Below, in pieces: positions 1 through 64,000 of a stretch of DNA of 64,000 bases. Both the position numbers and the translations under genes were made by a program. The notes beneath the pieces were generated by a model. That model searched no databases. It was not told the DNA's origin and worked only from the letters and a program-made list of their open reading frames with translations. Each line of letters begins with the position of its first letter. The first letter of the stretch is position 1. The stretch comes from an uncultured Parcubacteria group bacterium (GTDB lineage: Bacteria > Patescibacteriota > Patescibacteriia > UBA9934 > CAMTUG01): assembly GCA_947084965.1 (NCBI GenBank), contig CAMTUG010000002.1:15434-79433 (forward strand). The letters run 5' to 3'.

Positions 1-218
1 GTGCCAATTTCATCTTTGCGATCAAGGTGGCGACTTCCGCGGATGGTGACGACATCTTCGGCGACGTAGACATCGAGATCTGCCTGCTTCACTCCGGCGA
101 TGGCGGACGTTATGATCACCTTATCATACGTTTCAGCAACGTCAACAGAAAGCTGGCCTTCATCTGGAGTAATCCAAGGGTCTTGCTTCAGTTCAATGCT
201 ATCAGCCGAGAATTTCAT
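1..218 (-). CDS. Hsp20/alpha-crystallin small heat-shock protein (N-terminal ~72 aa; 3' end runs off window start)
   Basis: Reverse-strand ATG at 216-218 translates MKFSADSIELKQDPWITPDEGQLSVDVAETYDKVIITSAIAGVKQADLDVYVAEDVVTIRGSRH, a typical alpha-crystallin domain; absent from ORF track only because truncated. The + ORF 27..305 is its antisense. Confidence 0.6.
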   Translation of the reverse strand, partial: MKFSADSIELKQDPWITPDEGQLSVDVAETYDKVIITSAIAGVKQADLDVYVAEDVVTIRGSRHLDRKDEIG

Positions 219-219
219 A

Positions 220-891
220 CTAGGCAGTCGGTGAGGTTAACTTCCATCCGCGAACAAATTCGTACAACGGCCCGAGGGCAAAGCCCATCGCCGCGGACCA
301 GATGATGATCGGGAGCGGGGTCGAGAGGAGGAAACGATCGGAAAGGGAAAGGTCGTTCCAGATCCCGTTCATCACGTCACCGGTGTCTTGGTAAAAGGCG
401 ATCTCATAGAGGACGAAGATAATGACCGCCATGAGAAGGCCGCTTGCAAGAGCGTCATTTAACAGGTCACGGCGGTGGGCAATGACATAACTTGTGACAA
501 AGAGGGCGCTGACAACGATCGCCTGCCAGGTGGAAACTTCTAGCAGATAGGTGAGGAGGAGAGCAGACCATGTCCAGGCGATGGTCAGGAGAAAGAGACG
601 AAGGAACCATCCGGATGCGGCTTTGCGTGGGGCCGTTCGTTTGCGTCGAACGCCGTAGGATTTTCCAAAGATCTGCTGAAACGCGACGGCGGCGATTCCG
701 GCGAAGAAGAAGGAGAAGGCGAAATCAAACGCCCCTCGCGTCCCCAGGGAGAGGGGAGTGAGGAGCGTTGTCATCACGCCGATCGCGATCATTTCAAATC
801 GCGTTTCTTTGCGACGCAGGAACAGGTACAACCAGCAGATGCCGAGGAGGACGGTGAAGACGAGCATATTCGGGGAGAGCATACGCCCCAA
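220..891 (-). CDS. polytopic membrane protein, function unknown
   Basis: 223-aa ORF with ~6 hydrophobic helices; stop abuts Hsp20 start (218). Confidence 0.6.
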   Translation of the reverse strand: MGRMLSPNMLVFTVLLGICWLYLFLRRKETRFEMIAIGVMTTLLTPLSLGTRGAFDFAFSFFFAGIAAVAFQQIFGKSYGVRRKRTAPRKAASGWFLRLFLLTIAWTWSALLLTYLLEVSTWQAIVVSALFVTSYVIAHRRDLLNDALASGLLMAVIIFVLYEIAFYQDTGDVMNGIWNDLSLSDRFLLSTPLPIIIWSAAMGFALGPLYEFVRGWKLTSPTA

Positions 892-902
892 AGTATAGCA
901 CG

Positions 903-1979
903 TTATGGGATCAGTTGTTCACTGAAGAGAGCGTCTTCGCGTCCGGTCACGTAGAATCCTGTTTCGTAGTCAGTCCAAGCCCCCTCGCTGCTGGCGATAA
1001 GCGAGCGCCACTGGAAATAGTTGTCAGTGTAGGCGGCGTCGTTTTGGAACGGACGTTTTTCACCATTGTTCACGTAGTAGACCGTGGTGTCATTGAGCAA
1101 TAATGATCCGTCCGGATATTCCGCCGAGGTGATGTCGCTCCCGGCGCTGTAATGGCTGAAGAAGGTCGGTTCAATGTCGATCACACGGTTGGCCCAAGAT
1201 GATCCGTACAGAGCGGTGGCGATCTCCTCGGTCGTCACCCAATGTAGGACATTCCCGGGGGAGACAGCGTAGACGTTCGGATCAGACTGAATTTTGACAA
1301 GGGCTGTGCCCGGGCGGGAGAGAATGGGGGTGCCGAGCGAGATGCTCGCCATGTCTGAGGCCGAGATTTCGAAGACCGCGTCAAAATTTTCGAACCAGCT
1401 GAGGTAGATCAGGGCATCTGGGAACGGATGGCGTTTGCCGTCGAGTCCGATGTAGTAGACGGCCGAGTCGTTTTGGGTTTCGGGATCGCCATCGTCTGGG
1501 AGTTTAACCAGATCGTCGACGTCCACCGAGACCGGAAGGAGTTCTTCGGCCTCTTCGCGTGAGTCAGGTGTTTCATCGACGGCGTCTTCATCAGAGTCAG
1601 ATGACGTTCTGGTCGCACTACCACCACCCCCGCCGCCTCCACCTCCGTCACCGTTGCAATTATCGTCAACGATGTAGGTGGTGATCACAACGGTCATTGG
1701 CTCGTTGATGACGAAGTTACAGGTATCGATCTCCTGATCGTTTGAAAGTTCGTAGTCGCCGCTGTCGATGCTGAAGGTGTCGTCCCCACTGACAGTGATC
1801 GTGATCGTGTTACCATCGATAACGACGCTGTCTGCTTCGGAACCGGCCTCGATCGTCACCGTGACCCCGTTGTCTGTCGTCAGGGTCGTGTCTTCATCAA
1901 AGACAACGTCACCGGCCAAGGCACCGTGTGGTGCTGTGAACAAGACGGAGACGAAGAAAATTAGGAGTAGGCGTTTCAT
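903..1979 (-). CDS. secreted acidic protein with poly-Gly linker and duplicated C-terminal module
   Basis: N-terminal signal peptide MKRLLLIFFVSVLFTAPHGALAG; GGGGGGGGGGS linker; two copies of a VYY..G(E/K)KRPF.. ~100-aa module. Confidence 0.7.
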   Translation of the reverse strand: MKRLLLIFFVSVLFTAPHGALAGDVVFDEDTTLTTDNGVTVTIEAGSEADSVVIDGNTITITVSGDDTFSIDSGDYELSNDQEIDTCNFVINEPMTVVITTYIVDDNCNGDGGGGGGGGGSATRTSSDSDEDAVDETPDSREEAEELLPVSVDVDDLVKLPDDGDPETQNDSAVYYIGLDGKRHPFPDALIYLSWFENFDAVFEISASDMASISLGTPILSRPGTALVKIQSDPNVYAVSPGNVLHWVTTEEIATALYGSSWANRVIDIEPTFFSHYSAGSDITSAEYPDGSLLLNDTTVYYVNNGEKRPFQNDAAYTDNYFQWRSLIASSEGAWTDYETGFYVTGREDALFSEQLIP

Positions 1980-1988
1980 ACAAAACGC

Positions 1989-3149
1989 TTAGTGCACCCA
2001 AACATCAATGCGAATGTCGCCAGCCGGGAGATCGGCCGTAGCCGCCCCGGCGCTTACGTTACAGGCACGCAAGGTAACGGTGTCTACAGCAGAGACGTAG
2101 GCTGTGTAGGTGGTTTCATTTCCAGAGAGCATATCTGGATCAAGTCCAATGGCCACCGTATCACCAACAGTTGCACTTGTGACGATGAACGTTAACTCGT
2201 CGCAGTCATTCGTTGCGATGACACCGAAATCGGCCACAGCTTCGTCGCTATAATGTGCTGTAATTTCTGTGCCGTTTCCGATCGTTACTCCACCTCCTGT
2301 AGTCACAGAGGTAAAGCTGGCTGTACCGTTTTCTAAAATAGACCACTGATCATCAACGAGTTCCAATTGCTCTATTCCAGAACCGATAGTGATTTCGTCG
2401 CTCACTGCATTGCCGTTTATCGTAATCGTGTCACCGCCTCCGCCGTTGGTTTCAAGGGTAAGGGAACCGGATGAGATATTTAAGTCCCCGGTACTATTTG
2501 TGATTTCTGAACTTGCACCGTCATGGGCGATAGAGAGGTCGTCGCCCGTTCCGATAGAGAGGACGATGTTGTCATTGAGCTGAACGTTCCCGTCAGAAAA
2601 GAGCGCTTCGCTCCCCGAAACGGTAAATCCTGCGGTAAACGTTGTATTTATGCCGAGAAAGTCAACATCGTCTGAAAACGCGACGGCGTCGTTAAAGCTT
2701 GCGCCCGCGTTGATGTCGAGGGTTCCTGTTGTAATGTCGACGTTTCCTCCCAGTTCGCCGATGGTGACGCTCTGCCCTAATAACAAGAGGGACCCAGCAA
2801 CGTCGCTCACGGCGATGGTCAGATCGCCATTGATATTGGTAATGTCCGTGTCCACTCCATCATGAACAATGGAAAGGTCGTTCCCAGTTCCAAGTGAAAG
2901 CACGACGTTGTCATTCAGCTGGACGTTTCCGGCGGAGAAGAGTGCTTCACTCGCGGTGTTCGTGAAACCTGCTTCCATGGTTACGGCGCCGGTCAGGGTT
3001 GATGTTCCCGTGACGTCGAGGGTACCATCGGTCACGATGTTTGCCGAAAGAGTTGTGGCGGCCTCGGCGATGCCGACGATTAAGAGAAAGGAGAGTCCGG
3101 AAACGGCCAAGGTGCGCAAGAGACGCGCTCGATCCATTGAATAAATCAT
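1989..3149 (-). CDS. secreted beta-helix-like repeat protein (adhesin-like) with internal 113-aa tandem duplication
   Basis: Signal peptide; Gly/Thr/Asn/Asp-rich repeats GNVQLNDN(V/I)VLS(L/I)GTG(N/D)DLSI(V/A)HDG occur twice; nucleotide copies offset by exactly 339 bp (~2310-2648 vs 2649-2987). Confidence 0.7.
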   Translation of the reverse strand: MIYSMDRARLLRTLAVSGLSFLLIVGIAEAATTLSANIVTDGTLDVTGTSTLTGAVTMEAGFTNTASEALFSAGNVQLNDNVVLSLGTGNDLSIVHDGVDTDITNINGDLTIAVSDVAGSLLLLGQSVTIGELGGNVDITTGTLDINAGASFNDAVAFSDDVDFLGINTTFTAGFTVSGSEALFSDGNVQLNDNIVLSIGTGDDLSIAHDGASSEITNSTGDLNISSGSLTLETNGGGGDTITINGNAVSDEITIGSGIEQLELVDDQWSILENGTASFTSVTTGGGVTIGNGTEITAHYSDEAVADFGVIATNDCDELTFIVTSATVGDTVAIGLDPDMLSGNETTYTAYVSAVDTVTLRACNVSAGAATADLPAGDIRIDVWVH

Positions 3150-3158
3150 AGATGTAAA

Positions 3159-4367
3159 TTATTTCTGTTCTACTTTAGCACATTTTTTAAATCCGACCCA
3201 GCGGATACGTGGTCGAGGAAAGAAGATGTAAGTGATGTTAAACTGTGATTTAAACCGTGAGAATCCATGCCAGGAATCTGGGTCGCCCGGGGCCCAGAAG
3301 ACCCCCATGTCGAGGTAGCGCAGGCCTGCGGCGATACTATCTTTGAACCATTGATCCATGAGGCCGATGCCGATTGGGGCATCCTTTCCTTCGCGATTAA
3401 TAAAGGAGATGACGTGTTCAGACTGGTTTGCTTCTGGGATATTGAAGACCGCTAGTCCGGATTCAATTTTGTCTGATCCGACGCGTTTCGCTGCATAGCA
3501 GATGACCATCCCTGGTTGGCTTTCGTTGCGGTGGGTGAGAGAGGTGAGAAAAAATCCTTTGAGGATGGGATTTTGGGGAGAGCGCTTATAGGCGACGAGA
3601 AATTCTTTGAGAGGAACGCGGGTGACCTCCCATTCGGTTTGCGCCCGCCACTTTTTCAGATGGCGTCGGGCGTGCTCGGACCATGCGGTTGGATAGCTAT
3701 CGTCCGTTGGAAGTTCGACGAAGCCTTTTAGTCGTTGGAGCCAGAACAGCTTGTTTGTTTTCCATCCTGTTGGAACAGGGGCTTCGCGCAGCGGCTGCCA
3801 GATGACCAGGCGGCGCGGTCCGCCCGGTTCAATGGCCGGCTCGACATCACCGACAAAGTGATCAAAACAGATTGGGCCGAATTTCCAGCGAGCGCCGATG
3901 CATTCTTCGTGTCCGATGATCGTGATTCTTTTTGATTGCTTAGCATTGCGTTCTAAGTACGCTCTACAAGAAAGGAAACTTTGATATTCTGAATGAGGAG
4001 CGATCGTGCGTTTGTGCTGATCTTCGACGACGATCTTTTCTTTGCGTCGGACAAAGCGTCGTGGCCAGACGATCCAGATAGCCATGATCATAGCGACGAC
4101 GAACAGGAGTCGAGGGGAGATGATCCCAATGTCCATCACACTCGCCCCGACGATCGCCAGCGTAATCAGGGAGAGAGTGCGGGTCATTTTGAGCGTAGGG
4201 ATGAGCATGAAAACTGATCCCAGGATCACGAGCCCGACGCTGTCAAAGATCGAGATCGCCCTAGCCTCGCTTGGGCCTTGAACCACAAATGCGCGGGCTA
4301 CGCCGAGGAGAATCAACGTCAGTCCGAGGATTTGGCGGGTGAACCGGTGGCTCGAGTGGGCGTTCAT
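3159..4367 (-). CDS. membrane-anchored protein (3 N-terminal TM helices) with large C-terminal globular domain; possibly FemAB/GNAT-fold acyltransferase-like
   Basis: 402-aa ORF; N-terminal TM segments then soluble domain. Family assignment is a guess from size and architecture only. Confidence 0.55.
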   Translation of the reverse strand: MNAHSSHRFTRQILGLTLILLGVARAFVVQGPSEARAISIFDSVGLVILGSVFMLIPTLKMTRTLSLITLAIVGASVMDIGIISPRLLFVVAMIMAIWIVWPRRFVRRKEKIVVEDQHKRTIAPHSEYQSFLSCRAYLERNAKQSKRITIIGHEECIGARWKFGPICFDHFVGDVEPAIEPGGPRRLVIWQPLREAPVPTGWKTNKLFWLQRLKGFVELPTDDSYPTAWSEHARRHLKKWRAQTEWEVTRVPLKEFLVAYKRSPQNPILKGFFLTSLTHRNESQPGMVICYAAKRVGSDKIESGLAVFNIPEANQSEHVISFINREGKDAPIGIGLMDQWFKDSIAAGLRYLDMGVFWAPGDPDSWHGFSRFKSQFNITYIFFPRPRIRWVGFKKCAKVEQK

Positions 4368-4438
4368 AAGATGAGCCGTATTTTAGCACGGCACGGCCTT
4401 GACTTACAGAAAAAGAAACGTTATCCTTTTCGCGCTAC

Positions 4439-4513
4439 GGCCCCATCGTCTAATGGTTAGGACACGGGCTTTTCAAGCCTGTAACCGGGGTTCGACTCCC
4501 CGTGGGGTCACCA
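4439..4513 (+). tRNA. tRNA-Glu (anticodon TTC), CCA encoded
   Basis: Cloverleaf by eye: acceptor ggcccca/tggggtc, D-arm gtctaatggttaggac, anticodon stem cgggc/gcctg with loop ttTTCaa, T-arm cgggg-ttcgact-ccccg, discriminator a, CCA. Confidence 0.85.
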
Positions 4514-4515
4514 GA

Positions 4516-4545
4516 AAAAGAACTGACAAATGTCAGTTCTTTTTC
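4516..4545 (+). terminator. rho-independent terminator hairpin after tRNA-Glu
   Basis: aaaaaGAACTGACAaaTGTCAGTTCttttt: perfect 10-bp stem, 2-nt loop, T-tract. Confidence 0.6.
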
Positions 4546-4700
4546 TGTTCCACAGGGAGTCGAACAGGGAGGGGTTTGGGGAACGGGAGTTCCCCACCTC
4601 TGCCGGGTGAGGCATACGGAGGGGTCGCAACCCCTCCGTAGTTCGGTGAGACTCCCCGTGGGGTCACCAAAAAATCCTCCAACGTTTGTTGGGGATTTTT
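4546..4700 (+). repeat. degenerate tRNA-like segment ending in exact 20-nt copy of tRNA-Glu 3' end, plus second terminator hairpin
   Basis: gactccccgtggggtcacca at 4650-4669 is identical to 4494-4513; no complete cloverleaf upstream; followed by hairpin aaaaatcctccaacgtttgttggggatttttt. Confidence 0.5.
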
Positions 4701-4740
4701 TGTTATGAAATGGTGATTTTAAAATGTTGCCTCGTTCGAT

Positions 4741-5331
4741 TTATTCCGGCTTGGCATTGTCGTGGTTGACCCACGCTTGGGCGCAAGCGGGCGAGAGATC
4801 ATCGAAATGCCTCTCCAGACAATCTACGAGCGGTTCAGATCCTGGTGCTGGCATCACCCCGCTGCAGTAGGTGCGCTTATCCTGTTGGCAGGCGGTAACG
4901 AGTGTGTCGTTAAGTGTCTGACGGCACTCAAGCGATGTACGACATTCTGCACTGATGTCATCTTTGTGCTCGTCATACAGACAACGCACAAGATCTAGTT
5001 TCCACGAAGCCTCGATGTTTTCGCCTGACCATTCATCAGGACACCAGATTTGGATATCGGCATTGCAAGCTCCGGCGTCTGAGCAGGTGACCGTTGCGGT
5101 CAAGGCGCCGTTAGCAGAACTTTGCGATTCTACTGTGCGTTCGGATGTGCTTTCCGGTGCTTCCTGCTCGTTCGGTTCCTGCTCATTTACCTGATCAGGG
5201 GTAGAGTTCGAAACGGGGGACGATTCGGCCGGGGTCTCTGTTTGATCCATCACGAGCCGTGTGGTGATCAGGGCCCCACCAAAGACGACAGCGAGTACGA
5301 TCAACGCGAGCTGGTATTTGTGCATTGTCAT
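4741..5331 (-). CDS. membrane-anchored, secreted cysteine-rich protein (about 12 Cys), unknown function
   Basis: N-terminal TM anchor MTMHKYQLALIVLAVVFGGALITT, acidic low-complexity linker, Cys-rich C-terminal domain. Confidence 0.65.
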   Translation of the reverse strand: MTMHKYQLALIVLAVVFGGALITTRLVMDQTETPAESSPVSNSTPDQVNEQEPNEQEAPESTSERTVESQSSANGALTATVTCSDAGACNADIQIWCPDEWSGENIEASWKLDLVRCLYDEHKDDISAECRTSLECRQTLNDTLVTACQQDKRTYCSGVMPAPGSEPLVDCLERHFDDLSPACAQAWVNHDNAKPE

Positions 5332-5410
5332 AGTCTGTGTGAATGAGACGATTCATACCTTAACCATATACCGATCGTCTCCTGTTGTCTAAGTGCGCTG
5401 AACAGGTCGA

Positions 5411-7183
5411 TCATCCAACAAGCGATGCTTCTAGTGCGAACCATTCTTTTTCGATCTGTGTTAGTTCCTCATCGATCTCGGCGAGGCGGGTGGCTTTGGC
5501 GGGGGCGTAGTCGGTGGGGTTGTCGAAGTAATAGCCGAGGATTTCGCTTTTTTCTGCGTCGAGTTTCTTCTGCCGCTCCAAAAGCTTTTGCTGATTGCGT
5601 AGGATGGCGCGGCGTTCGGTGGCACGCAAGTGGCGGTTGGAGGACTCTTCTGCGTGTGCCTCCTTTGTTTCTGGATCACCGTGTGTTGTTTGCTCAGAAA
5701 GTGCAACAAGGTCGGCGACGTACTCTTCGTATGTGCCGATGTAGCGGTGACCGATCCCGTTATGAATCTCGAAGATCTCATCGATGATCGCATTCATAAA
5801 CGAGCGAGCGTGAGAGACGATGAAGATTGTGCCTGCATACTCTTTGAGCGCCCGAGCCAACACTTCGACCGTTTCTACATCCAAGTGGTTGGTCGGCTCG
5901 TCGAGGATCAGGACGTTGTGTTGTTGTAAGACGAGCTGGGCTAGCCGCACCCGAGCGCGTTCACCACCGGAGAGAACGTTGCACGTTTTTTCAAGGTCAT
6001 CGTTCCTAAAAAGAAACGCTCCGGCTGCGGCCAGCACGCGCTCGGCGGGCGTTTCTGTTCCTGCTCCCCGCATCAGAGCTTCGAGAACGGTTTCGTTTGG
6101 TACAAGGGAGTCCTCGGACATCTGAGAGAAGTAGCCGATGTCGGCGCGATGCCACCATTTCATCTTGCCGCCGAGCACAGGGGTTGTTCCAGCAAGTGTT
6201 TTGAGGAAGGTCGATTTGCCATGCCCGTTTTCGCCGACAATCGCAACTTTGGCCCCGCGCGGAACTTCGTAATTGATCCCGCCGACGATGACTTTTTCTC
6301 CATAGCCGATCGCCAGATCTTCACAACGCACCGCTGGCCCGGGAACAACAGGCGGGCAAGGGATTTTGAAGGCGGTCGTTGGGAGCGCACGACCAATTTG
6401 ATGCAACTGCGAACGCAGCTTGGCGATGTGGTGCAGCTTGCTCTGGGCGCGGGTAGCCAGGCTCGCCTTGTAGCGGAATCGGTCGACGAATTCCTGGGTG
6501 TGGGCGATTTCACGGCGCAGGCGTTTGTTGGTGCGCTTGGCGTATTCGACCTGCTCCTCTTTCCAATCGAGGTACGTTTCGAGGTCGCCAGGAAACTCGA
6601 CGAGCTTTCCCCCTTCGACTTCGAAGGTGCTCGTGCAGATCGATTGCATCGCTTCGCGGTCATGGGACGTCATGATGAACGATCCAGAGTAGTCTTTAAG
6701 GAATGCTTCGAGCAGAAGGATCGTCGGCAAGTCAAGATAGTTCATCGGCTCATCGAGCAAAAGCAAGTTTGGTTGATCGAGTAACATACGCACCAGTTTA
6801 ACGCGCATCTGATAACCGCCGGATAAGGTCGTTGGTATCTTTTCTAAATCTTTTTTCTGCATCCCGAATCGCGAAGCGAGCTTGGCACATTCCCACTCTG
6901 GACGCCCGCTCCCGCTTGAGAAGTAGGCGAGCGTCGTCATGTCGCTCGGAAGGAGTTCGTGTTGACGCAAAACACCTAGCCGCGTCCAGGGCATGAGCTT
7001 GATCGTGCCAGCGTCGGGTTCCGTGTCACCGGCGAGGACTTTAAGCAGCGTTGTTTTGCCCGCCCCGTTGCGGCCGGAGAGCCCGATGTGCGCCCCTTCC
7101 GAAATCACAAAAGAGACGTGGTCAAGTACGACCTGTTTGTTGTAGGACTTTTCAAGGTTGTTGACTTCGAGAAGCGGGCGCAT
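5411..7183 (-). CDS. ABC-F family ATPase (two ABC domains, no TM; Uup/EttA-like translation factor)
   Basis: Two Walker A boxes (GRNGAGKTTLLK, GENGHGKSTFLK), two signatures (LSGGYQ, LSGGERAR), charged inter-domain linker. Start taken at MRPLLEVNNLEKSY (7183); ORF track extends to 7261. Confidence 0.9.
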   Translation of the reverse strand: MRPLLEVNNLEKSYNKQVVLDHVSFVISEGAHIGLSGRNGAGKTTLLKVLAGDTEPDAGTIKLMPWTRLGVLRQHELLPSDMTTLAYFSSGSGRPEWECAKLASRFGMQKKDLEKIPTTLSGGYQMRVKLVRMLLDQPNLLLLDEPMNYLDLPTILLLEAFLKDYSGSFIMTSHDREAMQSICTSTFEVEGGKLVEFPGDLETYLDWKEEQVEYAKRTNKRLRREIAHTQEFVDRFRYKASLATRAQSKLHHIAKLRSQLHQIGRALPTTAFKIPCPPVVPGPAVRCEDLAIGYGEKVIVGGINYEVPRGAKVAIVGENGHGKSTFLKTLAGTTPVLGGKMKWWHRADIGYFSQMSEDSLVPNETVLEALMRGAGTETPAERVLAAAGAFLFRNDDLEKTCNVLSGGERARVRLAQLVLQQHNVLILDEPTNHLDVETVEVLARALKEYAGTIFIVSHARSFMNAIIDEIFEIHNGIGHRYIGTYEEYVADLVALSEQTTHGDPETKEAHAEESSNRHLRATERRAILRNQQKLLERQKKLDAEKSEILGYYFDNPTDYAPAKATRLAEIDEELTQIEKEWFALEASLVG

Positions 7184-7272
7184 GTAGCGGCAGTATAAAG
7201 CAGGCGAAGGAATCTGAAAACGCGTGCGCCGCCCGGAAGTGCTCCGAGCGGCGTGTTGCATCGCCCCGCGCG

Positions 7273-7419
7273 TCAGCGGGTGGCGAGGAGGATAAGGGTC
7301 CGGACGAGGTAGTACTCTCCGCAGGTGGGAGTGTAGGGGATGGCGCTTGCCTCGATCTTCTGGAAGGCGCGCTTGAGGGCCTCGGGACCTTTCCCAAATT
7401 CTTCAGTGCTTTGGAACAT
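7273..7419 (-). CDS. possible small protein (48 aa), GC3-rich codon usage
   Basis: MFQSTEEFGKGPEALKRAFQKIEASAIPYTPTCGEYYLVRTLILLATR fills the 195-bp gap between ABC-F and the next gene; nearly every codon ends in C/G. Speculative. Confidence 0.3.
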   Translation of the reverse strand: MFQSTEEFGKGPEALKRAFQKIEASAIPYTPTCGEYYLVRTLILLATR

Positions 7420-7456
7420 GATTAAAGATCTCCGCCTGGCGGACGCTACACCGCGT

Positions 7457-8521
7457 TTATGTGTTTGTCCAGCCCACCACTGCGTCGTACACTTCGCCTT
7501 GCGTTGCCCACTCAATCAGCCCTTCAGCGACCAGAGTATTGATTTGCGTGAAAAAGTAGCGGAGCACCGCGTCGTTTTCCCTCTCCCAATCTGTTGTTTG
7601 GATATGGACGTCGATCTTTCCAACTTCTGAGCCATCATGTAATTCTGCAATTTCACGAATCTCAGCGATCAGGGCATCAACGTCGCCGCTTTCAAGTGGA
7701 CAGTTTGGAGCACAAGAAGCGTAATCTGTCCCTTCGGCGCGCGATTCCTCCAGTTGCTGGAGGGTGCCGACGCTCCCAGCACTCACAAGCAATGTGCCGT
7801 CTTCATCCGGCGCAAAGTCGAGGGCGTTTTTAACGAAGAATGGGTGGTAGCGTAAGGTGAGGTCTTCCGGAGCGTTGTCGTGGTACGTCGTTTCGCTGAT
7901 GTAGTCATCGGTCCAGCCGTCCGGACGTTCTGAGAGAGGCATCGACAAGTAGTGAAATCCGACGATCCCATCGATATACTTGAATCCGGCCCGGATCATG
8001 CCAGACGCCCAATCAGACGCCCCACCTGCGCCCGAGCACCCGCGGTTATGCTCGGCACCGACTAAGGTGTCGACCAATTGCTTTCGCGTAGTTAGTTCGC
8101 GGACGAGTTGGGGGAGCGGATAGTCCCGGCGGGGGTTGATGTCGCAGTGGGTGCCAACGCCCATCCCTGCGGCAACGAACTCTTTGAGGACGTTCACGCC
8201 ATAGTTCGCGCTTGCTTTGGCGAACGGTTGTTCGGACTCGACCGTAATTTTGGCATTGTATTCCGTGGCGAGTTGAAGGGCATAGCGGAGCTGAGTGACG
8301 TGACGATCAAAGATCCCTCGGTCGCGATCATCGGTGTGATTGCTCTCCATGTGGGTCATGGTGGCGAAGTAGAGCGGGGCGTCTGTGCGCACAGATACTG
8401 GTTCCGTTGCCGCTTTGCGTTCTTCGGTTTGCGGTGAGGATGATGGTCGCAAAAGATATCCTGTCACAACACCGACGGCGGCAACGATCAGGATGGCAAT
8501 AACAAAAAGAGAGCGTTTCAT
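7457..8521 (-). CDS. membrane-anchored or secreted hypothetical protein
   Basis: 354-aa ORF with N-terminal signal/anchor MKRSLFVIAILIVAAVGVVTGYLL; no recognisable motif. Confidence 0.65.
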   Translation of the reverse strand: MKRSLFVIAILIVAAVGVVTGYLLRPSSSPQTEERKAATEPVSVRTDAPLYFATMTHMESNHTDDRDRGIFDRHVTQLRYALQLATEYNAKITVESEQPFAKASANYGVNVLKEFVAAGMGVGTHCDINPRRDYPLPQLVRELTTRKQLVDTLVGAEHNRGCSGAGGASDWASGMIRAGFKYIDGIVGFHYLSMPLSERPDGWTDDYISETTYHDNAPEDLTLRYHPFFVKNALDFAPDEDGTLLVSAGSVGTLQQLEESRAEGTDYASCAPNCPLESGDVDALIAEIREIAELHDGSEVGKIDVHIQTTDWERENDAVLRYFFTQINTLVAEGLIEWATQGEVYDAVVGWTNT

Positions 8522-8543
8522 ATGCGGCTATGATGCCACAGAT

Positions 8544-9566
8544 TTAGCTCTCTCGCGAACGTTCTACTTCAGCGATGATCTGCTTCGCCACGGTTACTGC
8601 GCGTTCTGGGGTTTCGCTATGCGCCGTTTCGGGGCAGAGCATGATGGCGTTTGCTCCGTCGAGGGCGGCGTTGGTTACGTCCAAGATGTCTGAGCGCATC
8701 GGGAGGTAGTTGTCGAGCAAGGACTGGAGCATGCCGGTCGAAACGATGACGTACTTTCCGGCCCGACGTGCTTTGGCCACCAGCATCTTTTGAATCAACC
8801 CGAGACGCTGGAACGGTACGTTAAGTGCCAAGTCGCCGCGGGCGACCATGATCCCGTTTGCCACTTCTAAAATCTCATCGATATTGTCGACTCCGCCCTG
8901 CGATTCAATTTTGGCGATGATCGTCGGCCGCCACTCAGAACTGGTGAACGGGATGAGCTTGGCGATCAATGCTTCAAGCATCTGGCGGGAGCTGACGAAC
9001 GAAAAGGCGACGATGTCCGGCTTACTTTCAGGCAGAATCGAGATGATTTCATCAATAAACGGAGCGACGTGGTCCAGGGTGTCGGCGATCGCCGGGATCG
9101 TGAGGGCGGTGCATTCGATCAGGCGACTGCCGTTGACCGTTTCGGCGGTGAACGTGTCTGCATCGATCACCGAAGTCACACGCATCCCCAGCTGGCCGTC
9201 GCCGACGTAAAAAACGTCACCGGGTTTGAGGTGGGTAGCGAGGCCAGGGAACGTATGCGGGATAAACTGTTCTGGATCTGGAGACGTTTGGGCAAGACGA
9301 AAGGCGAAGGTCTTATCCTTGGGGACCTGAACTTTGCTTTGCGGAAAGGAACCCAGACGAATTTTAGCCTCTGGGAGATCGGCGAGCAGTTTGACCGGCT
9401 TGCCTGAAGCGGTGATGTGATCTCGGCACGTTTTGAGCGTCGCAGCGATTTCGGCTAACCCCCAGTGCGAGCATTTTATGCGAAAGAGATCAACACCGGC
9501 ATCGATCATACGCTGGTTGCGGTCGTGGTAGTACGGTTTTTTGTAGACGGTGGCGATGACTTCCAT
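8544..9566 (-). CDS. pyk: pyruvate kinase, A+B domains only (no C-terminal allosteric domain)
   Basis: PK barrel motifs: KIESQGGVDNIDEI, MVARGDLALNVP, GKYVIVSTGMLQSLLDNYLPMRSDILDVTNAALDGANAIMLCPETAHSETP; protein ends right after barrel. Start at MEVIATVY. Confidence 0.8.
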   Translation of the reverse strand: MEVIATVYKKPYYHDRNQRMIDAGVDLFRIKCSHWGLAEIAATLKTCRDHITASGKPVKLLADLPEAKIRLGSFPQSKVQVPKDKTFAFRLAQTSPDPEQFIPHTFPGLATHLKPGDVFYVGDGQLGMRVTSVIDADTFTAETVNGSRLIECTALTIPAIADTLDHVAPFIDEIISILPESKPDIVAFSFVSSRQMLEALIAKLIPFTSSEWRPTIIAKIESQGGVDNIDEILEVANGIMVARGDLALNVPFQRLGLIQKMLVAKARRAGKYVIVSTGMLQSLLDNYLPMRSDILDVTNAALDGANAIMLCPETAHSETPERAVTVAKQIIAEVERSRES

Positions 9567-9639
9567 ACAAAAAGAGGCGCTAGGCCTCCTTGATGCGTTC
9601 ACTATACAACACCCCGCCGCTTGAGTACAATCCGTCCAT

Positions 9640-10095
9640 ATGCGAGACGTTCCTCAATACACTCCGCGAGAGCAGCAACCACGGCCAGAGATGGGCGTCT
9701 GGCGTACCGTTCCGCGCCTGCGCAAGGAGCAGGCCCCACCGGTCGAGCAGCCTAAACAGAAGCTCGAAGATCAGCCAACCTTTCAAACAGGGAAGGATTA
9801 TGTTGAACGGCTAAAGTATTTCGGCCCCCAGCTGCAGAAGGTCATAGAAGAAGGTAATGCCTTTGGCTTTGCTGACGGCACGGAGTTTCCGCTCGTGGAT
9901 AAGGCTCTTGCGGATTATATCCGCTCGATGCCTGGGGCAACGGACGGGGAAAAGGCGCGGGCCGTTGTGGAGAAGTGGAGCCAGGCGGTCGAAGACGCAC
10001 TTTCTAAGATTGACATGACCGTGTTGTCTCGTGACGATCGTGACACCGTAGAAGAGATGCGTTACGTCGCGGCTGATGCGCGGTTAGCTGCTTAA
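9640..10095 (+). CDS. hypothetical protein
   Basis: 151-aa ORF with host-like codon usage, divergent from pyk; no motif recognised. Confidence 0.5.
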   Translation: MRDVPQYTPREQQPRPEMGVWRTVPRLRKEQAPPVEQPKQKLEDQPTFQTGKDYVERLKYFGPQLQKVIEEGNAFGFADGTEFPLVDKALADYIRSMPGATDGEKARAVVEKWSQAVEDALSKIDMTVLSRDDRDTVEEMRYVAADARLAA

Positions 10096-10098
10096 GGT

Positions 10099-11124
10099 AT
10101 GCGTATTTTTGGGATTGAATCGAGTTGTGATGAAACGGCGATGGCCCTGGTCGTGGGAGAAGGCGAGCGACTGACGGTCGAAAAGAGTTTGGTTGCTTCG
10201 CAGATGGAGTTACATAAAAAGTATGGCGGTGTGGTGCCAGAAGTTGCTGCACGTAAGCACGTGGAAACGATCATCCCGATGCTGCGTGAGATCGTGCCGC
10301 GCGACGGAGCGGAGATCGATGCCATTGCGGTGACTTACGGCCCCGGACTTGTGCCGGCGCTGCGTGTTGGGGTGGAATTAGCGCGCACCCTCTCGTTGTT
10401 GTGGAACAAACCGCTCGTTGAGGTCAATCATCTCGAGGGGCATATTTATTCTAATTGGTTGAGCGGCACAGCCGCGACATTCCCGGCACTGGTGTTGATT
10501 GTCAGTGGTGGGCACACAGAGATCGTGCACATGAAAAAGCACGGCGTCTATACGCTGATCGGTGAAACACGCGACGATGCCAGCGGCGAGGCGTTCGACA
10601 AGGTGGCCAAGATTCTCGGGCTTGGCTATCCGGGCGGACCGATCGTGAGTAAGATGGCGCTCGAGGGGGATGCTACGCGTTTTGATCTGCCGCGACCAAT
10701 GCTTGAAGCGAAAAATTTTGATTTTAGTTTTTCTGGATTGAAGACCGCTGTGCTGTATAGCTGGAACGGTTTGTCCAAGCGCGAACGGGCACGGAAGCAG
10801 ACGGTGAAAGATATGGCTGCGGGCTTTCAGGAAGCGGTCGTAGGGGTCCTTGTCGGAAAAATGACCAAGGCGATTGAACAGACAAAGCCAAAAGCGGTGA
10901 TGATCGCCGGTGGAGTTGCAGCGAACGCGGCGTTGCGCAACAAGCTTGGAGAGGTATTAAAAAAGCAGTTCCCAACGATTACGTATATCGTCCCGGAATT
11001 GAAGTACACGGGTGACAACGCGGCGATGATCGCGGCGGCCGGCTATTTCCGAGCTGTACAGAAGGATTTTGTTGATCCGTCGAATGTACAAGCTGACCCG
11101 AATCTTCGCCTTGCCAGTTTTTAG
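10099..11124 (+). CDS. tsaD: tRNA N6-adenosine threonylcarbamoyltransferase TsaD (Kae1/YgjD)
   Basis: MRIFGIESSCDETAMALV..., HLEGHIYSN, GVAANAALR motifs of the Kae1/TsaD family. Confidence 0.92.
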   Translation: MRIFGIESSCDETAMALVVGEGERLTVEKSLVASQMELHKKYGGVVPEVAARKHVETIIPMLREIVPRDGAEIDAIAVTYGPGLVPALRVGVELARTLSLLWNKPLVEVNHLEGHIYSNWLSGTAATFPALVLIVSGGHTEIVHMKKHGVYTLIGETRDDASGEAFDKVAKILGLGYPGGPIVSKMALEGDATRFDLPRPMLEAKNFDFSFSGLKTAVLYSWNGLSKRERARKQTVKDMAAGFQEAVVGVLVGKMTKAIEQTKPKAVMIAGGVAANAALRNKLGEVLKKQFPTITYIVPELKYTGDNAAMIAAAGYFRAVQKDFVDPSNVQADPNLRLASF

Positions 11125-11125
11125 T

Positions 11126-11548
11126 ATGCAGAAGAACTACACGACCTATTCGCCAGAAGAGACCAAAGCCGTTGCGGCGGAACTCGCCTCCTTCTTAAAG
11201 GGTGGGGAGGAGATCGCTCTTGTGGGTGATTTGGGTGCAGGGAAGACGACGTTTGTGCAGGGGCTTGCTCAGGCGCTGGGTTCGCAAGCCAAGGTAAAGA
11301 GCCCGACGTTTACCCTTATGAATATCTATCCTGTTGTTCATCCAACGATCAAGCAGATCGCTCACCTCGATTATTATCGTTTGCAGGAGACGGGTGCTTC
11401 CGATCTCGGCCTGGATGAATACAAAACACCCGACACGGTGATTGTGTCGGAGTGGCCGATCGATGTTGCTCCCGGGAAGAACAAACTGTTTGTGCAACTT
11501 ACTGGGGGCAAGAACCCCAACGAGCGCTCGATCACAATCGAACGCTAA
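11126..11548 (+). CDS. tsaE: tRNA t6A biosynthesis ATPase TsaE (YjeE)
   Basis: P-loop LVGDLGAGKTTFVQG; ATG 1 nt after tsaD stop; conserved tsaD-tsaE pairing. Confidence 0.8.
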   Translation: MQKNYTTYSPEETKAVAAELASFLKGGEEIALVGDLGAGKTTFVQGLAQALGSQAKVKSPTFTLMNIYPVVHPTIKQIAHLDYYRLQETGASDLGLDEYKTPDTVIVSEWPIDVAPGKNKLFVQLTGGKNPNERSITIER

Positions 11549-13303
11549 TTACTCGGCTACGCGGAAGACTTCCTCGACCGTTGTTACTCCTTCGGCCGCT
11601 TTGAGTAGCCCGTCCTGGACCATCAGCACCATCCCTTGGGCTTTGGCGATGTCGCGCATCTGATATTCAGAAACACTGCCGGTTAACACCGTTTTTTCGA
11701 CTTCCGGGTTCATAAGCAGAAGCTCATAAATCCCCAGTCGGCCTTTGTAGCCGGTGTGGTTACAGATGTCGCACCCTTTGCCACGGTAAAATTTGAGGGT
11801 ATTGAGATCGACCACCTCGCCTGACGTTGGTGGAACGTCCGCAAGGACTGCTTTGACCTTCTCAAGCAGCTCGGGTTCCAGCGTCATCTCTTCTTTGCAT
11901 GCTTCGTGGATTTTACGCACCAGACGTTGACCGATAATCGCGTTTAAGGCCGGCGCGAGCAAGAACGGTTTCACTCCCATCGACAAGAAGCGCGGGATCG
12001 CACCGGCGGCATCGTTGGTGTGGATCGTCGAGAGCATCAAGTGACCGGTCAGCGCTGCTTGGATCGCGATTTCAGCCGTTTCTAAATCGCGGATTTCCCC
12101 GACCATCACGATGTCCGGATCCTGACGTAGAATCGAACGCAACCCTTTGGCAAAGGTATAGTCCTTGGTGTGATCAATCTGGCTCTGGTTGATCCCAGCA
12201 ACTTTATATTCGACCGGATCTTCAAGCGTGATGATCTTTACGTCTGCTTGGTTGAGTTTTTGGAGCACGGCATAGAGCGTTGTTGTTTTACCACTCCCTG
12301 TAGGCCCGGTGGTAATAATCATCCCGTGCGGTTTGTCGATCTCTTTTTTAAACTTCTCGTACATCTTCGGGCGGATCCCGAGTTTTTCCAGTTCGAGTTT
12401 GATCGCCCCTGACTCCAAAATACGCATCACGACTGATTCGCCGTAGGCGGTGGGGAGGGTAGAGGTACGGACGTCGACCTTCTCGTCTTTGAGGAAGATC
12501 GTAAATCGACCGTCTTGCGGTTTGTCGTTAATATTGATTTTGAGCCCGGCGATCAGCTTGATGCGGCTGATCACTTTTTTCCAGGCGGCCACAGGCAAGA
12601 GGGCGACATCTTGAAGCAAACCGTCCACACGCAGACGCACTTTGACTCCCGCCTCCTCCGCTTCGATGTGGATGTCGGAGGAGCCGAGTTCGAGCGCGGC
12701 GGCGATCACGATTGTCATCACGTCGGTCGTCGACGCCTCTTGCAAGAGTTTTTGAATCGTCGGGAAATCTTTGACCAAGGCGGTGTAGCGGGCCAACTCT
12801 TCATCCGTAATGCGCACCCCTTTGATGATCGCTTTGATTTTCGGCAAGGTGGCGTACAGACGAAACGCCGTTTCAAAACTGTGCTCCGTAATTTTATACA
12901 CCCCGGCCGACGCTTTATTGCGCTCGCCGAGCTGGTAGGCGAGCTCCTTCACTTTTGGATCATTCGGATTGACTGCACCGACTCGCAGTTCGGGGCCAGT
13001 GAACAAAAAACAGACCGCTTTTAATTCCTGCGCCTGTTCTTCTGGAATCATGCTAATGGCGTCCGGTGAAATCGGGAAGCCGACCAGATTGACGTGGCTG
13101 ATCCCAAGCTGTTCTGCTTCGGCTTTGGCCAGTCGTTCAAGTTCAGCAAGATGAATCGACTCCATCGTCGATTCAAAACGTTCCGCCGTTGTTGGATCTT
13201 TTGGCGGTGCGGCCGGTGCATCCGTGGCTCCAGGTTTTTGAACCACAGGTGCCGCAGGTTTCTTTTTGAGGAGATCCTCAATGGAGGGGAGACCAGAATT
13301 CAC
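11549..13303 (-). CDS. pilB: type IV pilus / type II secretion assembly ATPase PilB/GspE
   Basis: N-terminal GSPII_E domain; Walker A GPTGSGKTTTLYA; C-terminal tetracysteine CDICNHTGYKGRLGIYE. Confidence 0.9.
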   Translation of the reverse strand: MNSGLPSIEDLLKKKPAAPVVQKPGATDAPAAPPKDPTTAERFESTMESIHLAELERLAKAEAEQLGISHVNLVGFPISPDAISMIPEEQAQELKAVCFLFTGPELRVGAVNPNDPKVKELAYQLGERNKASAGVYKITEHSFETAFRLYATLPKIKAIIKGVRITDEELARYTALVKDFPTIQKLLQEASTTDVMTIVIAAALELGSSDIHIEAEEAGVKVRLRVDGLLQDVALLPVAAWKKVISRIKLIAGLKININDKPQDGRFTIFLKDEKVDVRTSTLPTAYGESVVMRILESGAIKLELEKLGIRPKMYEKFKKEIDKPHGMIITTGPTGSGKTTTLYAVLQKLNQADVKIITLEDPVEYKVAGINQSQIDHTKDYTFAKGLRSILRQDPDIVMVGEIRDLETAEIAIQAALTGHLMLSTIHTNDAAGAIPRFLSMGVKPFLLAPALNAIIGQRLVRKIHEACKEEMTLEPELLEKVKAVLADVPPTSGEVVDLNTLKFYRGKGCDICNHTGYKGRLGIYELLLMNPEVEKTVLTGSVSEYQMRDIAKAQGMVLMVQDGLLKAAEGVTTVEEVFRVAE

Positions 13304-13305
13304 AC

Positions 13306-14328
13306 CTAATTAGAGAAGAGACGTTGGATTTTTGAGAGGATCGTTGTGCGGCCGGAAAACTTTTTATAAACTCCGACCCAGACCGCGTAGCTAAAGACTG
13401 TGGAAAAGCCCATGAAGGCGACGATGATCAGGAAGACGCCGAGCGTTCCGGCCAGGGTAACCCCGACCCAGAGTGGTCCAGAGGCAAGAAAGAGCGTGCC
13501 AGTAAAAATCAGCAGATACGGAACGGCAAAGAGGAGGATGGCTAGGATCATCGTTCCTGAGATCACCATGTTGGCAGCGAAGAGGAGGATGGCGATTTCG
13601 CTCACCGCGAGGAGGTGACGCTTGAGGACGTGCCAGGCGTCCATGATGCTTACAAAGACCGGCTTCTCTTTGAGGGATACTTCGACGGTGGCGAAGATCG
13701 AGAGGTAACTGACGAGAAGCGTTGCTGGGACGAAGAGGAGAAGAACGGCGATGTCTCCAAGGACGGTTTTTGTCACGTCGCTGCTGGCGACGGTTGCGAA
13801 GAGCACACCAGCGACGGCGATCGCGATCGTCATCGTCAGCCGACCGAGGATGTTGATCGTGAAGAGATGGGCAAGAACGTGATGGCCGTGGCGGAACAGA
13901 CTTGGTAGGTGCAGTTTCCGTTTCGGCTTGGCATGTTTGATCGCGTGGATCAAGGCGTCCTGGCAGGCGACGGAGAGGTAGAGCACAGCGATCCCTAGAG
14001 CCGAGAGGATGAGGACCGTCCAGAGTATGCGGGCGTCGCTCGTCTGTGACGTTTTTTCCGCAAACGTCGCCAAGGTTTGTGCTCCCGGGATACTCAGACG
14101 GAAGAGTCCTGGGATGAGGTCGGGCCCGAGGACTACTGTCTCTGTACGCTTAAGTGCGGTAAAGAGCACGTCGATGACTCCACCGGTGTTCAAGATTCCA
14201 GCAAAGACCCCAAGGAACCACAACTTTTTGTGCCCCCATGCGGTCTGCCACGCCTGTAAAAAAATCGAACGATACACCGGTTTGTTCATATCCTCCTTAA
14301 CGCTATTCAAACAATCAGGGACGGTCAT
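13306..14328 (-). CDS. polytopic membrane protein, unknown function (co-directional upstream of pilB)
   Basis: 340 aa, about 8 TM helices; 2-nt gap to pilB start. Confidence 0.6.
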   Translation of the reverse strand: MTVPDCLNSVKEDMNKPVYRSIFLQAWQTAWGHKKLWFLGVFAGILNTGGVIDVLFTALKRTETVVLGPDLIPGLFRLSIPGAQTLATFAEKTSQTSDARILWTVLILSALGIAVLYLSVACQDALIHAIKHAKPKRKLHLPSLFRHGHHVLAHLFTINILGRLTMTIAIAVAGVLFATVASSDVTKTVLGDIAVLLLFVPATLLVSYLSIFATVEVSLKEKPVFVSIMDAWHVLKRHLLAVSEIAILLFAANMVISGTMILAILLFAVPYLLIFTGTLFLASGPLWVGVTLAGTLGVFLIIVAFMGFSTVFSYAVWVGVYKKFSGRTTILSKIQRLFSN

Positions 14329-14376
14329 TGCCGCGCTGAGCGCGGGCTTTTTGACCGTCCCTGTATTTTACTCGTT

Positions 14377-16212
14377 TTATCCTCGTTCCTGCAAATTATG
14401 TCGTTCCTCGAAGAGCGCTTCGAACGCCTCTTTTTCAATCGTTTCTTTTTCGAGGAGCTCTTTGGCGATCGCGTCGAGCTTATGGCGCTTTTCCGTAATC
14501 ACCCGTTTTGCGGTCGCCATCGCGTCGTTGACCATCTGGGTTACCTCTTCGTCGATCATCTCCGCGAATTTTTCTGAGTAGTCACGTTGTTCATGGATGT
14601 CGCGGCCCAAGAAGACCATCTCTTCGCGCGAGCCAAAGGTGCGCGGTCCGAGTTTTTCGCTCATGCCGTACTTGGTGACAAGTTCGCGAGCGGTGGCGGT
14701 GGCCCTTCGCAAATCATCGGAGGCGCCGGTCGTCATGTCGCCAAAGACAATCTTTTCTGAAGTGTACCCACCGAGCATTACAGCCATGTCATCAATAAAC
14801 TCTGCGCGCAGGTGCATTTTTTTGTCCTCGATCGGCAGCTTCATCGTGTACCCCGCAGCGCGCCCGCGAGAGATAATCGAGATTTTGTGCACCGGATCGG
14901 CGTGGGGGAGTTCGTGGGCAACTAAGGCGTGGCCAGCTTCGTGGTAGGCGGTGACGTTCCGTTCCTTGTCGGACAAAAGATGGCTCTTGCGTTCCGGCCC
15001 CAAGATCACTTTTTCGATCGATTCTAATACCTCGGCTTGATTGATAATTTTTTTGTTGCGACGGGCAGCAAGGATCGCCGCTTCGTTCAGTAAGTTCATG
15101 AGGTCAGCTCCAGAGAATCCGACCGTACGCTCGGCCACGCGGCGTAAGTCTACATCTTTATCGAGCGGTTTGTTGGCGGCATGAATTTCGAGGATGGCCT
15201 GACGGTCCCTGATGTCTGGGGCGTCGAGCATCACTCGGCGATCAAAACGCCCTGGGCGCAAAAGGGCTGGATCAAGCACGTCTGGGCGGTTGGTGGCAGC
15301 CATCACAATGACACCAAGGTTCGGGTCAAAGCCGTCCATCTCGACCAAGATTTGGTTCAAGGTCTGTTCGCGTTCATCGTGCCCACCGCCAAGTCCAGCA
15401 CCGCGCTGGCGACCAACGGCGTCGATTTCATCGATGAAGATAATGCAGGGGGCGCTCTTTTTGGCTTTGGAAAAGAGGTCGCGTACGCGGCTGGCACCGA
15501 CACCGACGAACATCTCTACAAATTCCGATCCAGAGATGTGAAAGAACGGGACGTTCGCTTCACCAGCAACAGCACGGGCGAGGAGTGTCTTTCCTGTCCC
15601 TGGAGATCCCATCAGCAATACACCCTTTGGAATTTTGGCTCCCAGATCGGCGAACTTTTTCGGGTCGCGCAAGAACTCGACGATCTCCATCAATTCCTCC
15701 TTTGCTTCTTTGACCCCCGCAACGTCCTTGAACGTCAGTTTATTTTTGGAAGGATCGTTTTCGCGGGCGCTCGATTGACCAAAGGTCATCGCTTTGTTGT
15801 TCGCCCCTTGCAGTTGGCGGAACATGAAGAAGAAGATGATCACGAGGATGATAAGCGGTAAGAGCGATGGGAGGATCGTATGCAACAAGTAGTCGGTGCT
15901 GGTCGGCCCTTTGACTTCGACTTTTAATTGCGAGAGTTCTTCTGTAGTGACCCCGTAGGAGGTGAGCAGATCGCTCATCGCTTGGTCGCTCTCTTTGACC
16001 GTGCTCAGTTCGCGGCCATCTTTTAAGAAGGCGCTGACCTTATCATCGCGCACTTCGATCCGTTCGACCTGTCCGCCGTGGATCTCTTCAACCATGCGGT
16101 TGACGGTGACCTCTTCTGGTTTGGTGGTATCAACACGGTATGTCGAGAAGATCGCGCCAATGGCGAGAAGGGCGATCAAAAAGACGACAATATTTTTTGA
16201 GAGTGGTTTCAT
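14377..16212 (-). CDS. ftsH: ATP-dependent zinc metalloprotease FtsH
   Basis: N-terminal TM, AAA Walker [29 protein letters not shown] zinc site. Confidence 0.95.
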
Positions 16213-16223
16213 AGGTGATCAGG

Positions 16224-16234
16224 ATTATAGCACA
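16224..16234 (-). promoter_or_regulatory. extended -10 promoter (TGTGCTATAAT on minus strand) for ftsH; near-leaderless
   Basis: Reverse complement of attatagcaca; hexamer ends ~12 nt upstream of the ftsH ATG, giving a ~5-nt 5'UTR; preceded by the rpsA terminator hairpin ggggcggggtttgcaccccgccc. Confidence 0.4.
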
Positions 16235-16269
16235 GGGGCGGGGTTTGCACCCCGCCCACTGTTTGATCT

Positions 16270-17373
16270 TTATGCTTTTGCTTCCTCTTTTTTCTCTTCT
16301 TTCGACGGTGTTTTAAGAGAGAGGCCGAGGCGGTGTTCGTTCGGTTCGATCGAGACGATGCGGAACTTCATGGTGTCGCCGATCGTTCCGAGTTTGGTGA
16401 TGTCATCGACTGGGGTGTCGGAGAGTTCGCTGACGTGGGCCAGGCCGTGAATGTCCTGGTCGAGTTCGACGAAGAAGCCGAATGGGTTGATCTTCAAGAC
16501 CTTCCCCTCGACCATGTCGCCGACTTTGTACTTGGCGGCCACATCGCGCCACGGGTCGGCCATCAATTTCTTCATCGAGAGGAAAATCTTCGATCCTTCA
16601 ATGCCGATCACTTCGGCTTTGACCGTTTCACCGACTTTGACCACATCGCGCGGGTGGTCGATGCGCTGCCAAGCAAGTTCAGAGATGTGCACCAACCCTT
16701 CGAGGGAGTCGAATTTGACGAAGGCACCGAAGTCGGCCACGGCGGTCACTTCGCCTTCGATCACGTCACCTACTTTGTGTTTGGCGATCACGTGGCGCTG
16801 GCGTTCTTCCCAGAGCGCCTTTTCCGAGACGATCAATTTGTTCTCTGCTTCGTTGACGTCGAACGCTTTGACTTCCATCACTTCACCGACGTACGACTTC
16901 AACTTTTCCAAAATCTTCGACTTGTCGCCACCAGAGACGCGCGGGTAGTGGTCTGGAGCTAACTGTGAAACTGGCAAGAAGCCGTTGACGTGTTCGAGCT
17001 GGACGATAAGTCCGCCCTTGTTGGCGTCCAGAATGGTAACTTTGGTCGGCTCGCCGCTGGTGAACAGGCGGCGGAGTTCTTCCCAGGCCTTCTTTTGTCC
17101 AGCAAAACGGAAGGAAAGTTCCATTTCCCCGTTCTCGTTTTCAAGTTCAATGACGGTCGCTTCGACCTCTTCTCCCGGCTTCAACCCTTGGTATTCCTTG
17201 GATTCGGAATAAATTTCCTTCCCGCGGATAACCCCGATCTTGACCCCTTCGATGTCCACGCGGACTTCGCGACGGCCGACCGAGATGATCTGACCATGGA
17301 CTGGATCGCCAACCTTAGCGATTTTTAAGTAGGATCCGTCGTCCACGAGCTCGGTAAACGTTTTGTTTGCCAT
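16270..17373 (-). CDS. rpsA: 30S ribosomal protein S1 (short, four S1 domains)
   Basis: Repeated S1 OB-fold motifs (GxV.G.V..I...GaFV). Confidence 0.85.
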   Translation of the reverse strand: MANKTFTELVDDGSYLKIAKVGDPVHGQIISVGRREVRVDIEGVKIGVIRGKEIYSESKEYQGLKPGEEVEATVIELENENGEMELSFRFAGQKKAWEELRRLFTSGEPTKVTILDANKGGLIVQLEHVNGFLPVSQLAPDHYPRVSGGDKSKILEKLKSYVGEVMEVKAFDVNEAENKLIVSEKALWEERQRHVIAKHKVGDVIEGEVTAVADFGAFVKFDSLEGLVHISELAWQRIDHPRDVVKVGETVKAEVIGIEGSKIFLSMKKLMADPWRDVAAKYKVGDMVEGKVLKINPFGFFVELDQDIHGLAHVSELSDTPVDDITKLGTIGDTMKFRIVSIEPNEHRLGLSLKTPSKEEKKEEAKA

Positions 17374-17458
17374 AACGATGTGCCTGACATTAGGCTCCCG
17401 AGAGGGAGGGAACGTCAGGGACTAAGAATTAATAAGTAGCAGGATCTTAGCGGAAAGA

Positions 17459-18181
17459 GTGTTTCTTGGCAAGCCGGGGGCGAGGGGGTACTATGACTTC
17501 ACTATGCCCCACAAACATCAAGCGATTTTGGACGAGTTCGGGTACGCGATTCGCCATTTGGTGCCAACGGTACCGAAAGAAGTGGTTGAAGAGGCCAAAA
17601 CGCTGCATTCTGAGCTTTTGGCAAACCCTGAGGCAACCGCGGAACAGGTTCTGGCGGCGATGGTGAAGATCGGTAAGGCCGAATTCCCCCACCGTCGGGC
17701 GTTTCACGATTTGGCGGGCGAGGTGTCCGAAGCCCATCGTTTGGAGTTAGTTCTCGAGCATCTTGAGCCGAACGTCAGAGAGAAGGTACAAACGTATTTG
17801 AATTCGGGGGTGAAGTTGGAAGAATTCGTAAAGAGTTCGATGTTTGAATTGGAACTGACGGCCGAGGAGCGCTATCAGGTCGAAGACGGGATCATGCACG
17901 CCGAAGATCATATTAAGGAAGAAGCGCCGGCCAAAGTCGAAGAGAAGCGCGCGGAATACGATAAACGTGTTACGGCGTGGAAGGAAAAGCAGGCGGTAAT
18001 GGAAGCGAAGATTGAAGAGTTGCGCGCATTGGCTAATAAAGACGCAAAGTGGAAAGAGGAAATCCTAGACAAAGTTAAAACGATGGAAGAGGGCTGGAGC
18101 GTGACGGAGCGTGATCCGGATCCGATCGAAATTGAAAAAGAGATCGAGTACTGGAAGGGGACGATGGGTGACGAAGGATAG
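17459..18181 (+). CDS. hypothetical coiled-coil protein
   Basis: 240-aa ORF, Glu/Lys-rich; start may be internal (MPHKHQ at 17504). Confidence 0.5.
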   Translation: MFLGKPGARGYYDFTMPHKHQAILDEFGYAIRHLVPTVPKEVVEEAKTLHSELLANPEATAEQVLAAMVKIGKAEFPHRRAFHDLAGEVSEAHRLELVLEHLEPNVREKVQTYLNSGVKLEEFVKSSMFELELTAEERYQVEDGIMHAEDHIKEEAPAKVEEKRAEYDKRVTAWKEKQAVMEAKIEELRALANKDAKWKEEILDKVKTMEEGWSVTERDPDPIEIEKEIEYWKGTMGDEG

Positions 18182-18282
18182 AGGGGCGAGCTCGGGGATA
18201 GCCCCGAGCTTTTGCCTTGTTTCTACCTTGCTCATGAAGGCTCCTCCGTGGTACGATTGTTCCGCAAAATACACGCGCGCTT

Positions 18283-18924
18283 ATGCAGATTTCTTGGCAC
18301 GGACTGAACTGTTTTACGATCACGACAACGACCGGGAGCGGAGAGGTGACGGTGGTAGTGGACCCGTATCAATCAGACGTCGGGTTGAAGGTGTCGCGGG
18401 CGATGACCGCGGATTTGGTCGTTGTCTCCCATGACGGTGAAGACGCCAATAACACAGAAGCGGTCGGGGGCAACCCGTTCATCATCGACATGCCGGGTGA
18501 ATACGAGGTCAAAGGGGTCTTTGTCGGGGCCCAAGCATACAACAAGGAGGGCGAGAAAAAGCCGCATCGCATTCTCCATATTGAATCTGAAGGGATCTCG
18601 ATCGCTCACTTGGGGGACATCAATCGCGAATTGACCGACAAGGAATTGGAGACCTTGTCGAATGTCGACATCTTGCTTCTTCCCGTCGGTGGTGGTCGAT
18701 ATCTTTCTCCGAAGATGGCGACCGAAGTATTGGGTGCGATCGAACCGAGGATCGTGATCCCCTATGCCTACGACGTTGATGGGATTAAAGAAACGCTTGA
18801 ATCTCTCGACGCCTTTTGTAAGGCGCTCGGTGTTTGCAAGCGTGAGGATGTCAACAAACTAAAGATCGCCCGTAAGAACTTACCAGAAGAAGAGATGATG
18901 ATTTACGTCCTGGCCAAAGATTAG
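18283..18924 (+). CDS. MBL-fold metal-dependent hydrolase (UPF0173-like)
   Basis: MQISWHGLNCFTI... N-terminus and HxHxDH-like segment VVSHDGEDANN resemble the UPF0173 family. Confidence 0.65.
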   Translation: MQISWHGLNCFTITTTTGSGEVTVVVDPYQSDVGLKVSRAMTADLVVVSHDGEDANNTEAVGGNPFIIDMPGEYEVKGVFVGAQAYNKEGEKKPHRILHIESEGISIAHLGDINRELTDKELETLSNVDILLLPVGGGRYLSPKMATEVLGAIEPRIVIPYAYDVDGIKETLESLDAFCKALGVCKREDVNKLKIARKNLPEEEMMIYVLAKD

Positions 18925-18927
18925 CGT

Positions 18928-19401
18928 ATGTCCTACTCGAGGATCCAAGCTCAGGCATTCAGCGAAGCGAACGGCGATCTGCCGAACGCCAACGTTGAGC
19001 GCTCCGAGCGTGAGATCGTCGTCCCGGTGCATCAGACGCATCCGCATGCCAAGCGCTGGTTCATCGGACTTTCGGTGGTGACCATTGCGGCGGTCTTCGG
19101 TGGGTGGTTCGTCTTCTTGCGTGGTCAGCTCCATAACTTGGTGCGAGCCGTACCGGCCACAGCGCAGTCGTTTGACTTTCTGGGGGAAGCGGCCGGAAAT
19201 GTACAGGTGATCGGGAGCGATACCTTTGCCGAGGCTGAAGCGGGTTTGGCACCGGAAACGCAAGCGGTTCTCCATGAGCTTCAGGTCGCCACCGAACGCA
19301 CGATGATGATCGGGAATGTCCTTGATTCCGTGACTGAACAGATCAATGCAGAAACGTATGCAGAAGAAGAGAAAAATCCAACAACCGAAATTACAGACTA
19401 G
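18928..19401 (+). CDS. hypothetical membrane-anchored protein
   Basis: 157 aa with one TM ([21 protein letters not shown]); overlaps gyrA ORF start by 56 nt. Confidence 0.45.
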
Positions 19402-21853
19402 CGATACGGCGCTCGTGGACACGATCGGTCGTGTCGAGATGCGCCCGATCGTCGACGAGATGCAAGAGGCGTACATGAATTACGCCATGTCCGTGATCGT
19501 TGCCCGTGCCTTGCCAGACGTGCGCGACGGGTTAAAGCCGGTGCATCGTCGTATTTTATATTCCATGTGGCAGTCGGGATTGCGCTCGGGGGCGCGGTTT
19601 AAAAAATGTGCCACGGTCGTTGGGGACGTGCTCGGAAAATATCACCCGCACGGCGACAGCGCGGTGTACGATTCCTTGGTGCGCATGGCTCAAGATTTCT
19701 CCTTGCGCTATCCGTTGGTAAATGGACAAGGGAACTTCGGTTCATTGGACGGTGACGCGGCTGCGGCCTACCGTTACACCGAATCCAAATTGACCGCCAT
19801 TGCCGAAGAGATGCTCCTCGACATCGAAAAGGACACGGTGAACTTCATGCCGAACTTTGACGGGTCGCACAAGGAGCCGCGTGTTTTGCCAGCGAAGTTT
19901 CCAAACTTGCTGTTGAATGGAACGCTCGGGATCGCTGTCGGTATGGCAACGAACATTCCACCGCACAATTTGACTGAACTTTGTGATGGGGTAACACACT
20001 TGCTTGATGAACCAGAATGCACCATTGAAGACCTGATGAAGTTTATTAAAGCCCCGGATTTTCCAACGGGCGGGATCATTTATAACGTTCGCGACATTCA
20101 GCAGGCGTATGCGACAGGAAAAGGATCTGTTGATTGCCGGGCCAAGACGGAGATCGTCGAGGGGAAGAACGGTTGGCAGATCATCGTTCATGAAATTCCG
20201 TATCAGGTGAACAAAGCGACGCTTCTTGAGAAGATCGCGGACTTGGTCAACGACAAAAAGATCGAAGGGATCCGTGATTTGCGCGATGAATCAACGCGCG
20301 AAGGGGTACGCATCGTTGTGGATTTAAAGAAGGACGCTTATCCGCAAAAAGTATTGAATCGCCTGTTCCAAACGACTCCGCTTCAACAGGCATTCCACTT
20401 CAATATGCTCGCCCTGGTTGATGGGATTCAACCACGTGTCTTGAATTTGAAGATGATTTTGGAAGAGTACGTCAAACATCGTCTAGAAGTTGTCCGTCGT
20501 CGCACTCAGTACGACTTGGACCGTGCCAAAGATCGCGCTCACATTTTGGAAGGATTGAAGATCGCCCTTTTGAAGATCGACGAGATCATCAAGACGATTA
20601 AGAAATCGAAGGATAAAGAAGAGGCGCGTGTCAATTTGATGAAAGGGTTCCGTTTGTCGGAAATTCAAGCGTCGGCGATTTTGGAGATGCGCTTGCAGCA
20701 GCTCACTAACCTTGATCGATTGAAGGTGGAACAGGAATACGATGAAAAGATGAAGCTGATCGCTGAGCTGGAAGCGATCCTTAAATCCGAAAAGCGGATG
20801 CGGGGGATCATTAAAACCGAAGTCAGTGAGATCAAAGAGAAGTTCGGCGACGAGCGCCGCACCGAGATCGTTAAAAATGGGATCGGTGAATTCAAGATCG
20901 AAGACGTGATTCCGGATGCCCAGACGATCGTGCTCATCACCCGCGACGGCTACATCAAACGCTTGCCGCCAGACACCTTCCGCACCCAAGAGCGCGGAGG
21001 CAAGGGGGTGGCTGGGCTTACCACCAAAGAAGAAGACATCGTTGAATTTACGTTCTCGACCACAACACACAAGGACCTGATGTTCTTCACTTCGCGTGGC
21101 CGTGTCTTCCAGTTGAAAGCGTATGACGTGCCGGAAGCGTCGCGCACGGCCAAGGGACAAGCCTTGGTGAACTTCTTGCAGCTTGGGCCTGGCGAAAAAG
21201 TTTCGGCGGTGTTGTCGCTGGATGAATTGAAATCAACCAAATATTTGGTGATGGTCACCAACAAGGGGACGATCAAAAAGTGTGCCTTGTCAGACTTTGA
21301 AAACGTGCGTCGCTCGGGGCTCATCGCCATTAAATTGAAGGACGGTGATAACTTGGAGTGGGTGAAGCCATCTACGGGCACAGACGACATGATTCTCGTG
21401 ACCAGCAACGGCCAGTCTGTTCGCTTTAGTGAAGCAGCTGTACGCCCGATGGGTCGCGTCGCGGCTGGTGTGCGCGGGATCAAGATGAAAGGCCAAGACG
21501 AAGTCGTTGGCATGGACGTGTTGCCGGGCAAAACAAAGGAAGGGGAATATCAGTTGTTGGTGGTGATGCAGAACGGGTTTGGGAAGCGCACCGACGTGAC
21601 CGAATATAAAACCCAAGGCCGCGGCGGATCTGGAATCAAAACAGCGCAGGTGACCAACAAGACCGGGAAGGTCGTCAGTGCCTTTGTGACCCGCGGGAAC
21701 GACGCACGTGATCTCTTTGTCGTTTCCCAAGGCGGCCAGGTGATTCGCACCTCGCTCGCCTCGATCAGCGAAGTCGGCCGCGCCACTCAAGGGGTCCGCG
21801 TGATGCGCTTCAAGGAAGAAGGGGACATCGTCGCTTCGGTGGCGATTATCTAG
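19346..21853 (+). CDS. gyrA: DNA gyrase subunit A
   Basis: [32 protein letters not shown], catalytic Tyr region, C-terminal beta-pinwheel repeats. True start may be the in-frame GTG at 19415, which removes the overlap. Confidence 0.95.
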
Positions 21854-21858
21854 GCCGC

Positions 21859-21887
21859 TTGACCAAAAACGCCTTATCGGCTACACT
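21859..21887 (+). promoter_or_regulatory. sigma70-like promoter (TTGACC-17-TACACT) for rpmF-nusB-rnc
   Basis: TTGACC 21859-21864, 17-nt spacer, TACACT 21882-21887; ~150-nt leader before rpmF. Confidence 0.5.
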
Positions 21888-22046
21888 TTCCCCGTTCTTG
21901 AACATCATTATTGGACTTTGAAAAACTGATGGGTTTTCGTTGAACGGGTGTCCAGCCCACGAGGCGTACTGAAAACGTACGACGACTGGGTGGACGGGAC
22001 CCGTGAAACGAAAAGACGCAGTTTTGCAAAGGACACAAAAAGTCCT

Positions 22047-22274
22047 ATGGGTTTGCCAATGAATCGCCACAGCAAGCATCGCACGCGTACGCGTCGAGCC
22101 CATCACGCCTTAACCGTGGTCCAGGTCACCACCTGCACCAAGTGTAAGACGGAAGTGCTCCCGCACCGTGTTTGCAAAGTCTGTGGCACCTACAACGGTC
22201 GTCAGGTTTTGAATGTCGATAAAGCGGTTGGGAAGAAACTGAAGAAGTCGGCTCCTGCCAAAAAGGAAGCGTAA
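22047..22274 (+). CDS. rpmF: 50S ribosomal protein L32 (with C-terminal Lys-rich tail)
   Basis: [18 protein letters not shown] plus CxxC...C..C zinc ribbon ([23 protein letters not shown]); start may be 22059. Confidence 0.75.
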
Positions 22275-22308
22275 TCGCTTCTTTTTTGCTACAATTCACT
22301 CGTTCTTT

Positions 22309-22776
22309 ATGTCCAATCGGCACCTTTCGCGCACGATCAGCATGCAGTCGCTCTATGAGTGGGATTTTTTGGGTCAACCAGAAGGTCGGCTTCCAGAGAT
22401 CATTGCGTACAATAAAACAGAGTTTGCCCCGGATTTTAATGACGCGGGGTATATTGAAGAGACGGTCATGGCCGTGGCCAAAGAGCAGGATGCGCTGGAT
22501 GCGGTTATCACCCAGTTCGCCCCGGACTGGCCGATTGAAAACATGACGGTCATTGATCGCAACATCTTGCGCTTGGGGACGTACGAACTCAAATTCAATC
22601 AAGCGATTCCGTCGAAGGTGGCGATTAATGAAGCGATTGAACTCGCCAAAACGTTCGGGGGCGATGCTTCGGGGAAGTTTGTGAACGGGGTGCTTGGGGC
22701 GATCTTCAAAGACATGGTAGCCAAGGGGGAAGGAAAAGGAGTCGATCAGGAAAAACAGGAGGAAAGCGGTAAGTAG
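22309..22776 (+). CDS. nusB: transcription antitermination factor NusB
   Basis: 155 aa; [14 protein letters not shown] and [10 protein letters not shown] motifs. Confidence 0.85.
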
Positions 22777-22797
22777 TAAGTAGAAAGCGGAGATGCT

Positions 22798-23511
22798 ATG
22801 GATCAAATGACTAATCCGATGGAGCGTGATTTTTCCGGGCTCGAGAAATCGATCGGCGTTGTTTTTAAAAATAAGGAGTTGTTGCGCCAAGCGTTGGTGC
22901 ATCGTTCCTATTTGAACGAACATCCAGATTTTCCGATCGGCCACAACGAACGACTGGAGTTTTTGGGCGATGCTGTGCTGGAACTTGTGGTGACGGAGTA
23001 TCTCTACAACACGTATGACAATCCAGAAGGTGAATTGACCAACTGGCGCGCTTCACTGGTGAATGCGGACATGTTGAGCAATATCTGCAAAGCGACGGGT
23101 GCCGAAGATTACCTGTACTTGTCGCGTGGGGAGATGAAGGACGCAGAGTCTAAAGCGCGTCGTTATATTTTGGCCAATGCCTTTGAGGCGATTATTGGGG
23201 CGATCTATCTCGATCAAGGATGGGAGCCGTCGAAAGTGTTTATTACGAACACGGTGCTCGACAAACTCGAATATATTATCGAGCACAAACTGTACATTGA
23301 TCCGAAGAGTCGCTTCCAGGAAGCGGCGCAGTCGCAACTGGGAATCACTCCAAATTATAAAGTCGTGGCTGAAGAAGGTCCGGATCACAACAAGACGTTC
23401 GTCGTTGCGGTCATGGTTGGGAAGGATGAAATCGCGCGCGGGACAGGGACATCAAAACAGGAGGCGCAAATTAGCGCCGCTGAAAAAGCTCTTCAAGTGA
23501 AGGGTTGGTAA
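22798..23511 (+). CDS. rnc: ribonuclease III
   Basis: RNase III signature ERLEFLGDAVLELVVTEYLY plus C-terminal dsRBD. Confidence 0.92.
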   Translation: MDQMTNPMERDFSGLEKSIGVVFKNKELLRQALVHRSYLNEHPDFPIGHNERLEFLGDAVLELVVTEYLYNTYDNPEGELTNWRASLVNADMLSNICKATGAEDYLYLSRGEMKDAESKARRYILANAFEAIIGAIYLDQGWEPSKVFITNTVLDKLEYIIEHKLYIDPKSRFQEAAQSQLGITPNYKVVAEEGPDHNKTFVVAVMVGKDEIARGTGTSKQEAQISAAEKALQVKGW

Positions 23512-24170
23512 TTCTTCGTATGCAAAAGTTTATGGTCGGGGAGGCACTGCGATTCGGCTGGACAGCATTCAAAAAGAACATGGGGTTTTGGATCGGAATC
23601 GTCGTGGTGTATGCGGTGATCGTAGGGATCCCGGCGGGGATTGCCGGGACGATGGATCGTGGTTCCTTGGGGGAGTCCATTTTTAACCTGGTGACGAACG
23701 CACTCGAGGTCTGGCTCGGGATGGGTCTGATGGTGATGAGTTTGAAGGTTGCGGACGGAAAGATGCCGCTTTTCAATGAACTTTTTGCCGGATCAAAACA
23801 TTGGGTGAGCTACGTCGTCTGTACGATCTTGTTGGGGCTCATGACCTTTGCAGGGTTTATTCTTCTGATCGTGCCGGGGATTATCGTGCTTCTTATGTTC
23901 GGTATCGCTCCCTACTTCGTCCTTGATAAGGGGGTAAGCGGTATTGATGCGTTGAAGATGGCGAGGGTGGCGACCAAGGGCCAGCTCGGTACACTCTTTC
24001 TGTATGCGCTTGCCGCGATCGGTCTCCTGATCCTTGGGGCAATCCCGCTCTTGATCGGTTTGCTGTTCGTTGTGCCGACCTTGACCCTCGCCTCTGCCTA
24101 CATGTATCGCAAGTTGTCTGTTGGAGTGACGAAGCCGGTCATGCCGACGGTCGCGACCAAAGCGGTCTAG
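23505..24170 (+). CDS. polytopic membrane protein (DUF975-like architecture)
   Basis: 221 aa, about 5 TM; likely starts at MQKFMVGE (23520). Confidence 0.55.
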   Translation: MVILRMQKFMVGEALRFGWTAFKKNMGFWIGIVVVYAVIVGIPAGIAGTMDRGSLGESIFNLVTNALEVWLGMGLMVMSLKVADGKMPLFNELFAGSKHWVSYVVCTILLGLMTFAGFILLIVPGIIVLLMFGIAPYFVLDKGVSGIDALKMARVATKGQLGTLFLYALAAIGLLILGAIPLLIGLLFVVPTLTLASAYMYRKLSVGVTKPVMPTVATKAV

Positions 24171-24220
24171 AGTTCCAGCAACCCAAAAGAAAAACCGCCA
24201 GCTTCGACTGGTGGTTTTTC

Positions 24221-24296
24221 TGGTGCATCGGGTGGGGATCGAACCCACGACCTTGGGCTTAAGAGGCCCCTGCTCTACCGACTGAGCTACCGATGC
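24221..24296 (-). tRNA. tRNA-Lys (anticodon CTT)
   Basis: Reverse complement gcatcggtagctcagtcggtagagcaggggcctCTTaagcccaaggtcgtgggttcgatccccacccgatgcacca: D-loop, U33-CTT-A37 loop, T-arm ggttcgatcc, CCA. Confidence 0.85.
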
Positions 24297-24353
24297 ATGA
24301 TATGGTTCACTGAAATTTTAGGGATTCATTACGGCGAAAGTATACGAGAACAA

Positions 24354-24382
24354 TTGACGATCGTCAATATTTGCCGTATTCT
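24354..24382 (+). promoter_or_regulatory. promoter for tRNA-Arg (TTGACG-17-TATTCT)
   Basis: -35 24354-24359 within palindrome TTGACGATCGTCAA; 17-nt spacer; -10 24377-24382; predicted TSS ~2 nt before mature tRNA 5' end. Confidence 0.45.
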
Positions 24383-24391
24383 CCGGCTCAC

Positions 24392-24468
24392 GCGAGCGTA
24401 GCTCATTTGGATAGAGCGCCTGGCTTCGAACCAGGAGGTAGGGGGTTCAAATCCCTCCGCTCGCACCA
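24392..24468 (+). tRNA. tRNA-Arg (anticodon TCG)
   Basis: gcgagcgtagctcatttggatagagcgcctggctTCGaaccaggaggtagggggttcaaatccctccgctcgcacca; followed by terminator aaaaagatccgtcctcatggacggatcttttt. Confidence 0.85.
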
Positions 24469-24522
24469 AAAAGATCCGTCCTCATGGACGGATCTTTTTG
24501 TTCGTGAGAAAATAGTCTCACT

Positions 24523-24717
24523 ATGACAGCACTTCTGATTTTCGGTTTGGCCCTCATTTTTCTTCCGATCATCGGGTTTTTAACGGCGGGATCGATCATG
24601 TTGTACGCTTGTTTGAAAGATGACGGTGGCGATAAGATTTTTCCAGGGATCACCGCGTCCATTGTGTCGGGAATCGTAGTCGTGATTATTTGGGGGGTCT
24701 TGGAGTACGTCGTTTAG
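24523..24717 (+). CDS. possible small 2-TM membrane protein (64 aa)
   Basis: ORF after the tRNA-Arg terminator; hydrophobic; low support. Confidence 0.3.
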   Translation: MTALLIFGLALIFLPIIGFLTAGSIMLYACLKDDGGDKIFPGITASIVSGIVVVIIWGVLEYVV

Positions 24718-25505
24718 ACTTCAGCAAATGTCGTGACATACATGAAGGCGATGCTCAGGAAGAAGACGACCCCTTGCTCGATACGCACCTGCGCCGACCC
24801 CTCTTCTTTTAGGTCCGGTAAGAGATTGGTGAGCGCGATATAGAGAAAGGAGCCAGCGGCGAACGGAATGGTGTAGGTCGTCAGGTTTTCTGCATACGGT
24901 TGAGCGAGGAAGACCCCAGTGATCCCGATTAGAATGGTCAGCGCAGCGAAGAAATTCCATCGCAGCGCTCGTTTTTTTTCAAAACCGGCACGCAGCAAGA
25001 CACCAAAGTCGCCGACTTCTTGTGGAATTTCATGAAGGAGGGCGGCCAGCGTGGTAAAGAGGCCGAGCGTCGGGCTTACCAGAAAGGCGGAAGCGATAAC
25101 GACCCCATCGGTCACGTTATGGACCATGTCGCCGACGAGGGAAAGAACCCCGACTGGCTTCACGGGGCACGGGCGGCTGCGTTCTGTCTTGGCATGTTCG
25201 TGTCCTTCGTGCAGATGATGACGATGGGGGCCGTGGCAGTGGTACAGCCAGACCGCAGAGTCCAGGATAAAGAAAAATCCGAGACCGACAGCGGCCAGGA
25301 CGAACGTTGGCCCTTCGGCTTCAACGGATTCTGGGAGCAGATGAAAGAGTGCCGTGCCGACGAGAGTTCCGGCGGCGAGCGGAATGACGAAGGTCAAAAA
25401 CCGATCGAGCGTCTTTTCTTTAAAGAGTACGACGCAGACGAATCCGATCAAGGCCATCAAACTGACGGCCAGACCGGCGAGAAGGGCGAGGAGAAATGGG
25501 GGCAT
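24714..25505 (-). CDS. zupT: ZIP-family metal (zinc) transporter ZupT-like
   Basis: HEIPQEVGDFGVLLRAGF signature, His-rich loop HCHGPHRHHLHEGHEH, 8 TM. Confidence 0.85.
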   Translation of the reverse strand: MPPFLLALLAGLAVSLMALIGFVCVVLFKEKTLDRFLTFVIPLAAGTLVGTALFHLLPESVEAEGPTFVLAAVGLGFFFILDSAVWLYHCHGPHRHHLHEGHEHAKTERSRPCPVKPVGVLSLVGDMVHNVTDGVVIASAFLVSPTLGLFTTLAALLHEIPQEVGDFGVLLRAGFEKKRALRWNFFAALTILIGITGVFLAQPYAENLTTYTIPFAAGSFLYIALTNLLPDLKEEGSAQVRIEQGVVFFLSIAFMYVTTFAEV

Positions 25506-25507
25506 AG

Positions 25508-25906
25508 TTATGTGCAGTAATTACAGAAGCCTCGGAAGATTGTGTTGTGGCTCGTGACTCTCATCTTCGTAAGTTTGGGTTTTGGTTCAGGACAGGGGAC
25601 GCAGAGGAGGGAGTCACACTTTTGACAGCGCAGATGATCGTGATGGTCGTCTGTGGGGCGTTCATAGAACGCCTCACCGTTGTCGATGGTGGCAACTTCA
25701 AGGAATCCTTTTTCTTTCAGGTGTTGGAGATTTCGGTGCGCTGTGGAAAGATCGCCCCAGGTTGCTCCGAGTGTTCTCCAGAGTTGTTTGGCGCTCCAAG
25801 CACGTTTTGGGGTCAGGAGTTTTTCCACGAGGGCATGTTTTTGATCCGTCCTCCGCTCAGAGAGTTCGATGAAGAGCTCTTCGATGTCACAATAGTGTTC
25901 ATCCAT
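25508..25906 (-). CDS. zur: Fur-family metalloregulator, probably Zur
   Basis: Winged-helix N-terminus, HHDHLRCQKC and C-terminal CxxC; co-transcribed with ZIP transporter. Start trimmed to MDEHYCD (25906), placing a palindromic box ~30 bp upstream. Confidence 0.75.
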   Translation of the reverse strand: MDEHYCDIEELFIELSERRTDQKHALVEKLLTPKRAWSAKQLWRTLGATWGDLSTAHRNLQHLKEKGFLEVATIDNGEAFYERPTDDHHDHLRCQKCDSLLCVPCPEPKPKLTKMRVTSHNTIFRGFCNYCT

Positions 25907-25932
25907 AGTGTTCAAAATAATACCTTTGATTA

Positions 25933-25956
25933 TTATTGCAAATGTATTTGCAATAA
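25933..25956. promoter_or_regulatory. putative Zur/Fur operator 1 (attaTTGCAAATGTATTTGCAAtaa)
   Basis: 18-bp near-perfect palindrome immediately upstream of zur. Confidence 0.5.
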
Positions 25957-26030
25957 GCAAGAGCAGATTGTTGCCTTGTCCACAGGCCCGTCATAATTGG
26001 TTAATAAAGCGTCGCTTTTTGCTATAAAGT

Positions 26031-26054
26031 TACTGCAAATACATTTGCAATAAG
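26031..26054. promoter_or_regulatory. putative Zur/Fur operator 2 (tacTGCAAATACATTTGCAAtaag)
   Basis: Reverse-complement copy of operator 1, ~55 bp upstream of the YibE/F gene; -10-like TACAAT at 26093-26098. Confidence 0.5.
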
Positions 26055-26107
26055 AAAACACGCTATTTTTTTCTAGACACACCCAACTCTGCTACAATAC
26101 CTCACAT

Positions 26108-27187
26108 ATGAAGCACGCCACGATCCTTACGGCCGCGATTCTTTCCTTGTTTACATGGACCCTCCCCGTTTATGCCCATGGTACGGGTCATACAGAGCCG
26201 ATCACAGAAGTAGCTCGCGGCGAAGTAGTCGGAGTGATTGAGGAGGATCTTGAGCTACTTCCGCCGTATCAGGTGGTCGATGTACGTGTCCTTGATGGGA
26301 CATTTATCGACGAGGTCATTCGCGTCGATTCGCGTGAGATGGGAGGGGAGCCTCGGGTAGTCGTTGAAGCAGGTGATCGCGTCGTTTTACAAGTGACGGA
26401 GAACGTCCTCGGGGAGGTGCTGGCGTTTATTGTCGACGCTGATCGTCGATCGGCTTTGTATTGGATGCTCGGGGCCCTGATCATCGGATCATTGCTCGTC
26501 GGCGGTAAGCGCGGACTCGGATGGATCGTGGGTCTCGCGTTCACGATCTGGATTCTGTTTGGCATCATTCTTCCAAACCTTACCGAAGGAGGGGCCCTTA
26601 CCGGCGCAATCCTCGGGACGCTGCTCATCGTCCTCGTCTCTGTGTTTCTTTCGCACGGCTTCAATCGCACCTCCCAAAATTCCGCGCTCGCCATCCTTGG
26701 CGGGGCTGTGGCGGTCGCGGTTCTCTCCAGGGTGTTTGTTTCTATCAGCCATCTCACCGGGATCGGTTCTGAAGAATCCGGGTTTTTATTGATGGAGACG
26801 CCAGGCGCCAATCTCTCCACCCTTCTTCTTGTCGGTATCGTCATCGGCGCCCTTGGCGCCCTTGATGACGTCGCCGTTACTCAGTGCGAAACGGTCGAGC
26901 AGTTGCGTGAGGCTAATCCGCACCTTTCGCCCCGCGAGTTGTATACTCGCGCGATGCGCGTCGGGCACCATCATTTGGGGTCGATCATTAATACGCTCGT
27001 GCTGGCCTACGTTGGCGCGTCGCTCCCGATGTTCGTCCTTCTTTATACCCTGCAGGCAGACCCGATGACGGTCATCGCTTCGGAGCAGGTGATGGAAGAG
27101 ATCGTCCGCACCGTCGTCGGCACCCTTGGCCTGCTGCTGACCGTCCCGATCGCCACCGCCGTTGCCAGTTTCCGTCCCAAGCGCTAG
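26108..27187 (+). CDS. YibE/F-family integral membrane protein with extracytoplasmic N-terminal domain
   Basis: Signal peptide, N-terminal HGTGH motif, ~8 TM, YibE/F-like GALDDVAVTQ region. Confidence 0.65.
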   Translation: MKHATILTAAILSLFTWTLPVYAHGTGHTEPITEVARGEVVGVIEEDLELLPPYQVVDVRVLDGTFIDEVIRVDSREMGGEPRVVVEAGDRVVLQVTENVLGEVLAFIVDADRRSALYWMLGALIIGSLLVGGKRGLGWIVGLAFTIWILFGIILPNLTEGGALTGAILGTLLIVLVSVFLSHGFNRTSQNSALAILGGAVAVAVLSRVFVSISHLTGIGSEESGFLLMETPGANLSTLLLVGIVIGALGALDDVAVTQCETVEQLREANPHLSPRELYTRAMRVGHHHLGSIINTLVLAYVGASLPMFVLLYTLQADPMTVIASEQVMEEIVRTVVGTLGLLLTVPIATAVASFRPKR

Positions 27188-27198
27188 GATGTGGCGGT

Positions 27199-28479
27199 AT
27201 GAAGTATTCAAACCTTTTCGGAAAGACGAACAAGAACGCTCCGCATGATGCTGACTCGGCAAACGCTCGGTTGTTGGTTCAAGGTGGATTTGTGAATCAG
27301 CTCGCGGCGGGGATCTACACCTACATGCCGCTTGGCTTGCGCGTCATCGCCAAGATTAAAAATATCGTGCGCGAAGAGATGAACGCTCTCGGAAGCAACG
27401 AGATTTTGATGCCAGCGCTCATTCCAAAAGATCCGTGGATCACGACCAAGCGCTGGGACGCGATCGACGTGCTGTTCAAACTCGAAGGGGCAGGCGGGAA
27501 GGAATTCGCCCTCGGCCCAACACACGAAGAGGTCGTCACTCCGCTCGTTCAGCAGTACACCCATTCGTATAAAGATCTGCCCGCTTCGGTCTATCAGATT
27601 CAAGATAAGTTTCGTAATGAACCGCGCGCCAAGTCCGGTTTGCTTCGTGGTCGCGAGTTTGCCATGAAGGATATGTACAGCTTCCATCGCAGTGAAGCAG
27701 ACTTGGAGGCGTATTACGAACGGGCACAGGGAGCCTATGCCAACGTCTTCTCCCGTGTCGGGCTTGATGCGATCATCACTGAAGCATCCGGCGGTGTTTT
27801 CTCAAAGTATTCTCATGAGTATCAGGTCGCCACGGAGTTTGGCGAAGACTTGATTTACCTCTGTGGTGCCTGCCGCTTCTCACAGAACCGTGAAATCGCC
27901 ACTGTTAAAGATGGCGATGCCTGTCCGAAGTGCGGGGACGGCAAGATCAAGGAAGTAAAAGCGATCGAAGTTGGTAACATCTTCAAACTCTCTACGCGCT
28001 TTGCCGATGATTTCGGTTTCAACTTCACGGACGAAACGGGAAAATCTCAGCAAGTTTGGATGGGATGCTACGGGATCGGTATTTCGCGCTTGGCCGGATC
28101 AATTGTTGAGGTCCATCATGATGAAAAAGGGATCATCTGGCCAAAGTCTGTCGCTCCGTTCCAGGTGCACCTGGTGAGCCTGGGTTCAAAAGACGAAACG
28201 GTCCGTGCCCGTGTCCTCGACGTTGTCGAATCTCTTCACGCTGATCTTGAGAAAGCTGGTGTTGAAGTCCTCTGGGACGATCGCGATGCTTCTCCTGGTG
28301 AAAAGTTTGCGGATGCGGACTTGATCGGTATTCCTCTGCGTATCGTCATTTCAGAAAAGTCCCTTAAAGAGGATTCGGTCGAGTGGAAAGAACGCCACTC
28401 GTCAGAATCAATGTTAGTGAACGTCGCTGCTGCCAAAGAAAAGATCGAGAGCTTTGTCCGCGAGGATGCAGCGAACTAG
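27199..28479 (+). CDS. proS: prolyl-tRNA synthetase (short bacterial type, no INS editing domain; Cys4 insertion)
   Basis: Class II motifs (IVREEMNALG, FRNEPRAKSGLLRGREFAMKD, GCYGIGISRL); CGACRF...CPKCGDG zinc-ribbon-like insertion; anticodon-binding C-terminus. Confidence 0.9.
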   Translation: MKYSNLFGKTNKNAPHDADSANARLLVQGGFVNQLAAGIYTYMPLGLRVIAKIKNIVREEMNALGSNEILMPALIPKDPWITTKRWDAIDVLFKLEGAGGKEFALGPTHEEVVTPLVQQYTHSYKDLPASVYQIQDKFRNEPRAKSGLLRGREFAMKDMYSFHRSEADLEAYYERAQGAYANVFSRVGLDAIITEASGGVFSKYSHEYQVATEFGEDLIYLCGACRFSQNREIATVKDGDACPKCGDGKIKEVKAIEVGNIFKLSTRFADDFGFNFTDETGKSQQVWMGCYGIGISRLAGSIVEVHHDEKGIIWPKSVAPFQVHLVSLGSKDETVRARVLDVVESLHADLEKAGVEVLWDDRDASPGEKFADADLIGIPLRIVISEKSLKEDSVEWKERHSSESMLVNVAAAKEKIESFVREDAAN

Positions 28480-28485
28480 CAGATA

Positions 28486-28520
28486 CCACAAAACGCTCCG
28501 GAATAAGTCCGGAGCGTTTT
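28486..28520. terminator. bidirectional terminator between proS and hup
   Basis: aaaacgctccggaataagtccggagcgtttt, 12-bp stem with T/A tracts both sides. Confidence 0.6.
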
Positions 28521-28530
28521 GGTTTTGGAT

Positions 28531-28866
28531 CTAGGCTGATGGGGTGGAATCGGTGGATGGCGCTGGTTCATTCATTGCCACTTTGCGCTTGCCTTTCAAG
28601 GCGTCCTTGAGCGCTTTGCCGGCTTTGAATTTTGGCACCACGACCGATGGAATGCTGATCGTTTCGGTCGGGTTCTGCGGGTTGACCCCTTTGCGGCCAG
28701 CGCGCGTACGAGCCGAGAAGGTGCCGAAGCCAGCGATCGTCACTTCGCCCCCGCGGACGAGTTCAGCGGTGATGATATCTTCAACAAGTTCGACGATCTG
28801 GTCCCCGGTCTTTTTCGGTAAGTTCAGCTTTTCCGCAACCCGAGTGGCAAGTTCTGCCTTGTTCAT
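28531..28866 (-). CDS. hup: DNA-binding protein HU with C-terminal basic extension
   Basis: MNKAELATRVAEKLNL...GFGTFSARTRAGRKGVNPQNPTETISIPSVVVPKFKAGKALKD. Confidence 0.85.
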   Translation of the reverse strand: MNKAELATRVAEKLNLPKKTGDQIVELVEDIITAELVRGGEVTIAGFGTFSARTRAGRKGVNPQNPTETISIPSVVVPKFKAGKALKDALKGKRKVAMNEPAPSTDSTPSA

Positions 28867-28899
28867 ACGTGTGGATTAATTGCTCTCAGTTTAGCAGAT

Positions 28900-30426
28900 T
28901 TACCGTGCGTATTCAACAACCCGCGTTTCGCGGATGATCGTCACTTTGATCTCGCCTGGGTACTGCAATTCGGATTCAATCTTTTGGGCGATGTTTTTGG
29001 CAAGCTGGAAGGCGGCGTAGTCGTCGACCGCAGTTGGTTCGACGAAGACGCGGATTTCACGGCCGGCCTGAATGGCGTACGCCTTGTCGACGCCCGGGAA
29101 GCTGGTGGCGGTTTTTTCCAATTCTTCCAAACGTTGGATGTACTGTTCGATCGTGTTCTTGCGTGCCCCTGGTCGCGCACCAGAAATAGCGTCGGCCGCT
29201 TTGACGATCACCCCTTCAAGGGTGCGCGGCTTGTCTTCGTGGTGAGCGATCGACTGGTAGCACATGTCTTCTGGGAAGCCGAACTTTTTCAAGATGTTGT
29301 AGCCGATCTCTGGGTGCGCGCCGGCCATGTCGTGATCGACCGCTTTACCGATGTCGTGGAAGAGCCCCCCTTTCTTACAGGCAAAGACGTCGGCCCCGAG
29401 TTCGCCCGCGATCATCCCCGCCATCGTCGCCACCTCGATCGAGTGCTGCAACGCGTTCTGACCGTAGGACGTACGGAACTTCATGCGACCGAGGATCGAT
29501 GTCAGTTTTGGATCAATCGATGAAACAGGAATGCCGAGCGTTGAAAGGGCTTCCTCACCGGCCTTCTTAATTTCGACCGCCAAGTTACTTTTCGCCTCGT
29601 TAACAGACTCCTCGATGCGAGCCGGGTGGATGCGACCGTCGGCGATCAATGTTTCGAGGGCGCGGCGGCAGACCTGGCGACGGATGGGGGAGAATCCACT
29701 GATGGTGATTGCCCCTGGGGTGTCGTCGACAATGATCTCTGTACCGGTCAGGTGTTCGAGCGCCTTGATGTTGCGCCCTTCTTTTCCGATGATGCGTCCT
29801 TTCATTTCGTCGGACGGCAATTCGACGATCGTCGTTGTGGCATCAACCACGACGCTTGATGCAAATTTCATCACCGCCATCGACAAAATGTTGCGTGCTT
29901 TGGCTTCAAACTCCTCTTCATCGCGCGCCTGGACTTTGCGGATGCGATTTTCAATCGCTTCCCGCGACGTCTCTTCGACCATGCTCATGATCCGTTCTTC
30001 AGCCTGGGCTTTGGAAAGGCCGGCGATCGTTTCGAGCTTGGTCATCTCTTCAGCTTTGATCGCTTCGACCTGGGCTTTCAGGTTATCGACCTGTTTTGAC
30101 TTCTCATCGAGCTTAGTTTTTTTGTCTTCGAGCTCCAAGATTTTGGCATCGAACGTTTCCTCACGCTTTTCCAAACGCTTCTGTGCTTCGTTCAATTCGC
30201 GGCGCCGTTCGGTCTCCTCGCGTTTGGAATCCTCGGCCATCTTCAAGGCCTTGTCTTTTGCCTCCATCAGGGACTCTTGGGCTTTCTGTTTTGCTTCGTT
30301 TAGGATCTTTTCAGCCTTCTCTTCGGCGCCGGCCATCTTTTTCTTCGCCAGGGTATCGCGAATGAAAATTCCAGCTCCAGCACCAACGACAAGACCCCCA
30401 AGCGCAAGCACTACATCGATAAACAT
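28900..30426 (-). CDS. rny: ribonuclease Y
   Basis: N-terminal TM, coiled-coil, KH domain (IIGKEGRNIKALEHLTG), HD domain (HDIGK). Start at MFIDVV (30426). Confidence 0.85.
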   Translation of the reverse strand: MFIDVVLALGGLVVGAGAGIFIRDTLAKKKMAGAEEKAEKILNEAKQKAQESLMEAKDKALKMAEDSKREETERRRELNEAQKRLEKREETFDAKILELEDKKTKLDEKSKQVDNLKAQVEAIKAEEMTKLETIAGLSKAQAEERIMSMVEETSREAIENRIRKVQARDEEEFEAKARNILSMAVMKFASSVVVDATTTIVELPSDEMKGRIIGKEGRNIKALEHLTGTEIIVDDTPGAITISGFSPIRRQVCRRALETLIADGRIHPARIEESVNEAKSNLAVEIKKAGEEALSTLGIPVSSIDPKLTSILGRMKFRTSYGQNALQHSIEVATMAGMIAGELGADVFACKKGGLFHDIGKAVDHDMAGAHPEIGYNILKKFGFPEDMCYQSIAHHEDKPRTLEGVIVKAADAISGARPGARKNTIEQYIQRLEELEKTATSFPGVDKAYAIQAGREIRVFVEPTAVDDYAAFQLAKNIAQKIESELQYPGEIKVTIIRETRVVEYAR

Positions 30427-30595
30427 AGTGGTTTCACTCGAGGGCCCAAGCAATGCAAAACGGCACGATCAGATTATGATCGCGTTCTCAAAAGGGATAT
30501 GACTTTGGAGAAAAATCCGATATTCACAAGGATTTGCAGCGTTTTGCAGAGATGAACCACTCGATAATTACTTTTAACTCTGCGCACCGATCTTA

Positions 30596-31294
30596 TCAGG
30601 AATGAGGCGTTTCGGCAAGGGCCACGGAAATACCGATTTTTTGCAGATCTTCGAGTGTTTTTGCCTCTGTGACGTTGAAAGGACCGATCACCGTCCGTCG
30701 TAATTTCGTAACGTATCCACCGACCCCGAGCTTGGCCCCAAGGTCGCGGGCGAGCGCACGGATGTACGTGCCGCTCCCACAGACGATCCTGACCGAGATG
30801 GTGCAGGGGGTGTCAGCTGTCGCTTCGTGCATCGAGCGCAATTCAAAGAGATCAATCCGCACCGTGCGAGCCGGGGCGTCGAGGGGCTTCCCTTTGCGCG
30901 CTGCATTGTACATTTTTTGTCCACCGATTTTGATCGCCGAGTAGTCCGGAGGGATCTGTTCGATCTCGCCAACGAACGTTTGCATCGCGGTGGTCAGAGC
31001 ATCGAGATCAACCGTTCCGCCCTGCACGCGAATCTCTCCTTCTGGGTCGTCCGTTGTCGACGTTGCTCCTAAGACAAACTCTGCTTCGTATTCTTTGTCC
31101 ATGCCGACGAACTGTGCGATCGACTTTGTTGCTGGTCCAACGGCGACGAGCAATAACCCGGTCGCGAACGGATCGAGCGTTCCGGCATGGCCAACTTTTC
31201 GGGTGTGGGCGATCCGACGTACCGCATCGACGACATCATGTGACGTCATCCCTGCCGGTTTATCGATCAATAACATCCCTTGTGGTATTATCAT
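30596..31294 (-). CDS. truB: tRNA pseudouridine(55) synthase TruB
   Basis: LLIDKPAGMTSHDVVDAVRRIAHTRKVGHAGTLDPFATGLLLVAVG catalytic motif; start MIIPQG verified at 31294-31292. Confidence 0.9.
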   Translation of the reverse strand: MIIPQGMLLIDKPAGMTSHDVVDAVRRIAHTRKVGHAGTLDPFATGLLLVAVGPATKSIAQFVGMDKEYEAEFVLGATSTTDDPEGEIRVQGGTVDLDALTTAMQTFVGEIEQIPPDYSAIKIGGQKMYNAARKGKPLDAPARTVRIDLFELRSMHEATADTPCTISVRIVCGSGTYIRALARDLGAKLGVGGYVTKLRRTVIGPFNVTEAKTLEDLQKIGISVALAETPHS

Positions 31295-31300
31295 AGCGTT

Positions 31301-32566
31301 ATGAGGAGGAATACTGCCCGCTGGTTTTTTGGAATCAGAGTACAACTGATTATTGCTTTCGTCATCTTTGCTGCCTGCACAGTTGTGTTGGTGGGCACTC
31401 TTTTTTACAGCGCCCTGGTACGGCAATCGATCGCTCTTTCACGATCCGGGGAGATCACGCAGACACAGCTCGTGATCCTCGAAGAGCAATTGACGGAGGG
31501 ATTTTCAGAGATCGTTGCCGAATACTGGGTCTCGCTCCTTTTTGTTCTGGTGATTGCTGGAATGGTCGGTGCCGTGGTCGGTCACTTTTTTTCTCGCCCG
31601 ATTGAGGAGTTATTAACGGCGATGCGTTCCGTACAGATTGGCCCGAATGGCAAGGAGGGCTCTAGGCGGCTCACCGCCCCGATCACCTGCCATGCTCTGC
31701 ATGAATTCGACGCATTAGCCACGGCGTTCAACGAGCTGCATGTGCGCATCGGCAAACAGAATCAGATGCTCATGAGTACTCTTGCTGAACGTACGGTCGC
31801 GCTTCAGCATAGCAATGAGATCCTCCGTGACTTTGTCTATTACACAGCGCACCGTTTGCGCACCCCGTTGAACATCATCCGCTGGTCAACGGATATGTTA
31901 AATGCTGAAGAGCGTGGAAAACTTAATAAACAGCAGAGAGAAATTCTTTCGGATCTTGAGCGTGCCACGCTCTCGGTCCTTGAATTAACCGACGATCTGC
32001 AGGATCTGTTGATGATGGAGCGTAAAACCAAGATGTTGCTGCACACGGAACGCCTTTCACTTCCAGATCTGATTGACGAGGCGTCCGGCGAAGCGGCTGT
32101 CTTGGCTGGGGAACACCAGGTACAGATCGAATGGAAGCGACCAAAGCAAGGGGAGAAGTTCCAGATTTTTGCCGACCGGCCGCGGCTCGTTCAGGCGCTA
32201 AAGCACATCATTGAAAACGCTGTACGTTATAACGTGAAAAATGGCACGGTGATGATCCGCATCGAGCGTGCCAAGCAGGTCGCCCCGTCCGATGTACGTG
32301 CAAGCCAGGGAATCCCAGATCAGCGCGGGTCGTACTTTTACGTTTCTATTGCCGACACAGGGGTCGGTATTCCGATGGAAGAGCAGTCCCATGTCTTTCA
32401 GCGCTTCTTTCGTGGAAAGCGAGCGCGGACACAGTGGACCGACGGAGGGGGGATCGGATTGTCTGTCGCTCGACCTACTGCTCTTCTTCATGGTGGCGCC
32501 CTGTGGTTCCAATCCAACAAACGATCGGCCGGGACGACTTTCGTTCTTAGCATCCCTGCCGTGTAG
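31301..32566 (+). CDS. sensor histidine kinase (2 TM, HAMP, HisKA, HATPase_c); no adjacent response regulator
   Basis: H-box YTAHRLRTPLNIIRW; N box IIENAVRYN; G boxes DTGVGIP, GGIGLSVA. Start 7 bp from divergent truB start. Confidence 0.8.
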   Translation: MRRNTARWFFGIRVQLIIAFVIFAACTVVLVGTLFYSALVRQSIALSRSGEITQTQLVILEEQLTEGFSEIVAEYWVSLLFVLVIAGMVGAVVGHFFSRPIEELLTAMRSVQIGPNGKEGSRRLTAPITCHALHEFDALATAFNELHVRIGKQNQMLMSTLAERTVALQHSNEILRDFVYYTAHRLRTPLNIIRWSTDMLNAEERGKLNKQQREILSDLERATLSVLELTDDLQDLLMMERKTKMLLHTERLSLPDLIDEASGEAAVLAGEHQVQIEWKRPKQGEKFQIFADRPRLVQALKHIIENAVRYNVKNGTVMIRIERAKQVAPSDVRASQGIPDQRGSYFYVSIADTGVGIPMEEQSHVFQRFFRGKRARTQWTDGGGIGLSVARPTALLHGGALWFQSNKRSAGTTFVLSIPAV

Positions 32567-32664
32567 CGATGCGGTATGACGGCGGTGTGATTCTGGCATT
32601 CCATGTCGCTCATTATTGCTTCGCATCAGTCGATCCGGTATACTTCGCTTACATAAACTTCGTT

Positions 32665-33141
32665 ATGCAAAGAAAGAATCAGACAGGGTTCACCCTTGTT
32701 GAGCTGCTCGTCGTGATCGGGATCATCGTGATTCTTTTTTCCGTTATTTTGGTGGCGATCGATCCGGCCCGTCGTCTGTCTCAGGCACGTGATGCTGTAC
32801 GTCGACAAGACGTCCGCGACATGTTGGAATCGATCCAGGAATATTTGGTTGACAATGATGGGGCGCAGCCAACATCGATTGACACAGACGCAGACTCTTA
32901 CGAACAGATCGGTACGGCCAACTCTGGTTGCGACTCTGGCTGCACGGCTCAAACAACCGAAAGCGCCTGTGCCGACCTAGAAAGCGATTTGGTCGATACC
33001 TATCTTTCAGAAATTCCTGTTGATCCGTCCACTGGTACAGCTGCGGAAACAGATTATTACGTCAATATCAACGCTTCCGGTCGGGTAGAGGTTGGGGCCT
33101 GTGATCCGGAAATTGCCGATACAATTTCGGTCAAGCGTTAG
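32665..33141 (+). CDS. type IV pilin / pseudopilin (prepilin N-methylation motif)
   Basis: MQRKNQTGFTLVELLVVIGIIVILFSVIL: class III leader with G|FTLVE cleavage/methylation site; 4 Cys in C-terminal domain; terminator hairpin after stop. Confidence 0.8.
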   Translation: MQRKNQTGFTLVELLVVIGIIVILFSVILVAIDPARRLSQARDAVRRQDVRDMLESIQEYLVDNDGAQPTSIDTDADSYEQIGTANSGCDSGCTAQTTESACADLESDLVDTYLSEIPVDPSTGTAAETDYYVNINASGRVEVGACDPEIADTISVKR

Positions 33142-33375
33142 CAACAAAGTTCCAGGCGGGGTCTGCGGATCCCGCTTTTGGTTTAGCTCCATGCCCTCCT
33201 CACCGCTACGCAGAATCCCGCCACGACATAGATTATTGGTCATTACTGTCGTGACGTGATCCTGACTCCGCGGTTCGGTGGGCGTTATCCCGGAGGGAAG
33301 CTGCAGTACGAGCAGATCGCAACGTTCTGAAGCCCTGCCTTGATTGTTTCGCTTCGTTCGGCTATCATCTCCCAC

Positions 33376-35406
33376 ATGAACATTAGTGAAATTGCACGCC
33401 GATTAAAGATTTCGACCGAAGAGCTCCGCGCACAACTGCCGGCGCTTGGATTTTCGATCGGGGCTCGCGCTATTCAGGTCAATGATCGCGAAGGGCAAAA
33501 GATCGCTGAAGCCTGGCTCGAGATGAAAAAGCGGGAGCGTTTGACCGAAAAGCGCGACGTCCAGATGGCCAAGATCGACGCGGACGGCAAAGTAAAGGAA
33601 GTCGTTGTTGAATTGAAGCCCGTTGAACTCCCGGCGGTTATTTCGGTGCGTGATTTTGCGACGCGCCTCAACATGCCGATCGCCAAAGTGATGCAAGAAC
33701 TGTTGAAGAACGGGATTCTCGCCTCGCTCAACGAACGTATTGATTTTGATACGGCCGCGGTCGTTGCCTCAGATCTTGGTTTTGCAGCAACGATGGAAGC
33801 ATCGACGACGGAGGTGTTGGAAGAAGAGGCGGGGAGCAAACACTTGGCTGACGTTCTGGCGAGCGAAGAAACAGCTGATCGTGTTTCGCGTCCACCGGTC
33901 ATTGTGGTCATGGGTCACGTTGATCATGGTAAAACAAAAATTCTTGACTCCATCCGTTCCACGAGTGTGATGGAATCCGAAGCCGGTGGGATCACCCAGC
34001 ACATCGGTGCCTACCAAGTTGTCCGCAACGACAAGCTGATTACGTTCATTGACACCCCTGGTCACGAAGCATTCACGGTTATGCGTTCGCGTGGGGCCAA
34101 AGTCGCCGATATCGCCATTCTGGTGGTGGCCGCTGACGACGGGGTTAAACCGCAAACGAAAGAAGCAGCGGACATCATCAAAGCGTCTGGATTACCGTAC
34201 GTGGTGGCGATCAATAAGATCGACAAACCCGAAGCGAACGTGGAAAAGGTGAAAGGCGAATTGGCTGAATTAAATTTGATTCCAGAAGAATGGGGTGGCA
34301 AAACGATGATCGTTCCTGTTTCGGCCAAGACGGGCCAGGGGATCGACGCCTTGCTCGACCTGCTGCTTTTGGTGAATGAAATGGAAGCGGCGAAGATCTC
34401 GGCCAACCCGAAACGTCGTGCCATCGGAACGATTATTGAATCACATATTGATAAAGGGGCTGGACCGGTCGCTACCGTCCTGGTGCAGTCCGGCACACTT
34501 CGTGTCGGTGATTCCATGGGTGTTCATGGAGCTTTGTTTGGCAAAGTGCGCTCGATGAAAGATTGGCGCGGGGAGTTAGTCACGATCGCCCCGCCATCCA
34601 TGCCGGTCGAAGTCCTTGGATTTAAATCTGCCCCGTCCGTCGGGGACGTGATGGAAGTGCCGGAAGACGCCAAGGCGCTCGAGAAGATGAAAGAGCGAAC
34701 GGCCAAGAGTGGTGTCGCTGAACAGACGACTGTGGTGCGCGCCCAAACGGGCGAAGAGGCCAAAGAAAAGAAGATGCTGAACATCATCATTCGTGCCGAC
34801 GTGCTCGGCTCGCTCGAAGCGCTTCTCGGCATGCTCGAAAAGATCAAACATGATTTGGTCGGGGTTGAAGTTGTGTCCAAAGGTCTCGGCAACGTGACCG
34901 ATGCCGATATTTTGAAGGCGGACGCAACCCATTCTGTTGTTTACGCGTTCACGGTCAAAGCGACTCCGGGCGCCGAAGATTTGGCGCGTGAGAAAAACGT
35001 CGATCTTGTGTCATTCAACATTATTTATAAACTGTTCGAAGACGTCCTGACCCGATTGGGTACCATGTTGCCAGCTCAAGAAATTATTACGCCGATGGCG
35101 AGCGCGGAAGTGTTGGCGATTTTCAAAAAAACTGACCGCGGGGGGGTCATTGGTGGCAAGGTTCAGGGCGATAAATTGCGCGCCCCGTGCAAGATGCGTG
35201 TTCTTCGTGGGGAGCAGGTCATTGGAGAAGGGGAGATCATCAAAATTCAGGTCGGCAAGCAGCAGGTGAAGGAAGTTGCCGGCGGAGCGGAATGTGGGTT
35301 AGAATTTACCGGTAAAGTGAAGATCGAAGTCGGGGACATTATCGAAACGTATACCGAGGAACAGAAGGAACGGGTGCTTAAAATTGAAGGAATAGATCTT
35401 CGTTAA
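33376..35406 (+). CDS. infB: translation initiation factor IF-2
   Basis: G-domain [32 protein letters not shown]; C-terminal beta-barrels. Confidence 0.95.
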   Translation: MNISEIARRLKISTEELRAQLPALGFSIGARAIQVNDREGQKIAEAWLEMKKRERLTEKRDVQMAKIDADGKVKEVVVELKPVELPAVISVRDFATRLNMPIAKVMQELLKNGILASLNERIDFDTAAVVASDLGFAATMEASTTEVLEEEAGSKHLADVLASEETADRVSRPPVIVVMGHVDHGKTKILDSIRSTSVMESEAGGITQHIGAYQVVRNDKLITFIDTPGHEAFTVMRSRGAKVADIAILVVAADDGVKPQTKEAADIIKASGLPYVVAINKIDKPEANVEKVKGELAELNLIPEEWGGKTMIVPVSAKTGQGIDALLDLLLLVNEMEAAKISANPKRRAIGTIIESHIDKGAGPVATVLVQSGTLRVGDSMGVHGALFGKVRSMKDWRGELVTIAPPSMPVEVLGFKSAPSVGDVMEVPEDAKALEKMKERTAKSGVAEQTTVVRAQTGEEAKEKKMLNIIIRADVLGSLEALLGMLEKIKHDLVGVEVVSKGLGNVTDADILKADATHSVVYAFTVKATPGAEDLAREKNVDLVSFNIIYKLFEDVLTRLGTMLPAQEIITPMASAEVLAIFKKTDRGGVIGGKVQGDKLRAPCKMRVLRGEQVIGEGEIIKIQVGKQQVKEVAGGAECGLEFTGKVKIEVGDIIETYTEEQKERVLKIEGIDLR

Positions 35407-35488
35407 AGAAAGGAGTAAGCGGTAATTGGTGAGCAGAGACGCTCGGGTTCGTGTCTCCACTTACCTATTACTACTTACCAATTTCCCT

Positions 35489-35800
35489 ATGGACTTGAAT
35501 CAATCCAATTTCGACTCTACCGTTCTGCAATCATCGACCCCCGTCCTCATCGATTTTTGGGCTCCGTGGTGCGGACCGTGCAAAGTGATGTCCCCGATCG
35601 TCGAAGAACTGGCGACTGAAATGGCGGGCAAATTTACCGTTGCTAAAGTGAACGTGGACGAAAACGGTGACCTTGCTCAACGCTTTAACATTCTATCGAT
35701 CCCGACGTTCGTTGTTTTTAAGTCTGGTCAGGTTGTTGATCAGTTTTCTGGTTCGATGAGCAAAGAAGCGCTGGCGGCACGTCTCGTGAAGCACGTCTAG
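35489..35800 (+). CDS. trxA: thioredoxin
   Basis: WAPWCGPCK active site; start MDLNQSNF at 35489. Confidence 0.9.
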   Translation: MDLNQSNFDSTVLQSSTPVLIDFWAPWCGPCKVMSPIVEELATEMAGKFTVAKVNVDENGDLAQRFNILSIPTFVVFKSGQVVDQFSGSMSKEALAARLVKHV

Positions 35801-35915
35801 AAAATACGAAATACAAAATCCGAAATACGAAACAAATTCAAAATGGAAATAGGAAACTTTAAAATTTCCCATTTACTATTTCCGACTGTTTCGTATTTCG
35901 ATATTCGAATTTAGA
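35801..35915. repeat. AT-rich heptamer-repeat element (AAATMCG)n arranged as a ~110-bp imperfect inverted repeat; fills trxA-trxB spacer
   Basis: aaaatacg|aaataca|aaatccg|aaatacg|aaacaaa ... ctgtttcgtatttcgatattcgaattt; arms are reverse complements, central ggaaatag...ctatttcc palindrome. Confidence 0.6.
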
Positions 35916-35920
35916 ACATT

Positions 35921-36844
35921 ATGACTGAAAAACTCATCATTATCGGCTCAGGCCCTGCGGGCTGGACCGCGGCACTGTATGCGTCGCGCGCGACGCTCGC
36001 CCCTCTTGTGTTTGAAGGGTTGGAACCGGGTGGGCAGTTGATGGGTACCACCGACGTGGAAAATTTTCCTGGATTTCCAGACGGCATTTTAGGGCCAGAC
36101 TTGATGGCGGTCATGAAAAAACAGGCCGAGCGATTTGGGACGCGGCCGATCAGTGCCAAAGTCGATCGTGTGGATTTTTCTTCGCGGCCATTCAAGATGT
36201 GGGTTGGCGAAACGGAATATCAAGCTGACTCCGTGATCATTGCGACCGGCGCTTCTGCCATGTGGATCGGGGTACCAGGCGAAGATCAGTACAAAGCTAA
36301 AGGGGTGAGTGCGTGCGCTACCTGTGACGGATTCTTCTTCCGTGGCAAGGAGGTGCTCGTCGTCGGCGGTGGAGATGCCGCGCTCGAAGAGGCGAATTTC
36401 TTAACGCGCTTTGCCACCAAGGTTACACTCTTGGTACGCAAAGATGTGTTCAAGGCTTCGAAGATCATGCAAGATCGTGCTTTGGCCAATCCGAAGATTA
36501 GCGTCATGTGGAATACTGAAGTGCAAGAAGTAGTAGGGGATGGCACAAAGATGACCGGGGTGAAGATCATCAATAACCAGACGCAGGCCACGAGCGAACT
36601 CTCCGCTGACGGACTCTTCGTGGCGATCGGTCACAAACCAAACACCCAGATTTTTGAAGGACAGATTGAACTGGATCAAAAAGGATACGTTGTGGTTCAG
36701 CACGGCTCAACGAAAACAAACGTCGAAGGGGTTTTTGCTGCCGGCGACGTCGCTGATCATGTCTATCGTCAGGCGATCAGCGCTGCTGGCACCGGCTGCA
36801 TGGCCGCCCTTGATGCGGAACGGTACCTGTCTGCCCAAGAATAG
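35921..36844 (+). CDS. trxB: thioredoxin-disulfide reductase
   Basis: FAD site IIGSGPAG, redox CATCDG, NADPH site GGGDAA; terminator ggacggttagatccgtctttttt after stop. Confidence 0.92.
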   Translation: MTEKLIIIGSGPAGWTAALYASRATLAPLVFEGLEPGGQLMGTTDVENFPGFPDGILGPDLMAVMKKQAERFGTRPISAKVDRVDFSSRPFKMWVGETEYQADSVIIATGASAMWIGVPGEDQYKAKGVSACATCDGFFFRGKEVLVVGGGDAALEEANFLTRFATKVTLLVRKDVFKASKIMQDRALANPKISVMWNTEVQEVVGDGTKMTGVKIINNQTQATSELSADGLFVAIGHKPNTQIFEGQIELDQKGYVVVQHGSTKTNVEGVFAAGDVADHVYRQAISAAGTGCMAALDAERYLSAQE

Positions 36845-36968
36845 CTCTGGAAAAGGGAGAATGGACGGTTAGATCCGTCTTTTTTCTATACATTCGTGGT
36901 TCGATGAAACAACTTGTGCGTTCGTAGCGTTGGGGTAGAATTAGATCATAATATTTTAACAGTAATGT

Positions 36969-37868
36969 ATGGGCGAAACAGGGCCACGATCAGAAGCATG
37001 GGTACCGGCGCGTAGTCCGGCTGAATCAAATGCTCGACTGAAGAGGCTGGGGCTCATGTTTGGGACGTTTATGGCCGGTGCGGCCGTGGAGCACGGACGT
37101 GCGGCGATGACAGAGCCGACGGTCGATGTAGCAGCAGAAGCAGAAAAGGCTGCTCTAGTTGCGGCAGAAAAAGTCGTTTCAGAAAAGGCGAGAGCCGAAA
37201 GCACTACGGCAGAATGGGGATTCGATCCAAAGGAGATCCAGGTCACAAGCGAAGATCTCTTGCGTCTTCCGACGATTACGAACTGGGACAAACTTAAGCC
37301 CCTCTTTGCTGAACAGGACAAGGAGTTCGATCGTGTCGCTCAGCTCAGCGAGGACCCGGAAGAATGGCGCTCCCCGGAGCTTGATCGGCTTAGCCAAGAA
37401 TCTAATGCAGCACTGGCAATGAATTGGGATGGATTTGAAACACTCACTCCTCAACAGCAGGGGGTGGCGTACGATAGTCTTTATAATTCTTACGCCGTTG
37501 ATACAGCTGTGGAGCGACAACGACTCGCTGATGCTGTGTCAAAGACGGAAGTCAAGGTCGAGCATAATCGCATTACGGCGATTTATCATCCTAAACCGGG
37601 TGAGGACGTCGTGATTCACGAATGGATACCGGACCAGTCCCCATTACAGAATGGGGTTGAGCCGATGGAGACGTCATTCTATGATAGACAGATGACGGAA
37701 CAATTCACTCCTGGGGTGATGTATCAACCGGGGGAAGCGTATGATCTCATGCAGATGAGTGCACTTGATTCTCCGGATAAGTCCGCCTGGATAGAACAAG
37801 TGATTGTCAACAAGATTCAAAAGGAATTGATGTATGCGGACTTGCCGTTAGCGGAAGAGGAAAAGTAA
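36969..37868 (+). CDS. hypothetical protein
   Basis: 299-aa ORF, acidic, no recognisable motif; start may be internal. Confidence 0.5.
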   Translation: MGETGPRSEAWVPARSPAESNARLKRLGLMFGTFMAGAAVEHGRAAMTEPTVDVAAEAEKAALVAAEKVVSEKARAESTTAEWGFDPKEIQVTSEDLLRLPTITNWDKLKPLFAEQDKEFDRVAQLSEDPEEWRSPELDRLSQESNAALAMNWDGFETLTPQQQGVAYDSLYNSYAVDTAVERQRLADAVSKTEVKVEHNRITAIYHPKPGEDVVIHEWIPDQSPLQNGVEPMETSFYDRQMTEQFTPGVMYQPGEAYDLMQMSALDSPDKSAWIEQVIVNKIQKELMYADLPLAEEEK

Positions 37869-37989
37869 AGCGAAGACAAAAACGATTCCTGACGAAGGGA
37901 TCGTTTTTGACTGCGGATAGTGTTTAAAAAAATCGACCGCCCGGAGCTCGTACAGCTCCGGGCGGGTGGGGGTCGCGATGAGAGAGGCG

Positions 37990-38415
37990 TCAATCCATGC
38001 GGACGACGTAGAAGGTGCTCGTGAGGCGCACCCCGCCGACGATGATCTTCGCGTCGCGATGGACGTGGGGTTCCCAGCCGTACAGGGCGACGTGCGGCGG
38101 GTTGCGCCAGCCGATGAACCACTGTGGTGTCATCTGTGGCAGCTGGGTGCGGTGGGCTTCCAGCGCCTCGGCCGCGACGGGCTGGTCGATCGAGCGGAGG
38201 AACTCTTGCATCTCGTCGATCCCGTCCTGTCCACCGATGCGGGCGATGATCGTCGTGTCCTTGCGTCCACGGTCGTCGGTCACGACTGAGAGCGTCACGT
38301 ATGGGCGCTCCAGTGAGTGGGTGAGCACTGGTTTGTTCCAGATGTCATTCTGACGCAGAGCCTCGAGAACTTCGCGTGGGGTGACGTCGAACAGGAACAG
38401 GTCATTCAGTTTCAT
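37990..38415 (-). CDS. hypothetical protein (141 aa) with foreign, GC3-rich codon usage
   Basis: Local GC ~62%, third positions almost all G/C, contrasting with neighbours; flanked by GC-rich hairpin ccgcccggagctcgtacagctccgggcgg. Confidence 0.55.
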   Translation of the reverse strand: MKLNDLFLFDVTPREVLEALRQNDIWNKPVLTHSLERPYVTLSVVTDDRGRKDTTIIARIGGQDGIDEMQEFLRSIDQPVAAEALEAHRTQLPQMTPQWFIGWRNPPHVALYGWEPHVHRDAKIIVGGVRLTSTFYVVRMD

Positions 38416-38531
38416 AGTGTGCCTCGGGGAGCAGTTAAACTTAGCCGGGAAAGTGCGGCTCTGTCAATCCTTTGACGTCGGTTGCATGTGTTTGATTGTC
38501 AACATTACGGGCAGTGATACAATGAAATCCT

Positions 38532-39743
38532 ATGACAAATCCGTTTGAGAATGCCTTGGCTCAGATCAACCGGGCCGCGTCGCTTACTGCGTTTGATCCG
38601 GACTTTTTAGAGTTGATGCGTCATCCACATCGTCAGGTAAATATTGCGATTCCGGTGCGCATGGACGATGGGACGATGAAGATTTTCGAAGGTTACCGCG
38701 TGCAGCACAACAACTGGCGCGGGCCATACAAAGGGGGGATTCGCTATCATCAGGACACCAATATCGATGAAGTGAAAGCGCTTGCACTCTGGATGGCGAT
38801 CAAGTGTGCGGTTGCAGGAATTCCGATGGGCGGCGGTAAAGGAGGCGTGACGGTTAATCCAAAGCTATTGTCGGTCGGTGAACTTGAACGACTCACACGC
38901 GGCTGGGCAAAGATGATGAAGAACGTGATCGGACCAGAAGTCGACGTGCCGGCACCAGACGTGAACACCACGCCGCGCGAGATGGACTGGATCGCTGACG
39001 AATTTGGTCACCCAGCTGTTGTGACAGGAAAGACAATTCCGGCCGGAGGATCTGAAGGGCGCGGCACAGCGACGGCACAAGGCGGATTTTACGTTCTGGA
39101 AGCACTACGCACGCGCCTGTATCTCGATCCAGAATCAAGCACGGTAGCGATTCAAGGATTTGGCAACGCCGGTCAACACTTTGCTTCCCTCTGTCACCGT
39201 CATGGCTACAAAGTGATCGCCGTCTCCGATTCTTCAGGCGCTATCTACAACGAAGCCGGTCTTGATGTTCCTGCTGTCATAGAACACAAGAACGCCACGG
39301 ACAAAGTGATCGACTTTGCCGGGGCGCGCAACATCACTAATGAAGAATTACTTGCCCTTGAATGCGGCGTCCTCGTTCCGGCCGCGCTCGAAAACGTGAT
39401 CACGGGAAATAACGCCGCCGGCGTGCGAGCTAAAGTGGTGCTCGAGCTCGCCAATGGTCCGACGACTCCGGAGGCGGACGACGTCTTGTTTGGTAAAGGG
39501 ATTACGGTTATTCCAGACGTGCTCGCCAATTCAGGTGGGGTGACGGTCAGTTACTTTGAGTGGGATCAGAATATGAAAGGGGAGAAGTGGACCGAAGCGC
39601 AGGTTTTTGAAAAGCTCAAATCGCAGATCGTCGATGCGACCGAAGCGGTCTGGACGAAAAAGGAAGCGCTCAAAACGGATATGCGCCGTGCTGCCTTTGT
39701 GGTAGCCTTAGAAAGGATTCACCAAGCAATGCCAAAGGTATGA
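38532..39743 (+). CDS. gdhA: Glu/Leu/Phe/Val dehydrogenase family (glutamate dehydrogenase)
   Basis: KGGIRYHQDTNIDEVKALALWMAIKCAVAGIPMGGGKGGV active-site region; Rossmann GFGNAG. Confidence 0.9.
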   Translation: MTNPFENALAQINRAASLTAFDPDFLELMRHPHRQVNIAIPVRMDDGTMKIFEGYRVQHNNWRGPYKGGIRYHQDTNIDEVKALALWMAIKCAVAGIPMGGGKGGVTVNPKLLSVGELERLTRGWAKMMKNVIGPEVDVPAPDVNTTPREMDWIADEFGHPAVVTGKTIPAGGSEGRGTATAQGGFYVLEALRTRLYLDPESSTVAIQGFGNAGQHFASLCHRHGYKVIAVSDSSGAIYNEAGLDVPAVIEHKNATDKVIDFAGARNITNEELLALECGVLVPAALENVITGNNAAGVRAKVVLELANGPTTPEADDVLFGKGITVIPDVLANSGGVTVSYFEWDQNMKGEKWTEAQVFEKLKSQIVDATEAVWTKKEALKTDMRRAAFVVALERIHQAMPKV

Positions 39744-40078
39744 TCGAGATCACCCCACAAGAATTGAAAGCAAAACTCGACGCAAAAGAAGCATTGACGT
39801 TGGTTGATCTTCGCGATCCGCACGCGTATCAGGAAAAGCACATTCCCGGCGCGCTGAACGTTTCGGTGGGGGCGGCATTTGCGGAAGAATTTAAAGCGGT
39901 TGTGCCAGATACAGATGCAGTGATTGTGCTCTACAATGAATTCAAAGAGGACACGTCAGACACAGCGTCCGCTGCGCTTCTTGAATCGCTTGGATACAAA
40001 AATGTTTCTGTCTTGCCCGACGGATTGATGGGCTGGATGAACGCGGGATTTCAAGTTGAGTTCGGTCGGGAATCGTAA
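39740..40078 (+). CDS. rhodanese-like single-domain sulfurtransferase
   Basis: 112 aa; ITPQELKAKLDAKEALTLVDLRDPHAYQEKHIPGALNV; overlaps gdh stop by 4 nt. Confidence 0.7.
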   Translation: MIEITPQELKAKLDAKEALTLVDLRDPHAYQEKHIPGALNVSVGAAFAEEFKAVVPDTDAVIVLYNEFKEDTSDTASAALLESLGYKNVSVLPDGLMGWMNAGFQVEFGRES

Positions 40079-40183
40079 ACGCACGATTGTGAGCGGGGCC
40101 TTCGGGCCCCGTTTTCGTTTTTCACGTCAAAGATCTTCCCGTTGCGTTGAGAGGGGGTTGTGATAAGATTGACGAGTCAAAAT

Positions 40184-42514
40184 ATGGCCTACAATCACAA
40201 GCAATTAGAAAAAAAGTGGCAGGAAAAATGGGAGAAAGAAGAGCCGTGGAAGGCCGAAGATCAATCGACCAAGCCGAAGTTTTATTGTTTGGTAGAGTTT
40301 CCTTATCCCTCTGGAGCGGGGTTGCACGTTGGGCATCCGCGCAGTTACTCCGCACTGGATGCTGTGGTTCGCAAACGCCGGATGGAAGGGTTTAATGTGC
40401 TCTATCCGATCGGCTGGGACGCCTTTGGATTGCCGACGGAAAACTACGCCATCAAAACCGGCCGTAAGCCGCAAGAGATCACCAACGAAAATACCGACAC
40501 CTTCCGCCGTCAATTGAAAGCTCTCGGACTGAGTTTTGATTGGTCACGCGAGGTGAACACCACCGACCCCGCCTACTACAAATGGACGCAGTGGATGTTT
40601 CTTGAGTTTTTCAAAGCTGGTCTCGCCTACAAAGCGAAGACGATGATCAACTGGTGTCCGAAAGACAAAATCGGTTTGGCGAACGAAGAGGTGGTCCAGG
40701 GCTGTTGCGAGCGCTGCGGTACAACTGTCGAAAAGCGCGAGAAGGAACAGTGGATGATCGCCATTACCAAATACGCGGATCGGTTGATTGATGATTTGAA
40801 GACCGTAAATTACTTACCGAAGATCGCCAAGCAGCAAGAGGATTGGATCGGTCGCAGTGAAGGGGCAGAGATAAATTTCGAAATCCGAAATCCAAAATCC
40901 GAAACAAATCCGAAAGAGGAAAGCGCAAAAAAACATTTTGTTAAAGTTTTCACTACCCGTCCAGACACGATCGACGGCGCCACCTTTGTGGTGATCTCGC
41001 CGGAGTTGGCGAAGACATGGATGGATATTGGCTGGCAGGCATCGGATGAAGTTCGTGCCTATGTGGATAGTGCGCTGAAACGTGAAGAGGCGGATCGCAC
41101 GGCCGAGGGGAAAGAAAAAACCGGCGTTGACGCCGGGATCAAAGCGATCAATCCGTTCAATCAAGAAGAGGTTGCTGTTTGGGTCGCGGACTATGTACTT
41201 GGTCACTATGGCACAGGGGCGATCATGGCCGTGCCGCAGCATGACGAACGCGATCGCGAATTTGCCGATGCGTTTGGATTACCGATCGTTGACCGCCCAT
41301 TGATTGCGTTTGATGAAGCGGTTGCCAAAGTCGGTGGGGTCAAAACAACAAAATATAAACTGCGTGATTGGGTTTTTTCACGTCAGCGGTACTGGGGCGA
41401 GCCGATCCCGCTCGTGCATTGTGAAGAGCATGGCTGGGTGGCGGTTCCAGAGTCGGAGTTGCCAGTCGTGTTACCTCCGGTTGAAAAGTATGAACCGACC
41501 GACAACGGGGAATCGCCGCTTGCCGAGATTGCGGAGTTTGTGAACACCCAGTGTCCAACATGTGGCGGTCCTGCCAAGCGCGAGACAGACACGATGCCAA
41601 ATTGGGCAGGGTCCTCCTGGTACTTCCTCCGCTACATCGATCCGCAGAATGATCAACAGTTTGCCTCAGCCGAAAAGTTGAAGCATTGGATGCCGATCGA
41701 TCTGTACAACGGCGGAATGGAACACACTACGCTGCACTTGCTGTACTCGCGTTTTTGGAACAAGTTCTTGTTTGATAAAGGTCTCGTGCCAACGTCTGAA
41801 CCGTACGCTCGTCGTCACTCGCACGGCTTGGTGATGGCTGAAGATGGAACGAAGATGTCGAAGTCAAAAGGGAACGTGATTAATCCAGACGAAATCGTCG
41901 AGCAGTACGGCGCCGATGCACTGCGCACGTACATCATGTTCATGGGGCCGTTCGAAGAACCGGTGCCGTGGTCAACCAACGGGTTGATCGGCGTGCGTCG
42001 TTTTCTCGATAAGGTGATGACGATGAGCGAGAAGATTGGTGGGGGACCAAATGTCGAGCTCGCTCGGGTCATGGCAAAGACGATCAAAAAGATCGGTGAT
42101 GATATTGAAGCGATGAAGTTTAACACTGCGATCGCTCAGCTGATGATCTGTGTGAATGCGATGCAGGATGCCGGGGCGGTTTCATCAGAGCTTTTTGCTT
42201 CGTTCCTCAAAGTGTTGTTTCCATTCGCGCCGCACATCGCCAGCGAGCTTTGGGAAAAGACCGGCTACACCACCCTACTCGATACGGAATCCTGGCCGAC
42301 GTATGATCCGGCATTGATTGTCGATGATGTTGTTACGCTTGCGGTGCAAGTTGCCGGTAAATTGCGCGGGACGATTCAGGTCGCTCCGACCGCTGAACAA
42401 ACCGAAGTCGAACCACCCGCGCGGGCGGAAGAAAATGTTGCCAAGTGGCTTGAAGGTCAGGAAGTGAAAAAAGTAGTGTACGTTCCTGGCCGGATGATCA
42501 ACTTTGTGATTTGA
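40184..42514 (+). CDS. leuS: leucyl-tRNA synthetase
   Basis: HVGHPRSY (HIGH), KMSKSKGN (KMSKS), VFTTRPDTIDGATFVV editing-domain motif; contains an in-frame copy of the heptamer repeat element at 40874-40918. Confidence 0.95.
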   Translation: MAYNHKQLEKKWQEKWEKEEPWKAEDQSTKPKFYCLVEFPYPSGAGLHVGHPRSYSALDAVVRKRRMEGFNVLYPIGWDAFGLPTENYAIKTGRKPQEITNENTDTFRRQLKALGLSFDWSREVNTTDPAYYKWTQWMFLEFFKAGLAYKAKTMINWCPKDKIGLANEEVVQGCCERCGTTVEKREKEQWMIAITKYADRLIDDLKTVNYLPKIAKQQEDWIGRSEGAEINFEIRNPKSETNPKEESAKKHFVKVFTTRPDTIDGATFVVISPELAKTWMDIGWQASDEVRAYVDSALKREEADRTAEGKEKTGVDAGIKAINPFNQEEVAVWVADYVLGHYGTGAIMAVPQHDERDREFADAFGLPIVDRPLIAFDEAVAKVGGVKTTKYKLRDWVFSRQRYWGEPIPLVHCEEHGWVAVPESELPVVLPPVEKYEPTDNGESPLAEIAEFVNTQCPTCGGPAKRETDTMPNWAGSSWYFLRYIDPQNDQQFASAEKLKHWMPIDLYNGGMEHTTLHLLYSRFWNKFLFDKGLVPTSEPYARRHSHGLVMAEDGTKMSKSKGNVINPDEIVEQYGADALRTYIMFMGPFEEPVPWSTNGLIGVRRFLDKVMTMSEKIGGGPNVELARVMAKTIKKIGDDIEAMKFNTAIAQLMICVNAMQDAGAVSSELFASFLKVLFPFAPHIASELWEKTGYTTLLDTESWPTYDPALIVDDVVTLAVQVAGKLRGTIQVAPTAEQTEVEPPARAEENVAKWLEGQEVKKVVYVPGRMINFVI
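40874..40918 (+). repeat. heptamer repeat (AAATCCG-like x4) inside leuS coding sequence, in frame
   Basis: aaatttcg|aaatccg|aaatcca|aaatccg|aaacaaa|tccgaaa, ~85% identical to the trxA-trxB element; encodes EIRNPKSETNPKE, about 12 aa longer than this loop in E. coli/Thermus LeuRS. Confidence 0.55.
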
Positions 42515-42558
42515 TCGTTGAGGGTTATTTGGAATTTGAGATTCGGGATTTGGTGCTT

Positions 42559-43812
42559 ATGAAAGTTGTTGTTGTCGGAACGGGATACGTCGGCCTCGCC
42601 TGTGTCGGGTTCGTGACCATGGGTCACGAAGTTGTCGGGGTTGATGTTGATGCCGGCAAGATCGAACGATTGAATCACGGGGAGTTACCGATCCACGAAC
42701 CGGGGCTTGCCGAGCTTGTGATAGACGGAATGCGTGAGGGGAAACTTCGCTTTACGACGAATTTGCCGGAGGCGCTTACGGGCGCGGACGTTTGCTTTGT
42801 TTGTGTTGGGACGCCGTCGCTTCCTGATGGGAGCGTGGATTTGCAATACATCGAAGCAGCCGTCGCTTCTGTGCGAGCCGCGAAAGAACCACAGACGGTT
42901 GTTGTTATTAAGAGCACGGTGCCGGTTGGAACGTGCAATCGATTTGGTGTTGTTTCCAATCCGGAGTTTCTCGCGGAAGGACGCGCCGTACAAGACTTTT
43001 TACATCCTGATCGCGTGGTGATCGGCACGACCGATCCTCTGGCCAAAGAAGTCATGCTCGCGGTGTACGCTTCGCTCGACTGCCCAAAACTTGTGATGGC
43101 GCCAGCGTCGGCGGAACTGACCAAGTACGCGGCCAACGGATTTCTTGCCACCAAAATTTCATTCATCAACGAGATCAGTGCGATCGCGGAGAAAGTCGGA
43201 GCAGACATCCGCGATGTGGCGCAGGCGATCGGTGCCGATCCGCGTATTGGCCCGCACTTTTTGCGGGCTGGAATTGGCTACGGCGGATCCTGTTTTCCAA
43301 AAGATACAGAAGCACTGATGAAGATCGCGGATCTGAACGCTGTTGATTTTGCGATGTTGAAAGCGGCAAAAGTCGCCAACGACCGGGCCCGGGAACGGTT
43401 TGTCCAAAAGGTGATCGCTACAACGGGCGCGCAGGCTAAACTCGCGGTGTGGGGACTGGCTTTTAAAGCACAGACCGATGACGTGCGTAAGTCCGCGGCG
43501 ATTGATGTGATCGAATTGTTGCTTGCTCGCGGCGCCTCAATCACGGTCTATGATCCGATGGCGACCGAGAATGCCAAGAAGGTTCTCGGGGAACGTGTGC
43601 GCTATGCGTCCACCGCCCTCGAAGCAACGACCGAAGCGGATGCTCTCCTCGTTTTAACCGAATGGCCAGAGTTCAAAAACCTGATACCGGCTTCAGGAGC
43701 CGGTATCGGATTCCCGCATCATATTTTCGACGGTCGCAATCTGTTCGCAGATATGCACCTTGCAGAGAAGGGCTATGCCTACGTGGGTGTTGGTTTGGGC
43801 CAGACGGTTTAA
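42559..43812 (+). CDS. ugd: UDP-glucose/GDP-mannose 6-dehydrogenase family
   Basis: N-terminal Rossmann MKVVVVGTGYVGL, catalytic GGSCFPKD. Confidence 0.85.
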   Translation: MKVVVVGTGYVGLACVGFVTMGHEVVGVDVDAGKIERLNHGELPIHEPGLAELVIDGMREGKLRFTTNLPEALTGADVCFVCVGTPSLPDGSVDLQYIEAAVASVRAAKEPQTVVVIKSTVPVGTCNRFGVVSNPEFLAEGRAVQDFLHPDRVVIGTTDPLAKEVMLAVYASLDCPKLVMAPASAELTKYAANGFLATKISFINEISAIAEKVGADIRDVAQAIGADPRIGPHFLRAGIGYGGSCFPKDTEALMKIADLNAVDFAMLKAAKVANDRARERFVQKVIATTGAQAKLAVWGLAFKAQTDDVRKSAAIDVIELLLARGASITVYDPMATENAKKVLGERVRYASTALEATTEADALLVLTEWPEFKNLIPASGAGIGFPHHIFDGRNLFADMHLAEKGYAYVGVGLGQTV

Positions 43813-45166
43813 GAGCCCGTCGTGGCGACTCTTTTTTGTTTTATTGGCGTTCGTCTTTGGGGTTGGTGTGCATTCGTGGATTGACTCTCCTCTTCCGAGC
43901 GACGTGTTACTTATCGTAGCTGGGGGGTGTTTGCTGATCGCTGTCCTGCCGCTGCGCTACTCATGGATCGTATTTGTAAGTTTTGTCGCCTTCGCTTTTT
44001 TTCTCGGCCTGTGGAGATATACGGTCAGTTTTCCCGTCACCACAAACTCCATCGCTGATGTCATTGGAGCAGCCGTACGCGTGCAGGGAACGGTGGTCCA
44101 TGATCCGGAGCATCGCGAGGCTCGGCAGTCAATCATCCTTGACGATCTGTCTGTTAATGGGGAGAAGAAAGCAAACAAACTGATCGCCTTTCTCCCGCGG
44201 TATCCGGAATTACAGTATGGGGACGTCGTTTCGTTTCGTTGTGATCTCAAAGCGCCGCAACCGTATGATGGGTTTCGTTATGATCGTTATCTGCTCGCCA
44301 AAGGGGTCGTGGCGACCTGTTTTAGCTACGATGTACCGCTCGTGATTTCGCACAACGAGGGAGCGATTATTCGTCGTACGTTGTTTACGCTCCGTTCCGA
44401 GATGGAAGCCGCTTTGCATCGTGCACTTCCAGACACGCACGCGCGCCTCGCCGCCGGGTTGTTGCTTGGGGTGCAGGAACTTCCTGAATCAACCGAAGAG
44501 GCGTTTCGGGAAACAGGCACAGCACACATCATGGCTGCATCGGGATATAACGTCGGTGTGGTCCTTACGATCATGCTCGGTGGGGTTGCTTATGTTTTGG
44601 AACGCCGCCGGGCATTCTGGTTTTTATTGATCGGGTTGATCGTTTACGTTCTTCTCGCTGGAGCCGAAGCCGCAGTTGTCCGTGCGGGGATCATGGCGGG
44701 CGTCCTGCTACTTGCGCGTGAATCGGGTCGAGCAACAACGCCGCGCAATCTTCTCGTTTTGGCGGCAGTGATCATGCTCGCTGTCAATCCACGTTTGCTT
44801 CGTGATGATGTCGGGTTCCAACTCTCGATGCTCGCCACCGTTGGACTAGCGATCGCTGCACCAAAGATTTCTCAACGATTGGAGTTCGTACCTGAGGCGT
44901 TCGGTTTGCGTGAAGCGCTGAGCGCCACGCTCGCGGCAACACTGTTCACACTCCCCATCACCGTATGGAACTTCGGTGTGCCGTCCATCATCAGCCCGAT
45001 CGCCAACCTGCTCGTTCTTCCGTTCATTCCGTATGCCATGGCACTCTCGGCGATCGCTGGTCTTGCAGCCTGGATTGTCCCTTCCGTCGCTCCGTTCATC
45101 GGCGGTCTCGCCTGGGGATTTCTTGAGTTGATGTTACTGATCGTTGAAGCACTAGCCAGCGTATGA
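43775..45166 (+). CDS. comEC: ComEC/Rec2 N-terminal part (OB/DUF4131 plus polytopic competence domain)
   Basis: ~10 TM, ComEC-typical segments (AASGYNVGVV, FQLSMLATVGLA); start ambiguous (43760 or 43775), overlaps ugd 3' end. Confidence 0.8.
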   Translation: MPTWVLVWARRFKSPSWRLFFVLLAFVFGVGVHSWIDSPLPSDVLLIVAGGCLLIAVLPLRYSWIVFVSFVAFAFFLGLWRYTVSFPVTTNSIADVIGAAVRVQGTVVHDPEHREARQSIILDDLSVNGEKKANKLIAFLPRYPELQYGDVVSFRCDLKAPQPYDGFRYDRYLLAKGVVATCFSYDVPLVISHNEGAIIRRTLFTLRSEMEAALHRALPDTHARLAAGLLLGVQELPESTEEAFRETGTAHIMAASGYNVGVVLTIMLGGVAYVLERRRAFWFLLIGLIVYVLLAGAEAAVVRAGIMAGVLLLARESGRATTPRNLLVLAAVIMLAVNPRLLRDDVGFQLSMLATVGLAIAAPKISQRLEFVPEAFGLREALSATLAATLFTLPITVWNFGVPSIISPIANLLVLPFIPYAMALSAIAGLAAWIVPSVAPFIGGLAWGFLELMLLIVEALASV

Positions 45167-46038
45167 AAAAGCGGACACAAAAACAGATCTCGCTTCTCGT
45201 CGCACTTGTCGCGATGGTACTGCTCGCCGTCGCTCAGTGGGTATATGCCGGCCATACGCTCGGTGATGATCGCCTGATCGTCTGGTTTTTTGATGTGGGC
45301 CAAGGCGATGCGATTTACATCGAATCCCCCACAGGGTACCAGATGCTCATTGACGGTGGTCCGGGCGACGCGGTCCTTTCCAAGCTCTCGAGCGTCGTGC
45401 CGTTTTGGGATCAGTCGATCGATGCTGTCCTGCTGACCCATCCCCATGCTGACCATCTCGATGGGCTTGTTGAAGTTGTTGATCAGTACACGGTGGACGC
45501 TGTGTATCTCACTCATGTTGACTATTACACGCCCGCTCTCCCCGAGTTCGAACGAAGAGTTTCTGACGACGAGCAGATCGTCGAAGTCACGCGGCCGATG
45601 ATGATTGATTTGGGTGGAGGCGCACGCATGGACATCATCTTTCCGATTCACTCCCTCGTCAATCAACGGATCGACGACGTGAACGACTCCTCGATCGTTG
45701 CGCTTCTGACGTATGGTGGCACAACGGTATTACTCACTGGTGATGCAACCGCGCTTGAGGAACCCCAAATTGCGGAATCGATTGATGGGGAAGTGGACGT
45801 GCTAAAAGTCGGACATCACGGCAGTCGGTACTCCTCGAGCTCGGCGTTTCTTAAAGATATCGACCCAGAAGTCGCAATCATTTCTTGTGGTCGGGATAAT
45901 AGCTACGGCCATCCGCATCAAGAAACGCTCGAACGTCTCCGAGCGATTGGCGCCACGATTTTACGCACAGATACGATGGGAGATATCCGGCTTACGAGCG
46001 ATGGTAATGAACCCGAGCTTGTATCTCTGCCGCTCTGA
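45163..46038 (+). CDS. ComEC C-terminal MBL-fold domain as separate ORF with own TM anchor
   Basis: DVGQGDAIYIE, LLTHPHADHLDG, LKVGHHGSRYSSS, SCGRDNSYGHPH; ATGA overlap with upstream ORF, different frame. Confidence 0.8.
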   Translation: MKKRTQKQISLLVALVAMVLLAVAQWVYAGHTLGDDRLIVWFFDVGQGDAIYIESPTGYQMLIDGGPGDAVLSKLSSVVPFWDQSIDAVLLTHPHADHLDGLVEVVDQYTVDAVYLTHVDYYTPALPEFERRVSDDEQIVEVTRPMMIDLGGGARMDIIFPIHSLVNQRIDDVNDSSIVALLTYGGTTVLLTGDATALEEPQIAESIDGEVDVLKVGHHGSRYSSSSAFLKDIDPEVAIISCGRDNSYGHPHQETLERLRAIGATILRTDTMGDIRLTSDGNEPELVSLPL

Positions 46039-46096
46039 GCATCTTGACGAGCTTCGTACTCGGTGCTACGATTCGCACAATTAAACGTCAATTTTT

Positions 46097-46561
46097 ATGG
46101 GAGCAACGATCCAACGTACACTGATTCTCTTGAAGCCAGACGCCCTCCAGCGCGATCTGATCGGCGCGGTGGTCGGTCGATTTGAACGTAAAGGGTTGAA
46201 GATTATCGGGATGAAGATGATCCGTCTTGAAGACGCCGTTCTCGACACCCACTATGCCCACATCGCTGACAAGCCGTTCTACAAGGACGTCAAAGAATTC
46301 ATGATGTCGACCCCGGTCGTGGCCATGGTGCTCGAAGGCCAGGATGCGATCGCGGCTGTGCGCCTGATTCTCGGACCGACACGCGGATACGAAGCGGACG
46401 CCGGATCGATCCGCGGGGATTTCTCCATTGGGGTCGCCAGCAACTTGGTGCACGCTTCAGATTCCGCCGAAGCCGCGACTGCGGAGATCGATCGTTTCTT
46501 TAACGTCAATGAACTGTTTGAGTACGAAAAGATCACTGACAAGTTCTTTTACGAAGGTTAA
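46097..46561 (+). CDS. ndk: nucleoside diphosphate kinase
   Basis: LILLKPDALQRDLIG, catalytic His in NLVHASDS; terminator hairpin 46580-46609. Confidence 0.92.
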   Translation: MGATIQRTLILLKPDALQRDLIGAVVGRFERKGLKIIGMKMIRLEDAVLDTHYAHIADKPFYKDVKEFMMSTPVVAMVLEGQDAIAAVRLILGPTRGYEADAGSIRGDFSIGVASNLVHASDSAEAATAEIDRFFNVNELFEYEKITDKFFYEG

Positions 46562-46833
46562 CGAATTTCTAATTTTCCACAGAGCGTTTGACAGATGTCA
46601 GACGCTCTGTTACGTTTACTCCAGATATGGCTATTAACTCGATGCAGATTACGAAGTGGCTCGGACTCAACCTCGATTGTGTCCGTTTTGTCGTACTTCC
46701 GTACGCACGGGCGATGGCCAGAGTGGGTTGATAAGGAGAACAAACATGTTCTGAAGATCAAACCGGCCATCGCTCAACGAGCAGTGGTCGGTTCCGTTTT
46801 CAGAACCGTCAACGCACCTAGGGAGACCACACG

Positions 46834-47196
46834 ATGCCTGCTACCGCCGCCGCGCTCGCTTCCGTCATGTTCGCTGCCGAAGCCTACGTCCAGGGTGCCG
46901 ATGTTCCGATGGACGAAGTCCATGTCCACATCTGCATCCTCGAAATCCTCGGCCTGCGGGACGGTCAGCAGGTGATCCTCTACACCGGCGATCGACACGA
47001 CGCCGAGCGTCTGCAGAACCGGTCTCGCCATGGTCTGTCGACCCCTCAATGCGTCATCGTGCGCGCCGTCACGGACCAGAACAAGGATCGAAGCGTCCAG
47101 GTTCATGTCACGATTGCTGAGCTGATCCGCACGCACGGGGCCGGCATGGTCCTCTACTCGCGCAGCGGCAGTCGCGCCCTGGTTTCGCTGAGCTAG
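46834..47196 (+). CDS. hypothetical 120-aa protein with foreign GC3-rich codon usage
   Basis: GC ~65%, nearly all codons end G/C; SD AGGGAG 6 nt upstream; antisense 146-aa ORF judged spurious; followed by GC-clamp hairpin gccggcccgggaacactccccgggccggc. Confidence 0.5.
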   Translation: MPATAAALASVMFAAEAYVQGADVPMDEVHVHICILEILGLRDGQQVILYTGDRHDAERLQNRSRHGLSTPQCVIVRAVTDQNKDRSVQVHVTIAELIRTHGAGMVLYSRSGSRALVSLS

Positions 47197-47484
47197 AGCA
47201 TCTCGCTCGCTCACCCATCATCGCGCCGGCCCGGGAACACTCCCCGGGCCGGCCCAATCTCAACTTGCATCCAGGAATAAGATCTGTTAGCATCGTTTTG
47301 TCCTATGGAATCTCTCCCTGCCAATTCAGTCGGGTTCGCTCAGCGCTATTGGGTTATTTTTAGCCTCGTCCTTATTAGCTGAGGTCATTTTTGTTCATAA
47401 ACGCGGCCACGTGAACAGGAATGACCTCGCCTAAAAGCGAGGCGTTTGCTTTTTAAGCCCCATTCCGCTAATCTCACCCTTCTT

Positions 47485-48249
47485 ATGCCAGCAAATCAAC
47501 CACAACAGTACAAAACGATCGGCATTATCGGCGGCGTCGGACCGATAGCTACGGCGGATTTTTTCCAGAAACTCTTGCGTCATGTGCATGCGAGTAAGGA
47601 TCAGGAGTATCCGCGGGTGCTGATCGATTCTGATTCCCGCATCCCTGATCGTACGGCAGCAATTCTCGGCACCGGGGAGGATCCGACACAGCAGCTGATC
47701 GCTGTTGGTCACAACCTCGCTCGGGCCGGAGCGGAAGTGCTGTGCATCCCGTGTAATACTGCCCATGCCTTTTTCGATCGCGTTCAATCATTCCTGAATA
47801 CCCCGATCGTTAACATGGTGGAAGAGGTCGCCAACGCGATTCAAAAAAAATATCCTGGAGCGCGGCGTGTGGGGATTCTGGCAACGACCGGTACACGGGC
47901 GGCGAAGATTTATGACCAAGCGCTTGAATCTCGCGGACTGACCGCGGTGCATGTCTCGGAGGTCATTCAGGAGATGTATGTGATGGAAGCGATTTATGGA
48001 CGAGAGGGGATCAAAGCTGGTGGAATGTCCGTTCCAAAACAGCTGCTTGAGAAAGCGATTCGCGAACTGGAACGTGCTGGAGCGGATGTCGTGGTCCTGG
48101 CCTGTACAGAATTGCCGATCGTTCTTCAGGAAGCTTCGCTTCCGCTGATCGATAGTAATGCGGTCCTTGCTGACGCAGTGCTTGCTCGAGCGCGGTGTGG
48201 TTTAGAGCAGGAACAAGAGGCGTTCGGTCGCGTTCATTCCATAGCGTAA
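47485..48249 (+). CDS. Asp/Glu/hydantoin racemase family (aspartate racemase-like)
   Basis: Two-Cys racemase motifs (IPCNTAH, LACTELP); host-like codon usage. Start at MPANQP. Confidence 0.8.
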   Translation: MPANQPQQYKTIGIIGGVGPIATADFFQKLLRHVHASKDQEYPRVLIDSDSRIPDRTAAILGTGEDPTQQLIAVGHNLARAGAEVLCIPCNTAHAFFDRVQSFLNTPIVNMVEEVANAIQKKYPGARRVGILATTGTRAAKIYDQALESRGLTAVHVSEVIQEMYVMEAIYGREGIKAGGMSVPKQLLEKAIRELERAGADVVVLACTELPIVLQEASLPLIDSNAVLADAVLARARCGLEQEQEAFGRVHSIA

Positions 48250-48336
48250 CCCGCACATCTCCCGAACGTTTCGGGGGATGAACGGGGTGCACTATGGCCC
48301 CACCGTCGACACACCCAACCCAGCGAGGAAACCGCC

Positions 48337-49698
48337 ATGAAGCCGAAGCTCTACACCCACCGTCAGGATTCCGTCTCCCAGCTCATCGTCCGCCTGCTCG
48401 AGGGACGGACGCTCGACATCACCGTGGAGGGCAAGCAGGGGCCCTTGGAGCACATCGTGCTCGAAGGTGACGACCAGATCGCCGATCCCCGCGGGATCGC
48501 CCTCTTCTCCGTGTCGGGCACGCTCGACTGGCCCAACCGTCACCTGCGCATGCCGCCGTTCCAGATCAACGGCGGCCCGCCGGCCTGGTGCCGCGAGACC
48601 CCCTTCACCGTCGGGGTCCGTCTCGCCTCGGTCGAGAGCACCCTCGGCCACGCCGGTCACCGAGCCCACGACGGCACCCTTCCGCAGGCGATCCGCCACA
48701 TGCTCGTCGACTACGCCAAGTGGGTGCCGGGTGGTCTGAACCAGACCCCCTGGCACATCGGCGGCGGATCGGGACTCTCCGACGAGACCCGGGCCGGGTT
48801 GCACGACTGGCTGGGCTTCGTCCGGGATGTGTACGTCGCCGACTTCGCCGAGCGGGCGCTCGAGGGCGTGACCCCGATCTGGGGCGATGCGGAGTCCCTG
48901 CGTCGCGCCATCAAGGCCGGGAACGGCCGTACCCGCCTCTTCGTGATGGGGTGTGCGCCGTTCAACGACCCACACACCGACATCGCCACCAAGCTCCGTC
49001 CCGACAAGGCCACCGCGGCTCGCGAAGAGATCGAGCGGTTCCTGCGCGCCAGCGGTGCCTGGATCCAGGACACGACGTTCGTCGTGGTCAGCGGGGACTT
49101 CATGGGCCACCCGGCGCTCAAGGCTTCGCTCCACCCCTTCTTCTTCCGCGCGATCGCGGATCTCGAGGAGAAGCTCGGTCGGACCTTCGACCCGGACTGC
49201 CGTCTGGGCGGCCGCGTCGGTGTCCGGACCGACGAGGAGATCGCCGAGGTCCTCGAGTTCGGCTACCGCATGATCGACCGCGAGCTGGTCACCCCGATCC
49301 GCCAGGCCGTGAACCTGCCGATCGCGACCAAGGCCTGGACCGACGCCTTCCCCCGTCACTACTTCGACGAGGGGGCGGCGATGGCCTCGGAGAACCCGGC
49401 GGTCACCCGCATCATCGAGGAGATCTACGAGGAGCGGGTGCGGACCCGCGAGTGGTACAAGACGGTCGCCGATGCCCTCGGCAGCGACGCTGGGCTCGAG
49501 CGCACCCGGGCCAACGTGGCGATCTACCTCGCCATCGCGCTGTGGATGCGCGACAACCCGGACGCCGTGAACCTCGACACCGAGGTCGACGACCAGTTCT
49601 GGATCCGCCTCGGGCCCGTGCTCAAGGAGATCTGGGGCGACAACGTCCCCTTCATCGGCCACATCGCGCCCCGGGCCCGCCAGCCCTGGGCGTACTAG
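48337..49698 (+). CDS. 453-aa protein of unknown function, strongly foreign composition (GC ~68%, GC3 ~90%)
   Basis: Coherent amino-acid composition in this frame only; overlapping long ORFs in other frames are low-complexity R/P/A artefacts. No diagnostic motif recognised. Confidence 0.65.
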   Translation: MKPKLYTHRQDSVSQLIVRLLEGRTLDITVEGKQGPLEHIVLEGDDQIADPRGIALFSVSGTLDWPNRHLRMPPFQINGGPPAWCRETPFTVGVRLASVESTLGHAGHRAHDGTLPQAIRHMLVDYAKWVPGGLNQTPWHIGGGSGLSDETRAGLHDWLGFVRDVYVADFAERALEGVTPIWGDAESLRRAIKAGNGRTRLFVMGCAPFNDPHTDIATKLRPDKATAAREEIERFLRASGAWIQDTTFVVVSGDFMGHPALKASLHPFFFRAIADLEEKLGRTFDPDCRLGGRVGVRTDEEIAEVLEFGYRMIDRELVTPIRQAVNLPIATKAWTDAFPRHYFDEGAAMASENPAVTRIIEEIYEERVRTREWYKTVADALGSDAGLERTRANVAIYLAIALWMRDNPDAVNLDTEVDDQFWIRLGPVLKEIWGDNVPFIGHIAPRARQPWAY

Positions 49699-49707
49699 GA
49701 GGGCCAC

Positions 49708-50445
49708 ATGGCCATCCGAACCCTGACCATCCACGACCGCGAGATCAAGATCGAGGAGAACCCCCGCGTCTGGATGCCTACCGTCTTCGGCGAGACCCTC
49801 GCGGGCCTCCTCGCCGAAGCGATCCAGCCGGGTGACCGCGTCCTCGACTTCGGCACCGGCTCCGGGATCCAGACGGTTTCTGCCCTCGCCTTCAATGCGG
49901 GGCACGTCACCGCTCTCGACTACAACTCCGCTGCGCTCGACGCGGTCAAGGCGAACGTCCTCCTGAACGGCTTCACCCCGAACGTCTGCGTCGAGACGAT
50001 GCGGTCCAATCTCTTCGGAACGCTCAACTTGCGTCGCGGCTTCGAAGGGGCCTTCGATCTTCTCGTCTGCAATCCCCCGACCTTCCCGGTCGAGCCCCCG
50101 CAGACGGGCGATCGGATGATGGTCGAGTGGGAGCACGCCGGCCGCGACGGGCGACTGCTCCTCGACGCCTGCCTCGACCAGGGCCCTCGGTTCCTCAAGG
50201 TGGGCGGTCGACTCCTCGTGATCTCCACTTCGACCCAGCGGTGGAGTGTGACGCGAGAGAAGCTCCAACGTCAGTGGGGCAGCTACCGGGTCCTTCGCGA
50301 GATCGACATCCCGCTCGCCGACCACTACCGCGTGTTCTTCAGCCGCTGGCGCGAACTGGCGCGTCGCACCGGCGAACCGATCGTCTTCGACGTCGACGGC
50401 GTCCTCCACCAGAAGCTGACCTTCATCGAGGCCACGCGCAGCTAG
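49708..50445 (+). CDS. class I SAM-dependent methyltransferase, HemK/PrmC/TrmN6-like small MTase domain (motif IV NPPTF)
   Basis: Motif I VLDFGTGSGIQ, motif IV VCNPPTFPV, substrate-loop-like WMPTVFGETL; same foreign codon usage; 9-nt gap after upstream ORF. Confidence 0.75.
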   Translation: MAIRTLTIHDREIKIEENPRVWMPTVFGETLAGLLAEAIQPGDRVLDFGTGSGIQTVSALAFNAGHVTALDYNSAALDAVKANVLLNGFTPNVCVETMRSNLFGTLNLRRGFEGAFDLLVCNPPTFPVEPPQTGDRMMVEWEHAGRDGRLLLDACLDQGPRFLKVGGRLLVISTSTQRWSVTREKLQRQWGSYRVLREIDIPLADHYRVFFSRWRELARRTGEPIVFDVDGVLHQKLTFIEATRS

Positions 50446-50525
50446 TAGGGGCCTGACCGCCGACCGACTCACGGGGGTGTCCAGCACTTGGACACCCCCA
50501 TCGTCTTTCTTTATACTTACACCGT

Positions 50526-51515
50526 ATGTACATCTTTGATCTGCATCAGGACATCAGTGACTCCATGCTTTACACCGCGCACGGCGATTTTTGGAAGAAA
50601 AACGATCTGCGCGACGGATGGAACGATTTTAGTTTGCCGGTAAACAATCAGAGCGACTTTGTGCGTTTGGGCGAGTCGGGCTTTAAAGCGATTTTCGGGG
50701 CCTGTTGCGCGATCGAAATTACAAAAGAAGGGAAGGTTGCCCCGTGCAAAGATCACCGTGCTGAAGTAGAAAGACACTTCGCGCTGTACCATCAGCTGGT
50801 GGAAGAGGGGCAGGGGAAGGTTCAGTTTATTTTGCGCCGTGATGATCTCGCGAAGATCAAGGATCATGCTTTGAGTTTTCTCCTTGCGGTTGAAGGGGCA
50901 GATTCGATCGACGATGAATTAGCGGTTGTCGATTGGTATGCCGCGCGTGGTGTGCGTTCCGTTGGTTTCACTTGGAACTATAATAATCGCCTCGCGGGTG
51001 GTTGCATGGAGGATGGCCGATTGAGTGACACCGGTCGTCGAGCGATCACGCGGATGGAAGAGCACGGGATCGTCCTTGATCTTGCTCACATCAACGAAGC
51101 GAGTTTTTGGGACTGCATGGAAGTTGCGAAGAAGCCAGTGATTATTTCGCACACCGCCTGCCGCGTCTGCTTTGACTCACCACGCAACGTTTCTGATGAG
51201 CAGATGCTGGCGGTGAAAAAGACTGGTGGAACGATCGGGATTTTTGGTGTACCGAAATATCTCGGAGCGCCAACCGTCGAAAAAATCATCGAACACATTC
51301 GGCACTGCGTCGGTGTCGTTGGAATCGACCATGTGTCTTTTGGAACGGATTTTGGATCGATGACCGCTCCGCAGCTGATCCCTGGGTTCGAGCATGTTTC
51401 CGATATGCCGAGCTTTATTGATCGGATGCGAGAATCTGGCTTTTCTGAAGAGGACCTGGAAAAGATCGGACACAAAAATATCGAACGCGTCCTCTGGCAG
51501 ACGCTGCCGACCTAA
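50526..51515 (+). CDS. membrane dipeptidase (peptidase M19)
   Basis: DLHQD, VEGADSIDDELAVVDWYAARGVRSVGFTWN, LDLAHINEASFWD, ISHTACR, FGTDF; followed by terminator aaaaatcgagctccagggagctcgattttt. Confidence 0.85.
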   Translation: MYIFDLHQDISDSMLYTAHGDFWKKNDLRDGWNDFSLPVNNQSDFVRLGESGFKAIFGACCAIEITKEGKVAPCKDHRAEVERHFALYHQLVEEGQGKVQFILRRDDLAKIKDHALSFLLAVEGADSIDDELAVVDWYAARGVRSVGFTWNYNNRLAGGCMEDGRLSDTGRRAITRMEEHGIVLDLAHINEASFWDCMEVAKKPVIISHTACRVCFDSPRNVSDEQMLAVKKTGGTIGIFGVPKYLGAPTVEKIIEHIRHCVGVVGIDHVSFGTDFGSMTAPQLIPGFEHVSDMPSFIDRMRESGFSEEDLEKIGHKNIERVLWQTLPT

Positions 51516-51550
51516 CGCAAAAATCGAGCTCCAGGGAGCTCGATTTTTGG

Positions 51551-51756
51551 TGTCTCAGAAATCAATCGGGTGGTCCGGCGAACCGTTTATACTTCTGGAT
51601 GCTGTGCCTTGCGGGGATCGAGTGCGGACAGACGTCTGTGCTACGACATCTCGTGGAGCTTCCTCCGAGACGTCCGTGTGCATCGTTCCGCAAGGCCTAG
51701 GCACGCTTCGTGAGTGATCTTGGTCCAAGACCAAACACGATTGCTTCTGAGACATA
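51551..51756. ncRNA. candidate ~200-nt structured RNA (long imperfect hairpin; 6S-like?) in intergenic region
   Basis: Ends pair (tctcagaa/ttctgaga); nested helices gccttgcgg/ccgcaaggc, palindrome cagacgtctg, ggagcttcctcc; no credible ORF. Identity unverified. Confidence 0.3.
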
Positions 51757-52071
51757 GGTATCATAACAATCAGGAGAGGTAGGTCAAAAAAGTTGCGCGC
51801 AGATTGTGCACGCGTTTATCCCCAAAATGGGGATAAACACAAAAAACCCGGGAACGGGCCTTTTGTTGGCGCTTCAGCACGATCGAATTCTGAACAGGCT
51901 CATGACCACAATAAGTGAGCATCTCCTGACTCTCGTCGACGGATTCAGCCGAAGCCGAATCGATCGATCTGGTTCAGGCGCGAGCCGCATCAGCTCTCAA
52001 GGTCCTCGCTTTCCGCTAAGACCATATCGGAGCTTTCGTTCAGAGTTGACCCTTTCAGAATACGACCGTAC

Positions 52072-52704
52072 ATGAAGCAAATCTATGATAGCATGAGGGG
52101 CATGGACCTCCAGAAAGAATTGCACAGGTTACGCACACCAAAGGCGGTGCAGGATTTCGTGAATGCCCTGGCTTTTAACTTTGAGGAAGATGGTGACACC
52201 TGCCACTCGCCGCGTCAGGTGCTTGAAGTCGGAAAGGCCCAATGTATGGAAGGGGCGATGCTCGCGGCGAGTGCTTTGCGGTTGCAAGGACAGCGTCCGA
52301 TTGTGCTGGATCTTGTCAGTACGGATGACGACTTCGATCATGTCGTCGCGTTATTTAAACAGCATGGATGCTGGGGGGCGATCTCCAAAACAAATCACGC
52401 GGTGTTGCGGTATCGCGAACCGGTGTATCGCACTGTGCGCGAACTCACGATGAGTTACTTTCACGAATATTTTTTGCAATCAAATGGAAAGAAGACGTTG
52501 CGCGCCTGGGCGACGGTGGATCTGACAAAGTTCGATCGGCGCGGATGGATGATCGCCGAGGAAGACGTTTGGTACATCCCTGAGTATCTGTGCGTGATCC
52601 CGCACCAGTCCATTTTGACGCCGGCGCAGGTCAGGGGGCTTCGCAAGGCCGAGCAGATCGAGCGTAAAGCCGGGGAGCACGTTGAGTGGAAAGAGCAAAA
52701 GTAA
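52072..52704 (+). CDS. transglutaminase-like (Cys-His-Asp) domain protein, cytoplasmic
   Basis: GKAQCMEGAMLAASALRLQG (Cys core) and DDFDHVVAL (His/Asp) resemble the transglutaminase-like cysteine peptidase fold. Confidence 0.5.
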   Translation: MKQIYDSMRGMDLQKELHRLRTPKAVQDFVNALAFNFEEDGDTCHSPRQVLEVGKAQCMEGAMLAASALRLQGQRPIVLDLVSTDDDFDHVVALFKQHGCWGAISKTNHAVLRYREPVYRTVRELTMSYFHEYFLQSNGKKTLRAWATVDLTKFDRRGWMIAEEDVWYIPEYLCVIPHQSILTPAQVRGLRKAEQIERKAGEHVEWKEQK

Positions 52705-52732
52705 CAAGTTGCTATTTTCCCGCTTTCCCATT

Positions 52733-52771
52733 ACGATTTATTTCGAAATTCGTATTTCGGATTTCGTATTT
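52733..52771. repeat. third copy of heptamer repeat element, abutting murA start codon
   Basis: cgatttatttcgaaattcgtatttcggatttcgtattt|ATG; reverse complement aaatacgaaatccgaaatacgaatttcgaaataaatcg matches the trxA-trxB element. Confidence 0.55.
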
Positions 52772-54076
52772 ATGAAGAAGTTATTGATTACCGGCGGAAC
52801 GCCTTGTAAAGGCGAAGTTCGGGTGAGCGGGGCCAAGAACGCAGCGTCGAAAATGATGATCGCCAGTTTGCTGACGGACGAGCCGGTAACCCTTTTAAAC
52901 ATCCCGCGGCAGCAGGAAACGGATATCACCAAAGAGATCTGTGGGATCATCGGGGCAGAAGCAAGTTTCCCCGAAGAACACACACTGACGTTACACACCA
53001 AAGAGATCAAGTCACGCTCGGTCGTTGCCTTGTCGCGCAAGAATCGCATCTCGATTTTGGCCACGGCACCGTTGTTGCATCGCGTGGGCGAAGCGATCGT
53101 TCCGATGCCAGCAGGGGACGCGATCGGTCCGCGACCGGTCAATTTTCATATTGATGCCCTTGAAAAGATGGGCGCCAAAATCGAGAACACATCTGAAGGA
53201 TTGCGTGCGACCGTTAACGGACGATTGAAAGGGGCGTTGATCGAATTGCCATATCCGTCCGTTGGGGCGACCGAGTCATCGATCCTGGCTGGTGTACTCG
53301 CCGAAGGGCGCACCGTGATTGTGAATGCCGCGATTGAACCAGAGATCATGGCCTTGATTAAGATGTTGCAGACGATGGGTGCAGTTATCGGCGTCGGAGC
53401 TGGGCGCGTGATCGAGATTTATGGCGTTGAAACGTTGCATGGCACGACGGTTCGGGTAATGCCGGATCCACTCGAAGTTGTTTCGTTTGCCTGTGTGGCG
53501 CTCGGCACGGGCGGGGAGATTTTGGTGAAAGATGCGGTGCACGATCACCTGGTTACCTTCTTGAACACCGTCCGTCGCATCGGCGGCGATTACGAAGTGC
53601 GCGACGATGGCATCGTGTTCCGCGGTTCGAAGTCCTACAAAGGGATTGAACTTGAGACGGATACCTATCCGGGGTTCCGCACGGACTGGCAGCAGCCGTT
53701 TGTCGCCGTACTCACTCAGGCCGAAGGGACGAGTGTGGTGCACGAAACGGTGTACGAAGATCGCTTTGCTTACACCAAGTCACTAAACGAAATGGGGGCA
53801 GAGATCGCCGTGTTCTCTAATTGTTTGGGAGAAATTCCGTGCCGGTTTAAAGGGAAGAATCATCGCCACAGTGCTGTCATTAATGGTCCGCGCAAATTGC
53901 ACGCCGCTAACCTTGAGTTGCTCGACATCCGCGCCGGTCTCGCTCTGGTCGTCGCAGCACTCATCGCCGAAGGCACTTCAGAATTGATCGTCGGCGAGCA
54001 CCTGGATCGCGGTTACGAAAAGCTCGATGAAAAGCTGATCTCGCTAGGCGCGAATATCAAGGTCGTTAATGAGTAG
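52772..54076 (+). CDS. murA: UDP-N-acetylglucosamine 1-carboxyvinyltransferase
   Basis: MKKLLITGGTPCKGEVRVSGAKNAASKMMIAS..., catalytic-loop region; start verified at 52772. Confidence 0.95.
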   Translation: MKKLLITGGTPCKGEVRVSGAKNAASKMMIASLLTDEPVTLLNIPRQQETDITKEICGIIGAEASFPEEHTLTLHTKEIKSRSVVALSRKNRISILATAPLLHRVGEAIVPMPAGDAIGPRPVNFHIDALEKMGAKIENTSEGLRATVNGRLKGALIELPYPSVGATESSILAGVLAEGRTVIVNAAIEPEIMALIKMLQTMGAVIGVGAGRVIEIYGVETLHGTTVRVMPDPLEVVSFACVALGTGGEILVKDAVHDHLVTFLNTVRRIGGDYEVRDDGIVFRGSKSYKGIELETDTYPGFRTDWQQPFVAVLTQAEGTSVVHETVYEDRFAYTKSLNEMGAEIAVFSNCLGEIPCRFKGKNHRHSAVINGPRKLHAANLELLDIRAGLALVVAALIAEGTSELIVGEHLDRGYEKLDEKLISLGANIKVVNE

Positions 54077-54287
54077 TTTTCATGAAAGGGGATTGACAGA
54101 ACGGGATTTTTCTGGTAGAAAGGGAGTATTACATTCCGGCAGTGATGCCGCTCGCACATACAGCTGTGCCGGCGGCGTTATTGTTTCACGCAGAGTTGGT
54201 GTTTCTCGAAAAGTCATTTTTTCAACCATAACCTATTCATTACCTAATCGCTACCTACGATTAACCTATTAATAACCTGATCGCTAT

Positions 54288-54476
54288 ATGTCTAAAAAAG
54301 TGATATTTTCGGTACCAGCACAGCTTGATGAACGGATTATGAAGTATCTCGAGACTTGGGGCTTCATGACCAAAGCGGAGTTTTTCCGTCACGCCGCCAT
54401 TACCTACCTGGACCGAAATGAAAAACAGACAGAGGCTCGAAAGATGGGTGTTCGATTACCACTGACTGCTTTCTGA
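54288..54476 (+). CDS. ribbon-helix-helix (CopG/Arc/ParD-like) small DNA-binding protein
   Basis: 62 aa; KKVIFSVPAQLDERIMKYLETWGFMTKAEFFRHAAITYL fits beta-strand/helix/helix; upstream direct repeats could be its operator. Confidence 0.5.
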   Translation: MSKKVIFSVPAQLDERIMKYLETWGFMTKAEFFRHAAITYLDRNEKQTEARKMGVRLPLTAF

Positions 54477-54526
54477 CATTTCAGAGAAAACCAAAAACAC
54501 CCCGGAAGGGGTGCTCTCGTTCCAGA

Positions 54527-54808
54527 TTATTTTTCTGGATGCGTTTTTTGTTTGGTCTTGGCGCGGTTGGTCGTAGCTTTGCGCTTGTGGCGGTTCACTA
54601 AGCGACGTTCGACGACCCCGAGCGTTTCGATAAAGGTCGGCTTTTTGGTGAGGGTGCGCAGGCAGCGGGTGCACATGCGGTAGGCCTTGCCGGCGATACG
54701 CTTGACCTGGATGTTCACCAGTTTACGCGTCTTCGTTTTGTTGTTGGCATGGCTGACGGTCTGGGCGCTTTGCGCTCCGCGGCCGCAGGTTTCACAAAAT
54801 CGGGACAT
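54527..54808 (-). CDS. rpmB: 50S ribosomal protein L28 (C-terminal extension)
   Basis: MSRFCETCGRGAQSAQTVSHANNKTKTRKLVNIQ.... Confidence 0.85.
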   Translation of the reverse strand: MSRFCETCGRGAQSAQTVSHANNKTKTRKLVNIQVKRIAGKAYRMCTRCLRTLTKKPTFIETLGVVERRLVNRHKRKATTNRAKTKQKTHPEK

Positions 54809-54884
54809 AGGATGTATTTAATCGTGGCCGGAGTGTAGCAATATCGACTCTTTTTGGCAAGAGGAGTAGGATTGGGGAGCAATT

Positions 54885-55565
54885 ATGTTCTTCTCTCTCT
54901 TAGCCCAGAACCCACTCGTAGCCGTTGCCTGGATCTTAGCGATCCTTATTTCTTTGACGATTCATGAATTCTCCCATGCCCTCATCGGGAAGCTGCGCGG
55001 GGACAGAACGGCCGAACGCGACGGCCGGTTAACCTTGAATCCATTGGCCCATATCGATTGGATGGGATTCATGGCGATGTTGTTTCTGGGGTTCGGTTGG
55101 GCTAAACCCGTGCCGTTCAATCCGTACAATTTACGCGACCCAAAGTGGGATTCTGTGAAGATCGCCCTTGCCGGCCCATTGTCGAACCTAGCGATCGCCT
55201 GTGTCTGTGCGATTATTCTTCGATCTTTAATCGCCTTTGGAGGGATTGTCGAGCTGAATCTGCTCGTTGTTTTTCTCGTTCTTCTCACGCTTCTCAACCT
55301 GTTCCTGATGTTTTTCAACATCATCCCGATTCATCCGCTTGACGGCTCCAAACTCTTTTTTGCCTTATTTGACGCTCCAAAGTACACGCAACTACGCCAA
55401 TTTGTGGCTGTACGGGGTCCGCAGATCCTCTTTTTCCTCGTCATCGCTTCACTCCTTACCAACCTCGATATCTTTTTCTTCGTTAGTGCTCCGGCTTACG
55501 CCGTCTGTGATTCATTGATTGGCGGGTCCTGTGTGAGCGTCCTGTATTCCGCTTTTGGAGTGTAG
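54885..55565 (+). CDS. site-2 protease family (peptidase M50) membrane metalloprotease
   Basis: HEFSHAL zinc motif in TM1, second motif region LDGSKLF, ~6 TM. Confidence 0.8.
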   Translation: MFFSLLAQNPLVAVAWILAILISLTIHEFSHALIGKLRGDRTAERDGRLTLNPLAHIDWMGFMAMLFLGFGWAKPVPFNPYNLRDPKWDSVKIALAGPLSNLAIACVCAIILRSLIAFGGIVELNLLVVFLVLLTLLNLFLMFFNIIPIHPLDGSKLFFALFDAPKYTQLRQFVAVRGPQILFFLVIASLLTNLDIFFFVSAPAYAVCDSLIGGSCVSVLYSAFGV

Positions 55566-55634
55566 TTCTTGACGTTTTTTGAGGTCAATGGTACCTTTTT
55601 GCCACTTGAAAACCTGTCATCTTGTTCGCGAATT

Positions 55635-56060
55635 ATGCCAACGATCAATCAACTCGTCCGTAAAGGCCGCAAGAAACCGACGACCAAATCGAAGTCGCCG
55701 GCGATGATGTTTAAATACGACTCGTTGCATCGCAAGCGTACCGAATACCGCATCGGTTCCCCGTTCAAGCGCGGCGTTTGCGTTAAAGTGACGACCATGA
55801 CCCCGAAAAAGCCGAACTCGGCTTTGCGTAAAATCGCCCGTGTGCGTCTTTCAAACGGGATGGAAGTCACCGCCTACATCCCAGGGGAAGGGCATAACTT
55901 GCAGGAACACTCGATCGTCATGTTGCGCGGCGGACGCGTGAAGGACTTGCCAGGTGTCCGTTATCACATCGTCCGTGGTCGCTACGACGCGGCGGGGGTT
56001 GAAGGGCGCGGTCGCAGCCGATCGATTTACGGGACCAAGAAGCCGAAAGCAAAGAAATAA
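55635..56060 (+). CDS. rpsL: 30S ribosomal protein S12 (with ~17-aa insertion)
   Basis: [14 protein letters not shown]...[59 protein letters not shown]; extra [19 protein letters not shown] between KSPA and PFKRGVC. Confidence 0.92.
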
Positions 56061-56074
56061 GGAAAGCAGAAAGT

Positions 56075-56127
56075 GGTAAGTAGTAAGTTGAGACGCGAGT
56101 GTCTCTACGTTCCACTTACTGCTTACC
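56075..56127. repeat. GGTAAGTAGTAAGT palindromic hairpin element between rpsL and rpsG
   Basis: ggtaagtagtaagt-TGAGACgcgagtGTCTC-tacgttcc-acttactgcttacc: nested hairpin; related copies at 22768-22783 and 35430-35479. Confidence 0.55.
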
Positions 56128-56205
56128 AGTTACCAAAAAATTACTCTCCGTCCCCTCGAAGTACCACGCACGCTGGGAAGAAACGAGGAGACGTAACATA
56201 CACCT

Positions 56206-56670
56206 ATGCGTGGCAAAGCAGCCCCAAAACGCTCGATTTTACCGGACGGCAAGTATTCGAATCTCGAAGTTGCCAAGTTCATTAACTACCTCATGTCTGA
56301 CGGAAAAAAGGCGACCTCTGAAAAGATCGTCTATTCTGCGTTTGACTTGATCACTGCCAAAAAACTCGATGCGCTTGAAGTGTTCGACAACGCCCTGAAG
56401 AAAGTGTCGCCAACGCTTGAGGTGAAGTCCCGCCGCGTCGGTGGAGCGAACTACCAGATTCCGATCCCAGTGCGTAACGAACGACGCATGTATCTTGCCT
56501 GTAAGTGGATTATTGATTCTGCGCGTGCCAAGAAGGGCCGTCCGATGCATGAAAAACTCGCAGAAGAATTGATGGCCGCCGCCGAAGGTACGGGCGATGC
56601 CTTCAAGAAGAAATCAGAAGTCCAGCGCATGGCCGATGCGAACAAAGCCTTTGCTCACTTTGCACGTTAA
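56206..56670 (+). CDS. rpsG: 30S ribosomal protein S7
   Basis: 154 aa; MRGKAAPKRSILPDGKYSNLEVAKFINYLMSDGKKATSEKIVY... Confidence 0.92.
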   Translation: MRGKAAPKRSILPDGKYSNLEVAKFINYLMSDGKKATSEKIVYSAFDLITAKKLDALEVFDNALKKVSPTLEVKSRRVGGANYQIPIPVRNERRMYLACKWIIDSARAKKGRPMHEKLAEELMAAAEGTGDAFKKKSEVQRMADANKAFAHFAR

Positions 56671-56673
56671 TCT

Positions 56674-58770
56674 ATGCCTCGCGAATATTCGCTCCTGAAC
56701 ACTCGCAACATCGGGATTATCGCCCACATCGACGCCGGAAAAACAACGACCACGGAACGCGTGCTTTACTACACGGGGAAGAAGCACAAGATCGGGGACG
56801 TGCACGAAGGGGAAGCGACCATGGACTGGATGGAACAGGAACGCGAGCGTGGGATCACGATTACGGCCGCGGCGACGACCTGTTTTTGGAAAGGACACCG
56901 CCTGAACATTATCGATACTCCAGGTCACGTGGACTTTACGGTGGAAGTGGAGCGCTCACTCCGTGTGCTTGATGGCGGCGTGACCGTCTTTGACGGTGTC
57001 GCTGGGGTGGAACCACAATCGGAAACGGTGTGGCACCAGGCAGACAAGTATCACGTGCCGCGCGTCTGTTTCATCAACAAGCTCGACCGCACCGGTGCGG
57101 ATTTCTACAAGGACTTGGATTCGATTCACGCCCGTTTATCGAAGAATGCCTACCCGATTCAGCTTCCGATCGGAACGGAAGATGAATTCACGGGGATCAT
57201 CGATCTTCTGAAGATGAAGGCGTTCATGCACCGTGATGACATGGGTAAGCAGGTCGACGAAATCGATATTCCAGAGGAGTACATGGAAAAGGCCAAGGAG
57301 TATCGCGCTAAACTAGTCGAGGCGATCGTTGAACACGACGATACGTTGATGAATCGTTATTTTGCCGGAGAAGAAATTTCGATTGAGGAGCTGAAGACGA
57401 CGTTGCGCAAAGCGGTTGTGGCGATGGCGATCTTCCCGGTTCTTTGCGGAAGTGCTTTGAAGAACAAAGGGGTGCAGATGATGCTCGACGCGGTTGTGGA
57501 CTTTCTTCCATCCCCGCTCGATCGTCCTGCGGTCGCTGGGTTTGATCCGGACGAACCAGAAAAAGAGATCACCCGTGAAACAGACGACGGCCAGCCGTTC
57601 GCAGCTCTCGCCTTTAAAGTCGCAGCTGATCCGTTTGTTGGAAAATTGATCTTCTTCCGTGTCTACTCAGGGAGCATCAAGTCCAGTTCGTATATTTTGA
57701 ACTCCTCGACCGGTGGAAAGGAACGCCTTTCGCGCATCGTCCGTTTGCACGCCAACTCGCGTGAAGATGTGGACGAGGTGTTTGCTGGAGAGATCGCCGC
57801 TGCGGTGGGATTGAAAGAAACGGTCACCGGAAACACCATGTGTGATCCAGATCACCCAATCGTGCTCGAATCGATCACCTTCCCAGCGCCAGTTATTTCC
57901 GTGGCTGTGGAACCGAAAACGAAAGTCGACCAGGAAAAGATGGGCCTCGCGTTGGCCAAACTTGCTGAAGAAGATCCGACCTTCCATGTGCACACCGACC
58001 CAGAGACGCTCCAGACGATTATCGCTGGGATGGGTGAATTGCATCTTGAAATTATCGTTGATCGCATGAAGCGCGAATACTCGGTCGAAGCGAACGTTGG
58101 TAAGCCGCAGGTTGCGTATCGCGAAACGATCAAGAAGGCGGCCGAAGCGCAAGGGAAGTACATCCGCCAGACCGGTGGTCGTGGGCAGTACGGTGACTGT
58201 TGGATCCGCCTTGAACCGAACGAACCTGGAAAAGGATTCGAATTCTTTGAAGAGATCAAAGGTGGCGCCATTCCAAAAGAATTTATCAACCCGATCGAAA
58301 AGGGTGTCAAAGAAGCGACCGAACGTGGTGTGCTCGCTGGCTACCCAGTGGTGGACGTCAAAGCGACCGTTTTCGACGGTTCGTACCACGACGTCGACTC
58401 TTCGGAAGCGGCCTTTAAGATCGCTGGCTCGATGGCGTTCCAAGAAGCGGCCAAGCAGGCCGGGATCGCTCTTCTTGAACCGATGATGAAAGTCGAAGTG
58501 GTCACCCCAGAAGATTTCATGGGGACGGTCATGGGTGACTTGAACTCCCGCCGCGGACAGATTCAGGAGATGGGTGAACGCGGAACGGTCAAAACCGTGC
58601 GTGCGCTCGTCCCGCTTTCGGAAATGTTCGGCTACGCCACGACGGTGCGCTCCTTGACCCAGGGACGCGCGAGCTACTCGATGGAATTCGGCCACTACGC
58701 CGAAGTTCCAGGCAACGTCGCCAAGGCGATCATTGAAGCGCGTGCGGGTGTGGTCAAGCGCGTGACCTAG
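56674..58770 (+). CDS. fusA: elongation factor G
   Basis: [31 protein letters not shown], domains II-V. Confidence 0.97.
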
Positions 58771-58801
58771 CTCGGGACAAATGACAGATGACGAATGACA
58801 A

Positions 58802-58840
58802 ATGATGGGTGGGACGCTGTCCTACCCATCATTTTGTGTT
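58802..58840 (+). terminator. rho-independent terminator after fusA
   Basis: atgatgggtgggac-gctg-gtcctacccatcat + tttgtgtt; preceded by direct repeats gacaaatga x2. Confidence 0.6.
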
Positions 58841-58854
58841 ATCGTGTTTCCAAT

Positions 58855-59151
58855 ATGTCACGCATCGTTCTCGTTCATGGATTCGCCGTTGGACTCACCG
58901 CACCGATTGTGCGGCGAGGGTTCGGGGCGTCGGCGAGTTTTCGTGCGTTCGATGCGTTTGTTGAGCGTGGAGAGGCCGCGGTTTTTCGCTGGGGGATTGA
59001 ATGTCACGTTAAGCCGTGGCAACTGATGAATCTCATTTTTCTCCACGGTCATTACCTGGGTGAAAGGGCATTGGCGATGGATCCCGCCACGATCGATGAT
59101 GTAAAAACGTTTCTTGAAAAAGAACGACCGCGCGTGGTCGTTGCTCATTAA
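58855..59151 (+). CDS. hypothetical 98-aa protein inserted between fusA and tuf
   Basis: MSRIVLVHGFAVG...; no motif; ORF track start 58795. Confidence 0.4.
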   Translation: MSRIVLVHGFAVGLTAPIVRRGFGASASFRAFDAFVERGEAAVFRWGIECHVKPWQLMNLIFLHGHYLGERALAMDPATIDDVKTFLEKERPRVVVAH

Positions 59152-59282
59152 AATCTTCCCGTTGACCAAACCGCTCAACCTGCACACCAGCTCCATTCGC
59201 GACCCAAAGCTCGTTCAATTTGTAGAGTCTCTTTAAAAGCCAACACCCCAGCGCCGTCGTGCACATGGGGTGTGAAGTGGCA

Positions 59283-59582
59283 TCACCGCCTGTTGGTGGC
59301 CGGGCTGTCAGGGACCTCCTGGCGGCGTTCCAGGAGCTTGATCTCGAGACAGATCTGCTCGCACCTGTCCAGGTATCCGGTGAACCAGTAGCCGAGCGGG
59401 AAGAACGCGGAGATCCCGACGACGATCCGGCTGACCAGAAGCGGCCAGTCGAAGATGAGGGCGAGGAGCGTCGTGATCAGCATCATCTCGACGCAGATCA
59501 CGGTGATCTTCCACGCCTCGCGCTCCATCTTGTCCATGAGCGCCTCCAGCTTCTGCTCCAGTGTCAACTTCTGCGGTTTCAT
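59283..59582 (-). CDS. small 2-TM membrane protein (99 aa), antisense to str operon
   Basis: Strong SD AAGGAG 7 nt upstream of ATG (59582); GC ~60%, GC3-rich; MKPQKLTLEQ...ITTLLALIFDWPLLVSRIVVGISAFFPLGYWF. Confidence 0.5.
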   Translation of the reverse strand: MKPQKLTLEQKLEALMDKMEREAWKITVICVEMMLITTLLALIFDWPLLVSRIVVGISAFFPLGYWFTGYLDRCEQICLEIKLLERRQEVPDSPATNRR

Positions 59583-59709
59583 CAGTGACTCCTTCTGTGG
59601 CAGGTGGAGGGACTTCATATCATGTGTGTCGTAAAAAGTCAATCCTCTGTGTACAGCCTGTTCACGGGCGCCTTGACACTCGGTCTCCATCAGATAAGAT
59701 AGGCGGACT

Positions 59710-60189
59710 ATGAATCGTCAATTTAAGCGCATTTTAAGCCTCGTAAAGAAGACCGGAGATCGGTTGATTGTGACCGACCCGGACGGCAACGAATCGTATG
59801 TGGTCATGGATTTAGACCAATATGAAGGGCTTTTGGGTTTAGGCTGGGATGATGACGATGATTTCGGGGACTGGGAAGGGCCGCAGGGGCCGACGTGGAG
59901 CCCAGAAGATGACGGGGACCTGGTGAATCTGGATGATTTGGACAAAACAGCGGCCGATGTCGGAATGACAGAAGTCTCCCAACCGTCGGCTGAAATGACC
60001 AACGGCGAAGCAAGTTCATTACCGCCTGCGGAAGATATCCGCAAAGCGGTAGAACACGATCTGGCGATCCTTGAATCCTGGCAGAGTGAAAAGGAGACAG
60101 ATCAAAAACCAGAAGTTGAAAAAAAGCCCGAAGGTGAGCAAAAAATTGACCCTGATGAAGAACGTTTCTATCTCGAGCCGATTGAGTAA
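59710..60189 (+). CDS. acidic protein with Phd/YefM-like N-terminal segment and long Asp/Glu-rich tail
   Basis: RLIVTDPDGNESYVVMDLDQYEGLL resembles antitoxin-like N-terminal fold; remainder low-complexity acidic. Confidence 0.45.
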   Translation: MNRQFKRILSLVKKTGDRLIVTDPDGNESYVVMDLDQYEGLLGLGWDDDDDFGDWEGPQGPTWSPEDDGDLVNLDDLDKTAADVGMTEVSQPSAEMTNGEASSLPPAEDIRKAVEHDLAILESWQSEKETDQKPEVEKKPEGEQKIDPDEERFYLEPIE

Positions 60190-60275
60190 CCCTAAGCACT
60201 TGCACGATTTTCGGAGTCCTGATACACTAGCGCCACCTAAAAAACTCTATCGATTTTAAGCTAATTTAAGCACGT

Positions 60276-61469
60276 ATGGCGGACGTCTTTCAACGAACAA
60301 AACCACACGTGAACGTCGGAACCATTGGTCACGTTGACCACGGAAAGACGACGCTCACCGCTGCAATCCTGACCGTGCTCGGAGCACACGGGATGACCGC
60401 TCAGAAAAAGGGCATTGCCGATCTCGACAAAGCCCCTGAATCGAAGTCCCGTGGGATCACCATCGCCACGGCTCACACCGAATACGAATCGGCTACCCGT
60501 CACTACGCCCACGTTGACTGTCCAGGTCACGCGGACTACGTCAAGAACATGATCACCGGTGCCGCCCAGATGGACGGTGCAATCTTGGTGGTCTCGGCCG
60601 CTGATGGTCCAATGCCACAGACCCGCGAGCACATTCTTTTGGCTCGTCAGGTCGGTGTGCCTTCGATCGTTGTCTTCTTGAACAAAGTGGACATGGTTGA
60701 TGATCCGGAACTCGTCGACTTGGTCGAAGAGGAAATCCGCGATCTTTTGAAGAAATACGAATTCCCTGGCGACACCACCCCGATCATCCGTGGTTCAGCG
60801 CTCAAAGCGCTCGAAAATCCTTCGGATCCGGAGGCGTCCAAGCCAGTGCTCGATCTGATTGCCAAGCTCGATGAATACATCCCAGAACCTGTGCGTGAAA
60901 CGGACAAGCCGTTCCTCATGCCGGTTGAAGACGTCTTCTCGATTGAAGGTCGTGGCACGGTGGTCACCGGCCGTATCGAACGCGGTACGTTGAACGTCGG
61001 CGACGAAGCTGAAATCATCGGTCTTCGCCCAGACAACATGAAGACCACGGTGACTGGTATTGAAATGTTCAACAAGCAGCTCGACAAGGGTATGGCTGGT
61101 GATAACGCCGGCGTGCTCCTTCGTGGGACGAAAAAGGAAGAAGTTGAACGCGGGATGGTGCTCGCCAAGCCAGGTTCGATCACCCCGCACACCGAATTCG
61201 AAGCTCAAATGTACGTCCTTACCAAAGAAGAAGGTGGTCGTCACAAGCCATTCTTCAAGGGCTACAAACCGCAATTCTACATCCGCACGACCGACGTGAC
61301 CGGTGAGATCACCCTTCCGGAAGGAACGGAGATGGTCATGCCTGGTGACACGGTGAACGTCAAAGTGGCGCTCATCCAGCCGGTCGCTTTGGAAGAAAAG
61401 CAGCGCTTTGCTATTCGCGAAGGCGGACGCACGGTGGGAGCTGGCGCGGTTGTGAAGATTATCAAGTAA
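60276..61469 (+). CDS. tuf: elongation factor Tu
   Basis: [26 protein letters not shown]. Confidence 0.97.
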
Positions 61470-61527
61470 ATCAAGGTGGGGCGGGATAAAACCCGCCCCT
61501 CTCCTCGTTGAAACGCACCTTATCATT

Positions 61528-61863
61528 ATGGCCCAGGCAACGAAAACAACTGAAGCTCCAGCGACACGCATCCGCATCAAGATCCGTGCGTATGATCATA
61601 AGATTATTGATCAGGCCACGGAGACGATTATCAAGACCGCGGAGCGTTCCGGTGCCAAGGTGTTGGGACCGATTCCGTTGCCGACCGAGAAACGTAAGTA
61701 CACGGTCAACCGCTCGACCTTCGTGCACAAAACGTCTCGCGATCAATTTGAAATTCGTACCCACAAGCGTCTGATCGACATCATCGAGCCGACCGAACGG
61801 ACGGTCGATGCCCTGATGTCGCTCTCGTTGCCAAGTGGGGTCGATGTCGAAATCAAAATGTAA
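61528..61863 (+). CDS. rpsJ: 30S ribosomal protein S10
   Basis: [49 protein letters not shown]. Confidence 0.95.
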
Positions 61864-61997
61864 GACCGGGGAACACGTGCTCAAGAACAGAGAAGAAAGA
61901 TCCTTCGGGAAAACCTTCTCACGATTCACGAGCACGTCAGGGAGTCACGTGAACGATTAAAAATTTTAGAGGCAAATCCTTCAACCGATCAGAAGGT

Positions 61998-62050
61998 CAG
62001 AAGTCGGATGCTCAGCTCTGCTGGGATATCGACTTCTGGCTTTTCTCTTA
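61998..62050 (+). terminator. intrinsic-terminator-like hairpin (possible attenuator) between rpsJ and rplC
   Basis: CAGAAGTCG-gatgctcagctctgctgggatat-CGACTTCTG + gcttttctctt, 18 nt before rplC ATG; a second stem-loop at 61873-61940. Confidence 0.4.
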
Positions 62051-62068
62051 CCTCAAGTCAGCACGCGT

Positions 62069-62698
62069 ATGAAAGCGATCATCGGAAAAAAACTCAAAAT
62101 GACACAGATCTTTGCCGCCGACGGCACGGTTGTACCGGTGACCTTGGTTGAAGCTGGTCCCTGTGTCGTGACCGAAGTGAAGACCGCAGAAAAAGATAAG
62201 TATAACGCGGTGGCGATCGGTTTTGGCAAACAGAAGCATCAGAACAAGCCGGAAGCAGGCCATTTCAAGGAGCTCGGCGCGTTCCAGGTCGTCCGCGAAT
62301 TCCGTACTCAGAATGCGGCTGACGTGAAGCGTGGTGATGTACTCGACGTTTCAGCCTTTACCATCGGTGATCATGTTGATGTGATCGGGGTGTCCAAAGG
62401 ACGCGGGTTCCAGGGGGTGGTGAAGCGCCACGGGTTTGGCGGTGCTCCAAAGACCCACGGTCACAAGCACGACCTTCGTGCACCAGGTTCGATCGGTGCC
62501 GGTGGTGTGCAACGCGTCTTTAAGGGGATGCGTATGGCTGGCCGGATGGGGGGTGATCGTGTCACCGTCAAAAACTTGGAAGTCATGCAGATTGACGCCG
62601 GAAAGAATATTCTTGCCATTCGCGGTGCGGTGCCGGGCGCCTTTGGGAGCACGATCCTCATCAATGCCCGCGAAGCAAAAACGATCTGGTTAAGCTAA
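62069..62698 (+). CDS. rplC: 50S ribosomal protein L3
   Basis: [15 protein letters not shown]..., [17 protein letters not shown]. Confidence 0.95.
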
Positions 62699-62701
62699 GG
62701 T

Positions 62702-63334
62702 ATGGCCAAAGTTAATTTGTACAACATGGATGGCAAGACGGTCGGCGAGCTCGCGCTCAACGACAACGTCTTTGGCGTCGAAGTAAAACCAACGCTCATC
62801 CACGAAGCGAGTGTGGCACAGGATCACAACGCGCGAGTGGCCATTGCCCACACCAAAACACGCGGAGAAGTGCGTGGTGGTGGAAAGAAGCCATGGAAGC
62901 AAAAGGGGACCGGTCGTGCCCGTCACGGGTCGACGCGTTCGCCAATTTGGGTGGGTGGGGGTGTCACGTTTGGTCCTCGTAAGGATCGCACCTTTGATAT
63001 TAAGGTCAACAAGAAGGTTCGCCGTAAAGCCATTTGCATGGTCCTTTCAGATCGTGTGAACGATGCACACCTGATCGCTCTCGATGTGATCGGCTCTGAA
63101 GGCGGGAAGACCAAAACTCTCGCTGCTGCGATCAAGAAGTTGCCGGGAGCAGGACGCTCAACACTGTTGATTGTTGATCCAAAGAATACGGACGTACGTC
63201 GTGCTGCACAGAACATTCCGAAGGTGACGACGATTGATCCGCAATCACTCAACGTTAATGATCTGCTTCGCAACGAATACGTCATGGTCTCCCAGGCAGA
63301 CATTGATCTGATCGCTTCAACCTACGGAAAATAA
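62702..63334 (+). CDS. rplD: 50S ribosomal protein L4
   Basis: KPWKQKGTGRARHGSTRSPIWVGGGVTFGP. Confidence 0.93.
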   Translation: MAKVNLYNMDGKTVGELALNDNVFGVEVKPTLIHEASVAQDHNARVAIAHTKTRGEVRGGGKKPWKQKGTGRARHGSTRSPIWVGGGVTFGPRKDRTFDIKVNKKVRRKAICMVLSDRVNDAHLIALDVIGSEGGKTKTLAAAIKKLPGAGRSTLLIVDPKNTDVRRAAQNIPKVTTIDPQSLNVNDLLRNEYVMVSQADIDLIASTYGK

Positions 63335-63335
63335 T

Positions 63336-63782
63336 ATGGGACTCTTAGATCGCTTCAAGAAGCAGAAAGAAGTGGAAGTCGGTGGTGCCAAAGCCGCGGT
63401 TGTTTCGGACGTGAAGAAAGAAGAAGGTAAGAAGACAAAAACGGTTGCTAAGAAGGAAGCACCAAATGAAGAAAAGAAGCTAGTGAAGGTCGTGCGCGCT
63501 GAAACAGCTCGCGTCATCATCTCCCCGCTTATTACCGAAAAGGCCGGCCACTTGGCTACCCAGCATACCTACGTTTTCGAAGTCATGCCCAAAGCGACGC
63601 GTACCCAGATCGCTAGCGCTTTCCGTGAGCTTTACGGGGTGAAGGCAGAACGCGTGAACACATTGAAGATGCGCCCTGAGCCCGTGTCCTTCGGTCGTTC
63701 GTCTGGTAAGCAGAAGGGTCGCAAGAAAGCGATGATCACGATTGCCAAAGGGAAATCGATTCAAGTTTACGAAGGCGTGTAA
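63336..63782 (+). CDS. rplW: 50S ribosomal protein L23 (N-terminal Lys-rich extension)
   Basis: VIISPLITEKAGHLATQHTYVFEV...AKGKSIQVYEG. Confidence 0.9.
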   Translation: MGLLDRFKKQKEVEVGGAKAAVVSDVKKEEGKKTKTVAKKEAPNEEKKLVKVVRAETARVIISPLITEKAGHLATQHTYVFEVMPKATRTQIASAFRELYGVKAERVNTLKMRPEPVSFGRSSGKQKGRKKAMITIAKGKSIQVYEGV

Positions 63783-63788
63783 TTTATT

Positions 63789-64000
63789 ATGCCAATCAAA
63801 CGCTACAACCCAACTTCCGCCGGTCGACGTATTTCAAGCGTTGACGCACGTATCGACGTGACGACGGAAACACCGCACAAGCGGTTGGTTGTAGCCCGCA
63901 AAAAACATGCTGGTCGTAGCAACGGAAAGATTAGCGTTCGCCACCGTGGGGGTGGCTCCCGTCAGTTTGTGCGTCTGGTTGATTGGAAGCAAGAAAAGTT
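63789..64000 (+). CDS. rplB: 50S ribosomal protein L2 (5' portion; runs off window)
   Basis: ATG at 63789: MPIKRYNPTSAGRRISSVDARIDVTT...HRGGGSRQFVRLVDWKQE; not in ORF track because truncated. Confidence 0.85.
   Translation, partial: MPIKRYNPTSAGRRISSVDARIDVTTETPHKRLVVARKKHAGRSNGKISVRHRGGGSRQFVRLVDWKQEK

Follow-up and report, generated by a model that had tools for sequence, protein, structure and literature searches.

In the 64,000-nucleotide stretch of uncultured Parcubacteria DNA analysed here (the window), the gene for nucleoside diphosphate kinase (NDK) is followed by a monocistronic open reading frame of 120 codons (ORF120), which lies in one of only four segments of the window with a GC content of at least 62% (300-nt windows). 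ORF120 is preceded by a leader hairpin and a Shine-Dalgarno (SD) sequence and followed by an all-GC hairpin; to its right lie a short unit of host type, a racemase gene and a GC-rich cassette (Table 1). A sequence-only reading of this DNA had described the ORF with its AGGGAG SD and the 11-bp hairpin lacking a T-tract, and all three are present as described. The NCBI and Logan records already annotate ORF120 as a gene. An assembly chimera is excluded because the independent Logan assembly is 100% identical over positions 40657-55835.

Table 1. Features of the ORF120 locus and related GC-rich genes (positions in the window)
Feature	Position	Strand	Description
GC3-rich gene	37990-38415	-	with SD; missed by the sequence-only reading
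NDK (nucleoside diphosphate kinase)	46097-46561	+	host gene, left neighbour and synteny anchor; Pfam NDK, E 8e-48
Conserved leader element	46738-46810	+	core a 59-nt imperfect hairpin (46748-46806), arms GTTCTGAAGATCAAACCGGCCATCGCTC / GAGCAGTGGTCGGTTCCGTTTTCAGAAC; ends 13 nt before the SD
Antisense ORF	46774-47214	-	146 aa; GTG start without SD; judged a shadow ORF, not a gene
Shine-Dalgarno AGGGAG	46820-46825	+	core GGAG at 46822-46825; 8 nt upstream of the ORF120 ATG; read directly
ORF120 coding sequence	46834-47196	+	120 aa, ATG start; GC 63%; GC at codon positions 1/2/3 0.70/0.43/0.77
All-GC hairpin	47225-47253	+	11-bp stem, 7-nt loop (GCCGGCCCGGG-aacactc-CCCGGGCCGGC), 28 nt after the ORF120 stop; putative 3'-end stabiliser or non-canonical terminator
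Host-type mini-unit	47265-47455	+	right boundary of the GC-rich unit; promoter-like CTTGCA..TAGCAT, 25-codon ORF, hairpin with T-run
Candidate 25-codon ORF	47305-47382	+	inside the host-type mini-unit
Canonical hairpin with T-run	47425-47455	+	from the terminator scan
Racemase start	47485		right of the mini-unit
Cassette	48337-50445		453-aa orphan protein and HemK/PrmC-like methyltransferase; GC-rich, with SD
GC3-rich gene	59283-59582	-	with SD; missed by the sequence-only reading

The lineage is very poorly sampled, and relatives of the locus (L008, L002 and others) were obtained only through exact-cluster look-ups. Scans of GTDB representatives with the racemase and with an M19 peptidase alignment returned nothing, and a scan of JGI metagenomes returned one distant M19 only. 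The closest relative recovered, L008, has NDK and MBL proteins 90% and 71% identical to those of the window, and carries at the same site after NDK a GC-rich ORF with a ribosome-binding site (ORF135; L008 1503-1910, 135 aa). The gene order there is MBL-NDK-leader-ORF135-ORF96-ORF97, followed by sequence homologous to window positions 51546-52079. ORF120 and ORF135 are 31% identical over 100 aa by BLASTP (pairwise E 4e-13; 31-34% identity overall), and their Smith-Waterman score of 113 compares with 26.6 +/- 4.5 for shuffled sequences (n = 2000; z of about 19). ORF135, found through synteny rather than by exhaustive database search, is the one known relative of ORF120. The orphan status assigned to ORF120 by the sequence-only reading holds for the databases, where the search returned ORF120 itself only.

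Although the two genomes differ here at about 55% of nucleotides and by several indels, both retain an intact ORF with an SD and an ATG at this place, and the GGAG core is kept in the aligned L008 sequence (CCTTCGGAGAC). The N-terminal motif ASVMF.A is common to both proteins and lies upstream of the next methionine, which supports 46834 as the start. Codon-position mismatch counts are uninformative for sense versus antisense at this divergence and were replaced by six-frame scoring against L008, in which the sense frame scored 113 and the next-best frame 71. On this comparative sequence evidence ORF120 is assigned as a genuine plus-strand protein gene that evolves fast. The competing gene model, the overlapping 146-aa minus-strand ORF, is longer than ORF120 and shows weak similarity to the antisense ORF of L008 (BLASTP 28.9 bits over 62 aa), but its Smith-Waterman score is 71 against 113 for the sense comparison. 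Its boundaries differ between the two genomes, the L008 version crossing the ORF135-ORF96 spacer and running through an intergenic SD, and it has a GTG start, no SD and no match in four family libraries (Pfam, PHROGs, PADLOC and NCBIfam) or in plasmids. Moreover, its codon position 1 faces sense position 3, so that it is the usual by-product of a high sense GC3, in the very frame expected of a shadow ORF. That it is the true gene is barely credible, and the earlier preference for the plus strand is upheld. Scarcely better placed, and still very improbable, is a non-coding region whose open frames are a by-product of GC-rich DNA, a decayed gene remnant or part of a structured RNA. The orphan status of ORF120 and the low AlphaFold confidence for its product would fit such a region, as would our own base-composition estimate that a 120-codon open frame at 63% GC has a chance of about 4% per frame. 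Against it stand the retention of the ORF and its initiation signals across the divergence and indels noted above, the much higher protein-level score in a single frame, and the absence of an Rfam match.

The leader element upstream of ORF120 is unique within the window and is 80% identical to L008 1402-1476, compared with 41.5% identity at the neutral 4-fold sites of the adjoining NDK gene. Its 3' arm (GTGGTCGGTTCCGTTTTCAGAAC) is identical at 23 of 23 positions. RNAalifold gives a consensus hairpin of 26 pairs, one of them compensatory (U-A to A-U). The conservation suggests that the leader hairpin is under constraint and may have a regulatory function. The Rfam search yielded no match for the hairpin, the best candidate being malK-III (E 0.77), upstream of it. 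A terminator/antiterminator arrangement is conceivable by eye, since GCGATGGCC (46711-19) can pair with GGCCATCGC (46765-73), but single-sequence folds of the leader differ between the two genomes and RNAalifold supports the long hairpin only. The conserved non-coding block was also considered as an oriC, a reading rejected because DnaA boxes do not cluster there. No promoter was recognised for ORF120.

The all-GC hairpin has a predicted dG of -26.9 kcal/mol; no other perfect hairpin in the 64 kb is as stable, and no other has a 100% GC stem. The 101-nt region around it folds with z = -5.0 relative to shuffles. It is not a repeated element. Hairpin-only ("I-shaped") terminators have been proposed for mycobacteria and other high-GC bacteria, and the ORF120 hairpin resembles them in its long, perfect, GC-only stem after the stop codon and its lack of a U-tract. 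Here, however, the host genome is about 54% GC and its own terminators are canonical, of the A-tract/stem/T-tract type (CAAAAA-stem-TTTTTG). Neither side of the hairpin carries an A- or T-tract (the 3' tail, CCAATCTCAA, has two T in 10); of the two parts of a canonical Rho-independent terminator it thus has the stem-loop and lacks the U-tract of about 7-9 nt, and the terminator scan did not pick it up. A canonical terminator lies 170 nt beyond it. The hairpin may stabilise the 3' end or cause pausing instead of acting as a terminator, because hairpins without a U-tract terminate poorly in vitro and mycobacterial RNA polymerase still needs the U-tract (PMC3993855). The L002 racemase is preceded by a hydrophobic ORF of 33 codons and by a hairpin whose stem (GCCTCGC..GCGAGG, followed by T7) is the same as that of the T-run hairpin of the mini-unit in the window.

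An exhaustive search with the ORF120 protein, covering about 15 billion proteins through 5.8e9 clusters and 1.84e9 representatives, detected no homologue and returned only the query. The single extra match (P0002) was discarded as a translated tandem repeat whose E-value was inflated by seven copies of one weak match. PLSDB plasmid tblastn and IMG/VR scans gave nothing for ORF120, ORF135, the antisense ORF, islet A, islet D or the 453-aa protein. ORF120 had no match in Pfam, NCBIfam, PHROG or PADLOC at E-values up to 10, and none in a PDB profile search; no paralogue was found in the window or the fetched loci. AlphaFold models had a pLDDT of 49 for the single sequence and 44 with the two-sequence alignment, and Foldseek searches of the PDB with these low-confidence models gave no match below E 0.28, which is noise. 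Both models nevertheless predict, at low confidence, a strand-helix-strand at residues 29-55, where the two proteins share the motif LLE(I/V)LG(L/F)(R/K)xGQx(V/I) of beta-helix-beta form. This segment, with its hydrophobic strand, LLExLG helix and xGxxV strand, recalls AbrB/SpoVT/MazE and double-psi cradle-loop barrels. Using hhalign it aligned to beta2-helix-beta3 of AbrB (residues 15-42) with E 0.012 and a probability of 3.6%, the target being a four-sequence AbrB/Abh/SpoVT/MazE alignment. In ORF135 the same motif matched Pfam Molydop_binding, a double-psi barrel, at E 0.064, below the family threshold, and the AbrB-like lead in ORF120 fails all family thresholds. In contrast to AbrB and MazE, the motif is not N-terminal, its scores fall below significance, and ORF120 has no detectable internal duplication, PDB sequence match or adjacent toxin gene. 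Two beta-alpha-beta halves were tried as such a duplication and gave no alignment. No adjacent, co-oriented toxin gene of a known family indicated a type II toxin-antitoxin system, and the two ORFs downstream in L008 match no family. With low confidence, ORF120 may be modelled as a small soluble alpha/beta protein resembling the nucleic-acid-binding AbrB/cradle-loop barrels, and, at the same low confidence, as acting in an accessory regulatory or antitoxin-like role and not as an enzyme.

ORF120 is richer in GC than the host genome (63% vs about 54%), with a GC3 of 0.769. Host windows of 119 codons have a mean GC3 of 0.619 (sd 0.060, maximum 0.782), and 0.3% of them reach the value of ORF120. 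The cassette genes are more extreme still (0.927 and 0.878). In a synonymous-codon log-likelihood ratio contrasting cassette and host models, ORF120 scored +0.03, host windows -0.40 +/- 0.12 (maximum -0.07) and cassette windows +0.34 +/- 0.07 (minimum +0.23). Since its value falls between the two distributions and outside both, the codon usage of ORF120 is intermediate: the sequence-only reading was right that it is atypical for the host and mistaken in giving it the same extreme G/C-ending bias as the cassette. Highly expressed host genes (EF-G, EF-Tu and ribosomal proteins) lack the bias of ORF120. A 4-mer SD core at -18 to -5 (background 8.6%) was present in five of five GC-rich genes and in 7 of 51 long host ORFs (Fisher p = 2e-4), in agreement with the earlier statement that host genes mostly lack an SD. 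In many host genes a -10 box lies 6-10 nt ahead of the ATG, so that they look leaderless. The GC-rich genes of L008 and L002 likewise carry SDs and their host neighbours do not. An SD compensating for stronger mRNA structure at the start site was considered and set aside, because the folding energies of the GC-rich genes lie within the host range. From these features we infer that ORF120 belongs to a class of GC-rich, SD-bearing orphan genes with at least five members in the window. With the cassette in particular it shares GC richness, the SD, orphan status and a GC-rich terminal hairpin; as the earlier reading had held, ORF120 carries signals foreign to the genome (SD, GC hairpin without U-tract, atypical codons) that recur in the cassette. 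Unlike ORF120, the cassette has a GC3 of 0.88-0.93, is part of a racemase-cassette-M19 unit and is absent from L008. Its one homologue, in L002, is GC-rich also in that diverged genome. The cassette GC3 is 0.93/0.88 in the window (host about 0.61) and 0.69/0.67 in the second genome (host about 0.33), with saturated flanks. The excess of the ORF120 homologue over host genes in L008 is small (0.75 vs 0.66-0.70), and L005, L006 and L008 contain additional GC-rich orphan segments.

Comparison with relatives, proposed earlier as a check, placed a homologue of ORF120 at the same site in L008 and none in L002. At the L008 locus the racemase, cassette and M19 peptidase are all absent. In L002 the order racemase-436aa-methyltransferase-M19 forms a conserved block with conserved junctions, including the 3' hairpin and the M19 promoter; ORF120 is missing there and a different gene lies upstream. 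ORF120 and the cassette are therefore separate units rather than one island, since L008 has only the former and L002 only the cassette block. The 4-fold sites of NDK are 41.5% identical between the window and L008, against 30.5% expected at random, which is near saturation. As judged by this synteny, the comparison shows that the common ancestor of the two genomes already had the ORF120 unit at this position; being present before a split with near-saturated synonymous sites, ORF120 is not a recent insertion. By the same alignments the unit is shown to form the constant left border of a locus that varies; to the right of the unit lie either two GC-rich orphan genes (L008) or a block of small ORF, racemase, 453-aa gene, methyltransferase and M19 peptidase gene (window).

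The reading that we consider rather probable is that ORF120 is a genuine, lineage-restricted, fast-evolving gene forming its own compact unit after NDK, an old acquisition that has partly drifted. The unit would comprise the 59-nt leader hairpin, the SD, the 120-codon ORF and the all-GC 3' hairpin. Most likely the lineage acquired it long ago from an unsampled source that used SDs and was richer in GC, its codon usage having since drifted partly toward that of the host, with GC-rich codon positions 1 and 2 retained through an Ala/Arg/Gly/Val-rich composition. Transcription would enter from upstream, because the interval from leader to SD leaves no room for a promoter; the leader hairpin would control read-through, processing or mRNA stability, translation would depend on the SD, and the GC hairpin would protect or define the 3' end.

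The sequence-only reading had instead proposed that ORF120 and the 48.3-kb cassette represent one mosaic island spanning 46.6-50.5 kb, or two recent insertions, on either side of a host racemase, that came from one kind of high-GC (actinobacterial-type) donor. The two are both GC-rich and SD-bearing, lie on the same strand 1.1 kb apart and end in GC-rich hairpins, but their separate occurrence in L008 and L002 argues against an island, ORF120 falls outside the cassette range in codon usage, and it is older than a near-saturated divergence, so that the insertion reading fails as well. No homologue outside the lineage was found in the exhaustive search, plasmids or IMG/VR, nor in any sampled high-GC lineage, which leaves the proposed donor without a counterpart. 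Signs of mobility were likewise absent: no meaningful direct repeats or att-like duplications occur at the islet borders, no integrase lies near ORF120 (its neighbours being NDK and the racemase), and no tRNA is adjacent, the nearest being more than 22 kb away. Among the properties of a recent high-GC islet, atypical composition is found, although moderate and not cassette-like, and an empty site, donor homologues and mobility signatures are not. An integron gene cassette is not indicated, as the hairpin is a perfect GC palindrome without RYYYAAC/GTTRRRY cores and the upstream genes are ComEC/MBL and NDK, with no integrase. The island proposal is thus largely refuted by synteny and, on the sequences compared, highly unlikely. 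A gene that was never foreign is a stronger contender, if still an unlikely one: ORF120 would be native and rapidly evolving, its GC arising from amino-acid composition and a force specific to the gene or locus, with the SD an adaptation of its gene class. GC-biased gene conversion at a recombination hotspot and selection on mRNA are among the locus-specific forces that could be named. Such an origin would agree with the same site in two diverged genomes, with the location of much of the excess in codon positions 1 and 2 (0.70/0.43 vs about 0.59/0.40 in the host), with the lack of both donor and mobility signatures, with the visible variability of the locus and with the recurrence of GC-rich orphan segments in other relatives. 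The cassette points the same way, since its GC3 excess of about +0.3 in two genomes (host about 0.6 and about 0.3) persists despite saturated flanks, which argues that something other than recent transfer maintains it. It is opposed by the unbiased codon usage of highly expressed host genes, by initiation regions of GC-rich genes that are no more structured than those of the host, so that an SD is not obviously needed, and by the joint deviation of SD, hairpin style and codon usage, a classical signature of foreign DNA. Because neither a donor nor a mobile-element signature was found, an ancient acquisition and a native gene of unusual composition are indistinguishable.

Phage "morons" were reportedly described by Juhala, Hendrix et al. 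in 2000 as autonomous promoter-gene-terminator units with a base composition unlike that of their neighbours. The acquired unit favoured here resembles such morons or islets in consisting of one small gene that has a translation signal of its own, a 3' hairpin and deviant GC and codon usage, and that is set between unrelated host genes at a locus whose content varies among relatives. In contrast to morons, it is not in a prophage, has no recognised promoter of its own and no known donor pool, and is present in the nearest relative, being older than the split between the window genome and L008.

Together ORF120 and ORF135 make up a new orphan family of two proteins, whose genes follow a leader hairpin that is strongly conserved. 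For annotation, the strand is settled, and the case shows that gene callers mis-call antisense ORFs in the GC-rich patches of these genomes. At least five genes here combine GC richness, SD use and orphan status, as do genes in several relatives, within genomes that otherwise lack SDs. A bolder and doubtful extension is that these orphans, 10-25 GC points above their genome and initiated through an SD in a genome otherwise SD-free and largely leaderless, form a persistent class that keeps its place and its GC excess across relatives with saturated synonymous sites. If so, one genome would contain a second regime of composition and translation, kept up by a gene-specific force and not by recent transfer; hotspots of biased gene conversion, selection linked to SD-dependent translation and continual allelic replacement from an unsampled partner are candidates. 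Were the pattern genome-wide, it would call into question the customary view that such patches are recent transfers drifting toward host composition, and would provide a natural setting in which to study two modes of translation initiation within a single cell.

The window has a mean GC content of 54%, and only four segments reach at least 62% GC in 300-nt windows (37876-38400, 46776-47300, 48176-50525, and 59251-59550). The second contains ORF120, an open reading frame downstream of the NDK gene. The sequence-only reading described this ORF with an AGGGAG Shine-Dalgarno (SD) sequence and a GC hairpin devoid of a T-tract, and all three are real and can be read directly from the sequence (see the table). 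No other perfect hairpin in the 64 kb is as stable as this one (dG -26.9 kcal/mol), and no other has a 100% GC stem; no A- or T-run adjoins the ORF120 hairpin on either side, and it is unlike the host terminators, which follow a CAAAAA-stem-TTTTTG pattern. Over 40657-55835 the window agrees at 100% identity with an independent Logan assembly, so the junctions are not an assembly artefact.

Features of the GC-rich genes of the window and of the region downstream of NDK in contig L008
Feature	Location	Strand	Remarks
Third islet; GC-rich gene with SD	37876-38470; gene 37990-38415	-	141-aa orphan ORF, GC3 0.82, GAGG SD
ORF120 SD	46820-46825	+	AGGGAG, 8 nt 5' of ATG
ORF120; GC-rich gene with SD	46834-47196	+	120 aa, ATG start
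ORF120 3' hairpin	47225-47253	+	GCCGGCCCGGG-aacactc-CCCGGGCCGGC, 28 nt past stop
GC-rich gene with SD	48337-49698	+	
GC-rich gene with SD	49708-50445	+	
Fourth islet; GC-rich gene with SD	59251-59660; gene 59283-59582	-	99-aa hydrophobic orphan, GC3 0.93, AAGGAG SD
L008, 1	downstream of NDK		75-nt block, 80% identical to window 46738-46810
L008, 2	downstream of NDK		ORF135, 135 aa, with SD, GC 64%, GC3 0.75
L008, 3	downstream of NDK		two GC-rich ORFs, 96 and 97 aa, with SD
L008, 4	downstream of NDK		two hairpins
L008, 5	downstream of NDK		sequence 69% identical to window 51546-52079

Neither ORF120 nor the 146-aa ORF antisense to it matched Pfam, PHROGs, PADLOC, or NCBIfam. A word-indexed search of 5.8e9 clusters returned ORF120 alone, and an exhaustive phmmer search of 1.84e9 representatives added one match, P0002, a translated tandem repeat that was rejected as a homologue given that its score comprised seven copies of one weak match. 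What is decisive for gene status is synteny. The 90% cluster of the window's NDK has one other member, on the 3.3-kb Logan contig L008 from the closest recovered relative (NDK 90% identical; fragment of the upstream MBL gene 71%), where ORF135 follows NDK. ORF120 and ORF135 can be aligned over almost their full length (BLASTP 31% identity over 100 aa, E 4e-13) and share an N-terminal ASVMF.A motif beyond the BLASTP alignment. Their Smith-Waterman score was 113, against 26.6 +/- 4.5 for 2000 shuffles, and the five remaining frame pairings of the same DNA scored only 56-71. The antisense ORFs of the two genomes do align over 62 aa (28.9 bits), but their limits differ, the L008 version crossing the spacer between ORF135 and the 96-aa ORF, and codon position 1 of the antisense frame lies opposite sense position 3, as is usual for a shadow ORF opposite a gene rich in GC3. 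The minus-strand ORF was rejected as the true gene on these grounds. The earlier plus-strand assignment was right, and we conclude from the sequence comparison that ORF120 is a genuine protein-coding gene and the founder of a family with two members.

AlphaFold reached a pLDDT of 49 for ORF120 by itself and of 44 when given the two-sequence alignment, and the two models agree in the order of secondary-structure elements; Foldseek and a PDB profile search found nothing. The best-conserved stretch (VHVHICILEILGLRDGQQVILYTGD in ORF120, VFIHPSLLEVLGFKRGQEIMVFSGD in ORF135) is similar to the strand-helix-strand unit at the core of AbrB/MazE and of double-psi barrels. In hhalign exactly this stretch fell on AbrB residues 15-42, but at a probability of 3.6%, and in ORF135 it was touched by Pfam Molydop_binding (E 0.064). 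The likeness may serve as a lead, not as evidence of membership.

The region 5' of ORF120 is also conserved. Between the window and L008, block 46738-46810, which occurs once in the window, is conserved far above neutral sites, with 23/23 identical positions in the 3' arm (GTGGTCGGTTCCGTTTTCAGAAC) of a 59-nt hairpin. RNAalifold recovered this hairpin in both genomes with one compensatory pair (U-A to A-U), although the single-sequence folds differ; it had no Rfam match. Because the hairpin ends 13 nt before the SD, there is no space for a promoter between them. Transcription of ORF120 would enter from upstream, and the hairpin may act in read-through control, processing, or stability. The minus strand of the 5' arm (46738-46770) can be read as MAGLIFRTCLF, or MAGLMFTTCLF in L008, with three of five codon differences synonymous; because the frames part after 11 codons, this is probably mere nucleotide conservation.

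ORF120 was claimed to have the same extreme codon bias as the cassette at 48337-50445 (a gene for a 453-aa orphan protein and a HemK/PrmC-like methyltransferase gene), which is overstated. Its GC content at codon positions 1/2/3 is 0.70/0.43/0.77, the cassette genes have GC3 values of 0.93 and 0.88, and the host GC3 is 0.619 +/- 0.060 (maximum 0.782) in 119-codon windows. With a synonymous-codon log-likelihood ratio of cassette to host model, ORF120 scored +0.03, host windows up to -0.07, and cassette windows from +0.23. ORF120 lies between the two ranges and is therefore atypical for the host without the cassette's extreme bias. The SD usage noted earlier was correct and proved wider than described: an SD core, even a 4-mer, occurs at -18 to -5 in 7 of 51 long host ORFs (background rate 8.6%) and in all five GC-rich genes (Fisher p = 2e-4). 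In many host ORFs a -10-like box precedes the ATG by 6-10 nt, suggesting that host mRNAs are often leaderless and that leaderless or SD-independent initiation is widespread in this organism. Starts 38532, 50526, 52072, and 59710 are examples of this host pattern.

An SD together with codon usage atypical for the host and a hairpin of non-host type is the classical mark of foreign DNA, and ORF120 had been read as one of two or more insertions from the same kind of donor or as part of a mosaic island spanning 46.6-50.5 kb. In comparison with related genomes the island is unsupported, and a reading as an island from a recent donor is mostly wrong. L008 has the ORF120 family but lacks the racemase, 453-aa, methyltransferase, and M19 peptidase genes; the 453-aa protein has a single homologue (50% identity), on contig L002, in the order racemase-436 aa-methyltransferase-M19 behind a different upstream gene, so ORF120 and the cassette belong to separate units. 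Between the window and L008, identity at four-fold sites of NDK is 41.5% (30.5% expected at random), so synonymous sites are nearly saturated and the family has therefore been at this site since long ago, evolving much faster than its neighbours. No donor for ORF120 or the 453-aa protein was found in large protein searches, nor any match in plasmid tblastn (ORF120, ORF135, islets A and D among the other GC-rich islets, and the 453-aa protein) or IMG/VR scans (ORF120/ORF135 alignment, islets A and D), and the locus has no repeats, integrase, or tRNA. Despite its foreign-type marks, ORF120 is old and, in these searches, confined to its own lineage, and its family forms the fixed left edge of a variable region from NDK to the 52072 gene. 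This lineage is almost unsampled: its proteins mostly stand alone in their 90% clusters, pattern scans of GTDB species representatives gave no relatives of the racemase or M19 peptidase, and among named organisms the closest homologues of the racemase (44-48% identity) belong to Candidate Phyla Radiation bacteria.

Within the variable region, a candidate hydrophobic small-peptide gene lies 5' of the racemase in both genomes (window 47265-47455; L002 2290-2480). The ORFs have 25 codons in the window (47305-47382; MESLPANSVGFAQRYWVIFSLVLIS) and 33 in L002 (MTQTEMQYWSSFIVLSTSLISIWVFFILNVSAG), and downstream of each lies a hairpin that shares the CCTCGC/GCGAGG stem and ends in a T-run. A noncoding block of ~530 nt (window 51546-52079; L008 2637-3151) is 69% conserved, with no consistent reading frame or Rfam match. 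Two DnaA-box-like 9-mers form a palindrome within it at 51816-51836 (TTATCCCCA / TGGGGATAA), but the block is unlikely to be a replication origin because a DnaA-box cluster is absent. In L008, the 96- and 97-aa orphan ORFs (1933-2556; 66-69% GC) have no counterpart in the window and form an apparent three-gene operon with ORF135, at the end of which a GC hairpin lacking a U-tract is followed by another hairpin.

The cassette (window 48292-50487; L002 3261-5329) occupies the same place in a second genome of ~42% GC, between racemase and M19, and is 15-18 GC points above its flanks in both. Identity between the two genomes is 58% and 67% for the flanking proteins and 50-51% for the cassette proteins; conservation extends to the 3' hairpin GGGGGTGT(C/T)CA..TGGACACCCCC and the -10 region of M19. 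In L001, the window's own Logan contig, the gene caller placed a 726-aa antisense shadow ORF over the cassette region, and both plus-strand cassette proteins are absent from the protein collection. Among the other islets, the 37990-38415 gene has an upstream TTGACA-18-TAAGTT promoter-like site and a 91% GC hairpin (37937-37965) followed by T7 on its coding strand, with no match in Pfam, plasmids, or IMG/VR. The 59283-59582 gene, probably encoding a membrane protein, has a promoter-like TTGACT-17-TATGAA site and, at its 3' end, a hairpin followed by a T-run; in public gene calls the start lies earlier, giving 135 aa.

A single transfer followed by simple drift toward host composition does not predict the cassette's retained GC3 excess, which is ~ +0.3 in both genomes (0.93/0.88 vs. 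host ~0.61; 0.69/0.67 vs. host ~0.33) although the flanks are saturated. Three contigs with related racemases (53-54% identity) carry segments 15-25 GC points above their surroundings (L005 2000-4000, L006 4000-7200, L007 8001-8726), containing Pfam-less genes with SD-like motifs, including small ORFs. In L005 and L006 these segments adjoin racemase/peptidase genes; in L007 the GC-rich segment is the racemase. By eye, unaligned, the halves of a 636-aa L006 protein resemble the 212-aa and 390-aa ORFs of L005. Because the GC3 excess is retained and similar patches occur in relatives, a persistent class of GC-rich genes with SD sequences is conceivable but unlikely. Collectively, ORF120 is an orphan accessory gene that is old, evolves fast, and follows a conserved leader hairpin; a weak lead points to nucleic-acid binding by its product, and the interest of ORF120 lies chiefly in the gene class to which it belongs.

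Follow-up and report, generated by a model that had tools for sequence, protein, structure and literature searches.

Isonitrile synthases of the PvcA/IsnA type have the same fold as the cyclodipeptide synthases (CDPS) and work without tRNA, and a PvcB/IsnB-type dioxygenase is their known partner. The CDPS themselves, which make a cyclodipeptide from two aminoacyl-tRNAs, are single-domain proteins of about 200-300 aa, the solved chains ranging from 204 to 289 aa. Amide N-methyltransferases are known CDPS partners (PMC5767969; PMC7358741), and a review describes a crystal of the S37C variant of the CDPS AlbC with an analogue of an intermediate attached covalently (PMC12945691). The locus described here lies in a window of 64,000 nucleotides (the whole stretch of DNA that was analysed) and pairs a 453-aa protein (gene 1), for which a related fold is predicted, with a methyltransferase (gene 2). 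In our preferred reading, to which we give about an even chance, the pair is a native, long-resident operon of an uncultivated bacterial lineage, encoding an enzyme of CDPS-like fold and an N-methyltransferase, with its GC content held up locally by a non-neutral force.

The operon is preceded by an Asp/Glu-type amino-acid racemase gene (47446..48249, + strand; Pfam Asp_Glu_race, 2e-42) of host-like composition (GC 0.537). Its product scored 227 bits against the NCBIfam model of the cysteate racemase CuyB, exceeding the cut-off of 190, and its start was placed at 47485 (254 aa) in the public gene call. The spacer that follows (48250..48336, +), which forms the 5' leader of the operon, is 66% GC and holds a GAGGAAA ribosome-binding site ahead of the ATG; no sigma-70-like promoter was found within it. 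Gene 1 (48337..49698, +) encodes the 453-aa protein of an undescribed family. Gene 2 (49708..50445, +) encodes a 245-aa SAM-dependent, N-directed methyltransferase of the HemK/MTS class (Pfam PrmA, 2e-12; MTS, 1e-10). Both ORFs were confirmed, and the 9-nt gap between them contains an AGGAGGG ribosome-binding site, which bears out the tight, operon-like pairing proposed in an earlier note on this DNA.

The operon ends at an intrinsic-terminator-like hairpin (50473..50499, +) with a 12-bp stem, including 8 G-C pairs, and a T-rich tail. The hairpin sequence is conserved in the closest relative, locus L001. The pattern GGGGTGTNCANNNNNTGGACACCCC occurred at a single position of the window and at the equivalent site of L001 (5341-5365); its match was reported on both strands because the pattern is palindromic. 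A promoter-like site, TGGACA-17-TATACT (50489..50517, +), overlaps the terminator ahead of the next gene; it was assigned by consensus match alone, and L001 has a TATACT box in the corresponding position. The downstream gene encodes an M19 membrane-type dipeptidase (50526..51515, +; Pfam Peptidase_M19, 2e-74) and is again host-like in composition (GC 0.513). An integron-type cassette was considered and rejected, the 3' hairpin being a plain perfect-stem terminator free of attC features; the annotated neighbours include no recognisable integrase. The contig further carries core genes for GyrA, IF-2, LeuRS, EF-G, EF-Tu, FtsH, RNase Y and PilB. Gene content and the name of a related contig ('01um', taken to denote a 0.1-um filter fraction) hint at a Patescibacteria/CPR origin, which is no more than a guess. 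A ComEC gene was seen 3 kb upstream of the operon; ComEC is the DNA-uptake channel in known systems.

On the opposite strand, a 731-aa ORF (48292..50487, -) spans both genes; it appeared in the ORF list and had no Pfam match. Its coordinates place it, by simple arithmetic, in the codon-complement frame of both genes, and it is therefore regarded as a shadow of real genes with GC3 near 0.9, not a gene. A real antisense gene was rejected on this ground and because the long frame is not kept in L001, where just 268-aa and 158-aa antisense ORFs were found. The warning that the antisense frame would mislead automated callers proved correct: the public gene call on the identical contig took a 726-aa version of it and missed the two real genes. 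As a consequence, an exact look-up of the gene 1 protein showed it not to be on record in the public protein collection. At GC3 near 0.9 such an annotation failure removed both real proteins from the collection searched, and other members of the gene 1 family may be hidden by the same miscalling.

The GC content was 0.62-0.72 across about 48.2-50.5 kb (300-bp windows), compared with a window-wide mean of 0.533 (sd 0.035); taken from 48.25 to 50.50 kb, the tract is 66-72% GC. GC3 was 0.93 for gene 1 (z = 6.6) and 0.88 for gene 2 (z = 5.6) against a host mean of 0.616 (sd 0.047, n = 42 other ORFs), in agreement with the value of about 90% given before. GC1 and GC2 were also elevated, and the non-coding leader and terminator were likewise GC-rich. 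The cassette thus has the atypical composition and codon usage of a genomic island. The GC step reported in the earlier note is real; its boundaries had to be shifted, as the tract begins directly past the racemase stop and ends at the terminator hairpin. That the cassette is unlike every flanking gene holds for the most part, with two exceptions: a 120-aa ORF upstream of the racemase (46834-47196; GC 0.63, GC3 0.77) and a patch at 37.9-38.4 kb are GC-rich as well.

Sharp GC steps that coincide with spacers, in a source assembly of metagenome type, could in principle come from a chimeric assembly, or from non-coding GC-rich DNA with chance ORFs. We give such an artefact next to no credence. 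Both junctions recur in another assembly, Logan ERR3478686, with 100% identity across 15,179 bp; its reads may be the same as those behind the source assembly of the window. The same architecture was found in L001 (reads SRR31252250/53) and L002, two sequencing runs of the sole close relative. Moreover, gene 1 has about 20 clear homologues, 17 of which were aligned and have conserved motifs, its fold prediction is confident, and methyltransferase orthologues adjoin gene 1 in three other loci (L001, L007 and L011).

The earlier note had expected the racemase to be directly followed by the dipeptidase in relatives, and had read the cassette as foreign, perhaps host-derived DNA. The expectation failed, and a recent foreign or host-derived insertion was not supported. 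In L001, the host of which is about 41% GC, the order is racemase, gene 1, methyltransferase and M19, with the same GC step as in the window; L001 and L002 thus keep both genes at the same site, where an island would be absent from relatives. Identities between the window and L001 were 58% for the racemase, 49% for gene 1, 53% for the methyltransferase and 67% for M19, and their rank order was congruent across L007 and L008. The neighbourhood recurs in part elsewhere: L007 has gene 1, methyltransferase and M19, L008 has gene 1 and M19, and L009 has racemase and gene 1, so that the racemase is the conserved upstream and M19 the conserved downstream neighbour. Gene 1 also lies beside an M20 gene in L005 (with a small GC-rich ORF between), L006, L008 and L015, and beside metK in L012 and L013.

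No donor or mobility gene was found for the cassette. DNA scans with two 8-residue motifs common to the window and L001 proteins, with confirmation by tblastn, gave nothing in 185,579 species genomes or the JGI metagenomes, and the same was true of IMG/VR viral contigs; a scan of the species-genome collection with the window dipeptidase also found nothing, so that no empty site was obtained. Around the tract there are no flanking direct or inverted repeats, no target-site duplication and no terminal inverted repeats. The nearest tRNA gene is about 24 kb away, and Rfam at gathering thresholds detected just three tRNAs in the window. The suggestion of a self-protection pair did not hold up: gene 1 had no PADLOC or PHROGs match, and the methyltransferase had only generic methyltransferase-domain matches. 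A restriction-modification or defence pair was rejected, since gene 1 matches no defence family and the neighbours are metabolic.

The GC excess was found to go with gene 1 in many lineages. The GC3 offset of gene 1 relative to its neighbours was zero or positive in 11 of 11 loci, with a mean of +0.17 (Wilcoxon p = 0.001), and tracked host GC3 (r = 0.61, 11 loci), the latter being derived in several loci from just 1-3 neighbouring genes. Extreme offsets were confined to the window, L001 and L006, and values near zero were observed in L012-L014.

The idea of the earlier note could also be moved back in time: the common ancestor would have received the cassette once, long ago, from a high-GC donor such as an actinobacterial host, and slow amelioration would have been under way since. 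This would explain why the window and L001 have the same position and the same terminator hairpin, and why C-ending codons prevail in the window cassette, with its GC3 near 0.9. At 4-fold sites, the identity of the window and L001 agreed with expectation: it was 0.21 for the racemase (0.23 expected from composition), 0.29 for the methyltransferase (0.36 expected) and 0.26 for M19 (0.22 expected); the slight excess of common bases in gene 1, 0.43 against 0.34 expected for its L001 copy (P0001), would also favour such a transfer. We nevertheless judge it improbable. The 4-fold sites are saturated in all four genes, at amino-acid identities of 49-67%, and therefore neutral amelioration should be nearly complete, whereas gene 1 of the window still stands 0.33 above its host, contrary to what one early acquisition followed by neutral decay would leave. 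The offsets are nearly equal in the window (+0.33) and L001 (+0.36) though host GC3 differs by 0.27, and the family is compositionally native in L012-L014. Besides, no member was found in actinobacterial or other reference genomes by the motif scan, and there are only 31 matches to the family among 1.84e9 representative proteins.

Repeated replacement offers a better, though still doubtful, account. Here an ancestral operon would have had its resident copies in the window, L001 and L006 swapped in situ by GC-rich alleles. The donor would be an unsampled, far more GC-rich carrier of the gene 1 family and the excess a recent import in each lineage, which we hold to be a minority possibility. The restriction of extreme offsets to three loci would also fit a few lineage-specific replacements of this kind. 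The window and L001 cassettes both use third positions in the order C>G>T>A, in which their hosts differ, and RSCU values correlate at 0.79 between the two cassettes, but the L001 cassette compared with its host gives only -0.15. The elevation of GC1 and GC2, the GC-rich leader and terminator and the nearby ComEC gene point the same way. Where callers prefer the antisense ORF, carriers with very high GC3 would escape protein databases. The motif scans, however, are independent of gene callers and found no GC-rich carrier in the species genomes and JGI metagenomes. The window copy would need a donor of about 65-70% GC by our estimate, and the family loci fetched reach about 56% host GC at most. 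In both the window and L001 the GC switches sit in two short spacers, not within the flanking genes, and homologous replacement would not do so twice. Repeats and an integrase were not found, and the offset is upward in every locus.

For the preferred reading of a native operon under a non-neutral force, the local GC would be kept high by selection on the transcript or by GC-biased gene conversion at a recombination-prone locus. The force is preferred as an explanation of the GC excess, yet it is the weakest step of the proposal. The locus calls for caution in composition-based inference of transfer: what looks like a textbook GC island keeps its gene order in relatives, and its GC enrichment recurs in many lineages.

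The gene 1 family is small. Full-length members measure 404-492 aa. A word-indexed search of 5.8e9 proteins returned one homologue, and two with a profile, and a metagenome scan with a 6-sequence alignment returned three loci. All family loci fetched come from metagenome or read-archive assemblies. The protein had no match in Pfam or NCBIfam. When Pfam was run on all 17 aligned members with E up to 1, isolated weak matches were obtained and no Pfam family was found in more than one member. A PDB sequence search with the family profile found nothing, and in the literature nothing was found on CDPS in the Candidate Phyla Radiation, on CDPS-like proteins or on DUF5660.

The gene 1 protein consists of an N-terminal alpha/beta region (about 1-195), for which no informative structural relative was found, and a core (about 196-453) that is confidently predicted to adopt a class-Ic aaRS/CDPS-like Rossmann fold. 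The invariant residues are D11, W129, W158, C206, N210, T214, P267, R389, N393, Y397, A401 and E416; conservation extends to the C-terminal tail, RQPWxY. C206 is invariant in 17 of 17 aligned proteins, each of which holds just 2-6 Cys. From these data we infer that gene 1 represents a rare, undescribed enzyme family on the TyrRS/CDPS scaffold.

The active-site comparison was made by hhalign of the family against four CDPS sequences taken from PDB alignments, and the result was not significant (E = 0.16, probability 0.4%). The sole match, at this non-significant level, places GCAPFN (205-210) on G-I-S37-P-F-N40, so that N210 pairs with Asn40 of AlbC. In this weak alignment, the position (207) corresponding to Ser37, the catalytic serine on which AlbC forms the aminoacyl-enzyme, varies among A, P, C, V and M in the family, and a conserved catalytic serine was not found; the invariant Cys206 sits one residue upstream. 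Y397, A401 and E416 are spaced in the family alignment similarly to Tyr178, Glu182 and Tyr202, which with Asn40 are the catalytic residues of the NYH subfamily of CDPS, and Glu182 may match the invariant A401. With Ser37 at a variable position and Glu182 possibly equivalent to A401, gene 1 does not qualify as a canonical CDPS, and its reaction may do without tRNA.

Gene 2 carries motif I (VLDFGTGSG) and motif IV (NPPTF), and its proposed assignment to the HemK/MTS-type class was borne out by the sequence, Pfam and the best NCBIfam matches. NPPTF is kept in the copies of the window, L001, L007 and L011, and the protein has a conserved C-terminal extension, IPLADHY...DGxLHQ. It remained below all curated NCBIfam equivalog cut-offs, with 79 bits against PRK14968, an archaeal-type putative methyltransferase (cut-off 162), 54 bits against PrmC (199) and 51.5 bits against HemK2/MTQ2 (87). 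Only three database homologues were found. The sequence relatives in the PDB (MJ0882, the aminoglycoside N-methyltransferase GenN, HemK, PrmA and N6AMT1) act on nitrogen atoms. Tight coupling to gene 1 goes with a GC-rich methyltransferase gene (window and L001), coupling to M19 with a host-like one (L007).

On this basis we infer a pathway in which the gene 1 protein would bind an amino acid or aminoacyl-tRNA and then form an amide bond, possibly via a thioester on C206. Its core would have the Rossmann fold of CDPS and TyrRS/TrpRS without the ATP motifs of the synthetases. It carries an invariant set of its own: C206 and N210, located in the GCAxFN loop that was matched, at the non-significant level given above, to the active-site loop GISPFN of the CDPS, together with T214, R389, N393, Y397 and E416. 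The reaction would yield a dipeptide or cyclodipeptide, methylated on nitrogen by gene 2, which is presumed to be translationally coupled to gene 1. The racemase and the M19 and M20 dipeptidases might supply, recycle or detoxify pathway substrates; the peptidase neighbours are compatible with a catabolic or salvage role too. A bolder version is unlikely in our estimate: it would see in gene 1 a new tRNA-dependent, CDPS-like cysteine-thioester branch, restricted to an uncultivated and probably ultra-small bacterial lineage, that with a dedicated N-methyltransferase makes a methylated (cyclo)dipeptide from scavenged amino acids, with the GC of the operon held high by a locus-specific force (GC-biased conversion at a recombination hot spot or selection on the transcript). 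In that event nature would offer an example of amelioration being openly opposed, in lineages of 35 to 56% genomic GC. The gene 1 proteins add an unannotated family to the small set on the TyrRS/CDPS scaffold; their candidate nucleophile is different, and their conserved association with a methyltransferase, dipeptidases and a racemase is unusual. The family offers a concrete target for tRNA- or amino-acid-dependent small-molecule synthesis in poorly known bacteria.

Compared with the CDPS (such as AlbC, YvmC, Rv2275 and Nbra-CDPS), the gene 1 protein is twice as long, has the additional N-terminal region of about 195 aa, and shows 7-11% sequence identity, with no match to the Pfam CDPS model. 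Its neighbours are dipeptidases and a racemase, whereas those of the CDPS are oxidases or P450s. The PvcA/IsnA enzymes gave a lower structural score than the CDPS and no sequence similarity, and a PvcB/IsnB-type dioxygenase was seen in none of the loci. With the catalytic domains of TyrRS and TrpRS (class Ic aaRS) the core is predicted to have its Rossmann fold in common. Neither HIGH nor KMSKS is present in the family alignment, and the loop after the first strand reads GCAxFNxPHTD; no aaRS model was matched in sequence and no anticodon-binding domain turned up.

Gene 2 has the MTS fold, the motif I GxGxG and an NPPx(F/Y)-type motif IV in common with HemK/PrmC, HemK2/MTQ2 (N6AMT1), PrmA and GenN. 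It differs from the HemK/PrmC class, in which motif IV is NPPY, by the Thr-Phe of NPPTF in place of Tyr and by its own C-terminal extension. As to the locus, genomic islands and mosaic operons formed by in situ xenologous gene displacement show the same sharp break in GC and codon usage at gene boundaries, with gene order conserved. The cassette differs from the islands in having no recognised integrase, nearby tRNA gene, repeats or donor, in being present in relatives, and in a GC excess that recurs across the gene 1 family.

The mean GC content of the window was about 53%, with a maximum of 0.571 among 1-kb bins outside 48-51 kb, against 0.62-0.72 in 300-bp windows from ~48.2 to 50.5 kb. Two ORFs lie in this tract, encoding a 453-aa protein (gene 1, 48337-49698, +) and a 245-aa methyltransferase (MTase, 49708-50445, +). 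Their GC3 values were 0.93 and 0.88, compared with 0.616 ± 0.047 for the 42 other ORFs of the window (z = 6.6 and 5.6); GC1 and GC2 were raised only modestly in both. The GC step and the GC3-rich ORF pair described in the earlier note were therefore reproduced, as was the 9-nt gap between the genes, where an AGGAGGG ribosome-binding site overlaps the stop codon of gene 1. The limits of the tract had to be adjusted: it starts right after the racemase stop codon (racemase, 47446-48249, +), with a spacer of 66% GC, and ends at a strong terminator hairpin (50473-50499). The cassette is atypical in composition, as claimed, but is not alone in this, since two further small GC-rich ORFs are found in the window.

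The first of these is a 120-aa orphan ORF (46834-47196, +; GC 0.63, GC3 0.77) upstream of the racemase gene, followed by a GC-rich hairpin (47220-47258). It had no match in Pfam or PHROG, and in the protein collection its exact sequence forms a 90%-identity cluster on its own. The second encodes 141 aa (37990-38415, -) in a short patch of up to 0.67 GC (37900-38400), flanked by a 299-aa ORF of no assigned identity and by the gene for glutamate dehydrogenase. The pooled codon usage of both resembles that of the cassette (RSCU r = 0.78), and small orphan genes of high GC appear to be scattered across the genome.

The 731-aa antisense ORF (48292-50487, -), which had been expected to mislead automated callers, occupies the exact codon-complement frame of both real genes; it had no Pfam match and is broken up in the closest relative (L001). 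It did mislead: on a contig of the Logan assembly ERR3478686 that matches window 40657-55835 at 100% identity, the public call over this interval is a 726-aa antisense gene (7636-9816, -, of that contig) replacing both genes. For this reason both real cassette proteins, the 453-aa one included, are missing from the 15-billion-protein collection. Family members of very high GC3 may thus be systematically missed in protein databases.

A word-indexed search returned a sole homologue of the 453-aa protein, 50% identical, on two contigs from different runs (L001 and L002) that are mutually identical over 4.7 kb. The earlier note had proposed a foreign insertion, with relatives expected to carry the racemase gene directly followed by the dipeptidase gene. 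This expectation failed: the order in L001 is racemase, homologue, MTase and M19 dipeptidase, as in the window (M19, 50526-51515, +). The amino acid identities were 58% for the racemase, 49% for gene 1, 53% for the MTase and 67% for M19. The GC step recurs in L001, from ~41% in the flanks to ~60% in the homologue and the MTase, with GC3 of 0.69 and 0.67 in this central pair versus 0.30-0.36 outside it. No direct or inverted repeats were found around the tract, the nearest tRNA gene is ~24 kb away, and comparison of gene 1 with phage and defence families gave no match. Close relatives were also sought by DNA-level motif scans backed by tblastn, which detected nothing in 185,579 species genomes or JGI metagenomes; a motif scan of IMG/VR was likewise empty. 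On these grounds a recent insertion is not supported. The contig carries core genes (GyrA, IF-2, LeuRS, EF-G, EF-Tu, FtsH, RNase Y and PilB, the last at 11549-13303, -); a Patescibacteria/CPR origin is conjectural. The interval 43760-46038, which directly precedes ndk and the racemase cluster, encodes ComEC (domains DUF4131 and Competence) together with an MBL-fold protein, and a 210-aa ORF between M19 and murA (52072-52704, +) gave only a weak transglutaminase-core match (E = 0.006).

The GC excess recurs across lineages. In 11 loci, GC3 of gene 1 was never below that of its neighbours (mean offset +0.17, Wilcoxon p = 0.001), and it correlated with host GC3 (r = 0.61). The offsets were +0.38 in L006, +0.36 in L001, +0.33 in the window, +0.17 in L008 and L009, +0.16 in L005, +0.14 in L007, +0.09 in L015, +0.06 in L012, +0.03 in L013 and +0.01 in L014. 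When closely coupled to gene 1, across gaps of 9 nt (window) and 2 nt (L001), the MTase is also GC-rich; in L007, where it lies 104 nt from gene 1 and abuts M19, it is host-like.

At 4-fold sites under identical amino acids in the window and L001, the third base was shared at 0.21 (0.23 expected from composition) for the racemase, 0.29 (0.36) for the MTase, 0.26 (0.22) for M19 and 0.43 (0.34) for gene 1. Being close to the composition expectation, these values show that synonymous sites are saturated. A single ancestral import ameliorating neutrally in the present hosts should therefore be near host composition by now, yet the window copy has GC3 0.93, so that this scenario fits poorly. The hairpin 3' of the MTase and the following TATACT box are kept in sequence (window 50473-50517, L001 5341-5393) despite saturation of the 4-fold sites around them, pointing to a functional regulatory element. 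Both cassettes rank their third-position bases C>G>T>A, whereas the hosts differ; RSCU of the L001 cassette correlated at 0.79 with the window cassette and -0.15 with its own host. This common signature favours a rival reading, in which the resident copy was replaced repeatedly in situ by alleles of a GC-rich carrier absent from current sampling. The GC-rich non-coding ends of the tract and the offsets close to zero in L012-L014 favour it too, and antisense miscalling could keep such carriers out of sight. We prefer, with low confidence as to cause, a locus-specific non-neutral force (transcript selection or GC-biased conversion) holding GC up: the position is shared, the boundaries fall in the spacers in both lineages, every offset is upward and no donor was found.

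A full HMMER search with a two-sequence profile against 1.84 billion cluster representatives gave 31 matches, ~20 of them clear, with full-length members of 404-492 aa. In a 17-member alignment, D11, W129, W158, C206, N210, T214, P267, R389, N393, Y397, A401 and E416 were invariant, and GCAxFNxPHTD, LHPF and a C-terminal RQPWxY recurred. Gene 1 lies between a small opposite-strand ORF (preceded by DUF5660) and MTase-M19 in L007, and between M20 peptidase-small ORF and M19 in L008. It follows a racemase in L009, an M20 fragment in L006 and HtrA in L014 (before an S9-like hydrolase), precedes an alpha/beta hydrolase in L005 (after M20-small ORF) and L015 (after DUF5660-M20), and overlaps the MTase start in L011. 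The recurrent partners of gene 1 are thus dipeptidases, this same MTase and an amino-acid racemase. The divergence of gene 1 parallels that of M19 and the MTase in rank order. In two distant members (L012 402-3965, L013 5722-9549) the gene is convergent with metK (SAM synthetase), then cofD, in host-like composition. In L005 (292-4180), three more GC-rich orphan genes (164 aa, 64% GC; 461 aa, 58%; 99 aa, 65%) surround the 45% GC M20 gene upstream of the family member, forming a gene-by-gene GC mosaic.

The VLDFGTGSG and NPPTF motifs reported for the second gene are present. It matches Pfam PrmA and MTS and, each below its cut-off, NCBIfam PRK14968, PrmC and HemK2, and is assigned by sequence to the HemK/MTS class. 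Only three database homologues were found; its N-directed PDB sequence relatives are HemK, PrmA, N6AMT1, the aminoglycoside N-MTase GenN and m2G rRNA MTases.

As the GC, ORF, motif and antisense checks agree with it, the original observation is confirmed with three corrections. Gene 1 represents a new protein family built on a known scaffold and lies, with its dedicated MTase, in a conserved amino-acid/dipeptide neighbourhood; confidence in this anatomy and in the synteny is high. The cassette goes beyond an ordinary GC island, though not for the reason first given.

From predicted fold, conserved residues and gene linkage, we infer that gene 1 would be an ATP-independent enzyme resembling cyclodipeptide synthases (CDPS). 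With an aminoacyl-tRNA or an amino acid bound as aminoacyl donor, it would catalyse amide-bond formation, for which a C206 thioester is a possible intermediate. N-methylation of the product would fall to the coupled MTase, and the racemase and M19/M20 dipeptidases would provide or recycle its substrates or products. The specific chemistry is proposed with low confidence. The dipeptidase linkage is also compatible with a possible catabolic or salvage role, and chemistry without tRNA, as in PvcA/IsnA, is possible too.

The AlphaFold2 model of the 453-aa protein, built on the 17-sequence alignment, was confident (pLDDT 88.4, pTM 0.84). Its highest structural score was to the CDPS 5mlq (12.2; 194/226 residues at 3.1 Å), followed by other CDPS (12.1-9.2), TyrRS catalytic domains (10.6-9.0), PvcA (9.0) and TrpRS (8.7-6.6). 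Profile-profile comparison with four real CDPS sequences taken from PDB alignments was not significant (E = 0.16); its sole alignment placed llvmGCAxFN on hvlvGISPFN, the CDPS active-site strand and loop. Under this weak alignment N210 equals Asn40, whereas the catalytic Ser37 falls on variable position 207, with invariant C206 immediately before it. Family proteins carry 2-6 cysteines each, of which C206 alone is conserved, and a review reports that the S37C variant of AlbC was crystallised in covalent complex with an intermediate analogue (PMC12945691), so that a cysteine nucleophile appears chemically plausible. Amide N-methyltransferases are documented CDPS partners (PMC5767969; PMC7358741). 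The gene 1 family is thus nearest to CDPS in predicted fold and, under the weak alignment, differs at the catalytic serine, and a CDPS-like relationship is proposed with moderate confidence.
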